Below are positions 1 to 64,000 of a stretch of 64,000 nt of DNA, piece after piece. Below the pieces are notes generated by a model that was given only the letters and a program-made list of their open reading frames with translations, had not been told where the DNA came from and did not search any database. The stretch is from assembly GCA_964353855.1 (NCBI GenBank), contig CAYGWX010000008.1, positions 1,958 through 65,957 of the forward strand, written 5' to 3'. This stretch comes from an uncultured bacterium (GTDB lineage Bacteria; Edwardsbacteria; CAYGWX01). Position 1 is the stretch's first letter; each line of letters starts with the position of its first letter. The translations under genes were made by a program, and so were the position numbers.

Positions 1-2
1 TT

Positions 3-74
3 CAGACCGCGGCTCCGGTCTTTGTCATCGGCGTGGAGAAACTTCGCCTCAAAATCACTCGCGGAGGAGAATGA
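3..74 (+). CDS. nfeD: 3' end of NfeD-like protein (partial, runs off window)
   Basis: Frame reads QTAAPVFVIGVEKLRLKITRGGE*, resembling the NfeD C-terminal OB-fold end, directly upstream of an SPFH gene (classic nfeD-stomatin pair). Confidence 0.6.
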   Translation, partial: QTAAPVFVIGVEKLRLKITRGGE

Positions 75-183
75 TTGGAGGAACTTTTTTCACTCAACAG
101 CCTTAAGAGTCAGAGAAGTCTACAGTCTTTTTTCAAGCTGACAGCTAACAGCTTAAACCCAACAGCGTTTTAAGGAGGTTCCC

Positions 184-942
184 ATGACCGTCGGTCTGAG
201 CATCGTCATCCTGTTCTTGCTGTTCATCTTGGCCAACTCTCTCCGCGTGCTCCGGGAATACGAGCGCGGCGTCATCTTCCGCTTGGGTCGGCTCATCGGG
301 GAAAAGGGGCCGGGACTCATCCTCCTCATCCCCATCGTGGATCGCATGGTCAAGGTTTCCCTGCGGGTAGTGGCCATGGACATCCCGCCCCAGGACGTCA
401 TCACCCACGACAACATCTCCATCAAGGTCAACGCGGTGCTGTACTTCCGGGTGATGGACTCCCGCCGGGCCGTGGTCAATGTGGAGGACTACCATTACGC
501 CACCAGCCAGATGGCCCAGACTACCCTGCGCAGCGTCCTGGGCGAGCACGAGCTGGACGACCTCCTGGCTCAACGGGAGAAGATCAACCTGCAGCTCCAG
601 AAGATCATCGACGAGCGCACCGACCCCTGGGGCATCAAGGTCTCCGCCGTGGAGGTCAAGGACGTGGACCTGCCTCAGGATATGCAGCGGGCCATCGCGA
701 AGCAGGCCGAGGCCGAGCGGGAGCGCCGTGCCAAGGTCATCCACGCCGACGGGGAGTTCCAGGCCGCGACAAAGCTCAAGGACGCCGCTTCGGTCATGGC
801 CCAGGAGCCGGTAACGGTTCAGCTCCGTTACCTCCAGACCCTGGCCGAGATAGCCGTGGAGAAAAACTCCACCATCATCTTCCCGGTGCCGATCGATATC
901 TTTAACACCTTCACCAAATGGCTTGAGAAAAAATCCCAGTAA
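184..942 (+). CDS. SPFH/band-7 stomatin-like (slipin) membrane protein
   Basis: N-terminal [30 protein letters not shown] and [10 protein letters not shown] motifs; AAGGAGG RBS. Confidence 0.95.
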
Positions 943-967
943 GGGGATCCTTCCTCTAAAAATAACA

Positions 968-1501
968 ATGTTCCGGAAAGCGAGATTCCTCCTCGCCGCG
1001 GTTCTTTTGTCCCTCCCTGCCGTTTCTTGGGGACAGGTTGCGGTCCCGGACACGCACCACGTCCACCGGCAGCGCCTGATCGGCTCGCGGGCCAAGACCG
1101 GCATGTTCCACGCCAGCATCCTCTATTACCATGCCGACCCCGTCCGCAAGCTGGACTTCATCCTGGCGAAGCAGAACGCCGAGGAGATCTTTCGTGCTCT
1201 GGACCTGATCGAGAAAAATACCCTGGCCCTGCAACAGGAAGTTTCTTTTGAGATTACACAGGGGGATAAAGAGATTCTAACCGAGGACATCCGCGGCACC
1301 CTGGACACCTGTTTAAAATCCCGGACCGAGGTCGATGCCTTGAAGGTGGAATTGAGGCGCGTCCTGCCCAGCCAGGAGGCCGTGCGCAAACACGCCCAGG
1401 TCCTTTTCCACCTGATGAAGAAAATCCTGGGCTATCACCAGTCGGCGGAGGCCAAGTTCGAGATCCAACCCACCCCCGACCCGCCTGAACCAAAGGACTA
1501 A
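968..1501 (+). CDS. Hypothetical exported helical protein
   Basis: ATG at 968 gives signal peptide MFRKARFLLAAVLLSLPAVSWG; host-like codon usage; no family recognised. Confidence 0.7.
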   Translation: MFRKARFLLAAVLLSLPAVSWGQVAVPDTHHVHRQRLIGSRAKTGMFHASILYYHADPVRKLDFILAKQNAEEIFRALDLIEKNTLALQQEVSFEITQGDKEILTEDIRGTLDTCLKSRTEVDALKVELRRVLPSQEAVRKHAQVLFHLMKKILGYHQSAEAKFEIQPTPDPPEPKD

Positions 1502-1514
1502 AAGAAAGAGAACG

Positions 1515-1991
1515 ATGGACAAAAAGCAGATGCTGGACATGTGGGAGAAGCTGGGCAATTCGCAGAAGGTGACGCTCAAGGCGGTGGCCTCCATTCCGGA
1601 CGGCCGACTGGACTGGCGGCCTTGCCCCCAGGTGCGCACCGTGAAGGAGCTGGTCCGGCACATCTTTGTCTGGGAGCGCCTTTGGGCTCGGGCGGCCAAG
1701 TCCGGCGTGCTCACCCAGAAGGATGCCGAGAAGGAGGAATCTACCGCACTCAAGGACAAGCGGGAGCTTACCGCCTACGCCAAGAGGGTGCACAAGGAGG
1801 CCACGGGCATCGTGAAGAAGCTTACCGAGCGAGATCTCAAGAGGAAGGTCAAGCTCTTCTTCGGGATGGAGCTTCCGGCCGGCGTCTGCATCGCTACCAT
1901 TTACGACGAGCACTGGCACCACCGCGGTCAGCTCTACGTCTATCTGCGACTCTTGGGGGTCGAACCCCCGTTCGTTTACGGGACGGAATAA
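1515..1991 (+). CDS. DinB/YfiT-like family protein
   Basis: LDWRPCP..RTVKELVRHI and DEHWHHRGQLYVYLRLLGVEPP DinB signatures. Confidence 0.9.
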   Translation: MDKKQMLDMWEKLGNSQKVTLKAVASIPDGRLDWRPCPQVRTVKELVRHIFVWERLWARAAKSGVLTQKDAEKEESTALKDKRELTAYAKRVHKEATGIVKKLTERDLKRKVKLFFGMELPAGVCIATIYDEHWHHRGQLYVYLRLLGVEPPFVYGTE

Positions 1992-2048
1992 ACGCTTGAA
2001 CCTTTGAGCTTTCCGCAGTCGGGCAAATTAGGGCATTTTTTTACAGAG

Positions 2049-2080
2049 GTGGGCCGCCCGAACGTTTCGGGGCGGCCCAC
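2049..2080. terminator. GC-rich hairpin after DinB gene
   Basis: GTGGGCCGCCC / GGGCGGCCCAC perfect 11-bp stem; weak U-tract. Confidence 0.5.
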
Positions 2081-2168
2081 TGCGCCATTTCTTAAGGGTT
2101 CTCGTCGTCAGGCATCATCAAACACTTTTGCATGAATTCTAACGTCTGATGTCTGGAGTTGATTTCCC

Positions 2169-3376
2169 ATGATCGATTTCTCCCTCGCCGAAGACCATCA
2201 CCAAGTTGCCCAGGTCGTCCAGGAGTTCGGCAAGAAGCACGTCCTCCCGGACATCAAGGAGCGCGACCAGGAGAAGCGTTTCGACTGCTCCCTCTTTAAG
2301 AAGATGGCCGAGCTCGACCTCCTGGGCATCTGCATTCCCGCGAAATACGGCGGGGCCGGTATGGATTACATCAGCCTGGGCGTGGCCTGTGAGGAATTGG
2401 AGTATTTCGATACCTCCGCGCGGGTAGTGCTTTCGGTGCACACCGGTTTGAACAGCATGAACCTCCTGGGGCTTGGGCCAATGAGGACCAGAGACAACGC
2501 TACCTGGTCCCTCAGGCCAAGGGGGAGAGGATCGCGACCTTCGGGCTGACTGAGCCCAACGCCGGTTCGGATGTGGTCGGCATCCAATCCACGGCCCGGA
2601 AGGATAGCGATCATTATATCTTGAACGGTGAGAAGATGTGGATCTCCCTGGCGGACGTGGCGGACAACTTTCTCGTCTTCGGCTGGACGGATCAGGAGAA
2701 GAAGAAAGCCCGTGACCATACAGGTCTCTCAGCTTTCATCGTGGAACGGGGGATGCCGGGCTTCTCCTCCGGAACTCTGCATGATAAATGGGGCATCGAG
2801 GCCGGGAACACGGGCCACTTCGCCCTGCAGGATGTCCGGGTGCCCCGGGAAAACCTGGTGGGCAATGAAGGCGAGGGGTTCAAGATCGCGATGTTCTCGT
2901 TGGAACAGGGCCGTTACACGGTGGCCGCTGGAGCGACCGGTCTCATTCGGGCTTGCCGGGATGCTTCCGTGAAGTATTGCCAAGAGCGCCGGACGTTTGA
3001 GAGAGAAATCGGAGAGCATCAGCTCGTGAAACAGATGATCGCTGAGATGGCCCGGGACTACGAAGCTTCCCGGCTCCTCTGGCTGCGCGCGGGGTGTCAT
3101 AAAAACCAGGGCCAACCGAATATGCGGGAGACCTCCCTGGCCAAGTGGTTTGCTTCCGTGGCTTCGGAACGCTGCGCCTCGGATGCCGTGCAGATCCACG
3201 GCGCCTATGGATATTCCGACGATTACCCCGTGGGAAGGTTTTACCGTAACGCTAAGGGCGGAGTGATCTACGAGGGCACCCGGGAGATCATGACCCTTCT
3301 TCAGGCGGATTACGCACTGGGCTACCGCCAGGACAAGCCCAGACGTTGCGAGCTTCCGAAGTGGGAAGAGAAGTAG
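2169..3376 (+). pseudogene. Acyl-CoA dehydrogenase split by a frameshift near 2468-2471 (pseudogene or sequence error)
   Basis: ORF 2169-2549 has the ACAD N-terminus; shifting frame at the GGGG run gives WANEDQRQRYLVPQAKGERIATFGLTEPNAGSDV, which joins ORF 2573-3376 (GEKMWIS, QIHGAYGY, IYEGT). Confidence 0.85.
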
Positions 3377-3409
3377 ACCCCCCCATCCTCATTGAAAAGG
3401 AAGGTTTAG

Positions 3410-3853
3410 ATGTTCAAGGAATTCAAGGAGTTCGCCATGCGGGGCAACGTTCTCGACATGGCCATCGGGATCATCATCGGCGCTGCCTTCGGAAAGATCA
3501 TCACTTCCATCGTCAACGACATCCTCATGCCGCCTCTGGGCCTGATCCTCGGCAAAGTGGATTTCTCGAGCCTGTTCATCAATCTCTCGGGCCAGGCGTA
3601 CCCCACCTTGGCGGCGGCCAAGGCTGCTGGCGCTGCGACCATGAATTACGGCCTGTTCATCAACACCGTGATAGACTTCCTCATCGTGGCCTTCGTGATC
3701 TTCCTCCTGGTCAAGCAGGTCAACCATTTCAAAAAACAGCCGGCCCCGGCCGCGCCCCCGACCCGGGAATGTCCGTTCTGCCTGTCCGCGGTCCCGCTCA
3801 AGTCGACCCGCTGCGCGTTCTGCACCTCGGAGCTCAAGTCCTCACCGTCGTAA
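3410..3853 (+). CDS. mscL: Large-conductance mechanosensitive channel with C-terminal CxxC..CxxC motif
   Basis: [26 protein letters not shown] and [16 protein letters not shown]; tail RECPFC...RCAFC. Confidence 0.95.
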
Positions 3854-3857
3854 GGTG

Positions 3858-3872
3858 AGGGAATCATTATCA
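3858..3872 (+). promoter_or_regulatory. Fur/PerR-like box upstream of flavin/flavodiiron genes
   Basis: AGGGAATCATTATCA versus 7-1-7 TGATAATnATTATCA; right half perfect, left half 4/7. Confidence 0.3.
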
Positions 3873-4006
3873 AAGGCCACAGGAAGAGCGGGACAGTTAG
3901 ATCTATTCCAGGCGGGTAACACCAGCCTTGCCCTTCACGGCTGGGAAAAGTAAGTCTCATCATTGGATAAGGTAAGAGCATCAATTTGGCTAAGGAACTT
4001 ACAGGC

Positions 4007-4510
4007 ATGAAAGACTACCATCCTCGTCGCCCGGAGAAGATGATGCCGGAAAAGGCCGAGCTCCTCGAAGTCATCCAGGGCCAGAAGTTCATGACCCTTG
4101 CGATGTGCAAAGGCGATGATCCCTATCTGGCCACTATCAACTATGTCTACGATGTGGCGCAGAACTGCTTTTTCTTCCACTGCTCTCCGGTGGGGAAGAA
4201 GATGGATTACTTGAAGGCCAACCCGAAGGTCTGGGGGGTGGTGGTCGAAGACCGGGGCTACCTGGACGGGGAGTGCAATCACGCCTACCGGTCGGTTCAG
4301 TTCGCCGGTAGGGCTGAGATCCTTGCGGATTCCGAGGCGAAGCGCCAGGGCTTGACCCGGTTGATAGACGCTCTGGAAAATAAACCCGAACCCGTTAGGC
4401 AACGCTTGCTCGGGAAAAACGACCTGAGCGGCGTGGGGGTCGTGAAGATCCACGTCCTGGAGATGACCGGAAAGATGAATCCCGCGAAGAAGGAGGAGGT
4501 CGTTTCATGA
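4007..4510 (+). CDS. Pyridoxamine 5'-phosphate oxidase-like flavin-binding protein (NimA-like)
   Basis: PYLATINYVY, FFFHCSPVGKKMDYLKANPKV, YRSVQFAG; ATG 4007 after AAGGA; overlaps fprA start. Confidence 0.85.
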   Translation: MKDYHPRRPEKMMPEKAELLEVIQGQKFMTLAMCKGDDPYLATINYVYDVAQNCFFFHCSPVGKKMDYLKANPKVWGVVVEDRGYLDGECNHAYRSVQFAGRAEILADSEAKRQGLTRLIDALENKPEPVRQRLLGKNDLSGVGVVKIHVLEMTGKMNPAKKEEVVS

Positions 4511-5682
4511 AGCCCAGGAAGATCCGGGAGGGGGTGTTCTGGATGGGGGCCGTGGACTGGGAGCGGAGGCTTTTCGATGCCCTGATCCCCCTGCCCGACG
4601 GGACCAGTTACAATGCCTACCTGGTCCAGGGGAGCGAGAAAACGGCCCTCCTGGACACGGTGGACCCGAGCAAGGCGGAGGAACTTCTGGAGCAGTTGAA
4701 AAATATGCCCCGAATCGATTATATTATAGCACATCACGCCGAGCAGGACCACTCCGGCTCCCTGCCCATGGTTTTGGAGAAATACGCCGGGGCCAGGGTC
4801 CTGGCCACGGCCAAAGGGGTCGGGATGCTTCGGGATCACCTGCTCATTCCCGAGGAGCGGTTCCAGGTTGTGGAGGATGGACAGGCCCTCTCCCTGGGGG
4901 GGAAGACCCTTCGCTTCCTGCACACCCCCTGGGTGCACTGGCCGGAGACGATGTGCAGTTACCTGGTCGAGGAGAAAATCCTATTCTCCTGCGACTTCTT
5001 CGGCTCGCACCTGGCGACCACGGATCTCTACGCCGATGAGGCCCGGGTCTACGAGCCGGCTAAACGCTACTTCGCCGAGATCATGATGCCCTTTCGGGCG
5101 CAGATCCAGAAGAACCTGGAAAAGGTCGAGGCCCTGGAGCTTTCCCTGATCGCGCCCAGCCACGGCCCGGTATATGCCAAGCCCGAGTTCATCCTTTCGG
5201 CCTATAAGGACTGGGTCTCCTCGGAGCCCGGCAACCGGGTGATCGTTCCCTACATCTCCATGCACGGCAGCCTCCAGGCCATGGTGGATCGTCTGGTGGG
5301 AGCCCTGGTTGACCGCGGAGTTCAAGCCGAGCCTTACGATCTATCGGTGACCGACATCGGAAAGCTGGCCACGGCCATGGTGGATACCGCTACTGTGGTC
5401 TTCGGCACTCCGGCGGTGCTGGGCGGAGCCCATCCACACGTAGTCACCGCAGCCTATCTGGCGGATGCCCTGAGGCCCAAGGCCCTTTTCGCTTCGCTCA
5501 TCGGGTCCTACGGCTGGGGAGCCAAGCTTGCTGAGCAGGTGCAGGGATTGGTGTCGCACCTCAAGGTTGAATTTTTACCCCCGGTGCTCTGCAGGGGCTT
5601 TCCCAGAGAGGAAGATTTCAAGGCCTTGGTGGATCTGGCCGAAGCCATCGCCCAGAAGCACAGGGAACGAAACTTATCCTGA
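4507..5682 (+). CDS. fprA: Flavodiiron protein (class A, NO/O2 reductase)
   Basis: GTSYNAYL, HAEQDHSGS, HWPE, SCDFFG, PSHGP plus flavodoxin domain. Confidence 0.95.
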   Translation: MKPRKIREGVFWMGAVDWERRLFDALIPLPDGTSYNAYLVQGSEKTALLDTVDPSKAEELLEQLKNMPRIDYIIAHHAEQDHSGSLPMVLEKYAGARVLATAKGVGMLRDHLLIPEERFQVVEDGQALSLGGKTLRFLHTPWVHWPETMCSYLVEEKILFSCDFFGSHLATTDLYADEARVYEPAKRYFAEIMMPFRAQIQKNLEKVEALELSLIAPSHGPVYAKPEFILSAYKDWVSSEPGNRVIVPYISMHGSLQAMVDRLVGALVDRGVQAEPYDLSVTDIGKLATAMVDTATVVFGTPAVLGGAHPHVVTAAYLADALRPKALFASLIGSYGWGAKLAEQVQGLVSHLKVEFLPPVLCRGFPREEDFKALVDLAEAIAQKHRERNLS

Positions 5683-5741
5683 TATCTGAGAATCACGGAC
5701 CCCAAAAATCTCAATCATTAAGCAGGAGGAAAAAAGAGGAC

Positions 5742-6881
5742 ATGAAAAGGGCAGTATTCGTAACACTCGTCTTCGCTCTGGCCATGGGTTTGGGCTGCAA
5801 GTCCGGCCCCAAGGTCATCAAGATCGGCGTGGCCGGGCCGATGACGGGGGACCAGGCCAAGATGGGCATGGATTTGGTGAACGGCGTATCCCTGGCTGTG
5901 GACGAGTGGAACGCCAAGGGCGGCGTCCTGGGAGCGAAAGTCGAGATCGTGAAGGGCGACGACCGCCGGGACCCCAAGGAGGCCAACTCCCTGGCCCAGA
6001 AACTGGTGAACGACGGCGTGGTTGCGGTGGTCGGACACTTCAACTCCTCCTGCTCCATCCCGGCCAGCCTGATCTACCACGAGAACAAGGTTCCGCAGAT
6101 CAGCCCGGCCTCGACCAACCCCCAGCTCACCCAGCAGGGCTTCGGCAGCGTGTTCCGCACCTGCGGCCGGGACGACCAGCAGGGCTCTGTGGGCGCTAAG
6201 TTCGTGCTCCAGGTCCTCGGGAAGAAGAGAATCGCGGTCCTTCACGACAAGACGACCTACGGGCAGGGCCTGGCGGACGAGTTCAAGAAGGCCCTGGATG
6301 ACTCAGCCCAGGTCGTTATCTACGAGGGCATCATCCAGGGGGACAAGGACTTCAAGGCCGTCCTGACCAAGGTCAAGCAGGCCAAGCCCGAGGTGGTCTA
6401 TTTCGGGGGCATCTATCCCGAGGCCGGGCTGTTGGTCCGGCAGATGAAGGACCTGGGGATCAAGACCGACTTCGTTGCCGGGGACGGGGTGATCGACCCG
6501 GAGTTTCTGAAGATCGCCGGAGATGCCGCCCTGGGGTGTTACCTCTCCTTCGGCCCCTCGGTCAAGGAGCTCCCCACGGCCAAGCGCTTCATCGAGGCCC
6601 ACCAGGCGAAGTACGGGGAGATCGGCCCTTATTCAGTTTACTCTTACGATGCGGCGAACATCATCCTGACAGCGATCCAGGCGGCCGGAAAGCCGGACGG
6701 GGACAAGATCGCCGAGGAGATCCACAAGATCAAGTACGACGGCGCCATCGGCACCATCCAGTTCGACCCCAAGGGCGATGTGCTCAAGGCCCCCTACATC
6801 TTCTGGCAGGTCCAGAAGGTCGCGGGCCCGGACGGCAAGGAGAAACTGGACTTCGTGCCCTGCAAGGAGCAGGCGCAATAA
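5742..6881 (+). CDS. livK: Branched-chain amino acid ABC transporter substrate-binding protein
   Basis: Lipobox-like GLGC, IGVAGPMTG, VVGHFNSSCSIPAS, FRTCGRDDQQG, HDKTTYGQGLA. Confidence 0.95.
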   Translation: MKRAVFVTLVFALAMGLGCKSGPKVIKIGVAGPMTGDQAKMGMDLVNGVSLAVDEWNAKGGVLGAKVEIVKGDDRRDPKEANSLAQKLVNDGVVAVVGHFNSSCSIPASLIYHENKVPQISPASTNPQLTQQGFGSVFRTCGRDDQQGSVGAKFVLQVLGKKRIAVLHDKTTYGQGLADEFKKALDDSAQVVIYEGIIQGDKDFKAVLTKVKQAKPEVVYFGGIYPEAGLLVRQMKDLGIKTDFVAGDGVIDPEFLKIAGDAALGCYLSFGPSVKELPTAKRFIEAHQAKYGEIGPYSVYSYDAANIILTAIQAAGKPDGDKIAEEIHKIKYDGAIGTIQFDPKGDVLKAPYIFWQVQKVAGPDGKEKLDFVPCKEQAQ

Positions 6882-6976
6882 AAAGACTCATTGCAAAATG
6901 ACCACTTAGCATTTTAAAATGCAAAATGTTCAATGCGGAATGTAGGATGAGGCAGTTCAAGATAAGGCCTAATTAG

Positions 6977-7891
6977 GTGTTTCTTCAACAACTGGTCAAC
7001 GGCCTGACCGTGGGCTCAGTGTACGCCCTGATCGCCCTGGGCTATACCATGGTCTACGGCATCCTGGAGTTCATCAACTTCGCCCACGGGGAGATTTACA
7101 TGGTCGGGGCCTACCTCGGCATCATCGCCGTGGCCCTGGCCACGTCCCTGGGCCTGGGAGGGTTTCCCATCCTCCTCCTCGTCATCGCCTTCGTGTTCGC
7201 GATGGCCTTCTCGGCCTCCTGGGGAGTGACCATCGAGCGATTAGCCTACCGGCCCCTTCGCCAGGCCCCGAGGCTGGCCCCTCTGATCTCGGCCCTGGGG
7301 GTCTCCATCTTCCTGCAGAACTTCGTGATGGTCACCCAGGGAACCCGGGACAAGGTCTTCCGCCTCACCGAGCATCCCCTCCCGCTGACCAGCGGAAGCA
7401 TCACCTTCGGCTCGACCCAGATCTCCTTCGTCCAGGTGATGATCATGGGCACGGCGGTTTTCCTGATGATCCTGCTGTCCCTGTTCATCGGCAAGACCAA
7501 GCTGGGCAAGGCGATGCGGGCCACAGCCCAGGACCAGAAGATGGCCTATCTGGTGGGCATAGACATCAACCGGGTCATCTCGGTAACCTTCCTGATCGGG
7601 TCAGCCCTGGGCGCGGCGGCCGGGGTGATGGTCGCGCTGTACTACGGGCTGGTGAATTTCTTCATCGGATACATCGCCGGGATCAAGGCCTTCACGGCCG
7701 CGGTCCTGGGCGGGATCGGGAACGTCCCCGGGGCGATGCTGGGAGGCATCATCCTGGGCCTGGTGGAGAGCTTCGGGGCAGGCTACCTCTCCAGCGAATA
7801 CAAGGATGTCTACGCCTTCGTCATCCTGGTCGTCTTCCTCATCTTCCGTCCCCAGGGCCTGCTGGGCGAGCGGGTGAGCGAGAAGGTCTAA
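6977..7891 (+). CDS. livH: Branched-chain amino acid ABC permease
   Basis: QQLVNGLTVGSVYALIALGYTMVYG, NFAHGE, KAFTAAVLGGIG. Confidence 0.95.
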   Translation: MFLQQLVNGLTVGSVYALIALGYTMVYGILEFINFAHGEIYMVGAYLGIIAVALATSLGLGGFPILLLVIAFVFAMAFSASWGVTIERLAYRPLRQAPRLAPLISALGVSIFLQNFVMVTQGTRDKVFRLTEHPLPLTSGSITFGSTQISFVQVMIMGTAVFLMILLSLFIGKTKLGKAMRATAQDQKMAYLVGIDINRVISVTFLIGSALGAAAGVMVALYYGLVNFFIGYIAGIKAFTAAVLGGIGNVPGAMLGGIILGLVESFGAGYLSSEYKDVYAFVILVVFLIFRPQGLLGERVSEKV

Positions 7892-9025
7892 ATGAACCTC
7901 CTTAAACGTCTGGGCTGGGCGCCCTGGCTGGGCTTCCTGGTCCTTCCCTTCGGGGGATGGAAGCTGGCCCTGGGCCTGGCCGGGGCTATCCTCGTCCTGA
8001 TCCTTCTGACCCCGGTCTGGGAGGCCGTGCGCCGCGGCCTTACGCACACAAGCCAAGCGATTTCAGAGAGAGTCGGCCGGACCGGCAGACCTCTTCAGGC
8101 CGGGTCCAGGGTCGGATTCGTCATCCTGCTCCTCATCCTGCCGCTCGTCCTCAACCGCTACTTCGTGGACGTGGCGGTCCTGGCCGGGATCTACATCGTC
8201 CTGGCCCTGGGCCTGAACATCGTGGTCGGCCTGACCGGGCTCCTGGCCCTGGGGTTCATCGCCTTCTACGCGGTCGGAGCATATGCCTATGCGCTGCTTT
8301 GGCTGCACTTCAAACTGCCCTTCTGGCTGGGCCTGCCCATCGGAGCCCTGGTCGCCTGTCTCTTCGGGGTCCTCCTGGGGAGCCCGGTGCTCCGGCTGCG
8401 CGGGGATTACCTGGCCATCGTGACCCTGGGTTTCGGGGAGATCACGCGCATCGTCCTGAACAATTGGGACGAGGTCACCCGGGGGCCGAACGGCATCCTG
8501 GGCATCCAGCGCCCCATCCTCTTCGGTTTCCAGTTCCGGCAGCCGATGCACTACTATTACCTCATCCTGCTGATGGTGGTCCTGACCATCTTCGTGGTCC
8601 GGCGCCTGGAGCGCAGCCGCATCGGCCGCGCCTGGGTTGCGGTCCGGGAGGACGAGACCGCGGCCCGGGCCATGGGCGTGAACGTGACCGCGATGAAACT
8701 TTTGGCCTTCGCCGTGGGCGCTGCCTTCGCGGGATTAGCGGGAGTTTTCTTCGCCGGCAAGATGACCTTCATCTCCCCGGAGTCCTTCACCTTCATGGAA
8801 TCCGTGATGGTGCTGTGCATGGTGGTTCTGGGCGGGATGGGGAGCATCCCCGGGGTCATTCTCGGGGCGGTCCTCTTGATCATCCTGCCCGAGGCTCTGA
8901 GGCAGTTCCAGCTCTACCGCCTTCTGGTCTTCGGAGGGGCCATGGCCATGATGATGGTCTTCCGTCCCCAGGGCCTGATCCCCAGCAAGAGGAGGAAGAT
9001 GGAGCTGGTTCATGATGAGAAGTAG
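7892..9025 (+). CDS. livM: Branched-chain amino acid ABC permease
   Basis: LRLRGDYLAIVTLGFGEI, VREDETAARAMGVN, MVVLGGMGS. Confidence 0.95.
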   Translation: MNLLKRLGWAPWLGFLVLPFGGWKLALGLAGAILVLILLTPVWEAVRRGLTHTSQAISERVGRTGRPLQAGSRVGFVILLLILPLVLNRYFVDVAVLAGIYIVLALGLNIVVGLTGLLALGFIAFYAVGAYAYALLWLHFKLPFWLGLPIGALVACLFGVLLGSPVLRLRGDYLAIVTLGFGEITRIVLNNWDEVTRGPNGILGIQRPILFGFQFRQPMHYYYLILLMVVLTIFVVRRLERSRIGRAWVAVREDETAARAMGVNVTAMKLLAFAVGAAFAGLAGVFFAGKMTFISPESFTFMESVMVLCMVVLGGMGSIPGVILGAVLLIILPEALRQFQLYRLLVFGGAMAMMMVFRPQGLIPSKRRKMELVHDEK

Positions 9026-9050
9026 AGAGTAGAAAGTAGAGAGTAGAGAG
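9021..9050 (+). repeat. Heptamer tandem array (AGTAGAG) x4
   Basis: agtagag agtagaa agtagag agtagag, overlapping the livM stop. Confidence 0.85.
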
Positions 9051-9231
9051 AACAAACTATATATAGAGAGAGGTTCTTCGGTAAGGGGCGGGACCACAAG
9101 ATATAGTGGTCCCCCTTCTCAGGGGACGTAAGCAGGTCCGACAAAGCTCAGTTATCCCGTTTATAGACGAGACAGGCTCGGAAGGGGGACCTCCGAAAGG
9201 CCTCCTAAATCTCAAGGGGTTTCCGAGGTAT

Positions 9232-9259
9232 TCACGCGATACTCACGCCGTATTCACGC
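9232..9259 (+). repeat. TCACGC x3 at 11-bp period
   Basis: TCACGC at 9232, 9243 and 9254. Confidence 0.8.
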
Positions 9260-9306
9260 GCTCCCCTCCCACATATAGGGAAATGAGGGGGAAAGGAGGG
9301 CTTAGA

Positions 9307-9322
9307 ACACTATATGTTGTGG
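9307..9322. promoter_or_regulatory. NrdR-box-like palindrome (one of up to four in 9054-9322)
   Basis: ACACTATATGTTGTGG versus consensus acaCwAtATaTwGtgt; similar boxes at 9054, 9094 and 9266. Confidence 0.4.
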
Positions 9323-9358
9323 TTAGTTAAAAAGAATCAAGACGAAAGGAAAACGTCG

Positions 9359-9994
9359 TTGTTTCGTGGTTCAAAAAGCATTGTCCTGATAGGCCTTATC
9401 CTCCTCGTCGCGAGCGGGGCGTTAGCAGAACCCACGGGGAGTATCCTTGGTAGGGTGACAGACGCTAAGACGGGCGTGGTGCTACCCGATGCAGACGTGT
9501 TTATCTTGGACACAAAGAAGAATGCTGTTACGGATGAGAACGGCTACTTTGTAATAGAAAATGTTCCAGTAGGTACTTATACCCTTAAAGTTAAAATAAT
9601 TGGATATAAAGTTTCAGAAAAAACTGAAGCTACCGTTAACCAAGGCCGCACTACAATACAGGATTGCAAACTTGAACTGAAGAATCCCCCGTTAGAAGGT
9701 TCTACGACTATTGTTTCCACTGGTAAAATTACCGGCAAAGTGGAGGATGAAGGAACGTGGGAAGGACTGCCGATGGCGAAAGTGATTATAGTCGGCACAA
9801 AAATAAGCGTTACTACGGATTTGGACGGTAAGTTCACAATTGAAAACGTACCTGGTGGAACTTATAGACTTGAAGCAACGATGGTAGGTTTTAAGAGTTC
9901 AGTGGCAAAGCGCGTTCTTGTTATCCCAGGAAAAACCACGGTTAAAAAACTCAGACTAGAGATGGTTGTGTTTAAAAATTTTGTATTTTATTAA
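9359..9994 (+). CDS. Exported protein with two carboxypeptidase-regulatory-like (CarboxypepD_reg) domains, AT-rich, inserted in liv operon
   Basis: Two copies of G.I.G.V.D..T...LP.A.V.I..T......TD.DG.F.IENVP.GTY.L; likely TTG start at 9359 after GAAAGGA gives a clean signal peptide (ORF track starts 9314). Confidence 0.8.
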   Translation: MFRGSKSIVLIGLILLVASGALAEPTGSILGRVTDAKTGVVLPDADVFILDTKKNAVTDENGYFVIENVPVGTYTLKVKIIGYKVSEKTEATVNQGRTTIQDCKLELKNPPLEGSTTIVSTGKITGKVEDEGTWEGLPMAKVIIVGTKISVTTDLDGKFTIENVPGGTYRLEATMVGFKSSVAKRVLVIPGKTTVKKLRLEMVVFKNFVFY

Positions 9995-9996
9995 AC

Positions 9997-10773
9997 ATGA
10001 CTCTCCTTGAAGCCAAGAAAGTCACCAAACACTTCGGGGGCCTGAAGGCCCTCCACGAAGTGGACTTGAACGTCTCCTCAGGCGAGATCGTGGGGATGAT
10101 CGGGCCCAACGGGGCGGGCAAGACGACCTTCTTCAACTGCATCACGGGCATGCACCAGGCCACGAAGGGCGAGATCCAGTTCCACGGGAAGCACAGCCTG
10201 TGCGGCAAGCGCCCGGACGAGATCGCCAAATTGGGCATCGCCCGCACCTTCCAGAACATCCGCCTGTTCGGGGACATGACCGCCCTGGAGAACGTGATGC
10301 TGGGCCGGCACTGCCGGACCAGGGCCGGGTTCTGGGGCGCGGTGTTCACGCCCCCGGGTGTGCTCAAAGAGGAGCGCGAGACCGTGAAGCGGAGCCACGA
10401 ATTGCTCTCCTTCGTGGATCTGGCGGACTACGCCCAGGAGCGGGCCCGGAACCTGCCCTACGGGCTTCAGCGCAGATTGGAGATCGCCCGGGCCATGGCC
10501 ACAGAGCCGTCGCTCCTGTTCCTGGACGAGCCCGCGGCCGGGATGAACCCTCAGGAGGTGGGGGGCTTGATGGCCCTGATCCGCAGGATCCGGGACTCCG
10601 GGATCACCATCCTCCTGATCGAGCACCACATGAAGGTCGTGATGGGGATCTGCGAAAGGGTCGCGGTGCTGGATTACGGCCTGAAGATTGCGGAGGGGGC
10701 ACCCGCAGAGATCCAATGCGACCCCAAGGTCATCGAGGCCTACCTGGGCAAAGACGAGGAGTGCATCACCTAA
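9997..10773 (+). CDS. livG: Branched-chain amino acid ABC ATPase
   Basis: GPNGAGKTT, LPYGLQRRLEIARA, LDEPAAG. Confidence 0.95.
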   Translation: MTLLEAKKVTKHFGGLKALHEVDLNVSSGEIVGMIGPNGAGKTTFFNCITGMHQATKGEIQFHGKHSLCGKRPDEIAKLGIARTFQNIRLFGDMTALENVMLGRHCRTRAGFWGAVFTPPGVLKEERETVKRSHELLSFVDLADYAQERARNLPYGLQRRLEIARAMATEPSLLFLDEPAAGMNPQEVGGLMALIRRIRDSGITILLIEHHMKVVMGICERVAVLDYGLKIAEGAPAEIQCDPKVIEAYLGKDEECIT

Positions 10774-10868
10774 ATGGGGTTAGACGGTTGGACGGTTAGG
10801 CCGTTCGACGGTAAAAGAGGTTTCCCGGTTCGACGAACAACGAACAACCAAAAACCGACCACTTTATT

Positions 10869-11594
10869 TTGAACGATCAGCCGACACCGGTATTAGAGCT
10901 CAAAGGGGTCCGCACGCATTACGGCCGGATAGAAGCCCTGAAGGGCATCTCGCTGCACTTGAAGAAGGGCGAGATCGTGACCCTGATCGGGGCCAACGGC
11001 GCGGGAAAGACCACCACCCTGATGGCCATCTCCGGGGTCGTGAAGCGCACCTCCGGGGAGGTGTTCTACGAGGGCAAATCCACCTCAGGGATGAGCCCCC
11101 AGGCCCTGGTCGCGGCCGGCATCTCCCAGGTGCCCGAGGGCCGGAGGATCTTTCCCCGCCTGACGGTCCTGGAGAACCTGGAAATGGGGGCGTTCACCCG
11201 CAAGGACAAGGCCGGCATCCGGCAGGACCTGGAGATGGTTTTCTCCCAGTTCCCGATCCTCAAGGACCGGAGAAGCCAGAAGGGCGGCACGCTTTCGGGA
11301 GGGGAGCAGCAGATGCTGGCCATCGCACGGGGCCTGATGGCCAAGCCCAAGCTCCTGCTCCTGGACGAGCCCTCCCTGGGCCTGGCTCCGCTCCTGGTGG
11401 AGCAGATCTTCCAGATCATCGCCGGGATCCAGAAGCAGGGCGTGACCATCTTCCTGGTGGAGCAGAACGCGCTCAAGGCGCTCAGGGCCGCGGACCGGGG
11501 TTACGTCCTGGAGAACGGGGCCATCGCCCTGGAAGGCAAGGCGAGCGAGCTTCTTCAGAACGAGAAAGTCAAGGCGTCCTATCTGGGAGCGTAG
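10869..11594 (+). CDS. livF: Branched-chain amino acid ABC ATPase
   Basis: GANGAGKTT, VPEGRRIF, LSGGEQQMLAIARGL, LDEPSLGLAP. Confidence 0.95.
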   Translation: MNDQPTPVLELKGVRTHYGRIEALKGISLHLKKGEIVTLIGANGAGKTTTLMAISGVVKRTSGEVFYEGKSTSGMSPQALVAAGISQVPEGRRIFPRLTVLENLEMGAFTRKDKAGIRQDLEMVFSQFPILKDRRSQKGGTLSGGEQQMLAIARGLMAKPKLLLLDEPSLGLAPLLVEQIFQIIAGIQKQGVTIFLVEQNALKALRAADRGYVLENGAIALEGKASELLQNEKVKASYLGA

Positions 11595-11626
11595 CGTGTC
11601 TCGAGGCTTGGATGTTGCAGCCGATC

Positions 11627-11654
11627 TAAAATCCGAAGTCCAAAATCCAAAATG
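11627..11654 (+). repeat. Heptamer array (CAAAATC-type) ending in the HD-GYP start codon
   Basis: taaaatc cgaagtc caaaatc caaaATG. Confidence 0.75.
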
Positions 11655-12710
11655 AAAAACAAGATCCTGCTCGTCTCCAGCGATCACGAGACCTGGACCT
11701 GGGCCTCCCGGATCCTCACCGAGCGGGGCCACGAGGTCATCGAGGCCTACAACGGGGAAGAGGGCCTGATCCTGGCCCGGCAGGAGATGCCGGACCTGAT
11801 CGTGGCCGACATGGCCCTGCCCCGGATGGACGGCCTGGAGATGAGGCGCCGCCTGCTCTCGGATCCGCTCGTGGCCTCCCTGCCCGTGATCCTGATCGTG
11901 GACCGGGAGGAGGTCGCCGGGCACCTGGAAGTCCTCCAGACCCTGGTGGAGGATTTCCTGATCCGTCCCCCCCTGGTGGCCTCGGAGTTCGTGCTTCGGG
12001 TGGAGCGGGCCCTGGCCTCGGGCACCCGCGAGCGGGACCCCAGACGGGACATCCAGGACACCCTCCTGAAGCTCACCCACCGCGAGCTCTCCCGGGCCTA
12101 CGCGGAGCTGCAGAACGTCACCGTGGACATCATCAAGTCCCTGGCCATGGCCCTGGAAGCCCGGGACGCCTATACCCGCGGCCATTCCGGGCGGGTGGGC
12201 CAGTATGCCGCGGCGCTGGGGCGCGCCCTGGGCTGGAAATCCCACGAGGTGGCCGACATCGAGACCGTCGGGGTGCTGCACGACATCGGGAAGATCGGGA
12301 TCTCGGACCGCATCCTCCTCAAGCCCCGGAAGCTGACCCCGGCCGAGTTCGAGATCATGAAGAGCCATCCCCGGATGAGCGCGGAGATCCTCACCCCCCT
12401 GCCCAATCTCCAGCACCTCCTCCCGGCCATCCGCTACCACCACGAGTTCTACCAGGGCGGGGGGTACCCCGAGGGCCTGGTGGGCGAGGCCATCCCTTTG
12501 GGCGCGCGGGTCATCCTGATCGCCGACGCCTATGAAGCGATGACCTCGGACCGCACCTACCGCAAAGGCCCGGGGCACGTCTGGGCCCTGGACCAGCTCA
12601 AGCGCTACGCCGGCAAGCAGTTCGATCCCCAGCTCGTGCCCATCTTCGAACAGGTCGCCGCCCAGCTTCCCCCGGCCCAGAGAAAGTTGGAGGCGGGGAG
12701 CGGGGGGTGA
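11652..12710 (+). CDS. Response regulator with HD-GYP c-di-GMP phosphodiesterase domain
   Basis: REC (IVADMALPRMDG); YTRGHSGRV, LHDIGKIG, HHEFYQGGGYPEGL, ADAYEAMTSDRTYR. Confidence 0.92.
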   Translation: MKNKILLVSSDHETWTWASRILTERGHEVIEAYNGEEGLILARQEMPDLIVADMALPRMDGLEMRRRLLSDPLVASLPVILIVDREEVAGHLEVLQTLVEDFLIRPPLVASEFVLRVERALASGTRERDPRRDIQDTLLKLTHRELSRAYAELQNVTVDIIKSLAMALEARDAYTRGHSGRVGQYAAALGRALGWKSHEVADIETVGVLHDIGKIGISDRILLKPRKLTPAEFEIMKSHPRMSAEILTPLPNLQHLLPAIRYHHEFYQGGGYPEGLVGEAIPLGARVILIADAYEAMTSDRTYRKGPGHVWALDQLKRYAGKQFDPQLVPIFEQVAAQLPPAQRKLEAGSGG

Positions 12711-12760
12711 TCGGAACAGGCGACATCATGGGGCGAGCAAGGGAAGGTTACTTGGAAATA

Positions 12761-12802
12761 ATAAATCCGCATTCCAAAATCCAAAATCGAAAATGAGAAA
12801 TG
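12761..12802 (+). repeat. Heptamer array (CAAAATC-type) ending in the smc start codon
   Basis: ataaatc cgcattc caaaatc caaaatc gaaaatg agaaATG. Confidence 0.75.
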
Positions 12803-15800
12803 TATCTTAGCCGCCTGGAGCTGTTCGGTTTCAAGTCGTTCCCTTACCACTTAGAACTGGAGCTGGGCGCGGGCCTTACGGCCATCGTGGGCCCGAACGG
12901 CTGCGGCAAGACCAATCTTCTGGACGCGATCCGCTGGGCGATGGGCGAGCAGAGCGCCAAGACCCTGAGGAGCGAGTCCATGGAGGACGTGATCTTCAGC
13001 GGGACCAAGGACCAGAAGCCCCTGTCCCTGGCCGAGGCCACCCTGATCTTCAACAACGAGGACCGCGGCCTGCCCGTGGACTACAGCGAGGTGGAGATCA
13101 CCCGCCGGCTTTTCCGGTCCGGGGAGAGCGAGTACTACCTGAACAAGCAGCTCTGCCGCCTGAAAGACCTCACCGACCTGCTCCTGAACACCGGGCTGGG
13201 CGCGGACAGCTATGCCGTGATCGAGCTCCGGATGATCGACGCGGTGCTGTCCGAGGACCCCGGCGAGCGCCGGCTCCTGTTCGAGGAGGCCGCGGGCGTG
13301 GCCAAGTACCGCCGGCAGAGGAGGGAGACCCTGCGCAAGCTGGAGGCCACCGAGGCCGATCTCCTGAGGCTCAGCGACATCGCCAGCGAGGTGGAGAAGC
13401 GGGTCCGCTCCCTCAAGCGGCAGGTCCGGCAGGCCGAAGCCTACCAGGAGCTCAGGGCCGGGCTCATCGAAAAGGAGAAGCTCCTGGGCGGGCGGACCCT
13501 CTTCGCCCTGGACCGGGAGGAGAAGGTGCTCCAGGAGGAGGGCGGGAGGCTTTCCTCGGCGCGGGAGGAGCAGGCCCGGGCCCTGACCCGCAAGGAGACC
13601 GAGACCGAGGACCTGCGCCTGAAGATCCAGGCCAACGAGGACGGCCTGACCCGGGTCCAGGAGAAGCTGGACGGGGTCTCGGACCAGCTCCGCACCCTGG
13701 AGCAGGAAGCCGCGGGCGCCCGGGAGAGGCGGGAGGGGCTGGAGCGGGGCATCGCGGACCGGGAGCGGGACATCCGCGACCTCCTGGAAAGGATCGGCAC
13801 GGCCGAGGCCCGGGTGAAGGAGGGCCGGACCGAGGTGGAGGCCAAGGTCAGGGACATCCACGCCCTGGAGCTCTCCCTCGCATCCAAGGAAGAGAACCTG
13901 GCCCGGGCCCAGGACGAGCACCAGAAGCAGCGCGTGGCCGTGGGCGCGATCCAGCAGCGCATCTTCGAGAGGGTCCGGGAGGAATCCGAGGAGCGGAACC
14001 AGCTCTCGCTGTTCACGGTCCGCCTGGAGGGCATCTCCCAGCGCGCCGGCCGGCTCATCCAGGAGCGGTCGGCCGAGGAGGAGACCCTGAAGAAACTTGC
14101 CCAGGAGACCGTCCAGGCCGAGGCCGAGAGGGAGGAAGCCCGGGGAGCCGCGGACAGGCTCAAGGAAGAGGAGGGCGCTCTCCGGGAGGCCCGGCTCAAG
14201 GCCGAGGAGGAGGCCAAGAGGCTGGCCCAGAAGGCTGGAGACCTGTCCCAGGCCCTGGAGCTGAAAAGGGCCGAGCTTGCGCTCTTAGAGGGACTGGTGG
14301 CGGGCCGCGAGGGCTATTCCGACGGCGTGCGCACCCTGTTGTCCGAGGTTCCGGGGATGGCCACGGTTGCCGATGCCATCGAGGCGGAGCCCCCCTACAT
14401 CCGGGCCATCGAAGCCGCCCTGGGGGAGAAGCTGGAATGGGTCCTCCTGGAGCGCTCCGAGCAGGTGAAGACCGCCATCGCCCTGTTAAGGTCCAAGCGC
14501 CAGGGACAGGTCACCCTGGTCCCCCTGGACCGGGTCACGGGCAAGGACAAGGGGAAGGGGCGCAAGCCCGAGGGCTCGGACGGGTTCGCCAGGGATTTCG
14601 TGAAAGTCAGGGAGCCCCGGTTCGCGGGGGCCGTGGAGCAGCTGCTCAAAGACGTGGTCGTGGTCCGGGATTACGACACGGCCCTGCTTCTCCTGGGGAG
14701 AAGGGAGAACTCCGGCTTCGCGTTCGTGACCCTGGACGGGGAGGTGGTCCAGCATTCGGGCATCGTGACCTATCTGGGCGAGGGCGGGGAGAAGGCCGGG
14801 CACCTGGAGCGGAAGCGCCGGATCGAGGAATTGCGCCACGAGCTCGCGGTCGGGGACTTCGACCTCAAGGAGGCCAGGCGTTCCCAGGAACGGGGAGAGG
14901 CCGTGGCCTACCAGGCGGTCTCCAGCCTGCAGGACTGCGTGTCCCGTCAGGAGAAGGAGTCCCTGAGGGTCCGCGAGGCCGAGGCCCGCATCGAGCGGGC
15001 CGGATTCCAGTCCGGGCGTGCGCGGGAACGGCGCGAGGCCCTGGACGCCGAGGCCAAGGGGCTTTCCGAGGAGCAGAACACCCTGGCCCTGTCCTTCCGG
15101 GAAGCCGAGACCTCCTTTGCCGTGGCCGTGGAGGAAAAGGAGCGGGAGGAGCACTTCCTCGTCGAAGAGGAGGCCCGGCTCCTGGCCCAGGAGACCAAAC
15201 GGCAGGACCTCGCGGCTGAGGCCAACGAGATGAAGGTGCGCCTGGCCGAGGAGCGGGGGGAGCGGGAGAAGCTCCTGGCCGAGATGGAGGCCCTGTCCCG
15301 GACGAAGGCCCTTGCCATGGAGGAGATCACCCGCAAGCGCGGGGAGCAGGCCGCCTCCGAGTCCCAGATCCTCGCCCTGCAGGAGGTCGTGGCCCGGGAG
15401 GAGTCCGAGATGGCCGCCCTGCAGGAGAGCCGCCAGGCCCTGCTCCGGGACCGGGGCCGGGTGGAGGTCGAGTCGCGGGGCCTGCTCGAGGCCCTGAAAC
15501 AGGCCGAGGGGGCCCTGCACGCCCTGATCAAGGAGGGGGACCGGGTCTCGGAGGCGGCCTACGAGGGCAGCCTGCGCCTCTCCCATATCGGGATGGAGCG
15601 CCAGTCTCTCCAGGAGCGGCTCAAGGAGGAGTACGACCTGACCGTGGAGCTCCTGGAGTCGGATGAGCCGCTCGATACGCTCCGGGCCGAGACCGAGGAG
15701 CTGCGCATGAAGCTCAAGCGCTTCGGAGCCGTGAACCTCGTGGCCCTGGAGGAGTTCCAGGAGGAGGAGAAGCGCTTCACCTTCCTCACCGCCCAGAAGG

Positions 15801-16339
15801 AGGATCTGGAGAAAGCCAGGACCGACCTGCGGGCCTCGATCACCAAGATAGACGAGACCGCGCGGGCGATCTTCGTGGAGACCTTCGCCAAGATCCAGGA
15901 GGGCTTCCGCAAGGTCTTCTCCACCCTGTTCTCGGGCGGGGAGGCGGAGCTCGCGCTGGTCGGCGAGGGGGACCCCCTGGAGGCGGAGATAGACATCCTG
16001 GCCAACCCCGAGGGCAAGCGCCTGCGCTCCATCGCCCTCCTGTCCGGGGGGGAGCGCACCCTGACGGCCATCTCGCTCCTGTTCGGGATCTACCTGGTGA
16101 AGCCGGCCCCGTTCTGCGTCCTGGACGAGGTGGACGCGCCCCTGGACGACGCCAACATCGGGCGGTTCGTGAAACTGATGAACGAGTTCAAGCAGAACAC
16201 CCAGTTCGCGATCATCACCCACAACAAGAAGACCATGGAGGCCGCGGACCGGCTCTACGGGGTGACCATGGAGGAGCCCGGGGTGTCCAAGGTGGTCAGC
16301 GTGAGGTTCGACCGGGCCAAGGTCATGGCCGGGGCTTGA
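12800..16339 (+). CDS. smc: Chromosome segregation protein SMC
   Basis: GFKSF, GPNGCGKTN, FEEAAGV, hinge region, LSGGERTL, CVLDEVDAPLDDAN; long coiled coils; 1179 aa. Confidence 0.97.
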   Translation: MYLSRLELFGFKSFPYHLELELGAGLTAIVGPNGCGKTNLLDAIRWAMGEQSAKTLRSESMEDVIFSGTKDQKPLSLAEATLIFNNEDRGLPVDYSEVEITRRLFRSGESEYYLNKQLCRLKDLTDLLLNTGLGADSYAVIELRMIDAVLSEDPGERRLLFEEAAGVAKYRRQRRETLRKLEATEADLLRLSDIASEVEKRVRSLKRQVRQAEAYQELRAGLIEKEKLLGGRTLFALDREEKVLQEEGGRLSSAREEQARALTRKETETEDLRLKIQANEDGLTRVQEKLDGVSDQLRTLEQEAAGARERREGLERGIADRERDIRDLLERIGTAEARVKEGRTEVEAKVRDIHALELSLASKEENLARAQDEHQKQRVAVGAIQQRIFERVREESEERNQLSLFTVRLEGISQRAGRLIQERSAEEETLKKLAQETVQAEAEREEARGAADRLKEEEGALREARLKAEEEAKRLAQKAGDLSQALELKRAELALLEGLVAGREGYSDGVRTLLSEVPGMATVADAIEAEPPYIRAIEAALGEKLEWVLLERSEQVKTAIALLRSKRQGQVTLVPLDRVTGKDKGKGRKPEGSDGFARDFVKVREPRFAGAVEQLLKDVVVVRDYDTALLLLGRRENSGFAFVTLDGEVVQHSGIVTYLGEGGEKAGHLERKRRIEELRHELAVGDFDLKEARRSQERGEAVAYQAVSSLQDCVSRQEKESLRVREAEARIERAGFQSGRARERREALDAEAKGLSEEQNTLALSFREAETSFAVAVEEKEREEHFLVEEEARLLAQETKRQDLAAEANEMKVRLAEERGEREKLLAEMEALSRTKALAMEEITRKRGEQAASESQILALQEVVAREESEMAALQESRQALLRDRGRVEVESRGLLEALKQAEGALHALIKEGDRVSEAAYEGSLRLSHIGMERQSLQERLKEEYDLTVELLESDEPLDTLRAETEELRMKLKRFGAVNLVALEEFQEEEKRFTFLTAQKEDLEKARTDLRASITKIDETARAIFVETFAKIQEGFRKVFSTLFSGGEAELALVGEGDPLEAEIDILANPEGKRLRSIALLSGGERTLTAISLLFGIYLVKPAPFCVLDEVDAPLDDANIGRFVKLMNEFKQNTQFAIITHNKKTMEAADRLYGVTMEEPGVSKVVSVRFDRAKVMAGA

Positions 16340-16453
16340 CAGGGGAGGCCGGGAATTGCTATGATGATTGCGGCGTCGGTAAACTGCATCCTGGAGACGG
16401 GGTGCGGCGAGTCAAAAGAACCCCCGATTCTATCGGGGCGCCTTTTTATTCCG

Positions 16454-16672
16454 AATCGGGAAGTCCCTAACCGGAATCGGGACGTCCCGGTCGGGGATAG
16501 GGACTTCCCTATCGGGAAGCGGGAAGTCCCGGATGGCAGGCAGGAGGTCCCGGATGGCAGGCAGGAGGTCCCGGATGGGAGGCGGGAGGTCCCGGACGGG
16601 AAGCGGGAGGTCCCGGATGGGAAGCGGGAGGTCCCGGATGGCAATCGGGAAGTCCCGGACGGGAATCGGGAA
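16454..16672 (+). repeat. 21-bp tandem array, about 10.5 units, each with an internal imperfect palindrome CGGGA(A/G/C)GTCCCG
   Basis: Consensus aa(g/t)cggga(a/g)gtcccgga(t/c)gg(g/c), contiguous with no spacers; open on + as (R-E-V-P-D-G-K/N)n in ORF 16361-16684. Confidence 0.9.
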
Positions 16673-16795
16673 GGGGGTGATTAAAGGGCTAAGCACAATC
16701 AGGTCAGTCAGTTAGGATGAAATACAAGGAGAAAGGAGCACCCGACCAAGATTTGGCCGGGTGGGTGAAAACCCCCAATCTGGAAGGAGGAGGAG

Positions 16796-17977
16796 ATGAG
16801 AAGGCTTTTTGGTTTTATCCTGATTCTGGCCTTCGCCGTGCCCGCCTCGGCCGGATGGGTGAGCCAGACCTCGGGGACAACCCAAATCCTTCAATCCGTC
16901 CATTTCCCCGTGGATGCCTCAACAGGATATGCTGTGGGGGGCTGGGGCACCATCCTTAAGACTACGGATGGGGGGGCGAGTTGGGATAGTTTGGCCTCTG
17001 GGACGACCTATGTCCTTTACTCGGTCCATTTCCCCGTGGATGCTTCAACCGGGTATGTCGTGGGGGCGGGCGGCACCATCCTCAAAACCACGAATGGTGG
17101 AACGAACTGGGTCCCTCAGAACTCGGGCACGCGCCGATGGCTTTACTCCGTACATTTCCCTGTAGATGCCTCTATCGGGTATACCGTGGGGTGGGTTGGC
17201 ACTATTCTCAAGACCACGGATGGTGGAGCGAACTGGACGTCCCAGCCCTCGGGCACAACCTATGACCTTACCTCTGTCCATTTCCCTGTGGATGCCTCTA
17301 CCGGGTATACCGTGGGGTGGGTTGGCACTATTCTCAAGACTACGGATGGGGGAGCGAACTGGGCTTCCCAGTCGGGCACAACCGTTGGGCTTCAATCTGT
17401 CCATTTCCCCGTAGATGCTCAAACCGGTTTTACCGTGGGGGGTGGTATGATCATCAAGACCACAAACGGTGGTTCGATCTGGAATAGCCTTTCTTACGTG
17501 CCCGCTGCCCTTGGCTCCGTACACTTTCCGGCGGATGCCCAGACCGGGTATGTCGTGGGGGATATGGGTACGATCATCAAGACCACGGACGGGGGCGCGA
17601 GTTGGACGAGGTCGGTCTCCGGGACGAGCAATTACCTTTTCTCCGTCCATTTTCCTATGGATACTCAGACCGGGTATGCCGTGGGGAGTGAAGGCACAAT
17701 CCTAAAAACCACGGACGGGGGGGCGAGCGGTGTGGAGAACGCAGAGGTTAGAGGTCAGAGGTTAGAGGTTAGAATAACCGCGAAACCGAATCCCTTCACC
17801 TCCTTCGCCACACTGCCCGGACACGAGGGGGAGCGGTTCAGCCTCTACGACGTCTCCGGGAGGAAGGTCGGGACCTACCGGGGCGACCGGGTCGGGGAGG
17901 GGCTTAAAGCCGGGGTCTACTTCCTGCGTTCATCGGACAGCAAAGACAAGCCCCTGCGGATTGTGAAGGTGAGATAA
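16796..17977 (+). CDS. Secreted YCF48/BNR-like 7-repeat beta-propeller with short T9SS-like C-terminal tail
   Basis: Signal peptide; 7 x ~42-aa SVHFPVDAxTGYxVGxxGTILKTTDGGxxW; tail PNPF...YDVSGR...GVYFL...RIVKVR. Confidence 0.9.
   Translation: MRRLFGFILILAFAVPASAGWVSQTSGTTQILQSVHFPVDASTGYAVGGWGTILKTTDGGASWDSLASGTTYVLYSVHFPVDASTGYVVGAGGTILKTTNGGTNWVPQNSGTRRWLYSVHFPVDASIGYTVGWVGTILKTTDGGANWTSQPSGTTYDLTSVHFPVDASTGYTVGWVGTILKTTDGGANWASQSGTTVGLQSVHFPVDAQTGFTVGGGMIIKTTNGGSIWNSLSYVPAALGSVHFPADAQTGYVVGDMGTIIKTTDGGASWTRSVSGTSNYLFSVHFPMDTQTGYAVGSEGTILKTTDGGASGVENAEVRGQRLEVRITAKPNPFTSFATLPGHEGERFSLYDVSGRKVGTYRGDRVGEGLKAGVYFLRSSDSKDKPLRIVKVR
17743..17773 (+). repeat. Heptamer array (AGAGGTT) x4 inside the CDS linker
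   Basis: agaggtt agaggtc agaggtt agaggtt, encoding EVRGQRLEVR. Confidence 0.8.
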
Positions 17978-17984
17978 CCCCACC

Positions 17985-18069
17985 CCCTCTTCTCCCCCTC
18001 CCCGAAAGCTTTCGGAGAGGGGGAAGGGGGAGAGGTCAAGGGCCCCGATATATCGGGGCCTCTTTTTAT
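17985..18069 (+). terminator. REP-like long hairpin followed by intrinsic terminator
   Basis: C/T-rich arm, ccgaaagctttcgg core and G/A-rich arm; then GGCCCCGATA/TATCGGGGCC followed by TCTTTTT. Confidence 0.65.
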
Positions 18070-18162
18070 TGTCCACAGTCCACGGCCTACAGTCGCCCCC
18101 CGGCCCCTTCAGAAGCGCCGTTCTTGTATTGCTGTCGTAACCTATGGTAAAATAAAACCACT

Positions 18163-19062
18163 ATGGCTTTCGAGTTCCTGAAGAAACTGAAGGACGGGCT
18201 CTCCAAGACCCGCCAGGCCCTGGGGCAGAAGATCGCCGAGGTGATCACGGGCAAGAAGGTGGATGCCGCGACCCTGGAGGAATTGGAGGGGGCGCTGCTG
18301 TCCGCGGATGTGGGGATTTCAGCGACCGAGGAGATCATCTCCACCTTGAAGAAAGCCTCCCCGGACTCCGACCTCCGTGAGGTGCTTAAGGGCGAGGTCG
18401 TCCGGCTTTTATCCTTATCCAACACCCTACCCCCTACACCCTACACCCCGCTTTTGGTCATTCTGGTGGTCGGCGTGAACGGAACAGGCAAGACCACGAC
18501 CATCGCCAAGCTGGCCAAGCGCTACAAGGACGAGGGAAAGAAAGTGCTCATCGCGGCCGGGGACACCTACCGGGCCGCGGCCGTGGAGCAGCTGGCGGTC
18601 TGGGCCCAGCGCGCCGGGGTGGACTTGATTGAGTCCCGGATGGGGCAGGACCCTGCGGCTGTGGCCTACGATGCGGTGGCCGGGGCCCGCTCGCGCGGGG
18701 CCGAGGTGCTCATCATTGATACCGCGGGACGCCTGCACACCAAGTCCAACCTGATGGAGGAGCTCGTGAAGGTGAAGCGGGTCGTCGCCAAGCACGACCC
18801 GGGCTTCCCCCAGGAAGTGCTCCTGGTCCTGGACGCGACCACGGGCCAGAACGCCATCAGCCAGGCCAAGCTCTTCACCGGGGCCGTGGGGGTGACCGGG
18901 ATCGCGCTCACCAAGCTGGACGGCACGGCCAAAGGCGGGATCGTCATCGCCATCGCCAAAGAGCTGGGGATTCCCGTGAAATACATCGGGGTGGGGGAGA
19001 AGCTGGACGACCTTGCCGACTTCGACCCCGGTGCCTTCGCCGAAGCTCTGATCGGACAGTAG
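18163..19062 (+). CDS. ftsY: Signal recognition particle receptor FtsY (short NG form)
   Basis: LKDGLSKTR, GVNGTGKTTTIAKLA, DTYRAAA, IDTAGRLHTK, TKLDGTAKGG. Confidence 0.97.
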   Translation: MAFEFLKKLKDGLSKTRQALGQKIAEVITGKKVDAATLEELEGALLSADVGISATEEIISTLKKASPDSDLREVLKGEVVRLLSLSNTLPPTPYTPLLVILVVGVNGTGKTTTIAKLAKRYKDEGKKVLIAAGDTYRAAAVEQLAVWAQRAGVDLIESRMGQDPAAVAYDAVAGARSRGAEVLIIDTAGRLHTKSNLMEELVKVKRVVAKHDPGFPQEVLLVLDATTGQNAISQAKLFTGAVGVTGIALTKLDGTAKGGIVIAIAKELGIPVKYIGVGEKLDDLADFDPGAFAEALIGQ

Positions 19063-19078
19063 ACTGCGGACTGAAACT

Positions 19079-20158
19079 ATGAGCTCCCAATCCTACACCC
19101 TACACCCTACACCCTTCTCCCTGCCTTTCAGGACCATCCGCTGGAACAAGAACAGCGTACGCATCCTGGACCAGCGCTTACTCCCCGGAAAGGTCGTTTA
19201 TCGGGATATCCGGACCTATCAGGAGATGGCCGAGGCCATCCAGTCCCTGACGGTGCGCGGGGCGCCCTTGATCGGTTCCGCTGCGGCCTGGGGGGTGGTG
19301 CTGGGCTTTCTGCGCTCCCAGGCGAAGACCCCTGAGGCGTTGCTGAAGGAATTCCGCAAGGTCGCCCACACCTTGCAGGCCACCCGCCCCACGGCCGTGA
19401 ACCTGACCTGGGCTCTCAGGAGGATGGGGAAGGTAATCGAGAGGGGGAAACGCGCACCCGTGGACGCCATTCAAGCCAGCCTGCTCGTCGAGGCCCGGAG
19501 GATCCAGGAGGAGGACCGGCTGACCTGCGAGAAGCTGGGCCGTTACGGAGCCGGGTTGATTAAAAACGGAGATACCGTCCTGACCCATTGCAATGCCGGA
19601 GCCCTGGGGACATGCGGCATCGGCACGGCCACGGCAGCAATATACACCGCCAAAGCCCAGGGCAAGCGCTTCGGCGTGTTCGTGGACGAGACCCGGCCGG
19701 TCTTGCAGGGCGCCCGGCTCACGATGTGGGAGCTCTCCAGGGCCGGCGTGGATGCCACGCTCATCACAGACAGCATGGCGGGCTGGATGATGAAAAGCGA
19801 AAAGGTCTCCCTGGTCATGGTGGGCGCGGACCGCATCGCCCGGAACGGAGACGCGGCCAACAAGATCGGGACCTACTCCCTGGCGATCCTGGCCAGGGAG
19901 CACAAGATCCCCTTCTATGTTTCAGCCCCGCTCTCCAGTTTCGATGCCTCCCTGGCCACGGGCGAGGGCATCTCCATTGAGGAGCGCTCTCCCGATGAGG
20001 TGACCTCCTGGGCCGGCCTCCGCGTGGCGCCCAGGGGAATCAAGGTCTGCAATCCGGCTTTTGACGTGACCCCGGCAGGATACATCACGGCCCTCGTCAC
20101 CGAGAAGGGCATCCTCCGCAAGCCCGATACGTCCCGCCTCCTCCGCCTGCTGGCCTAA
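19079..20158 (+). CDS. mtnA: S-methyl-5-thioribose-1-phosphate isomerase
   Basis: LDQRLLP, VRGAPLIG, TRPTAVNL, THCNAGAL, DETRPVLQGARLT, VGADRIA, NKIGTY, NPAFDVTP. Confidence 0.96.
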   Translation: MSSQSYTLHPTPFSLPFRTIRWNKNSVRILDQRLLPGKVVYRDIRTYQEMAEAIQSLTVRGAPLIGSAAAWGVVLGFLRSQAKTPEALLKEFRKVAHTLQATRPTAVNLTWALRRMGKVIERGKRAPVDAIQASLLVEARRIQEEDRLTCEKLGRYGAGLIKNGDTVLTHCNAGALGTCGIGTATAAIYTAKAQGKRFGVFVDETRPVLQGARLTMWELSRAGVDATLITDSMAGWMMKSEKVSLVMVGADRIARNGDAANKIGTYSLAILAREHKIPFYVSAPLSSFDASLATGEGISIEERSPDEVTSWAGLRVAPRGIKVCNPAFDVTPAGYITALVTEKGILRKPDTSRLLRLLA

Positions 20159-20164
20159 TATTCC

Positions 20165-21634
20165 ATGCGGCTCCGTCATCCCAAGCCGGTTTGGTTCCTC
20201 TCTTTTCTGCTCTTCATGCTCTACTTTCTGCTCTCTGCTTCGCATGGCATCGAGGGCCATACCGTCCCGCCCGCCTTTACGCCGGTGGATTCCCTGTTCT
20301 CCCTCTCCTTTATCCCGGTGCACCACCCGCCGGGGCAGGGCATCCCGGGCCGGACAGAGCCGAAGCCTTATGCCCTGCTCGGCCTGGGGAATTACAGCAC
20401 GAAGGACCGCTGGACGTTCGGGGGGATAGGGGAAGGACGCCTTTTCTTTCTCTCCGGCACAGCCAGGGGCCTGGCGGTCCGGAAGACGGACTTCGGACGG
20501 GCAAGCGAGAACGACTTCTCCCTCCAGGGGAGCGCGGAGTACCGGCCCACGGGCCGGGCCGCCTTCGAAGCCCGATTCCGAGGAATCGAAACCGGGGACG
20601 AGCTGGGGAGCGTGAGGCGGACCGCGAACGCATTCGCCATTTCCTTCCGCGAGGTTGATCGCAGGGGAAACCTGACCGTCCGGGGCTCGTGGACCGAGAT
20701 CTATCTGGATGCGCCGGAGCACGCCAACCTCAGGATCTTCAGCCTGGTCCGGGAGGGCGAGCGGCTGTTCGGACTCGGGACCCTGCAGGGCCGGGTCCGG
20801 GAGGCCTGGGTGGTTTCGGAAGAACAGGGGGGGGAGGTCTATCGCGAGCGTCTCTGGGGCAAAGCCTTTCTGGCCGCGGGCCTGGCGTTTGGGAACAGGG
20901 TGTTCCTGGAGGCGGGCGCCCGGGCCGCGGGATATTCGGCCCTGGCCCGGCGGGACGCCTTCGCATATCCCTTCCTTTCTCTTCGCGCCGCGCACCCCGG
21001 GGGGTATTCCGCCGATTTGTCCTTTGAGCCCGGGGTCTCCATCCCCTCCTTCGAGGAGCGGTACCTCCACGACCCCTACCTTCGGGTGAACCCCCAGGCG
21101 GGCTATTCGCGAAGCCCGGTGCGCTTTGCGGAATCGTTCCGTTACGGCACTCCCTCAAGGGTCCTGGAGCTCCGCTTCGCCGAGGAGCAGCGGGTGAACC
21201 TCTGGGTCCCGCAGGATTCCGCGCCCGGGTTTCTCATCCTCCTGCCTTACGGCGAGGCCTGGAGATACTCCCTGGAGGCGAGAGCCTCCACAGCGCTGGG
21301 GTCAAACATCAGGGAGGACCTGGAGGTCAAAGGCTGCCGGGCCCATGCGGGGATCCCCTATGATCCTGAGATCTCGGCCGCGAACACCCTGGTTATCGGC
21401 CACGGCTTGGACTCCCTGCGGGTGAGGGCGGACTATGTGGGCAAGAGATTCCGCCCGGGCCGGGAGAGCCTCAGGGATTATGTCCTGACCTCGGTCGCGC
21501 TCGAAAGCCAGGTCTATCCCGGGATCGCGGTTTCGTTCTCTGCGGAGAACCTGGGCGACAACCGCTACGAACTCATCGCCGGACGGACCCATCAGGGCCG
21601 GGCATTTTCCCTGGGCCTGACCGGCAGGCTTTAA
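20165..21634 (+). CDS. Putative outer-membrane beta-barrel with a TonB-dependent-receptor-like C-terminus
   Basis: Signal peptide, amphipathic strands, C-terminal SAENLGDNRYELIAGRTHQGRAFSLGLTGRL; only 489 aa, no plug recognised. Confidence 0.6.
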   Translation: MRLRHPKPVWFLSFLLFMLYFLLSASHGIEGHTVPPAFTPVDSLFSLSFIPVHHPPGQGIPGRTEPKPYALLGLGNYSTKDRWTFGGIGEGRLFFLSGTARGLAVRKTDFGRASENDFSLQGSAEYRPTGRAAFEARFRGIETGDELGSVRRTANAFAISFREVDRRGNLTVRGSWTEIYLDAPEHANLRIFSLVREGERLFGLGTLQGRVREAWVVSEEQGGEVYRERLWGKAFLAAGLAFGNRVFLEAGARAAGYSALARRDAFAYPFLSLRAAHPGGYSADLSFEPGVSIPSFEERYLHDPYLRVNPQAGYSRSPVRFAESFRYGTPSRVLELRFAEEQRVNLWVPQDSAPGFLILLPYGEAWRYSLEARASTALGSNIREDLEVKGCRAHAGIPYDPEISAANTLVIGHGLDSLRVRADYVGKRFRPGRESLRDYVLTSVALESQVYPGIAVSFSAENLGDNRYELIAGRTHQGRAFSLGLTGRL

Positions 21635-21719
21635 AGTCTCCTTGAACTCGGCCCCGCGGTTATGGTAAGATAAATTGGTCTTTTCCCTGATAATTAAACC
21701 CTAAATCATTGAGGAACGC

Positions 21720-23252
21720 ATGAAGGTCGTTTTAGACGGCGAACATCTGACCATCGAGCAGGTTCACGCGGTGGCCCGCCAGGGCGCCCACGTGGAGGTC
21801 TCCCCGGAGGCCGGCGAGAGGGTCAAGGCCAACCACGAGCTGGTCCTGCGGCTGGTGAACGAAGGCCAGGCCCTGTACGGGATCACCACCGGGATCGGGG
21901 AGTTCTCCAAGATCCGGATCACCAAGGAGCAGTCCATGGAGCTCCAGAAGCGCATCGTGTACAGCCACGCCGCAGGCACCGGGAACCTCATCCCCGAGGA
22001 GGTCGTGCGGGCCGGGATGCTGCTCCGGGCCAACGTCATGGCCAAGGGCTACACCGGGGTGCGGCTCTCCACCCTCCAGGTCGTCCTGGACATGATCAAC
22101 AAGGGCCTGACCCCGGTGATCTACGAAAAGGGTTCGGTGGGAACGAGCGGAGACCTCTCCCCGCTCTCGCAGTTCGCCGAGGTGGTGATGGGCGAGGGCG
22201 AGGCCTTCTACCAGGGCCAGCGCCATTCCGGGGAGGAAGCCATGGCCAAGGCCGGGATCCCCATCGTCACCCTGACCTACAAGGAGGGGCTGGGGCTGAT
22301 CAACGGCTCGCAGATGTTCACCGGCCTGGGCGCGCTCCTGGCCTACGACGCTGAGCGGCTTTTGAAGAACGCCCAGATCGCAGCCGCGATGACCATCGAC
22401 GTTCTGAAATCAGTGCTCAAAGCCTTTGACGCCCGGCTTCATGCCGTGCGGCCGTTCCCCGGACAGAACGCTGTGGCCGCGAACATCCGCAAGCTGGTGG
22501 AGGGGAGCGGGATCCTGGCGGACCGCTCGGTCCAAAAGGTCCAGGACGGCTACAGCCTCCGCTGCACGGCCCAGGTCATGGGCCCGGCCCTGGACACCCT
22601 GAAATACGTCCGCGAGCAGATCGCCATCGAGATGAACTCCGCGGCCGACAATCCCCTGTTTTTCACTAAAGAAGGGATCTGCCTCACCGGCGGAAACTTC
22701 CACGGTCAGCCCATCGCTGCGGCCCTGGATTACCTGGCCATCCCGATGACCTTCGTGGGGGGCCTGTCCGAGCGCCATACGAACCGGATGCTGAACCCCG
22801 TGCTCTCCGGGCTCCCGGACTTCCTGGTGGAAGGCAAGGGCCTGAACTCCGGGCTGATGGTGGCCCAGTATACGGCCGCGGCCCTGGTGTCGGAGAACAA
22901 GGTGCTCTCCCATCCGGCTTCGGTGGACTCCATCTCCGTCTCCGCGGACCAGGAGGACTACGTCTCCATGGGCCCCGGCGCGGCCTTCAAGCTGCGCCAG
23001 ATCCAGGAGAACCTGGTCCCTGTTCTGGCCATCCAGATGATGGCCGCAGCCCAGGCCGCGGACTTCCGCGCCCCGCTCCAGCCGGGTAAGGGCACGGCCG
23101 TGGCCTGCCGCAAGATCCGCGAGAAGGTGACGCACCTGGTGGACGACCGGGTGCTCTACCCGGACATCAACGCGATTGCGGACATGGTCCGGAAGAACGA
23201 GATCCTGGAGGCCGTGGAGCAGGAGGTCGGCGCGCTTCAGGGGGTCTGGTAG
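21720..23252 (+). CDS. hutH: Histidine ammonia-lyase (MIO triad TSG)
   Basis: LYGITTGIG, VYSHAAG (HAL-type SH), GSVGTSGDL, YKEGLGLING, QDGYSLRC, GGNFHGQP, QEDYVSMG. Confidence 0.9.
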   Translation: MKVVLDGEHLTIEQVHAVARQGAHVEVSPEAGERVKANHELVLRLVNEGQALYGITTGIGEFSKIRITKEQSMELQKRIVYSHAAGTGNLIPEEVVRAGMLLRANVMAKGYTGVRLSTLQVVLDMINKGLTPVIYEKGSVGTSGDLSPLSQFAEVVMGEGEAFYQGQRHSGEEAMAKAGIPIVTLTYKEGLGLINGSQMFTGLGALLAYDAERLLKNAQIAAAMTIDVLKSVLKAFDARLHAVRPFPGQNAVAANIRKLVEGSGILADRSVQKVQDGYSLRCTAQVMGPALDTLKYVREQIAIEMNSAADNPLFFTKEGICLTGGNFHGQPIAAALDYLAIPMTFVGGLSERHTNRMLNPVLSGLPDFLVEGKGLNSGLMVAQYTAAALVSENKVLSHPASVDSISVSADQEDYVSMGPGAAFKLRQIQENLVPVLAIQMMAAAQAADFRAPLQPGKGTAVACRKIREKVTHLVDDRVLYPDINAIADMVRKNEILEAVEQEVGALQGVW

Positions 23253-23266
23253 GGACGATCGAAACG

Positions 23267-23299
23267 ACAGGGGGGCGATCCTTTGGATCGCCCCCCTGT
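23267..23299. terminator. Palindromic terminator between convergent genes
   Basis: ACAGGGGGGCGATCC-TTT-GGATCGCCCCCCTGT, 15-bp perfect stem. Confidence 0.75.
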
Positions 23300-23327
23300 A
23301 TTTTGGCCCGATCGATTCGAACAGAGG

Positions 23328-24764
23328 TTATCTCATCAGGATCATTTTCCTGCTCGCCCGTCTTATTCCGGCTTGAAGGAGGAAAAAGTAGACTCCCTGG
23401 CTCAGCGCCTGTCCTTCTGGGTCCCTTCCATCCCAGGAGACCGCATGAATCCCAGCGGACTGGTTTCCCCGGATCAGGACGGCCACCTCTTCTCCAAGGG
23501 CGTTGTAGATTGCGAGAGTGACGTATGCCGGTTCTTTCAGAATGAACCGGAAGCTCGTCATCGAGGAGAAGGGATTGGGGTGGTTCTGCTCCAGGGTGAA
23601 GCGGCACGGCAGGACTTCATTCGAGGTTTCCTCCACGCCGGTGGGAATGCTCGTCCGCCCCGGACCGCCGTAGGCGCCCATGTCGTTGCGCAGCAGGCCC
23701 CGCGAGGGCCAGAGGGCATGGCCGGGGTTATGGGTATCCTCGGGGTCGTTGTAGACCGTGCTCGTATCTCCGGCATCGATGCAGCCCGAGGTGTCGGAGA
23801 GGTAGAAGAGGGCCGTGTCCAGGAAGGCCGGGTAGCGGTTGATGTTCCCGTTCCCCGCGTATCCCCCCTGCACGTCGCAGTAGGTGACCGTGGCCCCTGT
23901 TCCCCGGATCTGGGAATACCGGTTTCCCCAGAGGATGTTGTTGCGTAGGAGGGCGGTACTGCTGCCGAGGGATACACCCCCCGCCAGCCCCGTACCCGTC
24001 CCGGTGGAGTTTCCGAAGATAGAATTGTTCTCGATGATCCTCGGCCTTCCGGAGCCGTCATTGGAATAGCTCCAGATGCCTCCGCCGCCCCCATATCCTG
24101 TGCCCGTGGTGTCGTAGGCGATGAGGTTATTTTTGATGATCACCCCGGTGTAATTCAGGACGAGGCCTCCTCCGTACGTGGCTGACGTGTTGCCCATGAT
24201 GACGTTGTTCAGGATTCGCGGGTTTCCGTCTCCGACGCGGATGCCCCCGCCCCCAGACTGCAGGCTCCCGTCCACGGCGTGATTTCCGGTGATCTTATTG
24301 TAGAGGATCCTTGGGGAGAGATATTGGATCAGTATCCCGCCACCCTCGCGGTAGGTCCCTGCCCCGTGCTCGTCGAGCCATCGGGTCCCGGTGCCCCCGG
24401 TGAGTGTGAAACCGATGAGGGCTGCGGTGGTATCATTGGTCGTTTGAGCACTGTCCGAGACGATCCGGACGCAGCTCGCCGAGTCCGGATTCGCGGGCGC
24501 GCTTCCGTCAATGATCGTGGAATCAATGTAAGCCGGGTTGTTGTTCAGGATAAACCGGCTGGCGACCGTGATCCCCTTCTTGCGGAAGTGGACGTTCTCC
24601 TGGTAGGTCCCGGGAGCGGCCAGAACCGTGTCCCCGTTCACGGCCGCGTTGATCCCGGCCTGGATAGTGGGCTGTCCCCCGGGCACGTAGATGATCCGAG
24701 CCGAGGCCGTAAGGCCGCTTCCCAGGATCAGGATCAAGGCCCAAAGGGCTCTCCAAGCGTTCAT
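23328..24764 (-). CDS. Secreted right-handed beta-helix (pectin-lyase-like) protein with T9SS/FlgD-type C-terminal domain
   Basis: Signal peptide; IYVPGGQPTIQAGINAAVNGDTVLAAPGTYQEN; GGG-rich Asn-ladder repeats; NDMGAYGGP; LEQNHPNPF...IYNALGEEV...WDG...GVYF tail. Confidence 0.85.
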   Translation of the reverse strand: MNAWRALWALILILGSGLTASARIIYVPGGQPTIQAGINAAVNGDTVLAAPGTYQENVHFRKKGITVASRFILNNNPAYIDSTIIDGSAPANPDSASCVRIVSDSAQTTNDTTAALIGFTLTGGTGTRWLDEHGAGTYREGGGILIQYLSPRILYNKITGNHAVDGSLQSGGGGIRVGDGNPRILNNVIMGNTSATYGGGLVLNYTGVIIKNNLIAYDTTGTGYGGGGGIWSYSNDGSGRPRIIENNSIFGNSTGTGTGLAGGVSLGSSTALLRNNILWGNRYSQIRGTGATVTYCDVQGGYAGNGNINRYPAFLDTALFYLSDTSGCIDAGDTSTVYNDPEDTHNPGHALWPSRGLLRNDMGAYGGPGRTSIPTGVEETSNEVLPCRFTLEQNHPNPFSSMTSFRFILKEPAYVTLAIYNALGEEVAVLIRGNQSAGIHAVSWDGRDPEGQALSQGVYFFLLQAGIRRASRKMILMR

Positions 24765-24946
24765 GGTGCTCTCCTTTTTAGAGAGAATGGGGTTTCGTTA
24801 ACAGACTCTTAGACGGGATCAAAGGGGCGAGTGTGACAGAAAAAATGCACTTCCCAGCCCCGAACTCTGGACCGGGAGCGAAAAAAGGGAGCCCCGCGCT
24901 CGGGAGGCCATCCAGACGCCGAAGAACCGTCAGGGCCGTGTTCGCG

Positions 24947-25831
24947 TCACTTGAGGCTGAACATCTCCTGGATCTCCCTCTTTTCGAGGAGCCGTTTCAG
25001 AGCCGGTACGAAATCCGTCGGCTCCTGGAAGGGATGCTCCCGGAAGAGCCGGTGGCACTCCTCATCCAAGAGGTCGTGGAAGCGGTGATACTTCTCCTCC
25101 GCCACGTCTTTGACCCGGTGGGCAAAGCGACAGTTGAGCGTCAGGCGGCCGGGATCCACGCTCCCATACTGGATCAGGGCCTGGGCCTTGCGGGAACAGC
25201 GGCAGGCGTTCTCGGCCTTGACCAGCCCGCATTTCCGCTGGATGAAGCCGTAGACCAGCTTGCGGGCACGGGAGAGCTTCTGTCTGAAATTCGCCTTGCC
25301 GATTCGAAGGATATCGCTTCCCACGGCGTCGCTCACCCCGAACGTGTCCCCCAGGATGAAGACCAGGCGTTGCTCCCGTGAGAGGCAGAGGAGCATGGCC
25401 ATCATGCAGTGGATCCGGATCTCCTCCAGGAGCATGGGCAAGCTCACCGGCAGGCTCCGGGGGTCCGGGATCTCCAGATCCGGGGCCCGGTCGATTCCCT
25501 CCCCGTAGCGGTCGAAGGATACGAAGACCCTCTCGGATTTTCGCTGCTTCATGGTCAGCACGTGGTTGGCTACGATGCGGTAAGCCCAGGTTCGGAACTT
25601 GCTTCGCCCTTTGAACGTACCCAGTTTGGTGACGATCTTGATCAGAACCTCCTGGGTCACGTCCTCGGCGTCGCTGGGATCGAGGACCATCCGCAAGGCG
25701 ATGTTGTAGATCCAGGCCTGGTGACGTAACACGAGCTCTTCCAGGGCGTTGCGGCTTCCGGTTAAAGCCGAATCCACGAGATGCTCGTCCGTGGAATCGC
25801 TCAGGTATTTTTCCGCGAAGGGGTTTATCAT
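24947..25831 (-). CDS. ECF sigma-70 factor with Cys-rich C-terminal extension
   Basis: Region 2 (AEDVTQEVLIKI, FRTWAYRIVAN), region 4 (LSREQRLVFIL, LSRARK), then CGLVKAENACRCSRK. Confidence 0.9.
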   Translation of the reverse strand: MINPFAEKYLSDSTDEHLVDSALTGSRNALEELVLRHQAWIYNIALRMVLDPSDAEDVTQEVLIKIVTKLGTFKGRSKFRTWAYRIVANHVLTMKQRKSERVFVSFDRYGEGIDRAPDLEIPDPRSLPVSLPMLLEEIRIHCMMAMLLCLSREQRLVFILGDTFGVSDAVGSDILRIGKANFRQKLSRARKLVYGFIQRKCGLVKAENACRCSRKAQALIQYGSVDPGRLTLNCRFAHRVKDVAEEKYHRFHDLLDEECHRLFREHPFQEPTDFVPALKRLLEKREIQEMFSLK

Positions 25832-25890
25832 AGCGTTCTGACCCTTAGACGCCGTTCAGGGGGAAGTGTGACAGTTTTAAGGTTTATTTT

Positions 25891-26700
25891 TTATGAAGGT
25901 GACAGAGGAGGTGGGGTAACCTTTTCTTCCACCATGAATTCCCCATACTCGGCCACGACCTCGAACCCCAGTTTACGGTAACAGCGGATGGCCTCCTCGT
26001 TGTCCACCTGCACGTTCAGCCCGATGTGCTCCACGGTTTCCAGCAGGGACAGACACAGTTTGGCCGTGACGGCTTTGCCCAGGCCCCGACCCCTGAAATC
26101 CGGGTGGGTGGTGATGTTGCCCAGGGCGGCGACCTTGTAGGTGGGGGAGTAGACGTGAATCCCGGCCGCGCTGACCAGGCCGCGGGGTCCATGGATTCCG
26201 AAATACTGATTCGTTTCCAGCATCCTGGGCACGAACCAGTTCCCGGGATAGCTTTGCTCATAAAGATTTTCCAGGTCTGCTAAGTCATCCTCTGTGAGGG
26301 GGACGACCTGGGAGACGTCCACCGCATCCAGGAGGGCCGTGCGGGTTAAGGCCATCCTGTAATGCCGGCCGTGGGAGACGAGCTTGCGGCTTCCCTGGAA
26401 TACGTCCTCCAGGCCTGGGCTCAGGTGGGCGTAATAGCGTCCTGGCAGCGGGGGAATCAGGGATTGAAGGAGCTCCCGGGTGAACGCAGGCTCTTCGGCC
26501 AGGGCGAGGAGCACGGGCAGGGAGGTCTCGGTGTAAAGCAGTACGACGGCTTTGAGGCCGTCGGCGTCTTTTAAGGCATGCCAGGCGGTGTGGGGCCAAA
26601 AGAACTCATCCAGGTCCCCGATCTCGTAGAGGTGTAGAGGGATGTTTTTGGAGAAGAACGTTCGAATCTCCTCCTTGTCGTGAAGGCGGATTGCACCCAA
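25891..26700 (-). CDS. GNAT family acetyltransferase (FR47-like C-terminal domain)
   Basis: LGNITTHPDFRGRGLGKAVT, LNVQVDNEEAIRCYRKLGF. Confidence 0.9.
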   Translation of the reverse strand: MGAIRLHDKEEIRTFFSKNIPLHLYEIGDLDEFFWPHTAWHALKDADGLKAVVLLYTETSLPVLLALAEEPAFTRELLQSLIPPLPGRYYAHLSPGLEDVFQGSRKLVSHGRHYRMALTRTALLDAVDVSQVVPLTEDDLADLENLYEQSYPGNWFVPRMLETNQYFGIHGPRGLVSAAGIHVYSPTYKVAALGNITTHPDFRGRGLGKAVTAKLCLSLLETVEHIGLNVQVDNEEAIRCYRKLGFEVVAEYGEFMVEEKVTPPPLSPS

Positions 26701-26705
26701 ATCCG

Positions 26706-27101
26706 CTATCCCTGGCTTTTCTTTTTAATGCGTTCCAGGATTTGCCGGATGACCGCCTGGGCTTCCCTGGCTTTGACGTCGCGATAAAAATGGTCCCCCA
26801 GAATCGCCCCAGCATGATCCGGGACGAAATGCCGGTAGATGAGCGTGGGCAGGTCCCACTGGCCCTCCTGGCCCTGGTAGTTCTTGTAGCGCCTGCCCGC
26901 GAGGGTGTCCCCGGGCAGGGTCAGGGCGTCGTTCAGGGCCGTAGCGATGTTCGCCTTCTGCTCATCGGTCTCGCATTGCAGTTCCGCGCCCCTCAGATAG
27001 TTTGCGACCGGATTGCGCCTAGGTTTCCCCTCAGCGAGCCCGCTTCCCAGGACGGTTAATAGCAGGAGAAAAACCATTGTCCGGGCCAGTATGCGGTTCA
27101 T
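26706..27101 (-). CDS. Hypothetical exported protein
   Basis: Signal-peptide-like N-terminus; 4-bp overlap with the upstream aminotransferase. Confidence 0.7.
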   Translation of the reverse strand: MNRILARTMVFLLLLTVLGSGLAEGKPRRNPVANYLRGAELQCETDEQKANIATALNDALTLPGDTLAGRRYKNYQGQEGQWDLPTLIYRHFVPDHAGAILGDHFYRDVKAREAQAVIRQILERIKKKSQG

Positions 27102-28318
27102 AGCTTGGTTCCTCTCAGGTTTTCCCGGATGACCCCGGCCAGGCGCTGGATGCCCTCCTCGATCTGCTCCTCAGAAGGAAAAGAGAAGTTCAACCGAATC
27201 GTGTTGTGGCCCTTGCCGTTGCAGAAGAAGGCCGAGCCGATGACGTAGGCGACTTTTTTCTCGATGGCCTTCTCGAAGAGCGCGGTGGCGTTCATCCGCC
27301 TGGGCAGCTTCACCCAGAGGAACAGCCCGCCCTCGGGCCGGGTCCAGGTGACCCCCCGGGGCATCTCCTTCTCCAGGGCCGCGAGCATCACCCCAAGCTT
27401 GCGGCTGTACAGGACGCGGATGCTTTCGACCTCCCGGTCCAGGAGCCCGCGGCGCATGTATTCCACGGCGATGAACTGGGTGAAGGAGGGGGAGCACAGG
27501 TCCATGCCCTGCTTGGCGATGATGAAGCGCTCCATCCAGGCCTCCGGGGTCAGCAGCCAGCCCAGGCGCATCCCGGGGCAGAAGATCTTGGAGAAGGTCC
27601 CCAGCGCGAGGACGTGCCGCTGGGGGTCCAGGCTGTAGATCGCGGGCATCGGCTCCCCGCTGAAGCGCAGGACGCGGTAGGGGCTGTCCTCGACCAGGGG
27701 GACCTCGAAGCGGGAGGCCAGCGCGAGGAGCTCCTGGCGCCGGGCCAGGGTCAGGGTCACGCCCGAGGGGTTCTGGAAGTCCGGGACGATGTAGATGAAC
27801 TTGGGCCTCCGCTTCCGGCGGGAGAGCCGCTCCAGGGTCTTCTCGAGGAGGTCGGTGCGTATGCCCTCGTCGTCCTGGGGCACCCCGATCATCCGGGCGC
27901 GGTGGGCCGCGAAGGCCTGCAGGGCGCCGATGTAGCTGGGCAGCTCCACGATGACCGGGTCCCCGGGGTCGATCAGGACCTGGGCCAGGAGGTCCAGGGC
28001 CTGCTGGGACCCGGAGGTGACCAGGATGTTCTCGGCCCGGAGGTCCAGCCGCTCTTTGGTTAGCCAGTGGGCCAGGGCCTCGCGCAGGGCGGGCTCGCCC
28101 TCGGTCGGGCCGTACTGCAGGGCCGTGGCCCCCTTCTCGCGCAGGACCAGGGCGGAGATGTCCGCCAGCTCCTCGACCGGGAAGGTCTGGGGGTCGGGCA
28201 TGCCCCCGGCGAAGGAGATGATGTCCGGGCGCCGGGACAGCTTGAGGAGCTCCCGGATCAGAGAGCGTTTCATATTCAGAGCGTTCTTGGAATAAAGACC
28301 TGAAAGGTCTGGGATCAT
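27098..28318 (-). CDS. PLP-dependent aminotransferase class I/II (LysN/2-aminoadipate transaminase-like)
   Basis: IISFAGGMPDP, LQYGPTEG, VTSGSQQALDL, PDFQNPSG, EDSPY, GTFSKIFCPGMRLGW. Confidence 0.92.
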   Translation of the reverse strand: MIPDLSGLYSKNALNMKRSLIRELLKLSRRPDIISFAGGMPDPQTFPVEELADISALVLREKGATALQYGPTEGEPALREALAHWLTKERLDLRAENILVTSGSQQALDLLAQVLIDPGDPVIVELPSYIGALQAFAAHRARMIGVPQDDEGIRTDLLEKTLERLSRRKRRPKFIYIVPDFQNPSGVTLTLARRQELLALASRFEVPLVEDSPYRVLRFSGEPMPAIYSLDPQRHVLALGTFSKIFCPGMRLGWLLTPEAWMERFIIAKQGMDLCSPSFTQFIAVEYMRRGLLDREVESIRVLYSRKLGVMLAALEKEMPRGVTWTRPEGGLFLWVKLPRRMNATALFEKAIEKKVAYVIGSAFFCNGKGHNTIRLNFSFPSEEQIEEGIQRLAGVIRENLRGTKL

Positions 28319-28422
28319 GCGGTTCCTTTGATTATCCTTTCTTTGGATGGGAGGGTCCTTAAGTATTGTAACCCAAACCGGGACTTCCCTTCAAGGGGTC
28401 CCGACCCTTGATTATCCTCTCC

Positions 28423-28451
28423 TTGACTTCCAGTATCATTTAGAGTAAAAT
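28423..28451 (+). promoter_or_regulatory. Sigma-70-like promoter for the nitroreductase gene
   Basis: TTGACT-17 bp-TAAAAT. Confidence 0.6.
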
Positions 28452-28542
28452 CTTGATTCGAACCGGGGCGGGCGGGGAAAACGGTGTGTCTTTCCTTGAA
28501 CCCTCGACCCCTTTGAGCCTTATCCCTAACAGGAATGAACCC

Positions 28543-29235
28543 ATGAAGCAAGTCATTTTGTTCTTACTCGTTCTTCTCTCCCTCCTTCCCGGGGGCTGTC
28601 AGGCCGGGGAGAAGGGGAAGGCGGCTCAGCCCGGGGAGAGCATTGCGCTTCCCCATCCTGCGCTGGACGGCAAGCTCTCCCTGGAGAAGGCCCTCCTGTC
28701 CCGGCGCTCGGTCCGGGACTTCAAGGATCAGGCCCTGACCCTGGCCCAGCTCTCCCAGCTCCTCTGGTCGGCCCAGGGGATCACGGACCCGCAGGGCTTC
28801 CGCACCGCCCCGTCGGCCGGGGCGCTCTATCCTCTGGAGGTCTATGTGGTGGTTGGGAAAGTAGAGGGGCTTCCGGCCGGGGTCTATAAATACCGGCCCA
28901 GGGGGCATCAGGTGGTGAGGGTGCTCTCCGGGGATAAGCGGAAGGAGGTCGCCAGGGCGGCCCTGGACCAGGAGGCGTTGAAGCAGGGGGCGGTCGTCCT
29001 GCTCTTCTCAGGGGTCTATGAACGGACGAGCTGGAAGTACGCGGAGCGGGCCGAGCGCTACGTGGCGATCGAGGTGGGCCACGCGGCCCAGAACGTCCTG
29101 CTCCAGGCCGCGGCTCTGGGTCTGGGCGCGGTGCCCGTGGGGGCTTTCAAGGACGAGGAGATCAAGAAGGTGGCGTTGCTTCAGGAGGACGAGCGTCCCC
29201 TCCTCCTCATCCCCGTGGGCGTGCCGAGTAGGTAG
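28543..29235 (+). CDS. SagB/ThcOx-family nitroreductase-like protein with putative lipoprotein signal
   Basis: LEKALLSRRSVRDF, LSQLLWSAQG, RTAPSAGALYPLEVY, EVGHAAQNVLLQA; start at 28543 MKQVILFLL...LPGGC. Confidence 0.9.
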   Translation: MKQVILFLLVLLSLLPGGCQAGEKGKAAQPGESIALPHPALDGKLSLEKALLSRRSVRDFKDQALTLAQLSQLLWSAQGITDPQGFRTAPSAGALYPLEVYVVVGKVEGLPAGVYKYRPRGHQVVRVLSGDKRKEVARAALDQEALKQGAVVLLFSGVYERTSWKYAERAERYVAIEVGHAAQNVLLQAAALGLGAVPVGAFKDEEIKKVALLQEDERPLLLIPVGVPSR

Positions 29236-29475
29236 ACAGGCTGTTCCCTTACGAGATTTCAAGGACTTACAAAGCAAGACGGAGGCCAACGGGTCGGGGG
29301 ACTTGAAAAATCTCGCCTCCTAACCTTTGGATTATAGAAAGCTTATAAAACCGGTGTCAAAATACTTTTCTCAAGAGGTTGAAAAACCGCCATTCTGCAC
29401 GTATATAGTAGAGGGACAGGGTATAAAACTCCCCCAACCTGCCAAACACCCCCAAAAACCCCAAAATCGCACCTT

Positions 29476-29541
29476 CAAACCCGAATCAAACCCGAACCAA
29501 ACCCGTACCAAACCCGTATGCACGCCCGTTAATCGCCCACT
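29476..29541 (+). repeat. 11-bp period array (CAAACCCG(A/T)A(T/C)) x4, drifting to a CGCCC motif
   Basis: caaacccgaat caaacccgaac caaacccgtac caaacccgtat gcacgcccgtt aatcgcccact. Confidence 0.85.
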
Positions 29542-29688
29542 CCTCCGGCACCCCTGCACCACCACGCGAAGGGTTAAGGAACGAGATGGGAATGGATTGG
29601 AATGGGTAGAGATGGGTGGTAACGAATGGAAAGAAAAGGGCTTAGAAACCCAGTCGCAGCCACAGCCCTGGAAAAGCCCCAAGGCCCC

Positions 29689-29717
29689 TTGATTTTCGGG
29701 GCCATATCGTCTATAAT
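29689..29717 (+). promoter_or_regulatory. Sigma-70-like promoter upstream of the island
   Basis: TTGATT-17 bp-TATAAT. Confidence 0.7.
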
Positions 29718-29863
29718 ACCAGACAGAAACTATACGTAGACAACACCCCTCGGGGACCCGCCGGGGCCCCGAAGGGTTGCGGTATTCGTTAGGAAAGGTA
29801 GAAATTCAGCCGATGCCACAACAATTAAAAGGTTTCCTATACTAATTTGGTTCCGGAAGAACT

Positions 29864-31042
29864 ATGAAAGATGTTATAGGTCCAATGGCTTTGAGATGTA
29901 GGGAAACACCATTGAGAGTGGGAGGAAACCGCCCTCTACAAGTTCTCGTTAGAAAGTGGGAGGGTAGTGCGCTTAACGAAGAGACTACCCTACACCAAAT
30001 TGCACCTTATATCGGGAAAATGAAATCTTCAATGGCCAGAACCCTGGTTTCCACGTTTACTCAAAAAGGGGAAATCCTATATGATCCATTTTGCGGATCA
30101 GGAACAGTTCCCTTAGAGGCCTGGGCTGCTGGGCGCAACATCATTGCCAATGATTTAAATCCCTATGCTGCCCTGTTAACTAAGGCAAAACTTAACCCGT
30201 GTCTAACAGTAGAAAAAGGATTTGCCGATATCAACCGGGTTGCTAAACATGTGCCCTATTTGGTACAGGAAATTGATTTGAGAAGAGTGCCTCAATGGGT
30301 TCGCTCTTTCTTCCATCCAGAAACCCTTCGTGAAACCATAGCATGGTTTCAGGTTCTGAAATCAGAAAGGTTATATTTTCTGTTATCATGCTTGTTAGGA
30401 ATTCTACATCATCAAAGACCGGGGTTCCTTTCATATCCGAGTAGCCATACAGTTCCTTACTTGCGTAATGCAAATTTCCCTCGCAGCTTGTATCCCGAAC
30501 TCTATGAATGGCGCAAAGTGAGAGAACGGTTGGAAAGGAAGGTTATGCGAGCACTAAAAAGAACACCGAACTTGGATTTCAGTTTAAATCGGGAATGCTA
30601 CGAGCGAGATGCCGCAAAATTTGTGCCAGAGAGAAAAGTAAATGCTATTATAACAAGTCCACCATATATGAGACAGTTAGATTATGGGCGAGACAACCGA
30701 CTTCGGCTATGGTTTCTCGGAATACAGGACTGGAGATTGCTGGATCACATTATTTCTCCTTCTAAGACAGGTTTCCTAGAACTTTTCAGAAATTGCCTAA
30801 AACTATGGTATAACATTTTAATTCCAAAAGGGCTTTGTGTCCTCGTATTAGGAGATACCTACACCCAAGAATACGAAAGTCGCCTCCCTGATGCAGCAAG
30901 TTACATCGCAAATAAAGAGGTTGGCGGGTATTCTGTAATTTGCAAACATTCCGAGGCTATACCAGATGACCGGCGTGTACGTCGAGGATGTCGAGGAAAC
31001 CTGACAGAGACAGTTCTTGTCCTGCGTAAAGAAGCGAGGTGA
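29864..31042 (+). CDS. Amino-methyltransferase, alpha-class N4-C/N6-A DNA MTase-like (motif I before motif IV)
   Basis: LHQIAPYIGKMKSSMA (motif X-like), YDPFCGSGT (motif I), DLNPYA, IITSPPY (motif IV), LVLGD; AT-rich. Confidence 0.85.
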   Translation: MKDVIGPMALRCRETPLRVGGNRPLQVLVRKWEGSALNEETTLHQIAPYIGKMKSSMARTLVSTFTQKGEILYDPFCGSGTVPLEAWAAGRNIIANDLNPYAALLTKAKLNPCLTVEKGFADINRVAKHVPYLVQEIDLRRVPQWVRSFFHPETLRETIAWFQVLKSERLYFLLSCLLGILHHQRPGFLSYPSSHTVPYLRNANFPRSLYPELYEWRKVRERLERKVMRALKRTPNLDFSLNRECYERDAAKFVPERKVNAIITSPPYMRQLDYGRDNRLRLWFLGIQDWRLLDHIISPSKTGFLELFRNCLKLWYNILIPKGLCVLVLGDTYTQEYESRLPDAASYIANKEVGGYSVICKHSEAIPDDRRVRRGCRGNLTETVLVLRKEAR

Positions 31043-33552
31043 ATAAAATGAAAAAAGTCATAAAAGATAAAGAACCCTATCTCGGATTTCAGCCTATAGG
31101 AAACTATTATCTGAAGAAAAAAGTTGACGAGGGCAAAATAGGCAGTGTTTACAAAGCTGTACGGACAGATCCGTATGATATCTTGGCGTGTAAGGTTATA
31201 CCAGAAGAAAAGCTAAAAAAGGGATGGGAAAGAGAGCTCGATAAAGTCGTGCGTCTGAGAGGAGTACCCAATGTCGTGGAGTACCACTTACACGGTTCAG
31301 GCATAGATAACAATAAGAGGCCATTCATTTGGATACTCTGGAACTTTATTGATGGAATCAACTTGAAGCAATTTCTTAACAAACCGGCATGGCCTTTAGA
31401 TATCGCTTTTATCGAAGGCATTGCAAACTCAATTCTTAAGGTCCTTTTTGCCTGTTCAAAAGTTGACATTCAACATGGAGACTTACATGAAGGCAACATT
31501 TTAATTTCAAAACCTGATCCCCGCTTACCTGGGAATCCGAGGACTATTTGGATATCAGACTTTGGTTATGGGGGATCCCATAACGAGGTGGAACCAAAAG
31601 ATGATTTCAGGCAGTTCTTTGCAATCATTTCTTCCCTCTTTCGAAGGATAGAACAAACAAAATTAAATCCCCGGGATCGTATTATGTTCCAAAAGACTGA
31701 GGCTTTCTTGAGAAAGAGAGTTTTGGAAGTCGATCCCACACAAGGACATTTTGTAGGCAACCCAGAGTCACTACTTAAGGATTTCAATAGTTTGGGGCAA
31801 GAAGCTGAGAGGGAAGTAGCAGCAGCGTCAAAGGGTGAAGAAACCCAAGAACCAGGCGACTATCTCTGGGCGGAGGCGCTGGGGTATCGGGCAGGTGAAT
31901 GGAAAAATCTGTTTGTGCCAGAATTCCTGGCCGCGCAAGATCTTTTAAGTAAGAATATCACGGTCCTTACCGGCGCCAGAGGGTGCGGGAAAACAATGGC
32001 TTTTAGGCGATTAACCGCTTATATGGACAAAGTTATTGGCGAACCATCAGGAGTTAGGGGAGCGAACCAGTTTATCGGTTTTTATCTCAATTGTAGGGAC
32101 CTGGTGGAGGCATTTCCATGGTTCCCGAGGCAACTTAATAATGGAACGATACAGCAGGTGATGCATTTCTTTCACCTATCTTGGTTTAACGAGATATGTA
32201 AAACACTAGCAATCTATGAATTCGATAGGCCTGAAGCTTTTGAATGGCTAGATGGATTTGTGTCAGGGATTTTCGGTAACAAGTATAACTCTCTTCCTAT
32301 TGGTGCGGATGTTTTAGCTCACGTTCGTGCCTTTCTTGAGGACGAAAAAGAAAAGTGCCGCCTGGAGGATATGGGCAAGAAAGAAGGCTTGTCCAATTGG
32401 CCACTTGCGAGAGGGGATTTTCTTGATAATCTTCAAACTCAACTTGAAGCGCACGTGCCGTTGATAGGTGAAAAGCCCCTATATCTTTTCCTTGATGACT
32501 ACACAATACCAATTGTTACGCTTGAGGTACAGCAAGTACTTAATTCCATAATTTTCAAACGACGAAGTAAACTATTTTTTAAAGTATCCACCGAATCAGC
32601 GAATAGTTTCGAAAGACACTGGTCAAACGGCAAGCCGTTAGAGCTCCATCAAGACTTTGAACTTATTGATTTAGCGACTGAAAGCCTTCACCAAGATGAC
32701 AAAGAGAAAGCGAATCTTTTAGATAAGATTTTTAGACCAAGGATAGATCGACACCCTCTTCTTAACAGAAAAGACCTTGGTCTTCATGATGTCCTTGGTA
32801 AAATGTCTATATCAAATAACGAACTTGCAAGACAATTGCGTGGGGCTGCTCAAGGAAGTAAAGAAAAAACAATTCATTATCATGGAGCTGAAGCATTCAC
32901 AGGCATGTGGACCAGCGATATAAGAATAATGATTCAGATGTTTGTTGATATGTTACGTGATGCTAACGGGGAATTAAATAAAGGAAACTACCTTATCCCA
33001 AAGCCTATACAGGATAAGGTTTACAGAACCGCTGGTGGTGAGTTCTTAATTTTTGCAGAATCTGTAACTAAACCCTCTAATTGGGAGAGAGGCCCGAGCT
33101 CCACAAGGCAGGGAGAGACCTACGGGAAACACCTCTGTGACATCGTTGAGGCCTTTGTAAAAGTATCACGATACGAGCTGACCCGAGGCAATCTTGTCTC
33201 TAACCAAGGCCGATTTAATCCAAAACAGGCATTCCGTTTAGAGATCATCGATAAGTTTGAACTCCCCGAAGTTGAGGCGGGATACTATGAGGGATTGGTT
33301 AGGTGGCACATTTTCTTGCAAGATTGGCGAGGCAAAAGTGTGCGCGGTATGATCACGCCGCGTTTATACTTGAATAGAGTTCTTATTCCATATGCCAATC
33401 TAACGTTCTCCAGTCACGATAACGTTCACCTCACAAACGAAGAGTTTATTTTATTGTTAAATAATCCAAAGGATTTCATAACACACTGGCAGAAAAAGAG
33501 ATCGAAGAATAAAAAGCGGAAACCAAACGGAATTTTATCTCTCCCTTTGTAA
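31039..33552 (+). CDS. Ser/Thr protein kinase fused to ORC/CDC6-like (STAND-type) P-loop ATPase
   Basis: Kinase: DEGKIGSVYKA, LACKVI, HGDLHEGNIL, DFG; ATPase: VLTGARGCGKT (Walker A), LYLFLDDY (Walker B); helical/wHTH-like C-terminus; start overlaps the MTase stop (GTGA). Confidence 0.85.
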   Translation: MNKMKKVIKDKEPYLGFQPIGNYYLKKKVDEGKIGSVYKAVRTDPYDILACKVIPEEKLKKGWERELDKVVRLRGVPNVVEYHLHGSGIDNNKRPFIWILWNFIDGINLKQFLNKPAWPLDIAFIEGIANSILKVLFACSKVDIQHGDLHEGNILISKPDPRLPGNPRTIWISDFGYGGSHNEVEPKDDFRQFFAIISSLFRRIEQTKLNPRDRIMFQKTEAFLRKRVLEVDPTQGHFVGNPESLLKDFNSLGQEAEREVAAASKGEETQEPGDYLWAEALGYRAGEWKNLFVPEFLAAQDLLSKNITVLTGARGCGKTMAFRRLTAYMDKVIGEPSGVRGANQFIGFYLNCRDLVEAFPWFPRQLNNGTIQQVMHFFHLSWFNEICKTLAIYEFDRPEAFEWLDGFVSGIFGNKYNSLPIGADVLAHVRAFLEDEKEKCRLEDMGKKEGLSNWPLARGDFLDNLQTQLEAHVPLIGEKPLYLFLDDYTIPIVTLEVQQVLNSIIFKRRSKLFFKVSTESANSFERHWSNGKPLELHQDFELIDLATESLHQDDKEKANLLDKIFRPRIDRHPLLNRKDLGLHDVLGKMSISNNELARQLRGAAQGSKEKTIHYHGAEAFTGMWTSDIRIMIQMFVDMLRDANGELNKGNYLIPKPIQDKVYRTAGGEFLIFAESVTKPSNWERGPSSTRQGETYGKHLCDIVEAFVKVSRYELTRGNLVSNQGRFNPKQAFRLEIIDKFELPEVEAGYYEGLVRWHIFLQDWRGKSVRGMITPRLYLNRVLIPYANLTFSSHDNVHLTNEEFILLLNNPKDFITHWQKKRSKNKKRKPNGILSLPL

Positions 33553-33590
33553 TAAAACGAAGATTATAGAGCGAAAGAAATAATTATACT

Positions 33591-34658
33591 ATGATTTGGC
33601 CTACCGTCTCTGTCGCAGAAAAACTGAAACCGACCTTAAAACGTCTCTTTATTGGGGCTTATGGATTTGAAAGACGCTCGCTAGGTTGGGTCAGCTACCA
33701 AAGGGAACAAGGAACAATATTGAGTGAATCTGTATTGTTTCGATATAAACACCCAAAAGGTATTAACCTTATCCATGAACTGAAGAAAAATCTCGGTACC
33801 CTTGGTGTTTCGAAGCCCAAAGAGGTTCCTTATAATGTTCGTTCACCCCATAACATCGAGGATATAATTGGTGAAAAGATGGATTCTGTTCTCCGCGGAA
33901 ATGAAGAAATTGTTGTAGATATATCTGCAATGACCAAACTTTTAATCCTTGCGTGCCTTTGCAAGTTGGCCAATTTCACGGGCACGGTCAGAATTGTATA
34001 CTCTGAGGCAGAGGATTATTCACCGACCCAAGAGGATTACGAGAAATCGAAAGATGTCATGGGAATGGTGGTTGAATTTCCAAGTCGAGGCTTTGAATCA
34101 ATAATAAGGTTAAAATGTCTCAGTAGCATCAGAATGCAGGGTCAGCCTGTAACGATCGTTGCATTTACTTCATTCAATGAACAACTAATTCGCCATATTC
34201 TTGGGACCATAAGCCCACATAGACTGTTATTCATCAATGGGAGACCACCAAAGGAAGAAAACTCCTGGAGGGAGAAAGCAACACAGGAAATCCACCAACG
34301 GCTTATTGAGAAATATCCGGCTGACAACCTCTTAAACGATAAGGGATTGCTTATGCGTGCGGCAAGTACGCTTGACTATAGGGAAACAGTCGAGCGCATT
34401 AATGAGATCTATAAGCAGTATGGAATTATAGAAAGAATTATATGCGTTGCCACAGGAAGTAAAATGCAAACCGTAGGATTGTTTTTCAGTAAGATTGCGC
34501 ATCCAGATATACACGTCGAATACCCAACACCTGATAGCTACTACGTAAAAGGGATGAGCAAGGGGGTTCACAAAGTTCATGAAGTTGTGGTTCCACAATT
34601 TTCGGAATTTCTAAAAATAATAAGGAAATCAGATTCGGTAATAACCGCTCCGGTTTGA
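33591..34658 (+). CDS. Uncharacterised alpha/beta protein, probably two tandem CARF-like Rossmannoid domains
   Basis: GAYGFERRS, IVVDISAMTK, IVYSEAEDY; then VAFTSFN, CVATGSKMQTVG, VEYPTPDSY; no signal peptide or TM. Confidence 0.6.
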   Translation: MIWPTVSVAEKLKPTLKRLFIGAYGFERRSLGWVSYQREQGTILSESVLFRYKHPKGINLIHELKKNLGTLGVSKPKEVPYNVRSPHNIEDIIGEKMDSVLRGNEEIVVDISAMTKLLILACLCKLANFTGTVRIVYSEAEDYSPTQEDYEKSKDVMGMVVEFPSRGFESIIRLKCLSSIRMQGQPVTIVAFTSFNEQLIRHILGTISPHRLLFINGRPPKEENSWREKATQEIHQRLIEKYPADNLLNDKGLLMRAASTLDYRETVERINEIYKQYGIIERIICVATGSKMQTVGLFFSKIAHPDIHVEYPTPDSYYVKGMSKGVHKVHEVVVPQFSEFLKIIRKSDSVITAPV

Positions 34659-34777
34659 ACTCCTCCATTTCTGATATTGCCCTTTTCAAATTAAGTGCTA
34701 TTTTAGTGACCTTTTGAAAAGAGGCGTCCGTAAAAAGGGGTCGCCTCTTAAAATCACGGACTGTAAACCTTTAACTA

Positions 34778-35437
34778 ATGTCTAAACTCCGCAAACCCCT
34801 TTTCTCCGACGGCGCCACCGGCAAGATGGACGAGGAGACCGTGTTCTCCTCCCGCCTGGGAAAATCCTACCGCAAGCGCTACGCCAAGCCCAAACAGCCC
34901 AACTCAGAAAGCCAGAAAGAGTCCAAGGCAACCTTCGCCTGGGCCATCAAGACCTGGCAGAAAGAACTCACGGACGAAGACCGGGAAGCCTGGAGGGCCT
35001 TTGCCAGAAAGAACAAAGACGTAGACCCGTTCACCCTGACCCAGATCAAACCCCCGGCCCATACCCTGTTTCTCCGCTACGCAACCCAGGCCAAGCGGGC
35101 CGGATATCCGGCTCCGAAGAAACCACCACAAGGCCCCAGGCCCCAGCCCCTCAGCTTCACCCTGGTCAAGAAGGGAAAGGGAGTCAAGATTAGCTGGAAA
35201 GCAGAGAAGGAAGGCGTCGTAGAGTTCCGGATGGCCGTCACCCAGCCCTGGGTGAAGCCCTGGCAGACCTGCTATCGGATCCACTCCTACGTCCCCATGA
35301 AAATCGGAGAGCACTTCGTCAGCCCCTTGGAGCCCGAGAAGAAATACACCTTTCTGGCAAGGGTGCTGAGTCCGGAGGGTCAGGCTGGAATATCTACTAA
35401 GGGAACCATCGTCCTATATAAGGACGAAGACCAATGA
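34778..35437 (+). CDS. Basic cytoplasmic protein: DUF6266-like N-terminus plus FN3-like C-terminus
   Basis: GATGKM..TVFSSRLGKSY.KRY.KP.QPNSESQ...KATF; C-terminal KISW...LEPEKKYTFLARV. Confidence 0.5.
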   Translation: MSKLRKPLFSDGATGKMDEETVFSSRLGKSYRKRYAKPKQPNSESQKESKATFAWAIKTWQKELTDEDREAWRAFARKNKDVDPFTLTQIKPPAHTLFLRYATQAKRAGYPAPKKPPQGPRPQPLSFTLVKKGKGVKISWKAEKEGVVEFRMAVTQPWVKPWQTCYRIHSYVPMKIGEHFVSPLEPEKKYTFLARVLSPEGQAGISTKGTIVLYKDEDQ

Positions 35438-36372
35438 ACAAACATTGGATAATCAGCTACCTGCTCGGGGGCTTTCTGCTGCTTACAGTCCCGACTTCTA
35501 AAGCGATGACGATATCACCCGCAGAGAAGAAAAGCGAAGCCTATCACCACTACCTACGTGGCCGACACTACGATGTAAAGGGAGCGTACGACAAGGCTGT
35601 AAAAGAACTACGCGAAGCAGCCCGTCTAAACCCCGGTTTTGACCGCGTACACCTAATACTCGGGCAGTCGCTCTTGAATCGGGGAAGCTACAAGGAAGCC
35701 GAGGCCGTTTTGCGGGAGGCCCGGCGAAGGCACCCTGAGGATCCCGCTAACCATGAGCCTCTTGGGAAAGCCCTTGAAAAACAAGGCAAATTGACCGAAG
35801 CCACACGGGAGTATCGAGAAGCCATACGGCTAACTCCCAATTGGGTTTCTGCCCATTACAGCCTCGGCAAGGCGCTCCGCAAACAGAAGAAATACGAAGA
35901 GGCTGAAAAAGAATACCGAGAAGCCCTACGGCTACAGGGCTACCATGATATCTGGATCAACCTTGGGTTGGTTGTTTTGCTTGGGGAGGATGGAAAGAAC
36001 AAAAAAGGGCAGGAAGAATTTTACAAAGCCATCAAGAAGGCCAGCACAGTTATGGATGGAGATATCTGGATTGATATGAATTACAAATTTATAATCAAAA
36101 AACAAAGGGAATATCTGGATAAGGAGAATGCGTATCGGGCTGACCTTAGGAATATCGCGAACGAGGCCAAGGATTTCTACATAGCGTCCTCTTTCTTCGC
36201 CTCTTGGGGCCAAAATGAGGAAGCCTTAATGAGTCTGAATACTGCCATTGAAAAGGGATTCGGATTATGGCCCCTCATGACCAAAGATGCCGATTTGGAT
36301 GAAATTAGAAAGGAGCCGGAGTTTAAGAAACTCGCCCAGACGGTCAAGGAGCGGTGGGAGATGAAGCAGTGA
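35434..36372 (+). CDS. Exported TPR protein with a TPR-end-type C-terminal motif
   Basis: Signal peptide; repeated A..EYREA.RL.P TPRs; EEALMSLNTAIEKGF.....KDADLDEIRKEPEFKKL; ATGA overlap with previous gene. Confidence 0.85.
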   Translation: MNKHWIISYLLGGFLLLTVPTSKAMTISPAEKKSEAYHHYLRGRHYDVKGAYDKAVKELREAARLNPGFDRVHLILGQSLLNRGSYKEAEAVLREARRRHPEDPANHEPLGKALEKQGKLTEATREYREAIRLTPNWVSAHYSLGKALRKQKKYEEAEKEYREALRLQGYHDIWINLGLVVLLGEDGKNKKGQEEFYKAIKKASTVMDGDIWIDMNYKFIIKKQREYLDKENAYRADLRNIANEAKDFYIASSFFASWGQNEEALMSLNTAIEKGFGLWPLMTKDADLDEIRKEPEFKKLAQTVKERWEMKQ

Positions 36373-37145
36373 AAAGGCATCTCTACCCCGCAACCCTTCT
36401 GGCCGCCGTTCTATTTCTCCCGAGCTGCGCGACGATGGCGTTCAGGGAGCATTATGATCGCGGGCTCAGGCTCATGGACCGGGAGAAGTATGAAGAGGCG
36501 CAGAAAGAGCTCCGGGAGGCCGTGCGGCTGAGGCCGATGGACGCATGGGCTCATTATCAATTTGGCGAGGCGATCTGTGAGAGGGGAGGAAATTCCGAGG
36601 GCTTGGGGATAGACGGAGAGGATGGGTACCATGAGTACGAAAAGGCTGCAGATCTCTTTCGCTTGACACTTAAAAGCAAGCCGAACGATATTAAGGCCCT
36701 TTACGGCCTCGGGCTCTCGCTTGGGGGACAGGACAATACCGATTCCGCTGCCGGGACATTCAGGGAGGTCATCAGGCTCAAGCCCGATCACCTTGACGCC
36801 CACTTCGCCCTGGGACGTATGTATTGGAAGGAAGGGAAGTACGAGGAAGCCGAGAAAACCTGCCGGGCCTGCATCCGATTAGCGCCCAAGAACCCCGGAG
36901 GCTATCTCAACCTCGCTATGATCCTGATGCTTTTTGAGGGAAAATACGAGGAGGCTGAAAAGGCCTACCGGGAAGTTCTCCGCTTAAAACCCAATGACAT
37001 AAATGTCCTCATGGGGCTTGCCGAAAGTCTGGACGCCCAGAAAAGACGCAAGGAAGCCCGCTCCTACTGGGAAAAGGCCTTGAAGCACGCCAAAACGCAG
37101 TGGGAAATAGACCGAACCAAACGTCGCCTAGCGGAACCGGATTGA
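36369..37145 (+). CDS. TPR lipoprotein
   Basis: GTG at 36369 overlapping the previous TGA; lipobox FLPSC; 5-6 TPRs; ends KRRLAEPD. Confidence 0.85.
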   Translation: MKRHLYPATLLAAVLFLPSCATMAFREHYDRGLRLMDREKYEEAQKELREAVRLRPMDAWAHYQFGEAICERGGNSEGLGIDGEDGYHEYEKAADLFRLTLKSKPNDIKALYGLGLSLGGQDNTDSAAGTFREVIRLKPDHLDAHFALGRMYWKEGKYEEAEKTCRACIRLAPKNPGGYLNLAMILMLFEGKYEEAEKAYREVLRLKPNDINVLMGLAESLDAQKRRKEARSYWEKALKHAKTQWEIDRTKRRLAEPD

Positions 37146-37155
37146 GGGAGGAGGA

Positions 37156-37944
37156 ATGAAATACGCCTCCCTGGCTTTGCTTCGGCGTCGTTTGCTTTTA
37201 CCAGCCCTCACCCTCGGGGGTCTACTCCTTTTCGCCTTACCCGTCCCGACGAGAGCAAGAGATAGTCTCCAGCTGATACTCGACAGCGCAAAGGTTCATC
37301 TCAAGGAAGGGAAAACCTATCTTCAGCAAGGATATTATTCCCAGGCAGAGAATGAATTCCGTGAGGCGGATCGGTTAAATCCTAACCTGGATAGGGTTCG
37401 ACTTTACATCGGGGATGCTCTTAGAGGCCAGCTCATGTATCAGGCGGCGGAGAGGGAGTATCGCGGGATCATCCAGTCTGACCCAAAGGATACCACCGCG
37501 CGCTATCGCCTTGGGGAGATGTTTAAGTGGCAGAGGAAGTTACCTGAGGCGGAACAGGAATATCACGAAGTCATCCGGATGTACCCCGGCGATTATCTTC
37601 CCCACTTCAAACTCGCAGAGGTGCTGAGGTGGGAGGAAAAGTACTCGGAGGCGGGATCGGAATACCGGGAAGCCATCCGTTTGAACCCCCGGATTAATGA
37701 AGCATATTGGTCTCTTGGTTATATTTTGGAAATGAAAGGTTCCTACGTGGAAGCAGAAACCGTATACCGCGAAAAGCTGCGTTTAACACCTAGTGACGAA
37801 CACTCTGTGATGTATTTAGCTGCCAACTTGGATAAGCAAGGCCGGCGCAAAGAGGCCAGGCCGCTTTGGATACGCGCCTCGAAAAAGTTTAAGTGGGGAG
37901 AACCGAATTATATCATTAAAAAGCGCCTCGCAGAGCCGGATTGA
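37156..37944 (+). CDS. Exported TPR protein (paralog of 36369-37145)
   Basis: Signal peptide; TPRs; ends KKRLAEPD. Confidence 0.85.
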   Translation: MKYASLALLRRRLLLPALTLGGLLLFALPVPTRARDSLQLILDSAKVHLKEGKTYLQQGYYSQAENEFREADRLNPNLDRVRLYIGDALRGQLMYQAAEREYRGIIQSDPKDTTARYRLGEMFKWQRKLPEAEQEYHEVIRMYPGDYLPHFKLAEVLRWEEKYSEAGSEYREAIRLNPRINEAYWSLGYILEMKGSYVEAETVYREKLRLTPSDEHSVMYLAANLDKQGRRKEARPLWIRASKKFKWGEPNYIIKKRLAEPD

Positions 37945-38005
37945 GAGCGGAGGGACCAGATAGAGAAAGTAGCGCGGGAAAGAAGATAAATAAGGAGGCT
38001 TGTAA

Positions 38006-39658
38006 ATGACGGCGTATAAACCGATTAAGGCCCCGAGGGGCCTGAAAAAAACCTGTAAGGGCTGGCATCAGGAGGCCGCCCTCCGGATGCTGATGAACAA
38101 TCTGGAGGTCGGGGAGAAACCCGAGGAGCTTATCATCTACGGGGGCTCGGGGAAGGCCGCCCGGAACTGGGACTGTTACCATGCCATCGTGCGCACGCTC
38201 AAGAAGCTGGAGAACGACGAGACCCTCCTGGTACAGTCCGGCAAGCCGGTCGGGGTGTTCCGAACCCACAGCTATGCTCCGAGAGTACTCATTGCCAACT
38301 CCCTGCTGGTACCGGCCTGGGCCACGGGAGATGAGTTCAGACGGTTAGAAGGCTTAGGGCTCACGATGTACGGCCAGATGACAGCCGGCAGCTGGATTTA
38401 TATCGGGACCCAGGGCATCCTTCAAGGGACCTATGAAACACTGGCCGCCTGCGCGGACAAGCATTTCGGGGGTTCGCTCAAAGGCAAACTCGTGCTCACC
38501 GCAGGCATGGGCGGCATGGGCGGGGCCCAGCCATTGGCCGTTGTCATGAACGAGGGCATCTGTCTGTGCGTGGAAGTGGACCCCTCGCGCATCAAGCGAC
38601 GGCTGGACACACGCTACTGCGATAAGATCACCCATCAGCTGGACGAAGCCCTTAGGTGGGTTGATGAAGCCAAGAAGAAAGGGGAAGCGTTGTCCATCGG
38701 TTTAGTGGGAAACGCCAGCGAGGTGCACAAGGAGCTCCTCAAGCGGGGAATCATCCCGGATGTGCTCACGGACCAGACCTCGGCCCATGACGAGTTGAAC
38801 GGCTACGTGCCCGGTGGGATGAGCTTCGAGGCCGCGCTCGCGTTGCGCAAGCAGGACCCCCAGGCCTATATCAAGGCCTCCTACGAGTCCATGGCCAGGC
38901 ACATGGAGGCCATGCTGGGAATGCAGAAGGCCGGGGCCACCTCCTTCGATTACGGGAACAACCTCAGGGGCCAGGCCAGAAAGGCCGGGGTCGTAAACGC
39001 CTTCGACATCCCGGGATTCGTGCCGGAGTACATCCGGCCCCTGTTCTGCGAAGGCAAGGGGCCGTTCCGCTGGGCCGCGCTTTCCGGGAACCCCAAGGAC
39101 ATCTGGGCCACGGACGAGACCGTGCTCAAGCTCTTTCCCAAGGACAAACCCCTGGCCCGCTGGATCCGCATGGCGCAGCAACGGGTCGCGTTCCAGGGCC
39201 TGCCCTCGCGGATCTGCTGGCTGGGTTACGGGGAGAGGGACAAGTTCGGGTTAGCCATCAACGACCTGGTGAAGAAGAAGAAAGTCTCCGCGCCCATCGT
39301 CATCGGCAGAGACCACCTGGACACCGGGTCAGTCGCTTCCCCCAACCGTGAGACCGAGGGGATGAAAGACGGCTCGGACGCCATCGCGGACTGGCCGGTG
39401 CTGAACGCCCTCTTAAACGCGGTCTCAGGAGCATCCTGGGTCTCTGTTCACCACGGCGGGGGAGTGGGCATTGGCTACTCCCTGCACGCCGGGCAGGTCA
39501 TCGTGGCCGACGGGACCAAGGAGATGGCTTTGCGTCTTTCAAGGGTCCTCACCAACGACCCCGGGACCGGAGTCGCCCGGCACGCGGACGCGGGATACGA
39601 GGAAGCCATCCAGGTGGCCAGGAAGAAGAAGGTCAAGATTCCCATGCTTGGGAAATAG
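38006..39658 (+). CDS. hutU: Urocanate hydratase
   Basis: [84 protein letters not shown]. Confidence 0.98.
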
Positions 39659-39746
39659 GTCTTATAGGAGGACGCTCAAGGGGAGGTTCGTGCCGCTCTC
39701 CCCGGAGCGTTACCCTTTTGGGATTAAAGATTTACGGCCTTTCTTA

Positions 39747-39775
39747 TTGACTTTTCGGCGCATTTTTGGTATAGT
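39747..39775 (+). promoter_or_regulatory. Sigma-70-like promoter for hutI-ftcD
   Basis: TTGACT-17 bp-(TGn)TATAGT. Confidence 0.65.
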
Positions 39776-39793
39776 AAAAAGTTCCAATAAGGC

Positions 39794-41023
39794 ATGGACA
39801 TAGACCTCCTCATCCTGCACGCCGCCCAGGTCGCGACCCCGGGTCATGGCTGGACCCTCCGGGTCATCCGGGACGGAGCTGTGGCCGTGGTCGGTGAAAA
39901 GATCGTAGCGGTGGGGACGACCCGTGAAATTTTTCCCAAGGTGAGGGTGACCAGGAAGACCAGGGTCATCGAGGCCAGAGGCAAGGTCGTCGCTCCGGGT
40001 TTCGTGGACCCCCATACCCATGCCGTCTATGCCGGGTCCAGGGCAAGCGAGTTCGCGCAGAGGCTCGAGGGCGTGCCATACATGGAAATCGCCAAAAAGG
40101 GCGGGGGAATCAACTCCACGGTCCGGGTCACCCGAAAGGCTTCGCGGAAGGAGCTTTTCGATTCGGCCAAAGAGCGGCTCGCCCGGATGCTGGCCTGGGG
40201 CACGACCACGGCCGAGGTCAAGAGCGGGTACGGCCTGTCGTTGGAGGCGGAGCTCAAGATGCTGGAGGTCATTCGCGACCTCGCCGGGAAACAGCCCGTG
40301 GAGCTTATCCCCACGTTTCTGGGGGCGCATGAGGTCCCCAAAGAGTATAAGGCCAGACGGGCCGGGTATATAGACCTCCTCCTCCGAAAGATGATTCCCG
40401 AGGTCGGGAAGAAGGTCCTGGCCGAATACTGTGATGTGTTCTGCGAGAAGGGTGTGTTCAGCGTCCCGGAATCCCGGCGCATCCTGCTCCGGGCCCGAGA
40501 CTGGGGGATGATCCCCAAGGTGCACGCCGATGAGATCACGCCCTTGGGTGGAGCGGAGTTAGCCGCGGAAGTCGGGGCCGCGTCAGCCGACCACCTGGTC
40601 TATCCCTCGCGCAAAGGGATGGCGGCGATGAAGAAGGCGGGTGTGATTCCGGTCCTCCTGCCCGGAACGAGCTTCTTCTTAAACTCAGATTATGCCCCGG
40701 CACGGGAGATGATCGCGATGGGCCTTCCCGTGGCCCTGGCCACGGATCACAACCCCGGCACCTGCACTCTGGAGGGAATGCCGACGGTCATCGGGCTGGC
40801 CTGCCTGAGGCTCAAGATGACCCCGGATGAGGCTTTGATCGCCTCAACCCGGAACGCGGCCAGGGCCATCCTGAGAGAAGAGGTCATCGGTTCCCTGGAC
40901 CCGGGCAAGCAGGCGGATATCCTTCTGCTCGACATCCCGGACTACCGGGAGATCCCCTACCGCTTTGGGACGAACCCGGTGGGCATGGTCATCAAGAAGG
41001 GCCAGGTCGTACACTTCAGGTAA
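39794..41023 (+). CDS. hutI: Imidazolonepropionase
   Basis: PGFVDPHTH, GGGINSTV, EVKSGYGL, FLGAH, DVFCEKGVF, HADEI, ALATDHNPGT. Confidence 0.97.
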   Translation: MDIDLLILHAAQVATPGHGWTLRVIRDGAVAVVGEKIVAVGTTREIFPKVRVTRKTRVIEARGKVVAPGFVDPHTHAVYAGSRASEFAQRLEGVPYMEIAKKGGGINSTVRVTRKASRKELFDSAKERLARMLAWGTTTAEVKSGYGLSLEAELKMLEVIRDLAGKQPVELIPTFLGAHEVPKEYKARRAGYIDLLLRKMIPEVGKKVLAEYCDVFCEKGVFSVPESRRILLRARDWGMIPKVHADEITPLGGAELAAEVGAASADHLVYPSRKGMAAMKKAGVIPVLLPGTSFFLNSDYAPAREMIAMGLPVALATDHNPGTCTLEGMPTVIGLACLRLKMTPDEALIASTRNAARAILREEVIGSLDPGKQADILLLDIPDYREIPYRFGTNPVGMVIKKGQVVHFR

Positions 41024-41040
41024 ATCTTAAGGGAGGGTTT

Positions 41041-42582
41041 GTGGCCAGGATAGTAGAGTGTGTGCCGAACTTCTCGGAGGGACGGCGGCCGGAAGTGGTG
41101 GAGGCGATTGTGGAGGCGATCGCCGAGGTGGAGGGCGTGCGGGTCCTGGACAAGGAGATGGACAAGGACCACAACCGGGCCGTGGTGACCTTCGTGGGCG
41201 AGCCGGAGCCGGTCAGAAAAGCCGCCTTCGCGGGCTGCGCCAAGGCCTGCGAGCTCATCGACATGAACGCGCACACCGGGGAGCACCCCCGCATCGGAGC
41301 CACGGACGTCATCCCGTTCATCCCGATCTCGGGCGTGAGCATCGAGGAATGCATCGACATGGCCCGGGAGCTCGGGGCGGAGATCTCGGAGAAGCTGGGC
41401 ATCCCGGTGTACCTCTACGAGAAGGCCGCCGTGCGGCCGGAGCGGCAGGACCTGGCGTTCATCCGCGAGGGCCAGTACGAGGGCCTCAAGGCGGCCATGG
41501 CCACGGACCCCGCCCGCCGCCCGGATTTCGGACCGCCCAAGATGCATCCCACGGCCGGGGCCACGGTGGTCGGGGCCCGCGATCCGCTGATCGCTTTCAA
41601 TGCCTATCTGAATACCAACGACTTAGAATTAGCCAAGAAGATCGCCCGCCGGGTCCGCTTCCGGGACGGGGGCCTGCGGTTCCTCAAGGCCAACGGCTTC
41701 GCCATCCGCGAGCGGGGCTGCGTGCAGGTCTCGATGAACCTCACCAACTACCTCGGCACCCCGATCCACGACGCCTTCGAGCTCGTCAAGCGCGAGGCCG
41801 AGCGTCACGGACTGGTGGTCACGGACACGGAGATCGTGGGCCTGGTCCCGCTCAATGCCATGATGGACACGGCGGAGTATTACCTGCGCCTGGAGAACTT
41901 TAAGGGCGAACAGGTGCTGGAGAGCAAGCTCTGGGGCGGGGGAGCCGCCGAGCGGGTGCCGACCCTGTTCTTGGAAGAGGTGTCCTCCAAAGCCCCCACG
42001 CCGGGCGGAGGCAGCGTCGCCGCTTTATCCGGAGCCCTGTCCGCGGCCCTGGGGTCCATGGTCTGCCGGCTCACCGTAGGGCGGAAGAAATACGCCGCCG
42101 TGGCCGAGGAGCTGAAGCAGGCCCTGAGGCAGACCGAGCGGGCCCGATCCAAGCTGACCAGCGCCATCGAGACCGATGCCCGGGCGTTCGATGCTGTGAT
42201 GAAAGCCTCCAGGCTGCCCAAGGAGACCCCGGATGAAATCACGAAGCGGGAGGCCGCCCTCCAGGAAGCGACCAAGAAGGCCGCAGAGGTGCCGCTTTCG
42301 GTCATGGAAGAGGTTCGATCGCTCTTAATCCCGCTCCAGGCGATTGCGGAAAAGGGCAACATCAACTCGGTCTCCGATGCCGGCGTGGCCGCGCTCATGG
42401 CCCAAGCCGCCTGCGACGGGGCAGGTTTGAATGTGGAAACCAACTTGCCTGCGATCGCGGAGACCGCGTTCAGGCAAGGCCTTCTCTCGCGGGCGTCCGC
42501 GATCAAAGGGGAGGTTCGAACGAGCGTCCAAGGGATCCTGGAAATCGTCCAGGAACGAATGAAGGAGAAAGCGGGGATTTAA
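41041..42582 (+). CDS. ftcD: Bifunctional glutamate formimidoyltransferase / formimidoyltetrahydrofolate cyclodeaminase
   Basis: VECVPNFSEGRR, DHNRAVVT, GEHPRIGATDVIPF, QVSMNL; C-terminal APTPGGGSVAAL and SVSDAGV. Confidence 0.95.
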   Translation: MARIVECVPNFSEGRRPEVVEAIVEAIAEVEGVRVLDKEMDKDHNRAVVTFVGEPEPVRKAAFAGCAKACELIDMNAHTGEHPRIGATDVIPFIPISGVSIEECIDMARELGAEISEKLGIPVYLYEKAAVRPERQDLAFIREGQYEGLKAAMATDPARRPDFGPPKMHPTAGATVVGARDPLIAFNAYLNTNDLELAKKIARRVRFRDGGLRFLKANGFAIRERGCVQVSMNLTNYLGTPIHDAFELVKREAERHGLVVTDTEIVGLVPLNAMMDTAEYYLRLENFKGEQVLESKLWGGGAAERVPTLFLEEVSSKAPTPGGGSVAALSGALSAALGSMVCRLTVGRKKYAAVAEELKQALRQTERARSKLTSAIETDARAFDAVMKASRLPKETPDEITKREAALQEATKKAAEVPLSVMEEVRSLLIPLQAIAEKGNINSVSDAGVAALMAQAACDGAGLNVETNLPAIAETAFRQGLLSRASAIKGEVRTSVQGILEIVQERMKEKAGI

Positions 42583-43845
42583 GTGAACCCAGAGAAAGCC
42601 TTCGTCAAAGAGGTTCTGGAACAGCCGGAATGGAACGTCGCCCTGGCAGAGCATGCCGAAACCCTGGAGCGAAATCCCAGGGACTTCCGGGCCTGGGGAG
42701 CGATCGGAGACCTCTACACGGAGGCGGGGAAAGGGGATCAGGCTCTCATGGTCTATGAGGAGTTGTTGGGCGGATTGGAGGAGGAGGGCCGTCATCTCGA
42801 GGCCTTGGTCGTGGCCCAGAAGATGTGGCGGGCCAAGCCGCAGAAGGTGGGTCTTCTCAAGCGCATCGGAGAGCTTTACTTGAGGCAGGGGCTGCTCGTG
42901 GGGGGAGTCCACTTCCTATGGCGGTATGCCCTGGAGAAACAGAAAAGGAGACAGCTGGAGCCTTTCCTCAGGACCTGCGACCAAATCGCCCAGGCCTCGG
43001 CCAGCGAGGAGGTTCGCAAGCAGGTCGAATCCCTGAAACGGACCCTGGAGGCGCTTCGAGCGACGATTCCTCCCCGGGGCACGGACGAACCTCACTCCGT
43101 AAAGCCTCTTCCCCCGGAGGCGACCGAGAGAATTAAAGAGCTTCATGCTTTGGGGGCGGAACACTTCCGCAAGGGGTTCTGGGAGACCGCGAGGAAGACC
43201 TGCGGCAAGATCCTCACGCTCTATCCCTACGACCTGGAAGCCCTCAAGATGCGCCTGGAGATCGGACTCAAGACCCGTGACGAGCAGGAGATCGGAACAG
43301 CGATTCTCCGGCTCGCCGAAACGCTGCAGGCCATGGGTCAAGGGGCAGAGGCGGAGGAGGCCTTGCGGAAGATCTCGGACAAATACCCCCGGCTTAAGGA
43401 GGTGCGACGGCGGCTGGAGGGCTTCCAGCGGCCGGATGTCGAGGCGGGGTTCACGGCCCTATCCCAGGGGATCGTCCTGCTCGGACACCTCCTGGACACC
43501 CTGCCCTTCGACGGCGGAGCGAGCTATCTTGACCTAGGCGTCCTTTACCGCCAGGCCGGGCTCCTGGAGCCGGCCAAGGAGGAATTCCAGCGCGCGATGT
43601 CGGATCCGCGGGCGAGCCGAAGAGCCCGGGAGGAGCTTTCCCTGCTCGGGGTCTCCGTGGAGGGGGAGCCGGTTCCGGAGACGACGGGGCCGGAGCCTCA
43701 ACCTGAGCCCGAGCTCCAGGCCCCCCCAGCCTCCTTTGAGCCTTCCCCCGAGGAGCCTCCCCAGGAGAATGCTCCTGAGGCCGAGGAGGCGCCACCGCCC
43801 CCCAAAAGGGTCCCGGCCATTGACAAACGCATCGGATTCGTGTAA
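42583..43845 (+). CDS. TPR protein with Pro/Glu-rich linker and C-terminal KRIGFV motif
   Basis: TPR-like helices (IGDLYTEAG, IGELYLRQG, YLDLGVLYRQAGLLEPAKEEF); EPEP-rich tail. Confidence 0.75.
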   Translation: MNPEKAFVKEVLEQPEWNVALAEHAETLERNPRDFRAWGAIGDLYTEAGKGDQALMVYEELLGGLEEEGRHLEALVVAQKMWRAKPQKVGLLKRIGELYLRQGLLVGGVHFLWRYALEKQKRRQLEPFLRTCDQIAQASASEEVRKQVESLKRTLEALRATIPPRGTDEPHSVKPLPPEATERIKELHALGAEHFRKGFWETARKTCGKILTLYPYDLEALKMRLEIGLKTRDEQEIGTAILRLAETLQAMGQGAEAEEALRKISDKYPRLKEVRRRLEGFQRPDVEAGFTALSQGIVLLGHLLDTLPFDGGASYLDLGVLYRQAGLLEPAKEEFQRAMSDPRASRRAREELSLLGVSVEGEPVPETTGPEPQPEPELQAPPASFEPSPEEPPQENAPEAEEAPPPPKRVPAIDKRIGFV

Positions 43846-43848
43846 ACT
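43820..43848 (+). promoter_or_regulatory. Internal sigma-70-like promoter at the end of the TPR gene, upstream of the ExeA-like ATPase
   Basis: TTGACA-17 bp-TAAACT, with an additional TATAAT at 43849. Confidence 0.45.
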
Positions 43849-43876
43849 TATAATTTAACTCAGGGGAAAGGGACTC

Positions 43877-44710
43877 ATGGATTACGAGCAGTTTTTCCAT
43901 CTCGCAGAAGACCCCTTTGCGAACGTACCGAACAACCGTTTCTTCTACGATAATCCTCAGCACGCCAGAGTCCTGGCCCGGCTGATGCACGCCATCGCGC
44001 GGATGCGGGGCCTGGTCCTCATGGTCGGGGATGTGGGCACGGGGAAGACGATGATGTCCCGCCACCTGCTGGACCGATTGCGCGAGGACGGAACCTATGA
44101 GACCGCCCTCATCATCCTGACCCACGCCGACTTCTCCTCCCTCTGGCTCCTCAAGAAGATCGCCGCGCTCCTGGGCGTCGAGGAGGTGGGAGAGGAGAAA
44201 GCCCGGGTCGTCTCCCAGATCTGCGAACGTCTCATGCAGATTTACGGGGAAGGCCGGAAAGCCCTGATCATCATCGACGAAGCCAACCTGCTCAGGAATC
44301 GCGAGGTCCTGGAGGACCTGCGCGGCCTGCTGAACGTGGAGGTGGCCGATGCCCGGCTCATCTCCTTCCTCCTCACGGGACTGCCCGAGATGGAGAAGAA
44401 CCTGTTGGGTGATGCGGCCCTCAAGCAGCGGGTGGCCCTGCGCTGCGAGGTCCAGCCGATGAGCCCGGAGACGGTCAAGGGCTACATCAAACACCGCCTG
44501 AAGGTCGCCGGGCGGTCCGAAGACCTCTTCACGGAGAGCGCCCTGGACGCCATCGCCCTTTTCTCCGGGGGGAGCCCCAGGCTGGTAAACGCGATCTGCG
44601 ACAACGCCCTCCTGGAGGGATTCCTGGCGGAGAGACCCCTCATCGACCAGACCCTCGTCCAGGAGGTCGCTCAATCCCTGGGCTTAGAAGAAGCCAAGGC
44701 AGGCGCATAG
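43877..44710 (+). CDS. ExeA/GspA-like AAA ATPase
   Basis: YEQFFHLAEDPF, GDVGTGKT, LIIIDEANLL, LKQRVALR, FSGGSPRLVNAICDNALL. Confidence 0.92.
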   Translation: MDYEQFFHLAEDPFANVPNNRFFYDNPQHARVLARLMHAIARMRGLVLMVGDVGTGKTMMSRHLLDRLREDGTYETALIILTHADFSSLWLLKKIAALLGVEEVGEEKARVVSQICERLMQIYGEGRKALIIIDEANLLRNREVLEDLRGLLNVEVADARLISFLLTGLPEMEKNLLGDAALKQRVALRCEVQPMSPETVKGYIKHRLKVAGRSEDLFTESALDAIALFSGGSPRLVNAICDNALLEGFLAERPLIDQTLVQEVAQSLGLEEAKAGA

Positions 44711-44749
44711 TTCCGATGCGATCGGCAGTGGAAAGGAGGTGAGGCGCTT

Positions 44750-47248
44750 ACGGCGAACATCGCGGCGATAAAAAGCAAGGCGGCGGAGCTCTTCCAGAAG
44801 GGGGATTACGAGAAGGCCATCAAGGAGTACGAGCGGGCCTTAGAGATCGAGCCCACCGACGCCATCATCTACAACAACATCGGAGACAGCTACCTCAAGC
44901 TGGGCAAGTCCGAGGAGGCGATCAAGGCCTACGAGAAGGCCGCGGAGGTCTACTCCAACGACGCCCTGTACAACAACGCGACCGCCGTCTGCAAGAAGAT
45001 CCTGCGCATCACCCGGGAGAACCCCGGGGTGTTCTGGCGCCTCGCCGAGCTCTACGCCCACCAAGGCCTCACCAATGACGCGATCAACAACTGGGTCCAA
45101 TACGCCGAGATGGTCCAGAGGGCCGGGAACCTGGACGGGGTGCTCAACGCCTATCAGAAGATCGTGGAGTTGTCGCCCCGCAATGTGGACATCCGGGGCA
45201 AGCTGGCCGACCTGTATGCCACCCAGGGGAAGACCGAGGACGCCGAGCGGGAGCTAAAAGCGGTCGCCGCCTTCTACCAGGAGCACGGCCGGACCCACGA
45301 GGCCGAGGCCGTGGAGGCCAAGATCCGCAAGCTGACCGGAGCCGAGCCGCCTCCACCCCCTCCTGTTGAAACCCCCAAACCCCAGCCGGCCGAGGTGCCC
45401 CCTACCGCATTCGCTCCTCCCCCGGGGTTCGTTTCCTCCGGCATTTCGTTTGAATCCCTGTTCCCGGAGGTCGCCGCGCCCCCCGAAGCCAAGAGTCCGG
45501 ACGTGACCATCGAAGAGGCTCCCGGGGAACAGGCGAAAGCTGCAGGGACCAAGATCGACGAAGTTTTTGCCGCGAAGTTCGGGGAGGAAAAAAGGGTCAA
45601 ACCCGAGGAAGCCGCCCCGGAGAAGCCTTCGGAGGACTGGGCCGTGAGTGTGGAATTGGGCGAGCTTTTGTTGGACATCGGTTCCACGCAGGAGGCCACG
45701 GAGCAGTTCCACAGGGCCGCCGAGGGCTATTTCAATGCCGGCAACCTGGAGAAGGCGCAGGTCCTTTACCGCCGGATCACCGAGCTTCAGCCTCTGGAGA
45801 TCCGCACCCGCCAGAAGCTGGTTGAGATCGCCCTGAAGAGGGAGAGTCGCGAGGACGGGATCGAAGCCTATCTCGGGCTGGCGGAATGCCTACTCCGCCG
45901 GGAGCGCAAGGAACAAGCGAAGTCGGTTTATCAGAAGGTCCTGGAGCTTGACCCCAAGAACGAGACAGCTTTAGAAAACCTCTCGCTCATCGCTCCCGCG
46001 GCTCCCGTGACAGCTCCAGAGGCTCATGAGGTGAAAGAAAGGGTCGAGGAGCCGGTTCCGCCCAAGGGGGTAACCCCGGTTGTGGTGAGGAAAGAGGCCC
46101 CCAAGGAACACGTTCCGCTTGCCCCAAGCCTCTTGGGTGGAGAGGAGGAACCATCCGGAGAAGAGTACGTTTCCCCGCCTGCGGTCAAGACAGCGGTTGA
46201 AATGCCTGAGGGGCCCGCTCCCCTGGCCCCCAGCCTGCTCTCCGAAGAGGAGAAGCCTCCCGAGGCCGGTGAGCCCATCGAGGCGGAGAAGGTCACCATG
46301 GGTCGGGAGATCGTGGAGGGGGGCCGGAAGTCTCACGTCAAATTCTCGGTGGCCGAAACCGAACCTTCCGCCGCTTCCGAGGAATCCCTTTCCATCGGGG
46401 ACATCATCGAGGAGTTCAAGGAGGGGGTCTTCAAGACCGTCTCCCAGGAGGACTACGCCAGCCACTACGAGCTGGGGATCGCCTATAAGGAGATGGGGCT
46501 TCTCGAGGAGTCGATCATGGAGTTCCAGATCGCGTCCAAGGGCCAGGCCGAGAAACTGAAAGCTCTGGAGATGCTCGGCATCTGTTTCCTGGAGAAAGAA
46601 GAGCCCCAGTTCGCGGTCCGTCAATTCGAGCAGGGATTGGCGGTTCCGGGCCACGATCCTGAGCAGTACCTCGGCATGCATTACCACATGGCCACAGCCT
46701 GCGAACGGCTCGATGACCTCGAGAACGCCGTGAAGCATCTCGACGAGGTCTATCTCGTGGATGCCAAGTTCATGGACACGGCGGCCCGGCTCAAAGCCTT
46801 GAAGGCCAAGCTCAAGAAAGCTCACCCGAAGCCGAAAGCTTCGGTGACCGCGGAAGCCGAGGCCCGTTTGGACGAGATCCTGACCGAGATGCCCGCCCCG
46901 GCAACGGCCCCAATTCAGGAAGCGCAGGTTCCTGTTCCCGAACCCGTGCCTGCGACTGCGGAGACCCTTGAAGCGTCGCCCGTGCCGCCCGAGGAAGTTC
47001 CAGCCGAAGAGTTCCTTTCTTCGGTGCACGAGATGCTGAAGACCGCGGCGGAAGCCCCTCAGCCTGCCCCTGCCGCCGAGGTGTTAGAGGAGATGCCGCC
47101 TGCAGAAATGCCCCAGCCCGAGGCCGAGGTCCCTCCTCCGAGCCCCGAGCCCTCTCCGGAGCCCGAGCCGGAGCCCGCTCCCGAGCCTCCTGCTCCGGAG
47201 AAACCCAAGCCCGAAGCTCCGAAGAAACGCAAGATCTCTTACGTATGA
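44750..47248 (+). CDS. Large TPR protein (SgmX-like architecture) with probable ACG start
   Basis: Frame is open from 44711 through GTG 45029 and encodes TPRs (KGDYEKAIKEYERALEIEP); AAAGGAGGTGA at 44732-44742 lies 7 nt before ACG GCG AAC; C-terminal DYASHYELGIAYKEMGLLEESIMEF TPR block; ends KKRKISYV. Confidence 0.8.
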   Translation, partial: TANIAAIKSKAAELFQKGDYEKAIKEYERALEIEPTDAIIYNNIGDSYLKLGKSEEAIKAYEKAAEVYSNDALYNNATAVCKKILRITRENPGVFWRLAELYAHQGLTNDAINNWVQYAEMVQRAGNLDGVLNAYQKIVELSPRNVDIRGKLADLYATQGKTEDAERELKAVAAFYQEHGRTHEAEAVEAKIRKLTGAEPPPPPPVETPKPQPAEVPPTAFAPPPGFVSSGISFESLFPEVAAPPEAKSPDVTIEEAPGEQAKAAGTKIDEVFAAKFGEEKRVKPEEAAPEKPSEDWAVSVELGELLLDIGSTQEATEQFHRAAEGYFNAGNLEKAQVLYRRITELQPLEIRTRQKLVEIALKRESREDGIEAYLGLAECLLRRERKEQAKSVYQKVLELDPKNETALENLSLIAPAAPVTAPEAHEVKERVEEPVPPKGVTPVVVRKEAPKEHVPLAPSLLGGEEEPSGEEYVSPPAVKTAVEMPEGPAPLAPSLLSEEEKPPEAGEPIEAEKVTMGREIVEGGRKSHVKFSVAETEPSAASEESLSIGDIIEEFKEGVFKTVSQEDYASHYELGIAYKEMGLLEESIMEFQIASKGQAEKLKALEMLGICFLEKEEPQFAVRQFEQGLAVPGHDPEQYLGMHYHMATACERLDDLENAVKHLDEVYLVDAKFMDTAARLKALKAKLKKAHPKPKASVTAEAEARLDEILTEMPAPATAPIQEAQVPVPEPVPATAETLEASPVPPEEVPAEEFLSSVHEMLKTAAEAPQPAPAAEVLEEMPPAEMPQPEAEVPPPSPEPSPEPEPEPAPEPPAPEKPKPEAPKKRKISYV

Positions 47249-47318
47249 AGGGCCTCTTCCGGCCTTTTCGCGAAAGCCTACCCCCGATCATTGTCGGGGG
47301 CCTTTTTGCTGGCCTCGG

Positions 47319-48362
47319 ATGAAGGATAAACTGATTTCGTCGAACGGCTCGGATCCGGCTTCCCGCGAGGCAGAGAACCTTGCCGGGGAGAGGCCCGGAC
47401 GGATCCTGGTCGTGGATGATGACGAGCACGTCCGTAAGTCCCTGGCAGAGTTCCTGAGGCTGGACGGCCACGAGGTGGTCATGGCCTCGGATGGAGAACA
47501 AGCCTTGGACGAGGTGGCCAAAGACCCCCCCGACCTTCTGCTTCTGGACCTGATGATGCCCGGGATGGATGGGCTGGAGGTCTGCCGCAGACTGAAGGCC
47601 ATGGACTCCACCCGCCTCATCCCCATCGTCATGGTCACGGCTTTGCAGGACCGGGGAACCAAGGTGAAGGCCCTGGAGGCCGGGACCGATGATTTCCTCG
47701 GCAAGCCTTTCAACAGGGTCGAGCTCCAGGCCCGGGTCCGCTCCCTGCTGCGGCTCAAGCGCTATACCGATGAGCTGGAGAGCGTGGAGTCCGTGCTCTT
47801 CTCCCTGGCCCGCAGCGTGGAAGCGAAAGACGCCTATACCGGCGATCACTGCGGCCGGCTCTCGGCCTACTCCCTCGCCCTGGGGAGATGGGCCGGCCTC
47901 TCCCGGGAGAAGCTCAAGGCCCTGGAGCGGGGCGCGATCCTGCACGACATCGGAAAGGTGGCGATCGCGGATGCCATTCTGCTCAAGCCCGGCGGGCTCA
48001 CCCCGGAGGAGTTCGAGGCCATGAAACAGCATACCCTGATCGGCGAACGCATCTGCCAGCCCCTCCGCAGCCTCAGGTTCGTGCTCCCGATCATCCGCTC
48101 CCACCACGAACGCCTGGACGGCAGCGGGTATCCCGACGGCCTGTCCCGGGACGCGATCCCGATTACCGCGCGGGTCCTCCAGATCGCGGACATCTATGAC
48201 GCCCTGACTACGAGGCGTCCGTATAAATCAGCCTGCTCCTCGGAAGAGGCCTTCGAGATCCTGCGGTCCGAGGTGAAGAAGGGCTGGCGCGAGGAGCAGC
48301 TCGTGGAGGGACTCTACGAGGTGCTTCGCATGGAGGGGAACCGGGGAGAGATTTTGATATAG
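47319..48362 (+). CDS. Response regulator with HD-GYP c-di-GMP phosphodiesterase domain
   Basis: REC (LLLLDLMMPGMDG); YTGDHCGRL, LHDIGKV, HHERLDGSGYPDGL, ADIYDALTTRRPYK. Confidence 0.93.
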   Translation: MKDKLISSNGSDPASREAENLAGERPGRILVVDDDEHVRKSLAEFLRLDGHEVVMASDGEQALDEVAKDPPDLLLLDLMMPGMDGLEVCRRLKAMDSTRLIPIVMVTALQDRGTKVKALEAGTDDFLGKPFNRVELQARVRSLLRLKRYTDELESVESVLFSLARSVEAKDAYTGDHCGRLSAYSLALGRWAGLSREKLKALERGAILHDIGKVAIADAILLKPGGLTPEEFEAMKQHTLIGERICQPLRSLRFVLPIIRSHHERLDGSGYPDGLSRDAIPITARVLQIADIYDALTTRRPYKSACSSEEAFEILRSEVKKGWREEQLVEGLYEVLRMEGNRGEILI

Positions 48363-48529
48363 CGAGGTTTTTCAGAGATCTACGGGGTCGCAATAAAGGC
48401 AGGATCCTCTGATCCCGCCCTTTTTCTTTTGGCTTTCGCTTTCTGCCTACGGGCTTCTGTTTTAGGTTCTTTCCGGCCCGGAGCGGGACGTGTGCAGGCC
48501 GTTACTTTAACTGCCGCGCCTAGGTAAGG

Positions 48530-48652
48530 CCGACAAAGCTCAGTTACGGCAAAATGCCCTCATAGGGGGAGGGCCGACAAAGCTCCACAACCCGGGAGGT
48601 GTTTCCAACCACTTCACGCGCACATCACGCCCACCTCACGCCCACCTCACGC
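48530..48652 (+). repeat. Dispersed element: CCGACAAAGCTC x2 plus TCACGC x4 at 11-bp period
   Basis: 17-bp CCGACAAAGCTCAGTTA at 48530 is identical to 9138; second GGCCGACAAAGCTC at 48572; TCACGC at 48614, 48625, 48636 and 48647. Confidence 0.8.
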
Positions 48653-48885
48653 CCTCCCCACACCTTGTAACAGGAAAACACGGCTATGGGTGTGTTTTTA
48701 TCTATAAAAAGGTATCAGTTGGCATACCTGCTTTAACAGGCTGGACGTAAGGGCCACGATGACAAGCTGATACAATCCCCCGACCTGTTTTAGCTCAGGA
48801 ATCGTCAGGGGAGGCGCTGTATTACCCCATCGAAAGCCTGAGGAGCCTTATTTCCATCCCGGACTCAGCAATTCACAAAAGGTGC

Positions 48886-48914
48886 TTGACATTCCGTTCC
48901 TAAAATCGTATAAT
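48886..48914 (+). promoter_or_regulatory. Consensus sigma-70 promoter for the 14-repeat propeller gene
   Basis: TTGACA-17 bp-TATAAT. Confidence 0.85.
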
Positions 48915-49043
48915 ATCTCTGTTGGAAAGGAATTCAAGAGCCGGGGAACGAGCCGCTTTATTTGTTTGGCCCATCGCCGGCCATCTTTCCCTTTCCGCAT
49001 ATCGAATGCCAGCCCCAAAGCCCTCATCAAACGGAGGTGACGC

Positions 49044-51140
49044 ATGCGTTTATTAAGATTTTCGCTGGGACTGTTCCTGGGGGTAGCGATCCCCGGCCTG
49101 GCGTCTGCCGGGTGGTACAACCAGACCCCGTTCAGGTCTCCTTACGCGTTTCACTCGGTTCAGTTTCCGGGGAATGTCACCACCGGATACACCGTCGGAT
49201 TCCAGGGCGCCATCCTGAAAACCACGAACGGCGGATCCAACTGGTCTGTCCTGCCCAGCGGAACCCCCCAAAGCCTGAACTGCGCCTCTTTCCCGGTGGA
49301 CGTCCAGACCGGTTACGCCGTCGGGGATTCGGGCGTCTGCATCAAGACCACGGACAGCGGGGGGACCTGGACGATCCACAACACGGGCACCCAAAACATG
49401 CTCTACGGAGTCAGTTTCCCCCCGGGGAACCTCCAGACCGGATATGCCGTGGGACTGAACGGCACCATCGTCAAGACCACGGACGGCGGGGTCAGCTGGG
49501 TGCCCCAGAACTCGGGCACCCCGTATTATCTCCTCTCAGTCCATTTCCCGGTGGATGCGAACACCGGCTACGCCTCCTCGAACAACGGCCTGGTCGTGAA
49601 GACCACCAATGGCGGGGCCAACTGGGCCCTGCTGACCACCAGCACGCCCAACTGGCTGGGAGCGATCTATTTCCCGGGGAACACCCAGACCGGCTATGCC
49701 GCGGGAGGGAACGGCACGATCATCAAGACCACGAACGGGGGAGCGAACTGGGTCACGCAGAACTCCAACGTGGCCAACGCGATCTACGGGGTCTATTTCC
49801 TGGACGTCAACACCGGGTATTTTGTGGGGGCGCTCGGAAACATCTGCAAGACCACGGACGGCGGGACGAACTGGGTCTGGCAGGACTCGGGCACCAACTT
49901 CTTCCTCTGGGGGGTACACTTCCCGCTGGATGCCCAGACCGGTTACGCCGTGGGGGTGAACGGCGCCATCCGCAAGACCACGGACGGCGGGGCCACCTGG
50001 CTCCTGCAAGCCAACCTCAAATTCCGGGACTTTTACTTCGTCCAATTCCCGGTGGATGACCAGACCGGGTATGTCGGAGGGCAGACGGACAGCCTGTACA
50101 AGACCACGGACAGGGGGGCCGATTGGAGGACCCAGGTCGCGGGCCCGGGAGGGGTAAGCCGTTTCCTGGCCTCGGCCTGTTTTCCGGTGGATCCCGTCAC
50201 CGGCTACGCCGTGGGGAGTCAGGGTTCCATCGTGAAGACCACGAACGGCGGCTGGAACTGGACCCAGCTGTCCTCGGGCACCCTTCATCACCTTCGCTCG
50301 GTCCACTTTCCGACGAGCCCCCAGACCGGTTTCACCGTCGGGGACTCCGGCACCATCCTGAGGACCGTGGACGGGGGAGGGAGCTGGCTGGTGCAGAGCG
50401 CGGGAACGAACCAGGCTTTATACTCGGTCCAGTTTCCCTCGGATGCCCAGACCGGCTATGGCGTGGGTGCCGGCGGGACCATCCTCAAGACCACCAACTC
50501 CGGGTCAAACTGGGCCTCCCAATCCAGCGGGACCGGCAACGTCCTTAACTCGGTCTGGTTCCCCCTGGACGCTTTGACCGGCTACGCCACAGGCGAGTTG
50601 GGCACGCTCTTAAAGACCACCAACGGCGGCGCCAACTGGGCTCCCCTGAGCTCGGGCACGACCCATGCCCTTCGCTCGGTGAATTTCCCCTCGGATGCCC
50701 AGACCGGGTACGTGGTGGGGGCTATGGGCACCATCCTCAAGACGACGGACGGGGGGACGACCTGGGGCCGCCAGGCCTCGGGCCTCCTCAACACCCTCAA
50801 TGCTGTCCTGTTTCCGGTGAACGCCCAGACCGGGTTCGCGGTGGGGGATTCAGGAACCCTCCTGAGGACTTCGGATGGCGGCGGGGTAGGGGTGGAGGAA
50901 GAAAGCGGCCAGGGCCTGCGGGTCCTGAACCAAACCCTCGTAACCGTCCCCAATCCATTCGTAGCCTACGCCACGGTCCCGGGACATGAGTCCGAACGTT
51001 TCGTCCTCTACGACATCTCCGGACGCCGGGTCGGAACCTACAAAGGCGTCCGCATCGGAGAGGGTCTCACTGCCGGTGTGTACTTCCTGAGACTCGAGGG
51101 CAAATCCTCCCGCCCGGTGAGGATCGTCAAGGTGAGATAA
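49044..51140 (+). CDS. Secreted YCF48/BNR-like 14-repeat (double propeller) protein with short T9SS-like tail
   Basis: GGAGGTGA RBS, signal peptide, 14 x ~42-44-aa ..FP.D.QTGY.VG..G.I.KTT.GG..W repeats; tail PNPF..YATVPGHESERF.LYDISGR..GVYFL..RIVKVR. Confidence 0.9.
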   Translation: MRLLRFSLGLFLGVAIPGLASAGWYNQTPFRSPYAFHSVQFPGNVTTGYTVGFQGAILKTTNGGSNWSVLPSGTPQSLNCASFPVDVQTGYAVGDSGVCIKTTDSGGTWTIHNTGTQNMLYGVSFPPGNLQTGYAVGLNGTIVKTTDGGVSWVPQNSGTPYYLLSVHFPVDANTGYASSNNGLVVKTTNGGANWALLTTSTPNWLGAIYFPGNTQTGYAAGGNGTIIKTTNGGANWVTQNSNVANAIYGVYFLDVNTGYFVGALGNICKTTDGGTNWVWQDSGTNFFLWGVHFPLDAQTGYAVGVNGAIRKTTDGGATWLLQANLKFRDFYFVQFPVDDQTGYVGGQTDSLYKTTDRGADWRTQVAGPGGVSRFLASACFPVDPVTGYAVGSQGSIVKTTNGGWNWTQLSSGTLHHLRSVHFPTSPQTGFTVGDSGTILRTVDGGGSWLVQSAGTNQALYSVQFPSDAQTGYGVGAGGTILKTTNSGSNWASQSSGTGNVLNSVWFPLDALTGYATGELGTLLKTTNGGANWAPLSSGTTHALRSVNFPSDAQTGYVVGAMGTILKTTDGGTTWGRQASGLLNTLNAVLFPVNAQTGFAVGDSGTLLRTSDGGGVGVEEESGQGLRVLNQTLVTVPNPFVAYATVPGHESERFVLYDISGRRVGTYKGVRIGEGLTAGVYFLRLEGKSSRPVRIVKVR

Positions 51141-51167
51141 GGCTGGAAAGACGTTCCGGTTGCGGTC

Positions 51168-51202
51168 AAAGGGGCGGGATCTTAAGAGGATCCCGCCCCT
51201 TT
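51168..51202 (+). terminator. Intrinsic terminator hairpin
   Basis: AAAGGGGCGGGATC / GATCCCGCCCCTTT. Confidence 0.7.
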
Positions 51203-51226
51203 GACATCGTTTTGCTGACGGAAGGC

Positions 51227-51255
51227 TTGAAAAACCCGAATTATTTATGTATAAT
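51227..51255 (+). promoter_or_regulatory. Sigma-70-like promoter of the porin-cytochrome operon (probably leaderless)
   Basis: TTGAAA-17 bp-TATAAT; ATG at 51262. Confidence 0.65.
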
Positions 51256-51261
51256 TGCCCC

Positions 51262-52497
51262 ATGCGCAGGATGAAAGGATTCTGGCCGCTCGCTGGGCTC
51301 TTAGCCTTCTCCCTTTTACTGGCAGGAATCGCCGGGGCCGGACAAATATCCGGCCAGGCGGGATTAGCCCTCTACGATTATCAATCCCAGGTTCCTGATA
51401 CCATAGGCTCCTCCCAACCGACCGCATCCAATCATCTTATTTCCAGCCAAGTCCTCAACCTGGACATCCGTGATATCGGGACGTACGGGCTCACCTTCCA
51501 TGCGTTCCTGCGGAATACGAACCGTCTGGCCCCCTCGGATTCCACGGGCAGTTTTTTCCGGCTCTACGGCGCCTACCTGGACTACCGCCGGGCCGGCGCT
51601 CCTTTTCATCTCCGGGCCGGGAGGCAGTACGCCGTGGTCGGGATCGCCAGCGGAACGATGGACGGGCTTAAGGCCCGTTACGACCTTAACCGGCGTGTTT
51701 CGCTGACCGGGTTCGCCGGCCTGGAATCCCCCTCCGATTCCCTGAGGGCCTCCTCCTGGAAGGACGGGGGCATGGCGGGAGCAGAGGTCTCCCTGAGGTT
51801 GCCCCGGGAGAGTTATCTCTCCCTTTCCGGATGGCAGTTGAACCGGTATGGCGCGCTGGCCAAGCGAAGGGTGGGGGGAGATTGGGTCACCGGGATGGTT
51901 CCGGGGACCGACCTTTCGGGCCACTTAGAGGGGGACCTGATCAAAAACCGCCTTCATCGCGCGGTTTGGCGGGCGGAGTACCATTCCTGGCAGAGGTTTT
52001 CGCTCTTCGCACGATATGAGTATCGCAAGCCGGTCTTCGGCGAGGGCTCGATCTTCAATACGTTCCAAATCTCGTCCAACCAGGAGGCCGGGGCCGGGCT
52101 GAGCCTCAAGGCGTGGAGGGGCCTGTCTTTGTCCGGGGAAGCCGCCAGGGAGTTCTTCGACAGCGACCGCGCCAACCGCTTATCCCTCACCGCCCAGTCC
52201 GGGCGAGGTTCGATCGCCTATATCCGCCGAACCGGTTGGAGCAGGCGCTCCTGGGACCTCGCCCTGAATGGAGACCGCCCCCTGAGCGACCGGGTGGATG
52301 TCGGGGCGACGTTCAATTACACGAAGTACGAAGACCGGGCCGATCCCGCGATCCTGGATTACACCTTCACCGGGATCGCCCGACTGGGTTTCAGGATCTC
52401 GAAAGGACTCCTGATCACCACGGATGTCGAGAACCTGGTGAACCCGAATTACCTCCAGAACACCCGGTTCCTGGTCCGGGCGTTGTACGATTTTTAG
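51262..52497 (+). CDS. Outer-membrane beta-barrel, putative cytochrome-associated porin
   Basis: Signal peptide, alternating beta-strand pattern, HLRAGRQY, C-terminal FLVRALYDF (terminal Phe); directly upstream of two multiheme genes. Confidence 0.8.
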   Translation: MRRMKGFWPLAGLLAFSLLLAGIAGAGQISGQAGLALYDYQSQVPDTIGSSQPTASNHLISSQVLNLDIRDIGTYGLTFHAFLRNTNRLAPSDSTGSFFRLYGAYLDYRRAGAPFHLRAGRQYAVVGIASGTMDGLKARYDLNRRVSLTGFAGLESPSDSLRASSWKDGGMAGAEVSLRLPRESYLSLSGWQLNRYGALAKRRVGGDWVTGMVPGTDLSGHLEGDLIKNRLHRAVWRAEYHSWQRFSLFARYEYRKPVFGEGSIFNTFQISSNQEAGAGLSLKAWRGLSLSGEAAREFFDSDRANRLSLTAQSGRGSIAYIRRTGWSRRSWDLALNGDRPLSDRVDVGATFNYTKYEDRADPAILDYTFTGIARLGFRISKGLLITTDVENLVNPNYLQNTRFLVRALYDF

Positions 52498-52504
52498 CGT
52501 CTTT

Positions 52505-53395
52505 ATGGATTCCTTTTCACGAAGGCAGTTGTGTTTGCTTTTGATTTTGCTCCCGGGACTCGCCCTCTCAGGTTGGGCCGGGCATCGGGTACCGCGCAAT
52601 TCCCATAAGCTTCACGCCGACCAGGGAATGGACTGCACGGCCTGCCATCCCAACATCGAAGAGAGCACCCTGGCCTCGGACGATAACTCCCCCAGGATGA
52701 AGACCGAGTGCCAACCCTGCCACGCGGACTGGATGGACAAAAAAGAATGCGACCGCTGCCACTATAAACCCGTGGATTCCACGACCCAGGCGCCCTACGA
52801 GAACGAGATCCCGAACTACCACCTGAGCCACAAGGTGCATTTCGCCGAGCAGAAGATGGCCTGTAAGGACTGCCACCCGAACGGGGAAACCGTGGATTAC
52901 GGCGTGCTTGTCACCACCTCCAAGAAGGCCTCCTGCCTGACCTGCCATGATGACCGGAAATCGTCTTCGGCCTGCGCTTACTGCCATCCCGTCATCCCCT
53001 GGCCCCAGACGCATAATGCCTCCTGGCGTAAGACCCACGGAATCCGGGCAAGGGCGAACCCGGCTGATTGTCAGACCTGCCATCCCAGGGAGGACTCCTG
53101 CCTGGTCTGCCACCGGTCCGGGAACGAGCGACCGGCCAGCCACGACCGCAACTACGTCTATAGCCACTGGCAGAGCGCGCGGGGCAAGGAGAACAATTGC
53201 GCCACCTGTCACGATACCCGGACGTTCTGCCAGCCCTGTCACATTACGACGGCGAGCATCCAGCCCCGCTCCCACGTGTCCTTCGACTGGGTCCCGAGCG
53301 GGCACGTCCGCCAAGCCCGGATGGACCTGGAGCGATGCGCATCCTGCCACGACACCCGAAGCCCGGATTGTCTGAGATGTCACAAGAACCGATAG
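52505..53395 (+). CDS. Periplasmic dodecaheme c-type cytochrome
   Basis: Signal peptide; 12 CxxCH counted; two c3/c7-like triheme units (H..H...CxxCH) plus three diheme repeats. Confidence 0.92.
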   Translation: MDSFSRRQLCLLLILLPGLALSGWAGHRVPRNSHKLHADQGMDCTACHPNIEESTLASDDNSPRMKTECQPCHADWMDKKECDRCHYKPVDSTTQAPYENEIPNYHLSHKVHFAEQKMACKDCHPNGETVDYGVLVTTSKKASCLTCHDDRKSSSACAYCHPVIPWPQTHNASWRKTHGIRARANPADCQTCHPREDSCLVCHRSGNERPASHDRNYVYSHWQSARGKENNCATCHDTRTFCQPCHITTASIQPRSHVSFDWVPSGHVRQARMDLERCASCHDTRSPDCLRCHKNR

Positions 53396-53414
53396 CCGGC
53401 AGGAGGGCAGGGCC

Positions 53415-54821
53415 ATGAACAATCGGAGGGCGAAGGTCGTTGTCCTTCCGGCCTTGCTCCTGATGATCCTTCTCCCCTTTGGGTGCAGCCGGAGGAGAGA
53501 TGTCTTCACCAACCCCAAGTCCCCTCATGTCGCGGGATGGAACGAGGAGTTCTCACCCAACTTCCACGGCATCTTCGTGAAGCGGGACGGCGGGCCCTTT
53601 GGGTGCATCACCTGCCATGCCGTGAGCCAGACGGATTCGTCCAGCTACTGCTTCACCAATTGCCACTACGGCCCCTCGGGACGGCCCCATCCTCCGGCAT
53701 GGACGGATTCGTCCACGGCCGAGTTTCACGGGATCCGGGTGGTGAACTACGGGCTGAACACCGTGGTCAACGGCCGGACCCGGCCTTGTACGGACTGCCA
53801 TTACGTGGACAACAAGGACACGCTCTCCTGGTGCTTCCGGGCCTGCCACGACGGTCCGGTGGGCGCGAACCGGCCTCCCCGGAATCCAACGCTTCGGGGC
53901 CACCGCGAAGCCTGGAAGACGGCGGCCAATCCCCGCTCGCTCATCTTCCACGGGAACTACGTGGCCTCCGCGGGCTTCGCTTACTGCAAGGACTGCCACG
54001 GGTCCGATTTCCAGGGCGGGATCGGCCCCTCCTGCGGAAAGCCAGGCTGCCACGACTTCGGGGGCGGCTACACCTTCTTCCCGCACCCGTCATACTGGAA
54101 GACGGATTCTTCCTCTCAGGGGTTCCACGGCCGCTTCGTGCTTCAAAAGGGGAAAGGCATCTGCCAGGCCTGCCACGGAAAAGATTTCGATGGTAAATAT
54201 AACCAAAAGCCTTGTTTCCCCTGTCATGACTATCCCCATCCGGCTCCGGCCATCTATAATGACACCCTCCAGGACAGATTCCACGGAAGACAACTCTGGC
54301 GTTTCGGCAACGAAGCCTGCAAGGTCTGCCACGGGGACACCTCGACCCTGTTCCGAGGGGGACGGGTGAATGTGGGCTGTCTCACTCTCGCCTGCCATCC
54401 CGGGGGGTCGGCCCATGGTCTGCCAGGACCCTCCACGCGTTGGAAACAAGGGCCCCGGACCAATCCTCTCTGGCATGGGAATCAAGTGGGGCGGGATGGC
54501 TTTGCAGCCTGTCGTACCTGCCATGGAGCCAATTTCGATTATAGCGCGCAAGGCTTAGGGCATGGATGCGCATACTTCAACCCTCCCTGCCACGAGCAAT
54601 ACCAGTTTAAACAATACGGGATCAGTCCCCATGAAACACGGGCCTGGAACAGAGGGGATACCCTTCCTCCGCCTCAGGATACGACCCATGCCTGGTGGGT
54701 CAACGCAGTCCGGCACCACACTTATACCGATTGCACCTATTGCCACTTCTCCGCGACCCACTACTGGCGCGACGGAACCCAGGTGTCCAGTTGCCAACCC
54801 TCCTGTTGCCACGGATTTTGA
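53415..54821 (+). CDS. Multiheme c-type cytochrome lipoprotein, up to 14 hemes in 7 diheme repeats
   Basis: Lipobox LLPFGC; 8 CX2CH plus CFTNCH, CFRACH, CGKPGCH, CLTLACH, CAYFNPPCH and CQPSCCH. Confidence 0.88.
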   Translation: MNNRRAKVVVLPALLLMILLPFGCSRRRDVFTNPKSPHVAGWNEEFSPNFHGIFVKRDGGPFGCITCHAVSQTDSSSYCFTNCHYGPSGRPHPPAWTDSSTAEFHGIRVVNYGLNTVVNGRTRPCTDCHYVDNKDTLSWCFRACHDGPVGANRPPRNPTLRGHREAWKTAANPRSLIFHGNYVASAGFAYCKDCHGSDFQGGIGPSCGKPGCHDFGGGYTFFPHPSYWKTDSSSQGFHGRFVLQKGKGICQACHGKDFDGKYNQKPCFPCHDYPHPAPAIYNDTLQDRFHGRQLWRFGNEACKVCHGDTSTLFRGGRVNVGCLTLACHPGGSAHGLPGPSTRWKQGPRTNPLWHGNQVGRDGFAACRTCHGANFDYSAQGLGHGCAYFNPPCHEQYQFKQYGISPHETRAWNRGDTLPPPQDTTHAWWVNAVRHHTYTDCTYCHFSATHYWRDGTQVSSCQPSCCHGF

Positions 54822-54990
54822 TAGGCGCATTCCCACTCTGGCAACTATCCCTGGCCTGGCTCCAACACTGATTCCCCTCCCCGGTCTGTAAAGGCTTTCG
54901 GGGAGGGGAAATGGGGGTCTTCTGCGCTTTCTTAAACCATTTACAGACCTCTCCTTGGTAACGATGTCTTGGTGCACCAACCGAAGCCAC

Positions 54991-55019
54991 TTGACAAATC
55001 CTGGTATTTGTGTTACTAT
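54991..55019 (+). promoter_or_regulatory. Sigma-70-like promoter upstream of the AraC-like gene
   Basis: TTGACA-17 bp-TACTAT. Confidence 0.7.
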
Positions 55020-55183
55020 ATTGAGATGATTTACTAAGATAATTACTTGATTTCCGGTCGGGTAGATGACCCAGTCGAGGAAGGTAACATAGAGAGGTCT
55101 TGTGTAAGGGGCTAAGTTGAAGACCGTGACAAGGTGGTCTCAGAGGATGGTCAGGGAGGAGGGTACTCTTTCTCTGGGCCTTT

Positions 55184-55678
55184 TTGTCTTTTGGGGCAGT
55201 CGCCTTGAATTTAATTCAGGGTCGGTGCTTCTTTTTATTCTTGAGAGGGCCTTTGGTTAACAGGAAATCAGGAGAGACTCCGAAGGGAGAGACGAAGCCC
55301 AAGGAGGTTTCCTGGAAGCTCCGCTGGGCGTTCACCCAGGCCGAGGAGATGGAACTGAGGGACCTCTGTCTGGAGAAACTATCCGCTGAGGCCGGACTCT
55401 CCAAATGTTACCTCTCGCGGAACTTCCCGCTCATCGCAGGCTACTCCTTTGAGGAGTATCGGAAGAACCGGCGCATCACCGAGACCAAGAGGTTGCTCAC
55501 CGAGACACCCATGTTCCTGGAGCAAATCGCCTTCGCTCTCGGTTTCGCCCGCTTGGAGGATTTCACCATTTTTGGGGAGGAGACGACGGGGTACAAGCCG
55601 AAAGCCTTCCGGGACTACTACGTGGCGAATGGGAGGTTCCCGCCTGACAAGGGGGGTGCAACAAAACCGCTAAAATAG
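55184..55678 (+). CDS. Stand-alone AraC-type HTH protein (start uncertain)
   Basis: LEKLSAEAGLSKCYLSRNF...GYSFEEY...RITETKRLL.ET...LEQIAFALGF......F...TGYKPKAFR. Confidence 0.75.
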   Translation: MSFGAVALNLIQGRCFFLFLRGPLVNRKSGETPKGETKPKEVSWKLRWAFTQAEEMELRDLCLEKLSAEAGLSKCYLSRNFPLIAGYSFEEYRKNRRITETKRLLTETPMFLEQIAFALGFARLEDFTIFGEETTGYKPKAFRDYYVANGRFPPDKGGATKPLK

Positions 55679-55701
55679 CATTAAAACCGCACTTTTCGCA
55701 A

Positions 55702-55730
55702 TTGACTTCGCCCGCGGTTTGGGGTACAAT
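55702..55730 (+). promoter_or_regulatory. Sigma-70-like promoter
   Basis: TTGACT-17 bp-TACAAT. Confidence 0.7.
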
Positions 55731-55808
55731 TGCCTGGTTGCGGGCGGGGCGATTTCTCGGCCTCAGCCTTAACTGCACCCTGTTGTTTAATTAAAGGAGG
55801 ATCAGAAA

Positions 55809-57254
55809 ATGAAGAAGACGTTAGTGGTAGTCTTAATGTGCGGAGCCCTCTTGCTCCTTGCGGTTACCTCCCTTTTCGCCCAGTGGCAGCCCGATCAGTG
55901 GTTAGCCAACGGTCCAAACGTCTCTGGCTGCAATGCTTGGTGGATCGGCAGCGTAAACAATTACGTCCATGCCGTTTATACCTTAATCGGCCCCACCAGT
56001 AATAGTGTTGCCTATCGGAGATCCACCAATGGCGGAGTGAATTGGCTTTCCGAAGTAACGCTGTGGCCTTCGGAGAACGCCTTACCTCCTTTCCCTTCTG
56101 TGGTTCCAGACTTTCAAAGAGTTCATGTCGTGGCATACTATATAACCGTTACTAATCCGGATAATAGTAATTTTTACTACCGCCGCTCTCCGGATCAAGG
56201 TGCTTCCTGGGAAAATGCGCAAATTGTGATTCCAGGGCCTTACGCTAATCCACCTCCTTGCGCTGCGGAATCCAATGGCAAGGTTCATGCCGTAGGCTGT
56301 GTGGGGCAAAGCACGACTTACATTTATTACAATCGCTCCATTGATTCAGGAACAACCTGGGGTACGGCGATTTCTCTTAACGCTGGTTCGGGACCAACCA
56401 TTGCTGCACAAGACCCCAGAGTCCACTTGGCTTATTTAGGTGCCGATGGGCTTTACTATCGGCGCTCTCTGGATAATGGGGTAACCTGGCAGCCGCCAGT
56501 CAAACTTTTCAGTTACCCCTGGCCTTGCGATTACCCCTCCATTAGGGCCCGTAATTTAAACGTCTATATCGCTTGCAGTCGTTACGAAAGCACAAGCGGT
56601 CATGACCAAATCTTCGTTCTCCAATCCAACAATGGTGGCGCATCATGGGGGTCGCCCGTTCAAGTCACAAATAACCCTTACGATTCCAGGTATCCAAACC
56701 TTGCTGTTTCCGGAAACTTTCTCCATATGACTTGGTGCCTGGATAACGCTAACGGCCATAACCTTTACTATTCCCGCAGGGCCCTTGCTCCGGGTTCGCC
56801 GTGGGTTCCATTCACGCAGTTAACCTCGGACAATGGCGCTTATTACCCTTCTACTTCGGTCGGAGGTGGAAGGGTAGATGTAGACTGGAACGATTGGGGT
56901 TCTCAACTATTGTACAAACGCAATCCCACGGGCGATCAAAGTGGTGGAGGCATTACTGACGGCGGCTCGCGTTGGCCAGCGGACAGCACCTCCGCTACTT
57001 CTGCAGTCGAAGAATCTCCTCCGATTAAAGTTCAGGGCTTGCCTGACACTTACGAGATTTCTCCCAATCCCTTTGTCTACTCAGCCTCGATCCCAGGCCA
57101 CGAGGCCGAGCGCTTTGTCCTTTACGATGTTTCCGGTAGACAGGTGGGAAATTATCAGGGTAACCGAATCGGGTCCGATGTTCGTCCAGGGGTTTACTTC
57201 CTCAAGGTGGAAGCCAAGAACTCCACACTGTTGCGGATTGTAAAGCTGAGATAG
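55809..57254 (+). CDS. Secreted BNR/Asp-box (sialidase-like) propeller with short T9SS-like tail
   Basis: AAAGGAGG RBS, signal peptide, five S.D/N.G..W Asp-boxes; tail PNPF..SASIPGHEAERF.LYDVSGR..GVYFL..RIVKLR; lower GC. Confidence 0.88.
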   Translation: MKKTLVVVLMCGALLLLAVTSLFAQWQPDQWLANGPNVSGCNAWWIGSVNNYVHAVYTLIGPTSNSVAYRRSTNGGVNWLSEVTLWPSENALPPFPSVVPDFQRVHVVAYYITVTNPDNSNFYYRRSPDQGASWENAQIVIPGPYANPPPCAAESNGKVHAVGCVGQSTTYIYYNRSIDSGTTWGTAISLNAGSGPTIAAQDPRVHLAYLGADGLYYRRSLDNGVTWQPPVKLFSYPWPCDYPSIRARNLNVYIACSRYESTSGHDQIFVLQSNNGGASWGSPVQVTNNPYDSRYPNLAVSGNFLHMTWCLDNANGHNLYYSRRALAPGSPWVPFTQLTSDNGAYYPSTSVGGGRVDVDWNDWGSQLLYKRNPTGDQSGGGITDGGSRWPADSTSATSAVEESPPIKVQGLPDTYEISPNPFVYSASIPGHEAERFVLYDVSGRQVGNYQGNRIGSDVRPGVYFLKVEAKNSTLLRIVKLR

Positions 57255-57279
57255 TTAGGCAATCCATCGTCAGTATCCT

Positions 57280-57313
57280 AAAGAAAGGGCGATCTTTGGA
57301 TCGCCCTTTCTTT
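57280..57313. terminator. Bidirectional intrinsic terminator
   Basis: AAAGAAAGGGCGATC / GATCGCCCTTTCTTT. Confidence 0.8.
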
Positions 57314-57326
57314 TTGTTTACTTGTA

Positions 57327-57563
57327 GTGTCTGAGGCCTCCAGTCCGCGTTCCGTAGTTTTAAAATACGGAATCAGTCCCCACCACGACACCCGGGCTTG
57401 GGCCAGCGGCGATACCCTCCCACCGGCCGGGGATACGACCCATGCCTGGTGGGTCAACGTGGTCCGGGGACGGGATTCAACCGATTGCTCCTATTGCCAT
57501 TACGCGCCGAATCATTACTGGAGGGACGGAACGCTGGTGACCGTCTGCCAGTACTGCCACTGA
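57327..57563 (+). pseudogene. Orphan copy of the last diheme repeat of the 53415-54821 cytochrome (fragment or small ORF)
   Basis: KYGISPHHDTRAWASGDTLPPAGDTTHAWWVN...DCSYCH...HYWRDGT...CQYCH*; 29-bp exact match 57431-57459 = 54677-54705; no signal peptide. Confidence 0.8.
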
Positions 57564-57627
57564 TCCGGCCCGGAGAAGGATAAAGGACCCCGTTATCCCG
57601 GTGGAGGGGAAAAACCATATCCTCCTC

Positions 57628-57656
57628 TTGACAAAACGTCGTCAATAGGGTACAAT
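57628..57656 (+). promoter_or_regulatory. Sigma-70-like promoter
   Basis: TTGACA-17 bp-TACAAT. Confidence 0.75.
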
Positions 57657-57707
57657 TATCACGTTCAAAAGAGAATGGGCATGGGGAAGTTTAAAAAGGA
57701 GGAAGAC

Positions 57708-58514
57708 ATGAAGAAAGGCTTATCATTCCTTTTGGCCCTGGGCCTGGTTTTGGTCCTCGCCGGCCCGCTCACCGCGCACGTGTGGCTGCTCGGCTTTTCC
57801 GGAGCCCCGGGGACATACGGAGTCTGCAGCAGAACCTGCCACTGCTATCCCGGCGGAACGCTGAGCGTGAATGGCTTTCCGGATCATTACAGTCCCGGCC
57901 AGACCTATACCATCAGCGTGACCCACATCGGGGGGGACTCCATCGAGAATTTCAATTGCTCCGTCCGGATCGGGCAAGGGGCAGAGAATGCCGGACTTCT
58001 GCAAGCCGGATACCTCACCGAGACTACCTTCGACAGCGTGGAGACCAACGGGGTTCACGCCCTCGCCCGGTGCGACAGCTGCGATTTCCTCTGGACCGCC
58101 CCGCCGGTGGGCACGGACACGGTCCGGCTCTATTTCGGGGGGATGCAAGGCATCGAGGGGGAATGGGGCCGGAATACGGAGTATATATTGACCGCGCCGG
58201 AGTTCACCGGAGTAGAAGAGCAGGCAGGCCTTCAGCCGAAAAGCGAATCCTTCGACCTGCGCCTGGCGGGCGCGAACCCGGCCCGGAACGGGGTTGCCCT
58301 GGCCTACCGCCTGGACGGCAAGGGGCCGGCGCAGCTCAGGGTCTACGACCTCGCCGGACGGCTGGTGAGGTCCTTCACGGTCAGAGGCAGCTCGGGGATC
58401 CTGCGATGGGACGGTCGCGACGCCCGGGGGGCGCTATCGGCCCCAGGAGTCTACCTGTTGCGTCTGGAGCAGGGGAACCGCTCCTCCACCGGGAAGGCTG
58501 TGCTGATCCGATAA
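57708..58514 (+). CDS. Secreted Reeler-like / choice-of-anchor V-like protein with FlgD/T9SS-type tail
   Basis: AAGGAGG RBS, signal peptide, GFSGAPGTYGVCSRTCH, YSPGQTYTISV, FLWTAP, VRLY; tail YDLAGRLV..WDGRD..GVY. Confidence 0.75.
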   Translation: MKKGLSFLLALGLVLVLAGPLTAHVWLLGFSGAPGTYGVCSRTCHCYPGGTLSVNGFPDHYSPGQTYTISVTHIGGDSIENFNCSVRIGQGAENAGLLQAGYLTETTFDSVETNGVHALARCDSCDFLWTAPPVGTDTVRLYFGGMQGIEGEWGRNTEYILTAPEFTGVEEQAGLQPKSESFDLRLAGANPARNGVALAYRLDGKGPAQLRVYDLAGRLVRSFTVRGSSGILRWDGRDARGALSAPGVYLLRLEQGNRSSTGKAVLIR

Positions 58515-58534
58515 ATCCCAAATCCTTAATCTCG

Positions 58535-58561
58535 AGGGCTGCGAACAGCAGCCCTTTTTTA
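58535..58561 (+). terminator. Intrinsic terminator
   Basis: AGGGCTGC / GCAGCCCT followed by a T run. Confidence 0.75.
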
Positions 58562-58586
58562 TTTTGGCTGAGGATAACAATCAAGA

Positions 58587-58615
58587 TTGACAAATCGTAG
58601 TGTTTATGATAAAAT
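58587..58615 (+). promoter_or_regulatory. Sigma-70-like promoter
   Basis: TTGACA-17 bp-(TGn)TAAAAT. Confidence 0.75.
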
Positions 58616-58801
58616 ATCTTTCTTAAAACGATCGGACAAAGGGGACTTAAAAAGGGGAAAGCCATGGTTAAAAGTTACTCATTCCTTTTGGCCTTGGGCC
58701 TGGTTGAAGCCTTGGCTGACCCAGCGGAACAATTTGCGTTGCCTGTTTTCCCGTCCGCTACCAGTAAAGCCTTGTTGATCCATAAGAAGGAAGATGCAAA
58801 C

Positions 58802-59599
58802 ATGAAGAAAGACATAGTGCTCATTTCGATTTTGATGCTAACTTGGGCGGCATCGCTCGGGGCCTATACTTTCACGACCGGTTTTTCCGGAGCTCCCGGA
58901 AGTTACGGGCTCTGCGCCAGCACCTGTCACGGCGTACCCGGGGGCACGATTACCATAACCGGCTTCCCGGCAAGGTACCGGCCCGGACAAACATATACTG
59001 TCAAAATTTACGGGGATTCCATTAGGCAGTTTAACGGCTCCTGCCGGGTGGGCACGGACACCCTGAACGCAGGGACGATTACCGCGGACTACAACACCGA
59101 GGTCTACAACGTGTTCGGTGAGACCAACGGCATTCACCTCCTGGTGCCTTCCAGCGACAGCGGGGCGTTCCTCTGGACTGCCCCCGACCCCGGCGTGGAC
59201 ACGGTACGGCTCTTCATCGCGGGCGAGCAGGGCATCATGTCCTTCGGCCCGAACACGGAGTTAGTTTTTGTATCCGCCCAGGCCACAGGGGTAGAGGAGC
59301 AAGGCCAGGAAGGCATGAAGGATAGAAGGATGTGGACCAGGGTCACGCCGAATCCCTTCCAAAAGCAATGCGCGATCACCTATGGGCCTCTTGCGGGTGG
59401 CCCGGCCAGGCTTTCTGTCTTTGATTACAGGGGGCATGTGGTAAGGGTTCTCACGACCTACTCCTCTCGCCTTTCACCTCACACATTCATATGGGATGGC
59501 CGGGATGTTTCGGGCCGACGGGTCCCTCAGGGCGTCTACCTCTTCCGCTTGGAACAGGGGAACCGCTCCTCCACCGGGAAGGCTGTGCTGATCCGATAG
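58802..59599 (+). CDS. Second Reeler-like / choice-of-anchor V-like protein with FlgD/T9SS-type tail (in-frame upstream ATG at 58664)
   Basis: Signal peptide from 58802; GFSGAPGSYGLCASTCH, YRPGQTYTV, FLWTAP; same terminal LEQGNRSSTGKAVLIR as its paralog. Confidence 0.75.
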   Translation: MKKDIVLISILMLTWAASLGAYTFTTGFSGAPGSYGLCASTCHGVPGGTITITGFPARYRPGQTYTVKIYGDSIRQFNGSCRVGTDTLNAGTITADYNTEVYNVFGETNGIHLLVPSSDSGAFLWTAPDPGVDTVRLFIAGEQGIMSFGPNTELVFVSAQATGVEEQGQEGMKDRRMWTRVTPNPFQKQCAITYGPLAGGPARLSVFDYRGHVVRVLTTYSSRLSPHTFIWDGRDVSGRRVPQGVYLFRLEQGNRSSTGKAVLIR

Positions 59600-59612
59600 G
59601 CTCAAGCATTCC

Positions 59613-59642
59613 AAGAGAGGCCGCCTTTGGGCGGCCTCTCTT
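59613..59642 (+). terminator. Intrinsic terminator hairpin
   Basis: AAGAGAGGCCGCC / GGCGGCCTCTCTT. Confidence 0.7.
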
Positions 59643-59804
59643 CATTCTTCCTTTTAGACAAAATTCCCGTTATATATTTTAGGGTTATTTCACTACCAAG
59701 AGGGCTCCTTGAACGGTGATTCTCCATTGGAAAATGGAACAACTTCGGGCATTTTCGCCAGCGGGGCGGCCTCCGGGCCGCCTCGTGCTTTTCCCTCTCA
59801 GGGG

Positions 59805-59834
59805 TTGACAAACTCCCGGGGCGTGGGATATAGT
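59805..59834 (+). promoter_or_regulatory. Sigma-70-like promoter for rel (probably leaderless)
   Basis: TTGACA-18 bp-TATAGT; ATG at 59841. Confidence 0.6.
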
Positions 59835-59840
59835 AATTGG

Positions 59841-61982
59841 ATGCCTGCGAATGAGATGATCAATGACAGGACCGTTGCTTCACCGTTTCTGGGCAAGGTG
59901 GAGGGAGAGAAGGGAAGGCTGGATGTCGCCTTGATTCGGAAGGCCCACGCCTTTGCCCGGGAGGCGCACCAGGGGCAGTTAAGGCGTTCCGGGGAGCCCT
60001 ACTTCGTGCACTGCGAGGCTGTGGCGGATATCCTCCTGGACCTTCGCCTGGATTCGGGGACCCTTACCGGAGGCCTGCTCCACGATGTCCTGGAGGATAC
60101 CGAGGCGGGCTTCGGGACTCTGAAAAAGGAGTTCGGGCCTGAGATCGCGGACCTGGTCGGGGGGGTCACCAAGATCAGCGGGCTCAAGCAGGCCGATCTC
60201 GAGGACCAGGGTGCGGAGAACTATCGCAAGATGCTCCTGGCCGTGACCGGGGACCTCCGGATCCTCCTGATCAAGCTGGCCGACCGCCTGCACAACATGA
60301 GGACCCTCGAGCATCTCGAACCCGAGAAGCAGCGCCGGATCGCCCAGGAGACTCAGGCGGTCTACGCCCCCCTGGCCCACCGCATCGGGATGGCCAAGAT
60401 AGAATGGGAATTGGAGGACCTGTCCTTCCGTTACCTGGAGCCCGAGGCCTACGCCCACCTGGCCCAGGCGGTTGAGTCCGGGAGAACGGAGTACGAGCGG
60501 TATATTCAGGACTTCTCCGGGCATCTGGAAACGCGGCTCCGGGACGAGGACATCCCGGCGCAGGTCACCGGGAGGCTCAAGCATCTGGCCAGCATCCACC
60601 GCAAGATGATCGCCCGAGGGAAGCCCTTGGAGGAGATCTACGATCTCATGGCCTTCCGGGTCATCGTCCAGGAGGTCCGGGATTGCTACCACGCCCTGGG
60701 GGCGGTGCACAGCCTCTTCCTGCCCGTGGTGGATCGGATCAAGGATTACATCGCCACGCCCAAATCCAACCTGTACCAGGCCCTGCACACCACGGTCATC
60801 GGCCCCGGGGAACGCTGGGTTGAGATCCAGATCCGCACCCGGAAAATGGACTGGGTCGCCGAGGATGGGATTGCGGCGCACTGGGAATACAAGCTGGAAG
60901 GTCCCTCCGGGCCGCGCATCGTTCCGGATGAACGCGAGCAGGTGGCTTATCTCAAGCGCACCCTGGCCTGGGTCCAGGACCAGCTCGACCCCAGGGAGTT
61001 CATGGACCTCCTGAAAGTGGACCTATACCGGGGCGAGGTCTTCGCCTTCACCCCCAAAGGGGCCCTGAAGCACCTGCCCCGGGGTGCGACCTGCCTGGAC
61101 TTTGCTTTCGCCGTGCACAGCGATATCGGAATGCGCACGACTGGGGTAAAGATGAACGGCAACATGGTTTCGCTCTCCCGCGAGCTCCAGAACGGGGATG
61201 TGGTCGAAATCCTGACCGCCAAGAGCCACCATCCCTCCCGGGACTGGCTGAAACTGGTGAAGACCTCCAAGGCCAGGATCCACCTTAAGCAACACTTCCG
61301 CGCCCTGGACCGTCTAAGGAATATCGAGCAGGGCAGGGACCTGCTCGCCCGGGAGGCGAGAAAGGTTGGTTTCACCCTGCCGGACCCTGAGGAGCTCGGA
61401 AAAGTCGCCCGGGACCTGGAATTCCCGATGCTCGAGGACCTCTGGGCCGGGCTCGGAGCAGGAGACCTTACTGCGGCCAGGGTTTTGAGGCGCCTTCTCC
61501 CGAAGGAGGCGGGGGCCGAAAAGGATAAACCCATCAAGATGATGGATTCGGGGGTGAAGGTGGACGGCCTCCGGAGGGTGTGGGCCACGTTCGCCAAATG
61601 CTGTCAGCCCCTGCCGGGAGAGAACGTCGCAGGGACCCTATCTCGCTCCCGGGGGATCGTGGTTCACCGGGAGGATTGCCCCTCCCTCAAGCAGGCCCGG
61701 GCCCAGGTCAGGGTGGAGTGGGACGGGGAATATAGTCGCAGATATCCGGTCATCGTGACCCTCGAGGCCAGGGACCATCTGGGCCTTCTGACCGAGATCT
61801 CCAAGACGATTTCCGAGATGAACCTGAATCTTCGCAAAGTGGATATAGACTCCGGGGTCGGAAGGGCCGCGGGGAGTTTCGTGCTGGAGGTGGAAAGCCT
61901 CTCAGGCCTGGAGCGTACCCTGGAGCGGCTTCGAAAGCTGCCGGGCGTCCTGCGCGTGGAGCGCAAGCAAAAAAGACGTTGA
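59841..61982 (+). CDS. rel: Long RSH bifunctional (p)ppGpp synthetase/hydrolase (HD-SYNTH-TGS-ACT)
   Basis: GEPYFVHC, LLHDVLED, IKLADRLHNMRTL, GRLKHLASIHRKM, DYIATPKSNLYQALHT, EIQIRT, FTPKG, DFAFAVHS; C-terminal ACT. Confidence 0.96.
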   Translation: MPANEMINDRTVASPFLGKVEGEKGRLDVALIRKAHAFAREAHQGQLRRSGEPYFVHCEAVADILLDLRLDSGTLTGGLLHDVLEDTEAGFGTLKKEFGPEIADLVGGVTKISGLKQADLEDQGAENYRKMLLAVTGDLRILLIKLADRLHNMRTLEHLEPEKQRRIAQETQAVYAPLAHRIGMAKIEWELEDLSFRYLEPEAYAHLAQAVESGRTEYERYIQDFSGHLETRLRDEDIPAQVTGRLKHLASIHRKMIARGKPLEEIYDLMAFRVIVQEVRDCYHALGAVHSLFLPVVDRIKDYIATPKSNLYQALHTTVIGPGERWVEIQIRTRKMDWVAEDGIAAHWEYKLEGPSGPRIVPDEREQVAYLKRTLAWVQDQLDPREFMDLLKVDLYRGEVFAFTPKGALKHLPRGATCLDFAFAVHSDIGMRTTGVKMNGNMVSLSRELQNGDVVEILTAKSHHPSRDWLKLVKTSKARIHLKQHFRALDRLRNIEQGRDLLAREARKVGFTLPDPEELGKVARDLEFPMLEDLWAGLGAGDLTAARVLRRLLPKEAGAEKDKPIKMMDSGVKVDGLRRVWATFAKCCQPLPGENVAGTLSRSRGIVVHREDCPSLKQARAQVRVEWDGEYSRRYPVIVTLEARDHLGLLTEISKTISEMNLNLRKVDIDSGVGRAAGSFVLEVESLSGLERTLERLRKLPGVLRVERKQKRR

Positions 61983-62063
61983 AATAAAACCCGGAGTATG
62001 ATATGATAGTTAGTTTAGAAAATAGGTGTTGAACCAACTACGTCTCGAAAGGAGGAACCTCAG

Positions 62064-62573
62064 ATGGTGAAGACTCTTGGCATCGTTGCGTTGACCGTCC
62101 TGGCCCTCGTTTCCCTGGCCCAGGCCGGGGGGGTCAGCCTGGGGATCAAAGCGGGTTTTGCCGATCCAGGCGGTCTTGCATTAGGTGGCTTAGTTCGCGG
62201 GACTCTCACTCCTAATTGGAGAATCGAGGGTAGTTTGGAGTACTTCGGAGAGGACTTCTGGCGCGACGTCTCGATTAACGGCACGGGTGCTTACGAGTTT
62301 CCTGTTTCAGGTACAGTCCAACCTTACCTTGGTTTCGGGGCTGGCGCCCACATTTTTTCCTGGGAGGAAGGTTTGCACTATTGGCATGGGCATGACGACT
62401 ATTTCGCGAGCCATTCGCATACCTACTTGGGGTTACATCTCCTCGGTGGTGCCGATTTCGAGATCAGCAAGCAGACAAAGATCATTACCGAGATAAAATA
62501 CATTATTATCACAGATCACGACGGAGCGGATGCCCTGACCATCACCGGCGGGGTGGCCTTCAAGCTGAAATAG
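62064..62573 (+). CDS. Small outer-membrane beta-barrel (OmpA/porin-family barrel domain)
   Basis: AAGGAGG RBS, signal peptide, VQPYLGFGAG, LGGADFEI, C-terminal GGVAFKLK. Confidence 0.8.
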   Translation: MVKTLGIVALTVLALVSLAQAGGVSLGIKAGFADPGGLALGGLVRGTLTPNWRIEGSLEYFGEDFWRDVSINGTGAYEFPVSGTVQPYLGFGAGAHIFSWEEGLHYWHGHDDYFASHSHTYLGLHLLGGADFEISKQTKIITEIKYIIITDHDGADALTITGGVAFKLK

Positions 62574-62595
62574 CATCAAACGTTAAAGGAAAATA

Positions 62596-63546
62596 ATGAT
62601 GAAGAGAGTCGTACTAATGATCGCCTGTACCCTTGTCCTGATTACAGGGTCCTGGGCCGGAATCGATTCCAATGCCGGCACGGCGAGCTTCGCGTTTCTG
62701 AAGATCGGGGCCGGGGCCCGACCCGTGGCCCTGGGCGGGGCCTATGTGGGCGTGGCCGAGGGTGCGAACGGCCTGTACTGGAACCCCGGAGCCCTCACCC
62801 GGATGCCCGGCCGGGAGTTCTCGGCCACTTACATGAATTACCTCGTGGGCATGCAGTCGGGGTATGTGGCCTATGCCCAGCCCTGGAGAAAGAACGCGAG
62901 TTTCGGGGTCTCGGTGAACTACCTGAACGGCGGCCAGGTCCAGGAGACCACCCTGGATAATCCCACCGGGGTGGGCCTGCCCAAGTTCAGCCCCGGCGAC
63001 ATCGCCCTGGAGTGGGCCTATGCTCAGGCTCTTTCTCCCTCTCTCTCCCTCGGGGCGGGGGTCAAGATGGTCCGCGAATCGATCAAGAACTACTCCGCGA
63101 TGGGTTTCGCCCTCGACCTGGGGGCGTTCTATCAGCCCCATATCAAAGGTCTGACGCTGGGCGCCTCCCTTTCCAATCTCGGCAAGAAGACCAAGGCCTT
63201 CATCAGCGAAAAGGAGCCTCTCCCGATGGTCTTCCGGGCTGGCCTGGGCTACCGCGTTCCAAGATTCAAGGACAAGGTCCTCCTGGCCCTGGAGGCCGAC
63301 AAGCCCTCGGATAACAAGTTCAATCTTCACCTCGGAAGCGAGGTCGGAATCCACAAATACGCCAGCCTGCGCGCGGGATACGCCTCCACCGGAGGGGACC
63401 TCAGGACGGGCTCGGACACGGACTGGCTGGGCGGGCTCTCCTTCGGCCTCGGGACGCATTACAAGAGCTACCAGATGGATTACGCCTTCACGCCCTATGT
63501 GCAACTGGGCAACGCCCACCGGGTTTCCCTCTCGGCGCGATTTTAA
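62596..63546 (+). CDS. porV: PorV/PorQ-family outer-membrane barrel
   Basis: AGTASFAFLKIGAGARPVALGGAYV, LYWNPGAL, FALDLGAFY, LPMVFRAG, LGNAHRVSLSARF. Confidence 0.85.
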   Translation: MMKRVVLMIACTLVLITGSWAGIDSNAGTASFAFLKIGAGARPVALGGAYVGVAEGANGLYWNPGALTRMPGREFSATYMNYLVGMQSGYVAYAQPWRKNASFGVSVNYLNGGQVQETTLDNPTGVGLPKFSPGDIALEWAYAQALSPSLSLGAGVKMVRESIKNYSAMGFALDLGAFYQPHIKGLTLGASLSNLGKKTKAFISEKEPLPMVFRAGLGYRVPRFKDKVLLALEADKPSDNKFNLHLGSEVGIHKYASLRAGYASTGGDLRTGSDTDWLGGLSFGLGTHYKSYQMDYAFTPYVQLGNAHRVSLSARF

Positions 63547-63620
63547 GGCCTGATGGCTTTCTGGGGACGCATCCCTTTAAGAAAGGGGATGCGTCTCTTA
63601 GTTTGAGGCCGGAGGTTTCC

Positions 63621-64000
63621 TTGAGGCCCCCCTTTGAAGCCGTTTCACGAAAGCTTCTCGCTTGGGGCTCCGGCCGGCGGGAGGATCTTCCCTGGCGCCG
63701 GACCCGCGACCCTTACCGCATCCTGGTCTCGGAAATCATGCTCCAGCAGACTCAGGTCGCGACGGTCATCCCGTACTACCACCAATTCCTGAAAGCCTTT
63801 CCCACCTTGCGGTCTCTGGCCAAGGCCCCCCTGGACAAGGTGCTGAAAGCCTGGGAGGGCCTGGGATATTACGGCCGGGCGAGGAACCTGAGCCGTCTGG
63901 CCCGGGAGGTCATCCGGAACGACGGCGGATGTTTGCCCGCATCCTATGAAGGATGGAGGCGGTTGCCCGGCATCGGAGATTACACCGCCGGGGCCATGGC
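63621..64000 (+). CDS. mutY: A/G-specific adenine glycosylase (partial, runs off window)
   Basis: GGAGG then TTG at 63621; DLPWRRTRDPYRILVSEIMLQQTQV...WEGLGYYGRARNL...LPGIGDYTAGA. Confidence 0.93.
   Translation, partial: MRPPFEAVSRKLLAWGSGRREDLPWRRTRDPYRILVSEIMLQQTQVATVIPYYHQFLKAFPTLRSLAKAPLDKVLKAWEGLGYYGRARNLSRLAREVIRNDGGCLPASYEGWRRLPGIGDYTAGAM

What the first reader, a model, noticed from the sequence alone, without database searches (positions are those of the whole stretch)
29864..34658. Candidate new anti-phage/conflict system: DNA MTase + kinase-ORC/CDC6-like ATPase + tandem CARF-like protein
Seen: three co-directional genes (GTGA overlap, then a 38-bp gap), visibly much AT-richer than the host. 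They encode an alpha-class amino-MTase (DPFCGSGT/TSPPY) with no adjacent nuclease, an 837-aa kinase-ATPase fusion, and a 355-aa alpha/beta protein with CARF-like motifs. Established: Pgl/type II BREX also combines an MTase, a Ser/Thr kinase and an ATPase but needs PglZ, which is absent here; STAND-type ATPases act as infection sensors. From memory and unverified: ORC/CDC6-like ATPases occur in predicted conflict operons with a PRTase partner, so this could be a variant with an MTase in that slot and a kinase effector. Inference: self-marking by methylation, ATPase sensing, and phosphorylation-based abortive output modulated by a nucleotide-binding third subunit.
Basis: partly seen in the sequence, partly recalled or inferred. 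Interest (0 to 1): 0.9.

Follow-up and report, generated by a model that had tools for sequence, protein, structure and literature searches.

The report
Mobile methylase–kinase–CARF gene cassette
A self-contained 5-kb, three-gene cassette (DNA methylase, protein-kinase/ATPase fusion, tandem CARF-like sensor protein) has spread horizontally through many bacterial and archaeal phyla and looks like an uncharacterised, unnamed anti-phage immune system.

Summary
Three co-directional genes lie at 29864-34658: A, a 392-aa SPPY amino-methyltransferase; B, an 837-aa Hanks kinase fused to an ORC/CDC6-like P-loop ATPase; and C, a 355-aa tandem Rossmann/CARF-like protein. They sit in a 42% GC island in a 61% GC genome. 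The real unit is 29676-34687: promoter, three genes and 29 nt. It recurs at 93.5% nucleotide identity in a different genomic context with sharp edges. A-B-C in this order occurs in every one of about 30 loci with enough flank, from more than 10 phyla including archaea, a plasmid and a prophage. Spacing is operon-tight, B and C co-evolve strongly (rho 0.90), all catalytic residues are invariant, and dN/dS is 0.17-0.27. Some copies sit in defence islands, and some are IS-disrupted or decayed. C is sometimes fused to TIR, metallophosphoesterase or histidine-kinase domains. No named system matches: Pgl/BREX-2 and MADS membership tests fail. Distant relatives of B and C do appear as "CARF6" profile architectures in PADLOC-DB. 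Best reading: a methylation-linked, kinase-output defence system gated by a CRISPR-independent CARF-like sensor. Function is inferred, not shown. Interest is moderate to high.

The parts
29676..34687 (+). The transferable unit: promoter, leader, genes A-B-C and 29 nt of 3' tail
   Evidence: blastn gives 93.5% identity over 5014 nt to L044 6007-11019, with no similarity on either side. The left edge is shared with L045. GC is 0.424 against 0.607 for the rest of the window.
29689..29717 (+). Sigma-70-like promoter (TTGATT-17-TATAAT) at the very start of the shared unit
   Evidence: Consensus scan, 10 of 12 matches. Both hexamers are conserved in the window, L044 and L045. Function was not tested.
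29864..31042 (+). Gene A: 392-aa alpha-type (motif I before motif IV) SPPY amino-methyltransferase, probably a DNA MTase
   Evidence: Pfam N6_N4_Mtase, UPF0020 and MethyltransfD12. PADLOC type II MTase profiles to 2.4e-21, one spanning aa 32-294. Motif conservation. NCBI names for homologues are 'DNA adenine methylase'.
31039..33552 (+). Gene B: 837-aa kinase / ORC-CDC6-like ATPase fusion (alternative ATG start at 31048)
31096..31833 (+). B, Hanks-type Ser/Thr kinase domain (aa ~20-265)
   Evidence: Pkinase E 8e-11. Foldseek matches to PknI, PknB, GAK and YabT at TMt 0.55-0.67. K52, E66, H146-x-D148, N153 and D174-F-G are invariant in 27 sequences, including 30-35% identity clades.
31906..32766 (+). 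B, P-loop NTPase domain of the ORC-CDC6-like family (aa 290-576)
   Evidence: PF24389 hit in 23 of 23 family members. Walker A GARGCGKT (312-319) and Walker B LFLDDY (D486, D487) are invariant.
32767..33549 (+). B, conserved C-terminal region of unknown fold (aa 577-837) with an invariant Arg cluster (R755, R764, R769, R775) and D762
   Evidence: This holds the most conserved block of B (aa 760-780, 0.86). Residues are invariant. AF2 confidence is low here, and there is no Pfam or PDB match.
33591..34658 (+). Gene C: 355-aa tandem Rossmann/CARF-like protein
   Evidence: PADLOC CARF6 profile 3.8e-13. AF2 pLDDT 88, pTM 0.90. Foldseek hits to Cam1, Csm6, Can1 and Can2.
33591..34010 (+). C domain 1 (aa 1-140) with the CARF signature D110-x-S112-x-x-T115-K116 after strand 4
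34143..34640 (+). C domain 2 (aa 185-350) with the conserved T288-G-S290-K291-M-Q293-T294 motif after strand 4'

Best explanation
This is an autonomous, horizontally mobile three-gene immune (conflict) cassette. Shown: it moves as a discrete 5.0-kb unit with its own promoter. A-B-C linkage, order and tight spacing are conserved across bacteria and archaea. B and C co-evolve tightly. Every catalytic residue of the MTase, the kinase and the P-loop NTPase is conserved, and so is the CARF-type pocket signature of C. Inferred mechanism: A methylates a fixed DNA motif, marking the host genome as self. B and C form a complex. C is a pseudo-dimeric tandem CARF, as in Can1, and it binds a nucleotide-type ligand or infection cue. 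That binding gates B's ATP-driven switch, and B's Arg-rich C-terminal domain may read DNA or its methylation state. Activation turns on the Hanks kinase, which phosphorylates host and/or phage proteins to arrest phage replication or the infected cell. In variant cassettes the same sensor C is wired directly to other outputs (TIR, metallophosphoesterase, histidine kinase).
For: Unit and mobility: the window shares 93.5% nt identity with L044 over exactly 29676-34687, and the flanks are unrelated. The cassette is AT-richer than its flanks in 24 of 24 loci. Contexts range from trp/nuo housekeeping genes to defence islands. Linkage: A-B-C occurs in all loci with enough flank, with gaps of -17 to +38 nt in 22 of 24. 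Co-evolution: Spearman of pairwise identities is 0.90 for B-C and 0.69 for A-B. Selection: dN/dS is 0.17-0.27, and catalytic and pocket residues are invariant even at 30-35% identity. Conflict context: neighbours include MmeI-type RM + Fic + PLD-SNF2 + a PIN toxin-antitoxin pair (L033), SNF2 + Eco57I (L001), BrxL/PglZ (L022), KAP NTPase (L014), a Schlafen-type helicase (L018), caspase-TPR (L015), and a type I-like RM + Abi_2-like gene (L044). One copy lies inside a prophage structural-gene block (L036) and one on a plasmid next to a restriction endonuclease (L034). Copies are IS-disrupted (L012) or decayed (L025-27). Sensor role of C: CARF profile and fold matches; in-cassette C-TIR, C-Metallophos and C-HisKA/HATPase fusions; and the PADLOC profile 'CARF_STK_AAA' (1187 positions), which aligns colinearly with B followed by C. 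This implies that fused B-C proteins exist.
Against: There are no functional data of any kind. No enzyme that could make a cyclic-oligonucleotide ligand is in the cassette or its neighbourhoods, so C's ligand is unknown. The MTase's putative target-recognition region is as conserved as its catalytic core, unlike the diversifying TRDs of RM and BREX MTases. DNA has not been demonstrated as its substrate, and the strongest single Pfam hit is the RNA-MTase-related UPF0020, covering the motif I region only. Many loci lie among ordinary housekeeping genes, and defence-island enrichment was not tested statistically. B shows no hypervariable sensor region. None of 50,697 sequenced phage genomes carries it, and only 1 of 72,556 plasmids does.
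Confidence: 0.5

Rival explanations
1. A selfish epigenetic addiction module rather than a dedicated anti-phage system. In this reading the kinase-ATPase/CARF pair is a toxin that is held in check only while the genome carries A's methylation, so loss of the cassette kills the cell. This is the logic of RM systems, or of Pgl, where PglX is toxic without PglZ.
For: The cassette is compact and promoter-bearing, with sharp edges and no mobility gene. The MTase is always first and always retained. A co-evolves with B (0.69). Distribution is patchy, with many copies outside defence islands.
Against: It does not explain the CARF-type sensor or its TIR and other effector fusions. Decayed copies have lost the kinase and ATPase part of B, and the MTase either persists (L025) or is absent too (L026). 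That is the expected route of decay for either model. Addiction and defence are not mutually exclusive.
Confidence: 0.15
2. An ancillary effector that listens in trans to cyclic-oligonucleotide signalling made elsewhere in the genome, by type III CRISPR Cas10 or a CBASS-like cyclase. C would bind cOA and activate B's kinase, and the MTase would be an unrelated passenger or regulator.
For: C's best structural and profile matches are cOA-binding CARF proteins: Cam1 bound to cA4/cA6, Csm6, Can1 and Can2. The CARF pocket signature is invariant.
Against: No cas, CRISPR array or cyclase gene was seen in the window or next to any of about 30 cassettes. The cassette transfers alone between phyla and domains, so it cannot rely on a host cyclase. 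The MTase is strictly linked and co-evolving.
Confidence: 0.1
3. A non-immune epigenetic or signalling module that regulates host physiology, for example methylation-dependent control of replication or transcription with Ser/Thr phosphorylation as the output. ORC/Cdc6-like ATPases are replication-initiator relatives.
For: The TRD-like region is conserved and not diversifying, as in the housekeeping MTases Dam and CcrM. Many neighbours are housekeeping genes (gyrB, rpoC, polA, nuo, trp). One variant fuses C to a histidine kinase.
Against: It is rare and patchy, with 55-70% identity across bacterial and archaeal phyla. It is always AT-richer than its host. It occurs on a prophage and a plasmid, in defence islands, and as IS-disrupted or decayed copies. 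A TIR fusion exists.
Confidence: 0.1
4. A phage or mobile-element offensive module. The MTase would protect the element's DNA from host restriction, and the kinase would reprogram the host, as the T7 gp0.7 kinase does.
For: A full cassette of the distant clade lies between head and tail genes and the tape-measure gene of a predicted phage (L036). A distant kinase-ATPase fusion sits beside a prophage CI repressor (L038).
Against: There was no hit in 50,697 deposited phage genomes. Most copies are chromosomal with no phage genes nearby. Moron and immunity-region positions are typical of prophage-borne defence cargo.
Confidence: 0.05

Closest known systems
Pgl / type 2 BREX (PglX MTase, PglW kinase, PglY/BrxC ATPase, PglZ phosphatase)
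   Same: Both combine a DNA MTase, a Hanks-type Ser/Thr kinase and an ORC/Cdc6-type P-loop ATPase without a recognisable nuclease. PglW itself is a kinase followed by a (degenerate) STAND/ORC-Cdc6-like domain (PMC12839542), the same domain order as B.
   Different: There is no PglZ, BrxD or BrxHI. A is a small 392-aa SPPY MTase, not a ~1200-aa PglX. B's P-loop is intact (Walker A and B invariant), whereas the PglW domain is inactive. B hits no PglW, PglY, BrxC or BrxD model in PADLOC even at E<=1. A CARF-like third subunit is unknown in BREX. The system has three genes rather than six.
MADS (methylation-associated defence system, mad1-mad8)
   Same: It is a methylation-associated system that includes a protein kinase. 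B's kinase domain hits PADLOC mad6 (4.5e-13), and A's motif I region hits mad2 (1.7e-6).
   Different: The similarity is at domain level only. NCBIfam MAD6 scores 19.8 bits against a cut-off of 460. None of the other mad genes is present, and MADS is an eight-gene locus.
Type III CRISPR CARF ancillary effectors (Can1, Csm6, Cam1, Can2) and the 'CARF6' architectures CARF_STK_AAA and CARF_CARF_CARF among PADLOC-DB profiles
   Same: C has a Rossmann-like CARF-type fold, the [DN]x[ST]xxx[RK] signature, and a tandem-domain pseudo-dimer as in Can1. The sensor-plus-effector logic is shared, and variants fuse C to a TIR domain. B and C hit the CARF6 profiles at 4e-17 and 4e-13.
   Different: There is no CRISPR, Cas10 or cyclase association. 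The effector is a separate kinase-ATPase polypeptide, and an MTase is obligatorily linked. The matches to CARF6 profiles are partial (B aa 480-662 only), so this is a sister family rather than the catalogued one. The source paper (Makarova et al. 2020, PMC7498327) was not available to read.
Kinase-based abortive-infection defences (Stk2, PD-T4-6)
   Same: Both use a Hanks-type Ser/Thr kinase as the presumptive immune output. B hits about 20 PD-T4-6 profiles (best 3e-9).
   Different: Those are single-gene kinases with no MTase, P-loop ATPase or CARF partner.
STAND/AVAST-type NTPase sensors
   Same: Both have a P-loop NTPase switch fused N-terminally to an effector domain and C-terminally to a conserved domain of unknown fold.
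   Different: B belongs to Pfam ORC-CDC6-like, with only weak nSTAND3 hits. It has no TPR-like or hypervariable sensor region, and B is uniformly conserved.

Membership tests
Pgl / type 2 BREX | A PglZ (alkaline-phosphatase family) gene in the locus | tested here: not met
   There is no PglZ in the cassette or among the window neighbours. Among about 21 loci only L022 has a PglZ/BrxL neighbour, which belongs to a separate adjacent BREX locus.
Pgl / type 2 BREX | Homology of the kinase and ATPase to PglW and to PglY/BrxC, and a PglX-type large MTase | tested here: not met
   The PADLOC scan of B at E<=1 lists no PglW, BrxC, PglY or BrxD model. A (392 aa) hits type II MTase models, not PglX.
MADS | A multi-gene mad1-mad8 locus with proteins reaching the family thresholds | tested here: not met
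   Only domain-level hits were found: mad6 at 4.5e-13 (kinase lobe) and mad2 at 1.7e-6 (motif I). NCBIfam MAD6 scores 19.8 bits against a cut-off of 460. No other mad genes appear in the flanks.
CARF superfamily (protein C) | A Rossmann-like fold resembling solved CARF domains | tested here: met
   The AF2 model (pLDDT 88) shows two alpha/beta domains. Foldseek probability is 1.00 to Cam1 (TMt 0.55, rmsd 4.2 A), TtCsm6 and Can1. Tandem USP proteins score similarly by E-value, so the fold alone is not exclusive.
CARF superfamily (protein C) | The signature [DN]-x-[ST]-x-x-x-[RK] following strand 4 | tested here: met
   D110-I-S112-A-M-T115-K116 lies after strand 106-110. D, [ST] and [KR] are invariant in 26 sequences, including 30% identity clades.
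CARF superfamily (protein C) | A match to curated CARF profiles | tested here: met
   PADLOC CARF6--CARF_CARF_CARF at 3.8e-13 over aa 18-332, plus 9 further CARF profiles. Pfam HFX_2341_N scores only 19.4 bits, below its cut-off of 30.
CARF superfamily (protein C) | Binding of a cyclic oligonucleotide | not testable with these tools
   This needs purified protein and ligand-binding assays.
Type III CRISPR / CBASS ancillary effector | Genomic association with Cas10, a CRISPR array or a CD-NTase cyclase | tested here: not met
   None was seen in the window or in the flanks of about 30 cassettes. Genome-wide co-occurrence was not tested.
ORC/Cdc6-like P-loop ATPases (Pfam PF24389) | A profile match above the gathering threshold with intact Walker A and B | tested here: met
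   82 bits against a cut-off of 27, and 23 of 23 family members match. GARGCGKT and DD486-487 are invariant. The arginine finger, sensor 2 and oligomerisation could not be assessed: the AF2 model has pLDDT 70 and there is no PDB sequence match.
Hanks-type Ser/Thr protein kinases | A Gly-rich loop, the VAIK Lys and alphaC Glu, HxD...N, DFG, and the bilobal fold | tested here: met
   G32/G35, K52, E66, H146-G-D148, N153 and D174-F-G176 are invariant. Foldseek aligns about 260-290 columns to PknI, PknB, GAK and YabT. Activity and substrates were not tested.
Type II restriction-modification | An MTase with motif I (FxGxG) and motif IV ((S/D/N)PP(Y/F)) plus a cognate restriction endonuclease | tested here: not met
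   The MTase motifs are present and conserved, but no nuclease domain is found in A, B, C or their neighbours. Only the plasmid copy L034 has an annotated REase two genes upstream.
PADLOC-catalogued 'CARF6--CARF_STK_AAA' architecture | A full-length match to the 1187-position profile | tested here: inconclusive
   B matches profile positions 508-682 (4.2e-17) and C matches 956-1182 (4.8e-5). The matches are colinear but partial. This suggests a related fused family, not the same one.

The most novel reading that the evidence does not exclude
This is the first CRISPR-independent CARF-gated protein-kinase immune system. A tandem-CARF sensor would control a kinase/ORC-like ATPase whose activity is licensed by an epigenetic self-mark from a dedicated MTase with fixed specificity. 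That would make it a minimal three-gene, PglZ-free counterpart of Pgl/BREX-2. It would also be a self-sufficient cargo unit exchanged between bacteria, archaea, plasmids and phages. Its ligand would be a new infection signal, not made by Cas10 or CD-NTases.
Probability: 0.3. Interest if true: 0.8.

Novelty: new variant of a known kind. Interest (0 to 1): 0.6.

Why it matters
If it is a defence system, it joins three themes that have been studied separately: epigenetic self-marking without a nuclease (BREX/Pgl, whose mechanism is still unresolved), Ser/Thr-kinase immune outputs, and CARF sensing outside CRISPR. It does so in only three genes, which makes it far more tractable than six- to eight-gene BREX or MADS loci. 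The unit is small (5.0 kb, with its own promoter) and present in cultured hosts. It is conserved enough that one structure or mechanism would cover bacteria and archaea alike. A CARF-like sensor with no linked cyclase also raises the question of what it senses. The in-cassette C-TIR, C-phosphoesterase and C-histidine-kinase variants offer natural experiments on how the sensor is wired to its outputs.

Tried and rejected
(1) Literature. The CARF classification paper (PMC7498327) is not held. The 2026 BREX survey (PMC12839542) describes the PglW kinase plus inactive ORC/STAND domain, but not this system.
(2) The remembered ORC/CDC6-PRTase link could not be verified.
(3) Mobility signatures. The window has no tRNA. 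There is no integrase, terminal inverted repeat or target duplication at the unit's edges.
(4) The C-terminal region of B has no PDB sequence hit (best is McrB at E 0.26) and no Pfam domain beyond ORC-CDC6-like. Foldseek on full-length B returned only kinases.
(5) Leader RNA. There is no Rfam hit in the window, and the leader's fold is not significant (z -1.7).
(6) Dependence on BREX is rejected. Adjacency occurs only in L022, and the other Planctomycetota loci differ.
(7) A hypervariable TRD in A or a hypervariable sensor in B was not found.
(9) Sequenced phages have no homologue.
Full report
OBSERVATION. A is at 29864-31042 (392 aa). B is at 31039-33552 (837 aa from a GTG that overlaps A's stop as GTGA). 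C is at 33591-34658 (355 aa), 38 nt after B's stop. Public gene calls start B at the ATG at 31048 (834 aa), so the 4-nt overlap is one of two possible starts. The island has 42.4% GC against 60.7% for the rest of the window.

DOMAINS. A carries motif I (DPFCGSGT, aa 74-81) about 185 residues before motif IV (TSPPY, aa 264-268). It hits N6_N4_Mtase, UPF0020 and MethyltransfD12 in Pfam, and REBASE-derived type II MTase profiles in PADLOC (best 2.4e-21; one spans aa 32-294). NCBI names several homologues 'DNA adenine methylase'. SPPY is more typical of N4-cytosine enzymes by general knowledge, so the modified base is open.

B has a complete Hanks kinase. The Pkinase hit is 8e-11. Foldseek aligns 260-290 columns to PknI, PknB, GAK and YabT at TMt up to 0.67. 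A low-confidence linker follows, then a P-loop domain of Pfam family ORC-CDC6-like (82 bits against a cut-off of 27), then a roughly 260-aa conserved C-terminal region. That region has no Pfam or PDB match and low AF2 confidence.

C is modelled with high confidence (pLDDT 88, pTM 0.90) as two Rossmann-like domains. Its best single-domain structural matches are CARF sensors: Cam1 bound to cA4/cA6 (TMt 0.55, rmsd 4.2 A), Csm6, Can1 and Can2. Tandem universal-stress proteins have similar E-values. At sequence level C matches the PADLOC profile 'CARF6--CARF_CARF_CARF' across its whole length (3.8e-13). It also carries the CARF signature D110-x-S-x-x-T-K116 after strand 4 of domain 1 and a T-G-S-K-x-Q-T motif at the equivalent place in domain 2.

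RECURRENCE. B has about 300 full-length homologues at 54-74% identity. The source names span Patescibacteria, Acidobacteriota, Kryptonia, Methanoperedens and Thaumarchaeota. C has 444 close homologues, and 758 cluster representatives in the deep profile search. All are named 'hypothetical' and none has a Pfam domain.

I examined gene neighbourhoods from look-ups, a scan of species-representative genomes (24 loci), IMG/VR and PLSDB. Every locus with enough flank has A, B and C in the same order and orientation. These include the cultured species Flagellimonas taeanensis and Undibacterium nitidum, two archaeal lineages, and a divergent clade (B 34-36% identical) in Planctomycetota.

Intergenic gaps are -17 to +38 nt in 22 of 24 loci. 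The exceptions are an IS transposase inserted between A and B (L012) and a Bradyrhizobium plasmid copy in which kinase and ATPase are separate overlapping genes (L034). Pairwise identities of B and C correlate at rho 0.90, A-B at 0.69 and A-C at 0.61. The kinase K/E/HxD/N/DFG residues, Walker A and B, a C-terminal Arg cluster in B, and C's pocket motifs are all invariant. This holds even in the 30-35% identity clades.

THE MOBILE UNIT. A JGI contig (L044) carries a near-identical cassette (A 95.7%, B 89.3%, C 96.3% aa identity) in a different context. PD40 and Por-tail genes lie upstream. A type I-like M/S pair and a weak Abi_2-like gene lie downstream. blastn aligns the window and L044 at 93.5% over exactly 29676-34687, with nothing on either side, and the left edge is shared with L045.

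The unit begins at a conserved TTGATT-17-TATAAT promoter-like site and ends 29 nt after C's stop. It has no terminal repeats, target duplication, integrase or tRNA. dN/dS between the two copies is 0.17, 0.20 and 0.27 for A, B and C. dS is uneven (0.14, 0.27, 0.06), which hints at recombination within the cassette. In 24 of 24 loci the cassette is AT-richer than its flanks, while tracking host GC (r = 0.88). This is the signature of a repeatedly transferred, partly ameliorated cargo.

CONTEXT. Several cassettes lie among defence genes:
- L033: MmeI-type RM, Fic, PLD-SNF2 helicase and a PIN toxin-antitoxin pair.
- L001: STM3845, an SNF2 helicase and Eco57I.
- L022: BrxL and PglZ.
- L014: a KAP NTPase.
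- L018: a Schlafen-type helicase.
- L015: a caspase-TPR protein.
- L044: a type I-like RM.

One distant-clade cassette lies between head and tail genes and the tape-measure gene of a predicted phage (L036). One is on a plasmid next to an annotated restriction endonuclease (L034). Others are clean insertions among housekeeping genes, for example between trp and nuo or next to gyrB, rpoC or polA. A PADLOC scan of 79 flanking proteins found defence genes in only a minority of loci, and I could not test enrichment statistically. Decayed copies exist (L025-27). No deposited phage genome carries a homologue.

VARIANTS THAT INFORM MECHANISM. In three independent variants C carries an extra C-terminal domain while still following B in the cassette. 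These are a TIR domain (L039), a calcineurin-like metallophosphoesterase (L040), and a HisKA/HATPase_c histidine kinase (L041-43, with A and B intact). The PADLOC profile 'CARF6--CARF_STK_AAA' (1187 positions) aligns colinearly with B (positions 508-682) and then C (956-1182). This implies that fused B-C proteins exist in a related family. A very distant kinase/ORC-CDC6-like fusion sits beside a prophage CI repressor with no MTase (L038). Together these point to C as a sensor or input module that works physically with B, and to the kinase-ATPase as the ancestral core.

MECHANISM (inference). My preferred model has four steps. First, A methylates a fixed motif, because its region between motifs I and IV is as conserved as the catalytic core. 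Second, B and C form a complex. Third, C, a pseudo-dimeric tandem CARF, binds a nucleotide-type cue. Fourth, B's ATPase switch, and perhaps its Arg-rich C-terminal domain reading DNA or its methylation state, activates the kinase, which phosphorylates host or phage targets to stop infection.

The weak points are these. C has no known ligand and there is no linked cyclase. The MTase substrate is unproven. There are no functional data. The rivals are an addiction module, a trans-acting cOA effector, a non-immune regulator, and a phage offensive module. Each is weighed in its own section of this report.

COMPARISON WITH KNOWN SYSTEMS. Pgl/type 2 BREX shares the MTase, kinase and ORC-type ATPase triad. 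Its PglW even has the kinase-then-ORC/STAND domain order (PMC12839542). Membership fails, however: there is no PglZ, B hits no PglW, PglY, BrxC or BrxD model, and A is not a PglX-type MTase. MADS shares only domain-level similarity, and NCBIfam MAD6 scores 19.8 bits against a cut-off of 460. C meets the fold, motif and profile criteria for the CARF superfamily, but the CRISPR or cyclase association is not met. No NCBIfam model (June 2026) names B or C. I could not read the 2020 CARF census, and the PADLOC profile names show it had catalogued related STK-AAA-CARF architectures. Whether it noted the MTase link is unknown.

VERDICT. This is a real, strongly conserved, horizontally mobile three-gene cassette. 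It is most likely an unnamed methylation-linked kinase defence system with a CRISPR-independent CARF-like sensor. I class it as a new variant of known kinds of system. It is a good, tractable candidate for experiment, but its function is not yet demonstrated.

Noticed in passing
window 29327-29675 (tandem repeat at 29476-29516): The ~350-nt non-coding stretch just outside the left edge of the mobile unit holds an 11-nt tandem repeat (CAAACCCGAAC x3.7), followed by GGAATGG-type repeats. It is not shared with L044 or L045, so it belongs to the host side of the junction. Its meaning is unknown.
   Followed up: partly
window 9314-9994: A second low-GC patch (0.45 against ~0.62) encodes a 226-aa secreted-looking protein with two internal repeats. 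It is wedged between a livM-like ABC permease gene (7892-9025) and a livG-like ATPase gene (9997-10773). It looks like an insertion into a transporter operon. Domain identity was not scanned.
   Followed up: no
window 34778-37944: Immediately downstream of the cassette is a 219-aa ORF with no Pfam or PADLOC hit. Three TPR proteins follow, at intermediate GC (~0.52). Two of them are paralogues ending in the same ...K(R/K)RLAEPD tail. This may be a separate acquired block. It is absent downstream of the cassette in L044.
   Followed up: partly
window 16453-17441: Nested 21/42/63-nt tandem repeats (16453-16673) and a 126-nt repeat x4.3 (16898-17441). They are probably repeat modules within a coding region. 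Not examined.
   Followed up: no
window 53415-58514: A CxxCH-rich (multihaem-like) 468-aa protein, followed by two secreted proteins whose C-termini look by eye like type IX secretion sorting tails. L044's flank also has a Por_Secre_tail protein. This hints that the host is in or near the FCB group. Not verified with a profile scan.
   Followed up: no
L012 6642-8000: A 345-aa transposase gene on the minus strand is inserted between A and B of an otherwise intact cassette in a Chthoniobacter MAG.
   Followed up: partly
L025 6802-9873; L026 8001-10190; L027 611-2373: These are decayed cassettes. B is reduced to its last ~240-370 residues, with the kinase and P-loop lost, while C is intact. A is retained in L025 and absent in L026.
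   Followed up: partly
L038 6099-10031: A very distant kinase/ORC-CDC6-like fusion (21% identity to B; Pfam ORC-CDC6-like 9.5e-38) lies directly downstream of a prophage CI repressor (Phage_CI_repr + Peptidase_S24). No MTase lies upstream. The kinase-ATPase fusion is therefore broader than the three-gene cassette.
   Followed up: partly
window 29864-34658 vs L044 6196-10990: Synonymous divergence between the two near-identical cassettes is uneven (dS: A 0.14, B 0.27, C 0.06). This suggests recombination within the cassette rather than simple vertical divergence of the whole unit.
   Followed up: no
L034 7962-10657 (Bradyrhizobium quebecense plasmid pBq66S1MBc): In this plasmid copy the kinase (246 aa) and the ATPase (652 aa) are annotated as separate genes overlapping by 4 nt. 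The split falls in the linker that AF2 models with low confidence in B. It may be a natural split or a frameshift.
   Followed up: partly

What the first reader, a model, noticed from the sequence alone, without database searches (positions are those of the whole stretch)
51262..54821. Porin-cytochrome conduit (barrel + 12-heme + up to 14-heme lipoprotein)
Seen: three tightly spaced genes (7- and 19-bp gaps) behind one promoter, with 26 potential heme sites. Established: porin + periplasmic multiheme + outer lipoprotein multiheme is the layout of Geobacter Pcc and Shewanella Mtr conduits. Inference: extracellular electron transfer in an amino-acid-fermenting, T9SS-bearing lineage; the components do not look like MtrA/MtrB by motif, so this may be a distinct conduit family.
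Basis: partly seen in the sequence, partly recalled or inferred. Interest (0 to 1): 0.7.

Follow-up and report, generated by a model that had tools for sequence, protein, structure and literature searches.

The report
Porin-cytochrome outer-membrane electron conduit operon
Three co-transcribed genes encode a 22-strand outer-membrane barrel, a 12-haem cytochrome that is always found next to such a barrel, and a 14-site haem lipoprotein; this is a known kind of electron conduit across the outer membrane, found here in the only cytochrome-making member of a small phylum.

Summary
Three + strand genes lie at 51262-52497, 52505-53395 and 53415-54821, with gaps of 7 and 19 bp. They follow a terminator and one near-consensus promoter and carry 12 + 14 haem-binding motifs. 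Gene A has no Pfam or NCBIfam match, but it belongs to a large unmodelled family (589 representative clusters). With a deep alignment it folds confidently (pLDDT 93) as a 22-strand barrel with short loops. In all 21 family loci inspected, from Ignavibacteria-like, Cloacimonadota-, Deltaproteobacteria-, Myxococcota- and Gemmatimonadota-labelled genomes, a multihaem cytochrome gene lies beside the barrel gene. In 19 of those loci that neighbour is a homologue of B.

The layout matches the published Ignavibacterium album-type Pcc cluster. It is not Mtr.

The genome has ccmBCEF. It also has homologues of the Rieske/cytochrome b/multihaem complex and the small tetrahaem that sit beside such operons elsewhere. 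No haem-copper oxidase was found. None of the other 18 species genomes of the phylum has Ccm or this barrel.

Caveats: no quinone biosynthesis genes were found, and the direction of electron flow, the substrate and the surface exposure of C are inferred only. Verdict: a new member of a known kind, of moderate interest.

The parts
51165..51205 (+). Intrinsic-terminator-like hairpin (19-bp stem) that closes the upstream BNR/T9SS gene and isolates the operon
51227..51255 (+). Promoter-like site TTGAAA-17-TATAAT (11 of 12 matches). The -10 box ends 7 nt before the ATG of A, so the mRNA may be leaderless
51262..52497 (+). Gene A: outer-membrane 22-strand beta-barrel, 411 aa. It has a Sec signal peptide, a C-terminal ...LVRALYDF beta-signal and no Cys motifs. 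It belongs to an unmodelled barrel family that is always found beside multihaem cytochrome genes
52505..53395 (+). Gene B: 12-haem c-type cytochrome, 296 aa, about 22 residues per haem. It has a signal peptide (cleavage near SGWA|GH) and no lipobox, and is built of c7-type trihaem and dihaem modules. It is a full-length homologue of the cytochrome encoded beside the barrel in other lineages
53415..54821 (+). Gene C: probable lipoprotein (…LLPFG|CSRRRD), 468 aa, with 14 haem sites in seven dihaem repeats (8 CXXCH + 6 CX3-6CH). A GGAGG Shine-Dalgarno sequence lies 9 nt upstream
55184..55678 (+). AraC-type HTH (HTH_18) regulator just downstream with its own promoter-like site (54991-55019). It lies inside a 2.35-kb stretch that is absent from the 90%-identical relative L005, so it is probably not an integral part
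57327..57563 (+). Orphan 78-aa copy of the last dihaem repeat of C (2 CXXCH, no signal peptide). It is also present in relative L005
57675..58514 (+). Choice-of-anchor V domain protein with a T9SS C-terminal sorting domain and a conserved CX3CH (CSRTCH). It is syntenic with the operon in relatives L005 and L006. A link to the conduit is speculative
58664..59599 (+). Tandem paralogue of the previous gene (CASTCH). It is absent from L005

Best explanation
A-B-C is a Pcc-type porin-cytochrome complex, that is, a haem wire through the outer membrane.

Shown:
- A is a 22-strand, short-looped outer-membrane barrel.
- B is a lean 12-haem periplasmic cytochrome. Its gene is inherited together with the barrel gene across phyla.
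- C is an N-terminally Cys-anchored protein with 14 haem sites.
- The genome can mature c-type cytochromes (ccmBCEF).

Inferred:
- B threads into the lumen of A and so bridges periplasm and cell surface.
- C is lipid-anchored at the outer face and takes electrons from B.
- Electrons arrive from a membrane Rieske/cytochrome b/9-haem complex (contig C37), perhaps via a soluble c554-like tetrahaem (contig C19). Homologues of both are physically linked to such operons in other lineages.
- Net flow is probably outward to Fe(III)/Mn(IV) minerals or humic substances in the sediment and peat habitats of this organism. This would give a member of an otherwise Ccm-free phylum an external electron sink.
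For: Anatomy:
- ORFs, gaps, 26 sites, promoter and terminator.
- AF2 with a 72-sequence alignment gives pLDDT 93.1 and pTM 0.83, 22 strands, and no loop longer than 17 residues.
- Foldseek finds only generic outer-membrane barrels. The best TM-scores (0.55-0.58) are to 24-strand usher pores that pass folded proteins.
- The sequence has a C-terminal aromatic beta-signal and a signal peptide.

Family and synteny:
- An exhaustive profile search finds 589 representative clusters, 81 of them at E <= 1e-30.
- In 21 of 21 family loci inspected, an ORF with 3 or more CXXCH lies directly beside the barrel gene.
- In 19 of those 21 loci the neighbour is a homologue of B. Identity is 26-35% and E reaches 4e-46.

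Partners:
- Rieske, cytochrome b and the 9-haem protein on C37 are 28-35% identical (E 1e-22 to 7e-73) to the trio next to the barrel operon in L010 and L011.
- The C19 tetrahaem is 35-38% identical to the small cytochrome that precedes the barrel in L003, L009 and L012 and lies in the neighbouring bc-type cluster in L010.
- No haem-copper oxidase was found, so the bc-type complex has no oxidase to feed.

Maturation: ccmB, C, E and F are present.

Same organism:
- Tetranucleotide correlation of contigs C8, C13, C19, C37 and C66 with the genome mean is 0.96-0.99.
- The operon scores 0.91 against a median of 0.925 for random 3.56-kb pieces.

Expression and habitat:
- A sediment metatranscriptome holds short contigs of 88-99% identity on A, B and C.
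- DNA of the locus occurs in sediment, peat, freshwater and cave metagenomes.

Literature: the layout, the porin size (18-22 strands), porin/periplasmic-cytochrome co-evolution and atypical CX3-15CH motifs confined to the outer cytochrome are the published features of Pcc clusters (PMC4245776).
Against: - No experiment exists on any member of this subfamily. I. album, which has the analogous cluster, did not grow on Fe(III) or Mn(IV) oxides (PMC4245776).
- No MenA, no MqnA/D and no recognisable quinone prenyltransferase were found. The quinol source is therefore unproven, although the MAG is only 87.6% complete.
- Three close homologues of C have Arg at lipobox position -1. Nothing shows that C faces outward.
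- Pcc-associated genes lie on other contigs here, so the link to Rieske/cytochrome b and c554 rests on synteny in other organisms.
- The metatranscriptome evidence comes from short assembled contigs and could include DNA carry-over.
Confidence: 0.72

Rival explanations
1. The hardware is the same, but it works inward. The conduit would take up electrons from Fe(II), reduced humics, a cathodic mineral or a syntrophic partner, as MtoAB and PioAB do. It would pass them to the periplasm, for example to NrfA for nitrite ammonification.
For: Sequence cannot give direction. The genome has nrfHA as its only recognisable periplasmic terminal reductase. No oxidase was found. The habitats are redox-cycling sediments and peat.
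Against: As of the 2014 survey, no Pcc-type cluster had been found in a known Fe(II) oxidiser (PMC4245776). NrfA has its own quinol-linked NrfH. The other 18 species genomes of the phylum lack Ccm and this barrel, which is compatible with fermentative relatives (not tested here). For a member of such a lineage an extra electron sink is the simpler gain.
Confidence: 0.13
2. This is not a trans-membrane wire. A would be a substrate channel that admits a soluble or colloidal oxidant (polysulfide/S0, selenite, chelated metal) into the periplasm. B and a periplasm-facing lipoprotein C would reduce it there.
For: Geobacter ExtI is a porin in a cytochrome cluster implicated in selenite and tellurite reduction (PMC5877670). 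Several Pcc-bearing organisms respire S0 or selenate (PMC4245776). The orientation of C is unknown, and its lipobox is imperfect in homologues.
Against: A 22-strand barrel whose loops are all 17 residues or shorter, with no plug, would be an open hole roughly 3 nm wide unless it is filled. This estimate comes from strand-number geometry and was not measured on the model. The strict co-inheritance of barrel and B-type cytochrome across phyla is what a structural partnership predicts, not what a diffusion channel predicts.
Confidence: 0.1
3. The operon is a decaying or silent leftover with no present function in this organism.
For: An orphan fragment of C lies nearby, and the neighbourhood has insertions and duplications. 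No quinone pathway was found.
Against: All three frames are intact. All 26 motifs are conserved in relatives of 77-93% identity from many samples. Transcript-derived contigs were detected.
Confidence: 0.03

Closest known systems
Ignavibacterium album-type Pcc cluster (IALB_1840-1837) as described by Shi, Fredrickson & Zachara 2014 (PMC4245776)
   Same: The gene order is barrel, then a large periplasmic multihaem, then an outer-membrane cytochrome with atypical CXnCH motifs. Metagenomic family members L003, L010 and L012 reproduce the published I. album layout: a small periplasmic cytochrome, a 423-444 aa barrel, a 14-haem protein of about 417-431 aa, and a lipoprotein cytochrome with one atypical motif. 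Their barrels and 14-haem proteins are homologues of A and B. One family representative is an NCBI Ignavibacteria MAG protein.
   Different: - Identity is only 21-30%.
- B has 12 haems, not 14, and 296 aa, not about 400.
- C is much larger (14 sites in seven dihaem repeats, against 6+1 sites) and lacks the Geobacter CxxxxCH...CXXCH Pfam motif that the L003 and L012 proteins carry.
- The small tetrahaem and the Rieske/cytochrome b genes are unlinked here.
- The IALB proteins themselves could not be fetched for a direct comparison.
Geobacter sulfurreducens OmbB-OmaB-OmcB (Pcc), PMC4282303 and PMC4589669
   Same: The gene order is the same (porin, periplasmic cytochrome, outer lipoprotein cytochrome). 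The porin is of a similar size, about 20 strands and well below MtrB. The proposed mechanism is the same. Ignavibacteria porins of this sort were picked up by an OmbB-seeded HMM (PMC7399161).
   Different: OmaB has 8 haems and OmcB 12. Sequence homology of A, B and C to OmbB, OmaB and OmcB was not testable here. No TetR-like OrfR regulator is present.
Shewanella MtrCAB (PDB 6R2Q) and MtoAB/PioAB
   Same: The principle is the same: a multihaem cytochrome sheathed by an outer-membrane barrel, with a lipoprotein cytochrome outside.
   Different: - MtrB has 26 strands in the crystal structure (my knowledge; 28 were predicted in PMC4245776), against 22 here.
- No NCBIfam model matches A.
- B scores 16.4 bits against the 192-bit cut-off of the DmsE/MtrA model.
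- C has no MtrC-family match above cut-off.
- MtrB is not among the top Foldseek hits.
c7-polymer 'nanowire' cytochromes of Geobacter (GSU1996 family; PDB 3OUQ fragment) and trihaem PpcA/c7
   Same: The N-terminal half of B matches Cytochrome_C7 (E 3e-14). It also matches c7 and hexahaem-fragment chains weakly (E 1e-3). This fits a linear chain of c7-type modules. That 3OUQ is a GSU1996 fragment is my own knowledge.
   Different: Those proteins are free periplasmic cytochromes, not barrel partners. The similarity is at domain level only.

Membership tests
Pcc porin-cytochrome gene cluster (sensu Shi et al. 2014, PMC4245776) | [quoted passage not shown] | tested here: met
   A and B are 7 bp apart. 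A is a predicted 22-strand barrel and B is a 12-CXXCH protein with a signal peptide
Pcc porin-cytochrome gene cluster (sensu Shi et al. 2014, PMC4245776) | The porin is smaller than MtrB, with 18-22 trans-membrane strands | tested here: met
   22 strands in the AF2 model, pLDDT 93.1
Pcc porin-cytochrome gene cluster (sensu Shi et al. 2014, PMC4245776) | [quoted passage not shown] | tested here: met
   C has the signal LLPFG|C and 8 typical plus 6 atypical motifs. B has none of the atypical kind. Caveat: Arg at position -1 in three homologues
Pcc porin-cytochrome gene cluster (sensu Shi et al. 2014, PMC4245776) | The porin and the periplasmic cytochrome are co-inherited or co-evolve, while the outer cytochrome is far more variable | tested here: met
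   B homologues lie beside A homologues in 19 of 21 loci. The rank order of similarity is roughly shared (L009 is the best match for both). C matches third-gene cytochromes only repeat-wise
Pcc porin-cytochrome gene cluster (sensu Shi et al. 2014, PMC4245776) | The complex transfers electrons across the outer membrane or a lipid bilayer | not testable with these tools
   This needs biochemistry or genetics
Sequence homology to G. sulfurreducens OmbB/OmaB/OmcB, ExtB/E, ExtI | A significant profile match to HMMs seeded with GSU2733, GSU2644, GSU2726 or GSU2939 | not tested
The only indirect pointer is that Ignavibacteria PCC porins were called OmbB-like in PMC7399161
Shewanella-type Mtr (MtrA/DmsE decahaem; MtrB/PioB barrel) | The barrel matches an MtrB/PioB-family model; the periplasmic cytochrome matches the DmsE/MtrA family (TIGR03508) above cut-off | tested here: not met
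   A has no NCBIfam or Pfam family at E <= 0.1. B scores 16.4 bits against the 192.2-bit cut-off for TIGR03508
Fused porin-cytochromes (Cyc2; GM18_3465 type) | Haem-binding motif(s) lie within the barrel polypeptide | tested here: not met
   A has one Cys and no CXnCH motif
   CcmF (741 aa), CcmE (a CPSKY Cys variant), CcmC and CcmB are encoded at C13:39614-44271. ResB is absent. Contig composition matches the genome

The most novel reading that the evidence does not exclude
The conduit may not end at C. Two choice-of-anchor V proteins are encoded just downstream (57675-58514 and 58664-59599). One copy is syntenic with the operon in relatives. Each carries a T9SS sorting tail and a conserved CX3CH. 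Within the phylum this domain occurs only in the one genome that has Ccm. These proteins could be c-type haem proteins that are matured in the periplasm, exported folded by the type IX secretion system and anchored on the cell surface as the terminal electron-transfer layer. That would be a T9SS-dependent extension of a porin-cytochrome pathway.
Probability: 0.1. Interest if true: 0.7.

Novelty: new member of a known kind. Interest (0 to 1): 0.4.

Why it matters
- It adds an uncultured small phylum to the lineages that carry porin-cytochrome conduits. Among the 19 species genomes held for this phylum, only this one has c-type cytochrome maturation and this barrel. The genome also holds the other candidate pathway modules named here: a Rieske/cytochrome b/9-haem complex and a c554-like tetrahaem. 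This suggests a lineage-specific change from pure fermentation to mineral- or humic-linked electron disposal in sediments and peat.
- The barrel and its partner cytochrome form a large family (at least 589 representative clusters, spread over several phyla by the labels of the genomes that carry it) with no Pfam or NCBIfam model. HMM-based surveys of extracellular electron transfer therefore probably under-count it.
- It is not a new mechanism, and nothing here has been shown experimentally.

Tried and rejected
- Word-indexed homologue searches found only near-identical relatives for A and C and added nothing with the wide alignment. Only the exhaustive profile search revealed the family.
- The search for related loci on genome contigs found nothing with the close alignment. 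Named genomes were reached indirectly through GroEL loci.
- Naming the phylum failed. Cluster look-ups of GroEL, L2 and DnaK gave no organism names. The best GroEL hits were 'candidate division FCPU426' MAGs, but these received new genome handles outside the 19-genome phylum set, so that guess was dropped.
- The first AF2 run with 10 sequences was poor (pLDDT 59). It was superseded by the 72-sequence run.
- Foldseek against the PDB gave only generic barrels and no solved Pcc or Mtr-like partner. PDB sequence searches gave nothing for A or C.
- The ResB/System II search was negative.
- MenA, MqnA/D and UbiA-family classification gave no quinone prenyltransferase.
- C does not match the Geobacter CxxxxCH...CXXCH Pfam motif, although distant third-gene cytochromes do.
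- Recent horizontal transfer or mis-binning was considered and rejected. Composition is normal, and the operon sits in a 69-kb contig with housekeeping genes (relA) and conserved synteny in relatives.
Full report
**Observation**

- A is 51262-52497 (411 aa). A longer ORF from 51247 exists, but all homologues begin at the MRR(T/M)KG position.
- B is 52505-53395 (296 aa).
- C is 53415-54821 (468 aa).
- The gaps are 7 and 19 bp.

B has 12 CXXCH motifs and 24 histidines. C has 8 CXXCH, 2 CX3CH, 3 CX4CH and 1 CX6CH. These are arranged as seven pairs: a canonical site followed 10-15 residues later by a second site that is mostly atypical. The total is 26 sites.

A 19-bp-stem terminator (51165-51205) closes the upstream BNR/T9SS gene. 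A TTGAAA-17-TATAAT site (11 of 12 matches) lies at 51227-51255. No other promoter-like site on the + strand lies inside the operon. The genome has only six ORFs with 3 or more CXXCH in 2.8 Mb, so this is not chance.

**Gene A**

A has no Pfam, NCBIfam or PDB sequence match. The word-indexed search found only relatives of 69-93% identity plus one at 22%.

An exhaustive HMMER search with the small alignment found 589 representative clusters at E <= 1e-3, 281 at E <= 1e-10 and 81 at E <= 1e-30. Most of the 150 hits listed are 400-450 aa, the rest being mainly shorter fragments; the 60 whose ends I read mostly begin with a hydrophobic, signal-peptide-like N-terminus followed by a (G/A)R(L/F)xTSxY start, and many end in aromatic-rich tails.

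With 72 of these sequences, AlphaFold2 gave pLDDT 93.1 and pTM 0.83. The model is a 22-strand barrel in which no loop exceeds 17 residues. With only 10 sequences the pLDDT was 59.

The most conserved family motifs are GRQ...G..G..DG and P....NSIFSVF. The second lies in the longest loop.

Foldseek against the PDB returns only generic barrels. The best query-normalised TM-scores (0.55-0.58) are to 24-strand usher pores, which pass folded subunits.

By standard barrel geometry, a 22-strand barrel has a C-alpha diameter near 4 nm. This is my calculation and was not measured on the model. That is the size class of TonB-dependent transporters, which hold a plug domain of about 150 residues. A plug-less barrel of this size has to be filled by something.

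**Synteny**

I inspected the surroundings of family members from three sets:
- seven metagenomic contigs (L003 and L007-L012);
- eight named genomes (L093-L100);
- five further named genomes (L109-L114).

All 21 loci have an ORF with 3 or more CXXCH directly beside the barrel gene, usually immediately downstream.

That neighbouring cytochrome (9-14 CXXCH, 270-431 aa) is a homologue of B in 19 of the 21 loci. Identity is 26-35% and E values reach 4e-46. The barrel and the B-type cytochrome are therefore a co-inherited pair.

C is different. It matches the third-gene lipoprotein cytochromes only repeat by repeat. Its unit resembles the 133-aa, 2-haem lipoprotein of L009. C therefore looks like a lineage-specific seven-fold expansion.

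All 14 sites of C are conserved in homologues of 78-92% identity. The last site alternates between CQPSCCH and canonical CQSCH/CQYCH, and site 10 between CX4CH and CX6CH. This argues that the atypical sites bind haem.

The carriers that bear names are an Ignavibacteria MAG and MAGs labelled Cloacimonadota, Deltaproteobacteria/Thermodesulfobacteriota, Desulforhopalus, Myxococcota/Polyangia/Kofleriaceae and Gemmatimonadota.

**Comparison with what is known**

Shi et al. 2014 (PMC4245776) define Pcc clusters by the following features:
- a porin-like protein of 18-22 predicted strands next to a periplasmic cytochrome of 5-14 haems;
- usually also an outer-membrane cytochrome;
- co-evolution of the first two and extreme variability of the third;
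- atypical CX3-15CH motifs found only in the outer cytochrome.

All the sequence-level features are met here.

The I. album cluster is described as IALB_1840 (periplasmic cytochrome), 1839 (porin), 1838 (14 haems, 400 aa) and 1837 (outer cytochrome with an atypical motif). L003, L010 and L012 reproduce that layout, and their barrel and 14-haem proteins are homologues of A and B.

PMC7399161 reports that Ignavibacteria PCC porins are detected by an OmbB-seeded HMM. I could not fetch the OmbB, Ext or IALB sequences, so direct homology remains untested.

Mtr membership was tested and failed. No NCBIfam model matches A, and B scores 16.4 bits against a 192-bit cut-off for the DmsE/MtrA family.

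**The rest of the pathway**

- The genome encodes CcmF, CcmE (with a CPSKY cysteine motif), CcmC and CcmB on contig C13. It has no ResB.
- Contig C37 carries a Rieske protein (CTHLAC...CACH), a cytochrome b (PF00033, E 1e-51) and a 9-haem cytochrome with a C-terminal membrane helix. All three are homologues of the Rieske-cytochrome b-multihaem trio that lies directly beside the barrel operon in L010 and L011 (E 1e-22 to 7e-73).
- Contig C19 carries a c554-like tetrahaem. It is 35-38% identical to the small cytochrome that precedes the barrel in L003, L009 and L012 and lies in the neighbouring bc-type cluster in L010.
- nrfHA is on contig C66.
- No haem-copper oxidase was found. The bc-type complex therefore has no oxidase to feed, and the Pcc-type operon is the obvious outlet.
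- All these contigs match the genome's tetranucleotide signature (0.96-0.99). The operon itself is compositionally ordinary.

**Lineage and habitat**

The phylum holds only 19 species genomes in the collection. This genome is the only one with the barrel, with Cytochrom_C_asm proteins and with the choice-of-anchor V domain. I could not name the phylum.

The locus occurs in sediment, peat, freshwater and cave metagenomes. A sediment metatranscriptome contains short contigs of 88-99% identity over A, B and C. This is weak support for expression.

**Weak points**

- No MenA, MqnA/D or recognisable quinone prenyltransferase was found in a MAG that is 87.6% complete.
- Three close homologues of C have Arg at lipobox position -1, although the Cys and the following SRRRD are invariant.
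- The insertion of B into A, the surface exposure of C, and the direction and substrate of electron flow are all inferred.
- I. album, the cultured carrier of the analogous cluster, did not grow on Fe(III) or Mn(IV) oxides (PMC4245776).

**Verdict**

This is a real, intact and probably expressed Pcc-type porin-cytochrome conduit (confidence about 0.7). It belongs to the Ignavibacterium-like subfamily rather than to a new family. Its points of interest are its unusually large, repeat-built outer cytochrome, its presence in a phylum that otherwise lacks cytochrome c maturation, and the fact that its barrel family has no Pfam or NCBIfam model.

Earlier notes of this scan list about 200 porin-cytochrome findings. 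One describes a 22-strand barrel with an always-adjacent 12-haem cytochrome in uncultured FCB lineages. That note agrees with my independent result and lowers the rarity of this finding.

Noticed in passing
window 57327-57563: This is an orphan 78-aa copy of the last dihaem repeat of C, with no start context or signal peptide. It is closer to the C-terminus of a 77%-identical homologue (P0014) than to this genome's own C. It is also present downstream of C in relative L005 (L005:7962-8089, 92.7% identity).
   Followed up: partly
window 55073-57423 and 58514-59530: Compared with the roughly 90%-identical contig L005, the window carries a 2.35-kb insertion (an AraC-type regulator plus a BNR/T9SS-tail protein) between C and the choice-of-anchor V gene. 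It also carries a tandem duplicate of that gene.
   Followed up: partly
window 57675-58514, 58664-59599: Two choice-of-anchor V (NF041895) proteins with T9SS sorting tails keep a CX3CH (CSRTCH, CASTCH). Within the 19-genome phylum the domain is found only in this genome, as are Ccm and the barrel. They may be T9SS-exported haem proteins.
   Followed up: partly
genome contig C13:39614-44271: The ccm cluster (ccmB, C, E, F, with an ABC-ATPase-like ORF upstream) has a CcmE that carries CPSKY in place of the usual His motif. This is the Cys-type CcmE known from Desulfovibrio and archaea (my knowledge). No CcmH was seen nearby. NuoC- and NuoF-like genes are adjacent.
   Followed up: partly
genome contig C37:2206-5139: Rieske, cytochrome b and a 9-haem membrane-anchored cytochrome form a bc-type complex. 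The genome has no detectable haem-copper oxidase.
   Followed up: yes
genome contig C66:4068-5833: nrfH and nrfA are present (the CXXCK motif CMTCK is there). This is a cytochrome c nitrite reductase and the only other obvious client of Ccm.
   Followed up: no
whole genome G000: No MenA, MqnA/D or recognisable quinone prenyltransferase was found, although quinol-dependent modules are present. The cause may be incompleteness, quinone scavenging or a divergent pathway.
   Followed up: partly
window 51249-51264: The -10 hexamer of the operon promoter ends 7 nt before the ATG of A, and no Shine-Dalgarno sequence is present. The mRNA may be leaderless, or the consensus promoter call may be wrong. 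B also lacks an SD, whereas C has GGAGG.
   Followed up: no
L003:5574-6434, L012:8613-9548: The third-gene lipoprotein cytochromes of Ignavibacteria-like relatives carry the Pfam 'Geobacter CxxxxCH...CXXCH' motif above cut-off. Their lipid-anchor Cys is followed by acidic residues (CSELDN, CSKLEE) that resemble a Bacteroidota surface-lipoprotein export signal.
   Followed up: no
genome contig C19:27554-32335: The c554-like tetrahaem gene lies near ORFs that look like the hypC, hypD and hypE hydrogenase-maturation genes by size and order. This was not tested with profiles.
   Followed up: no
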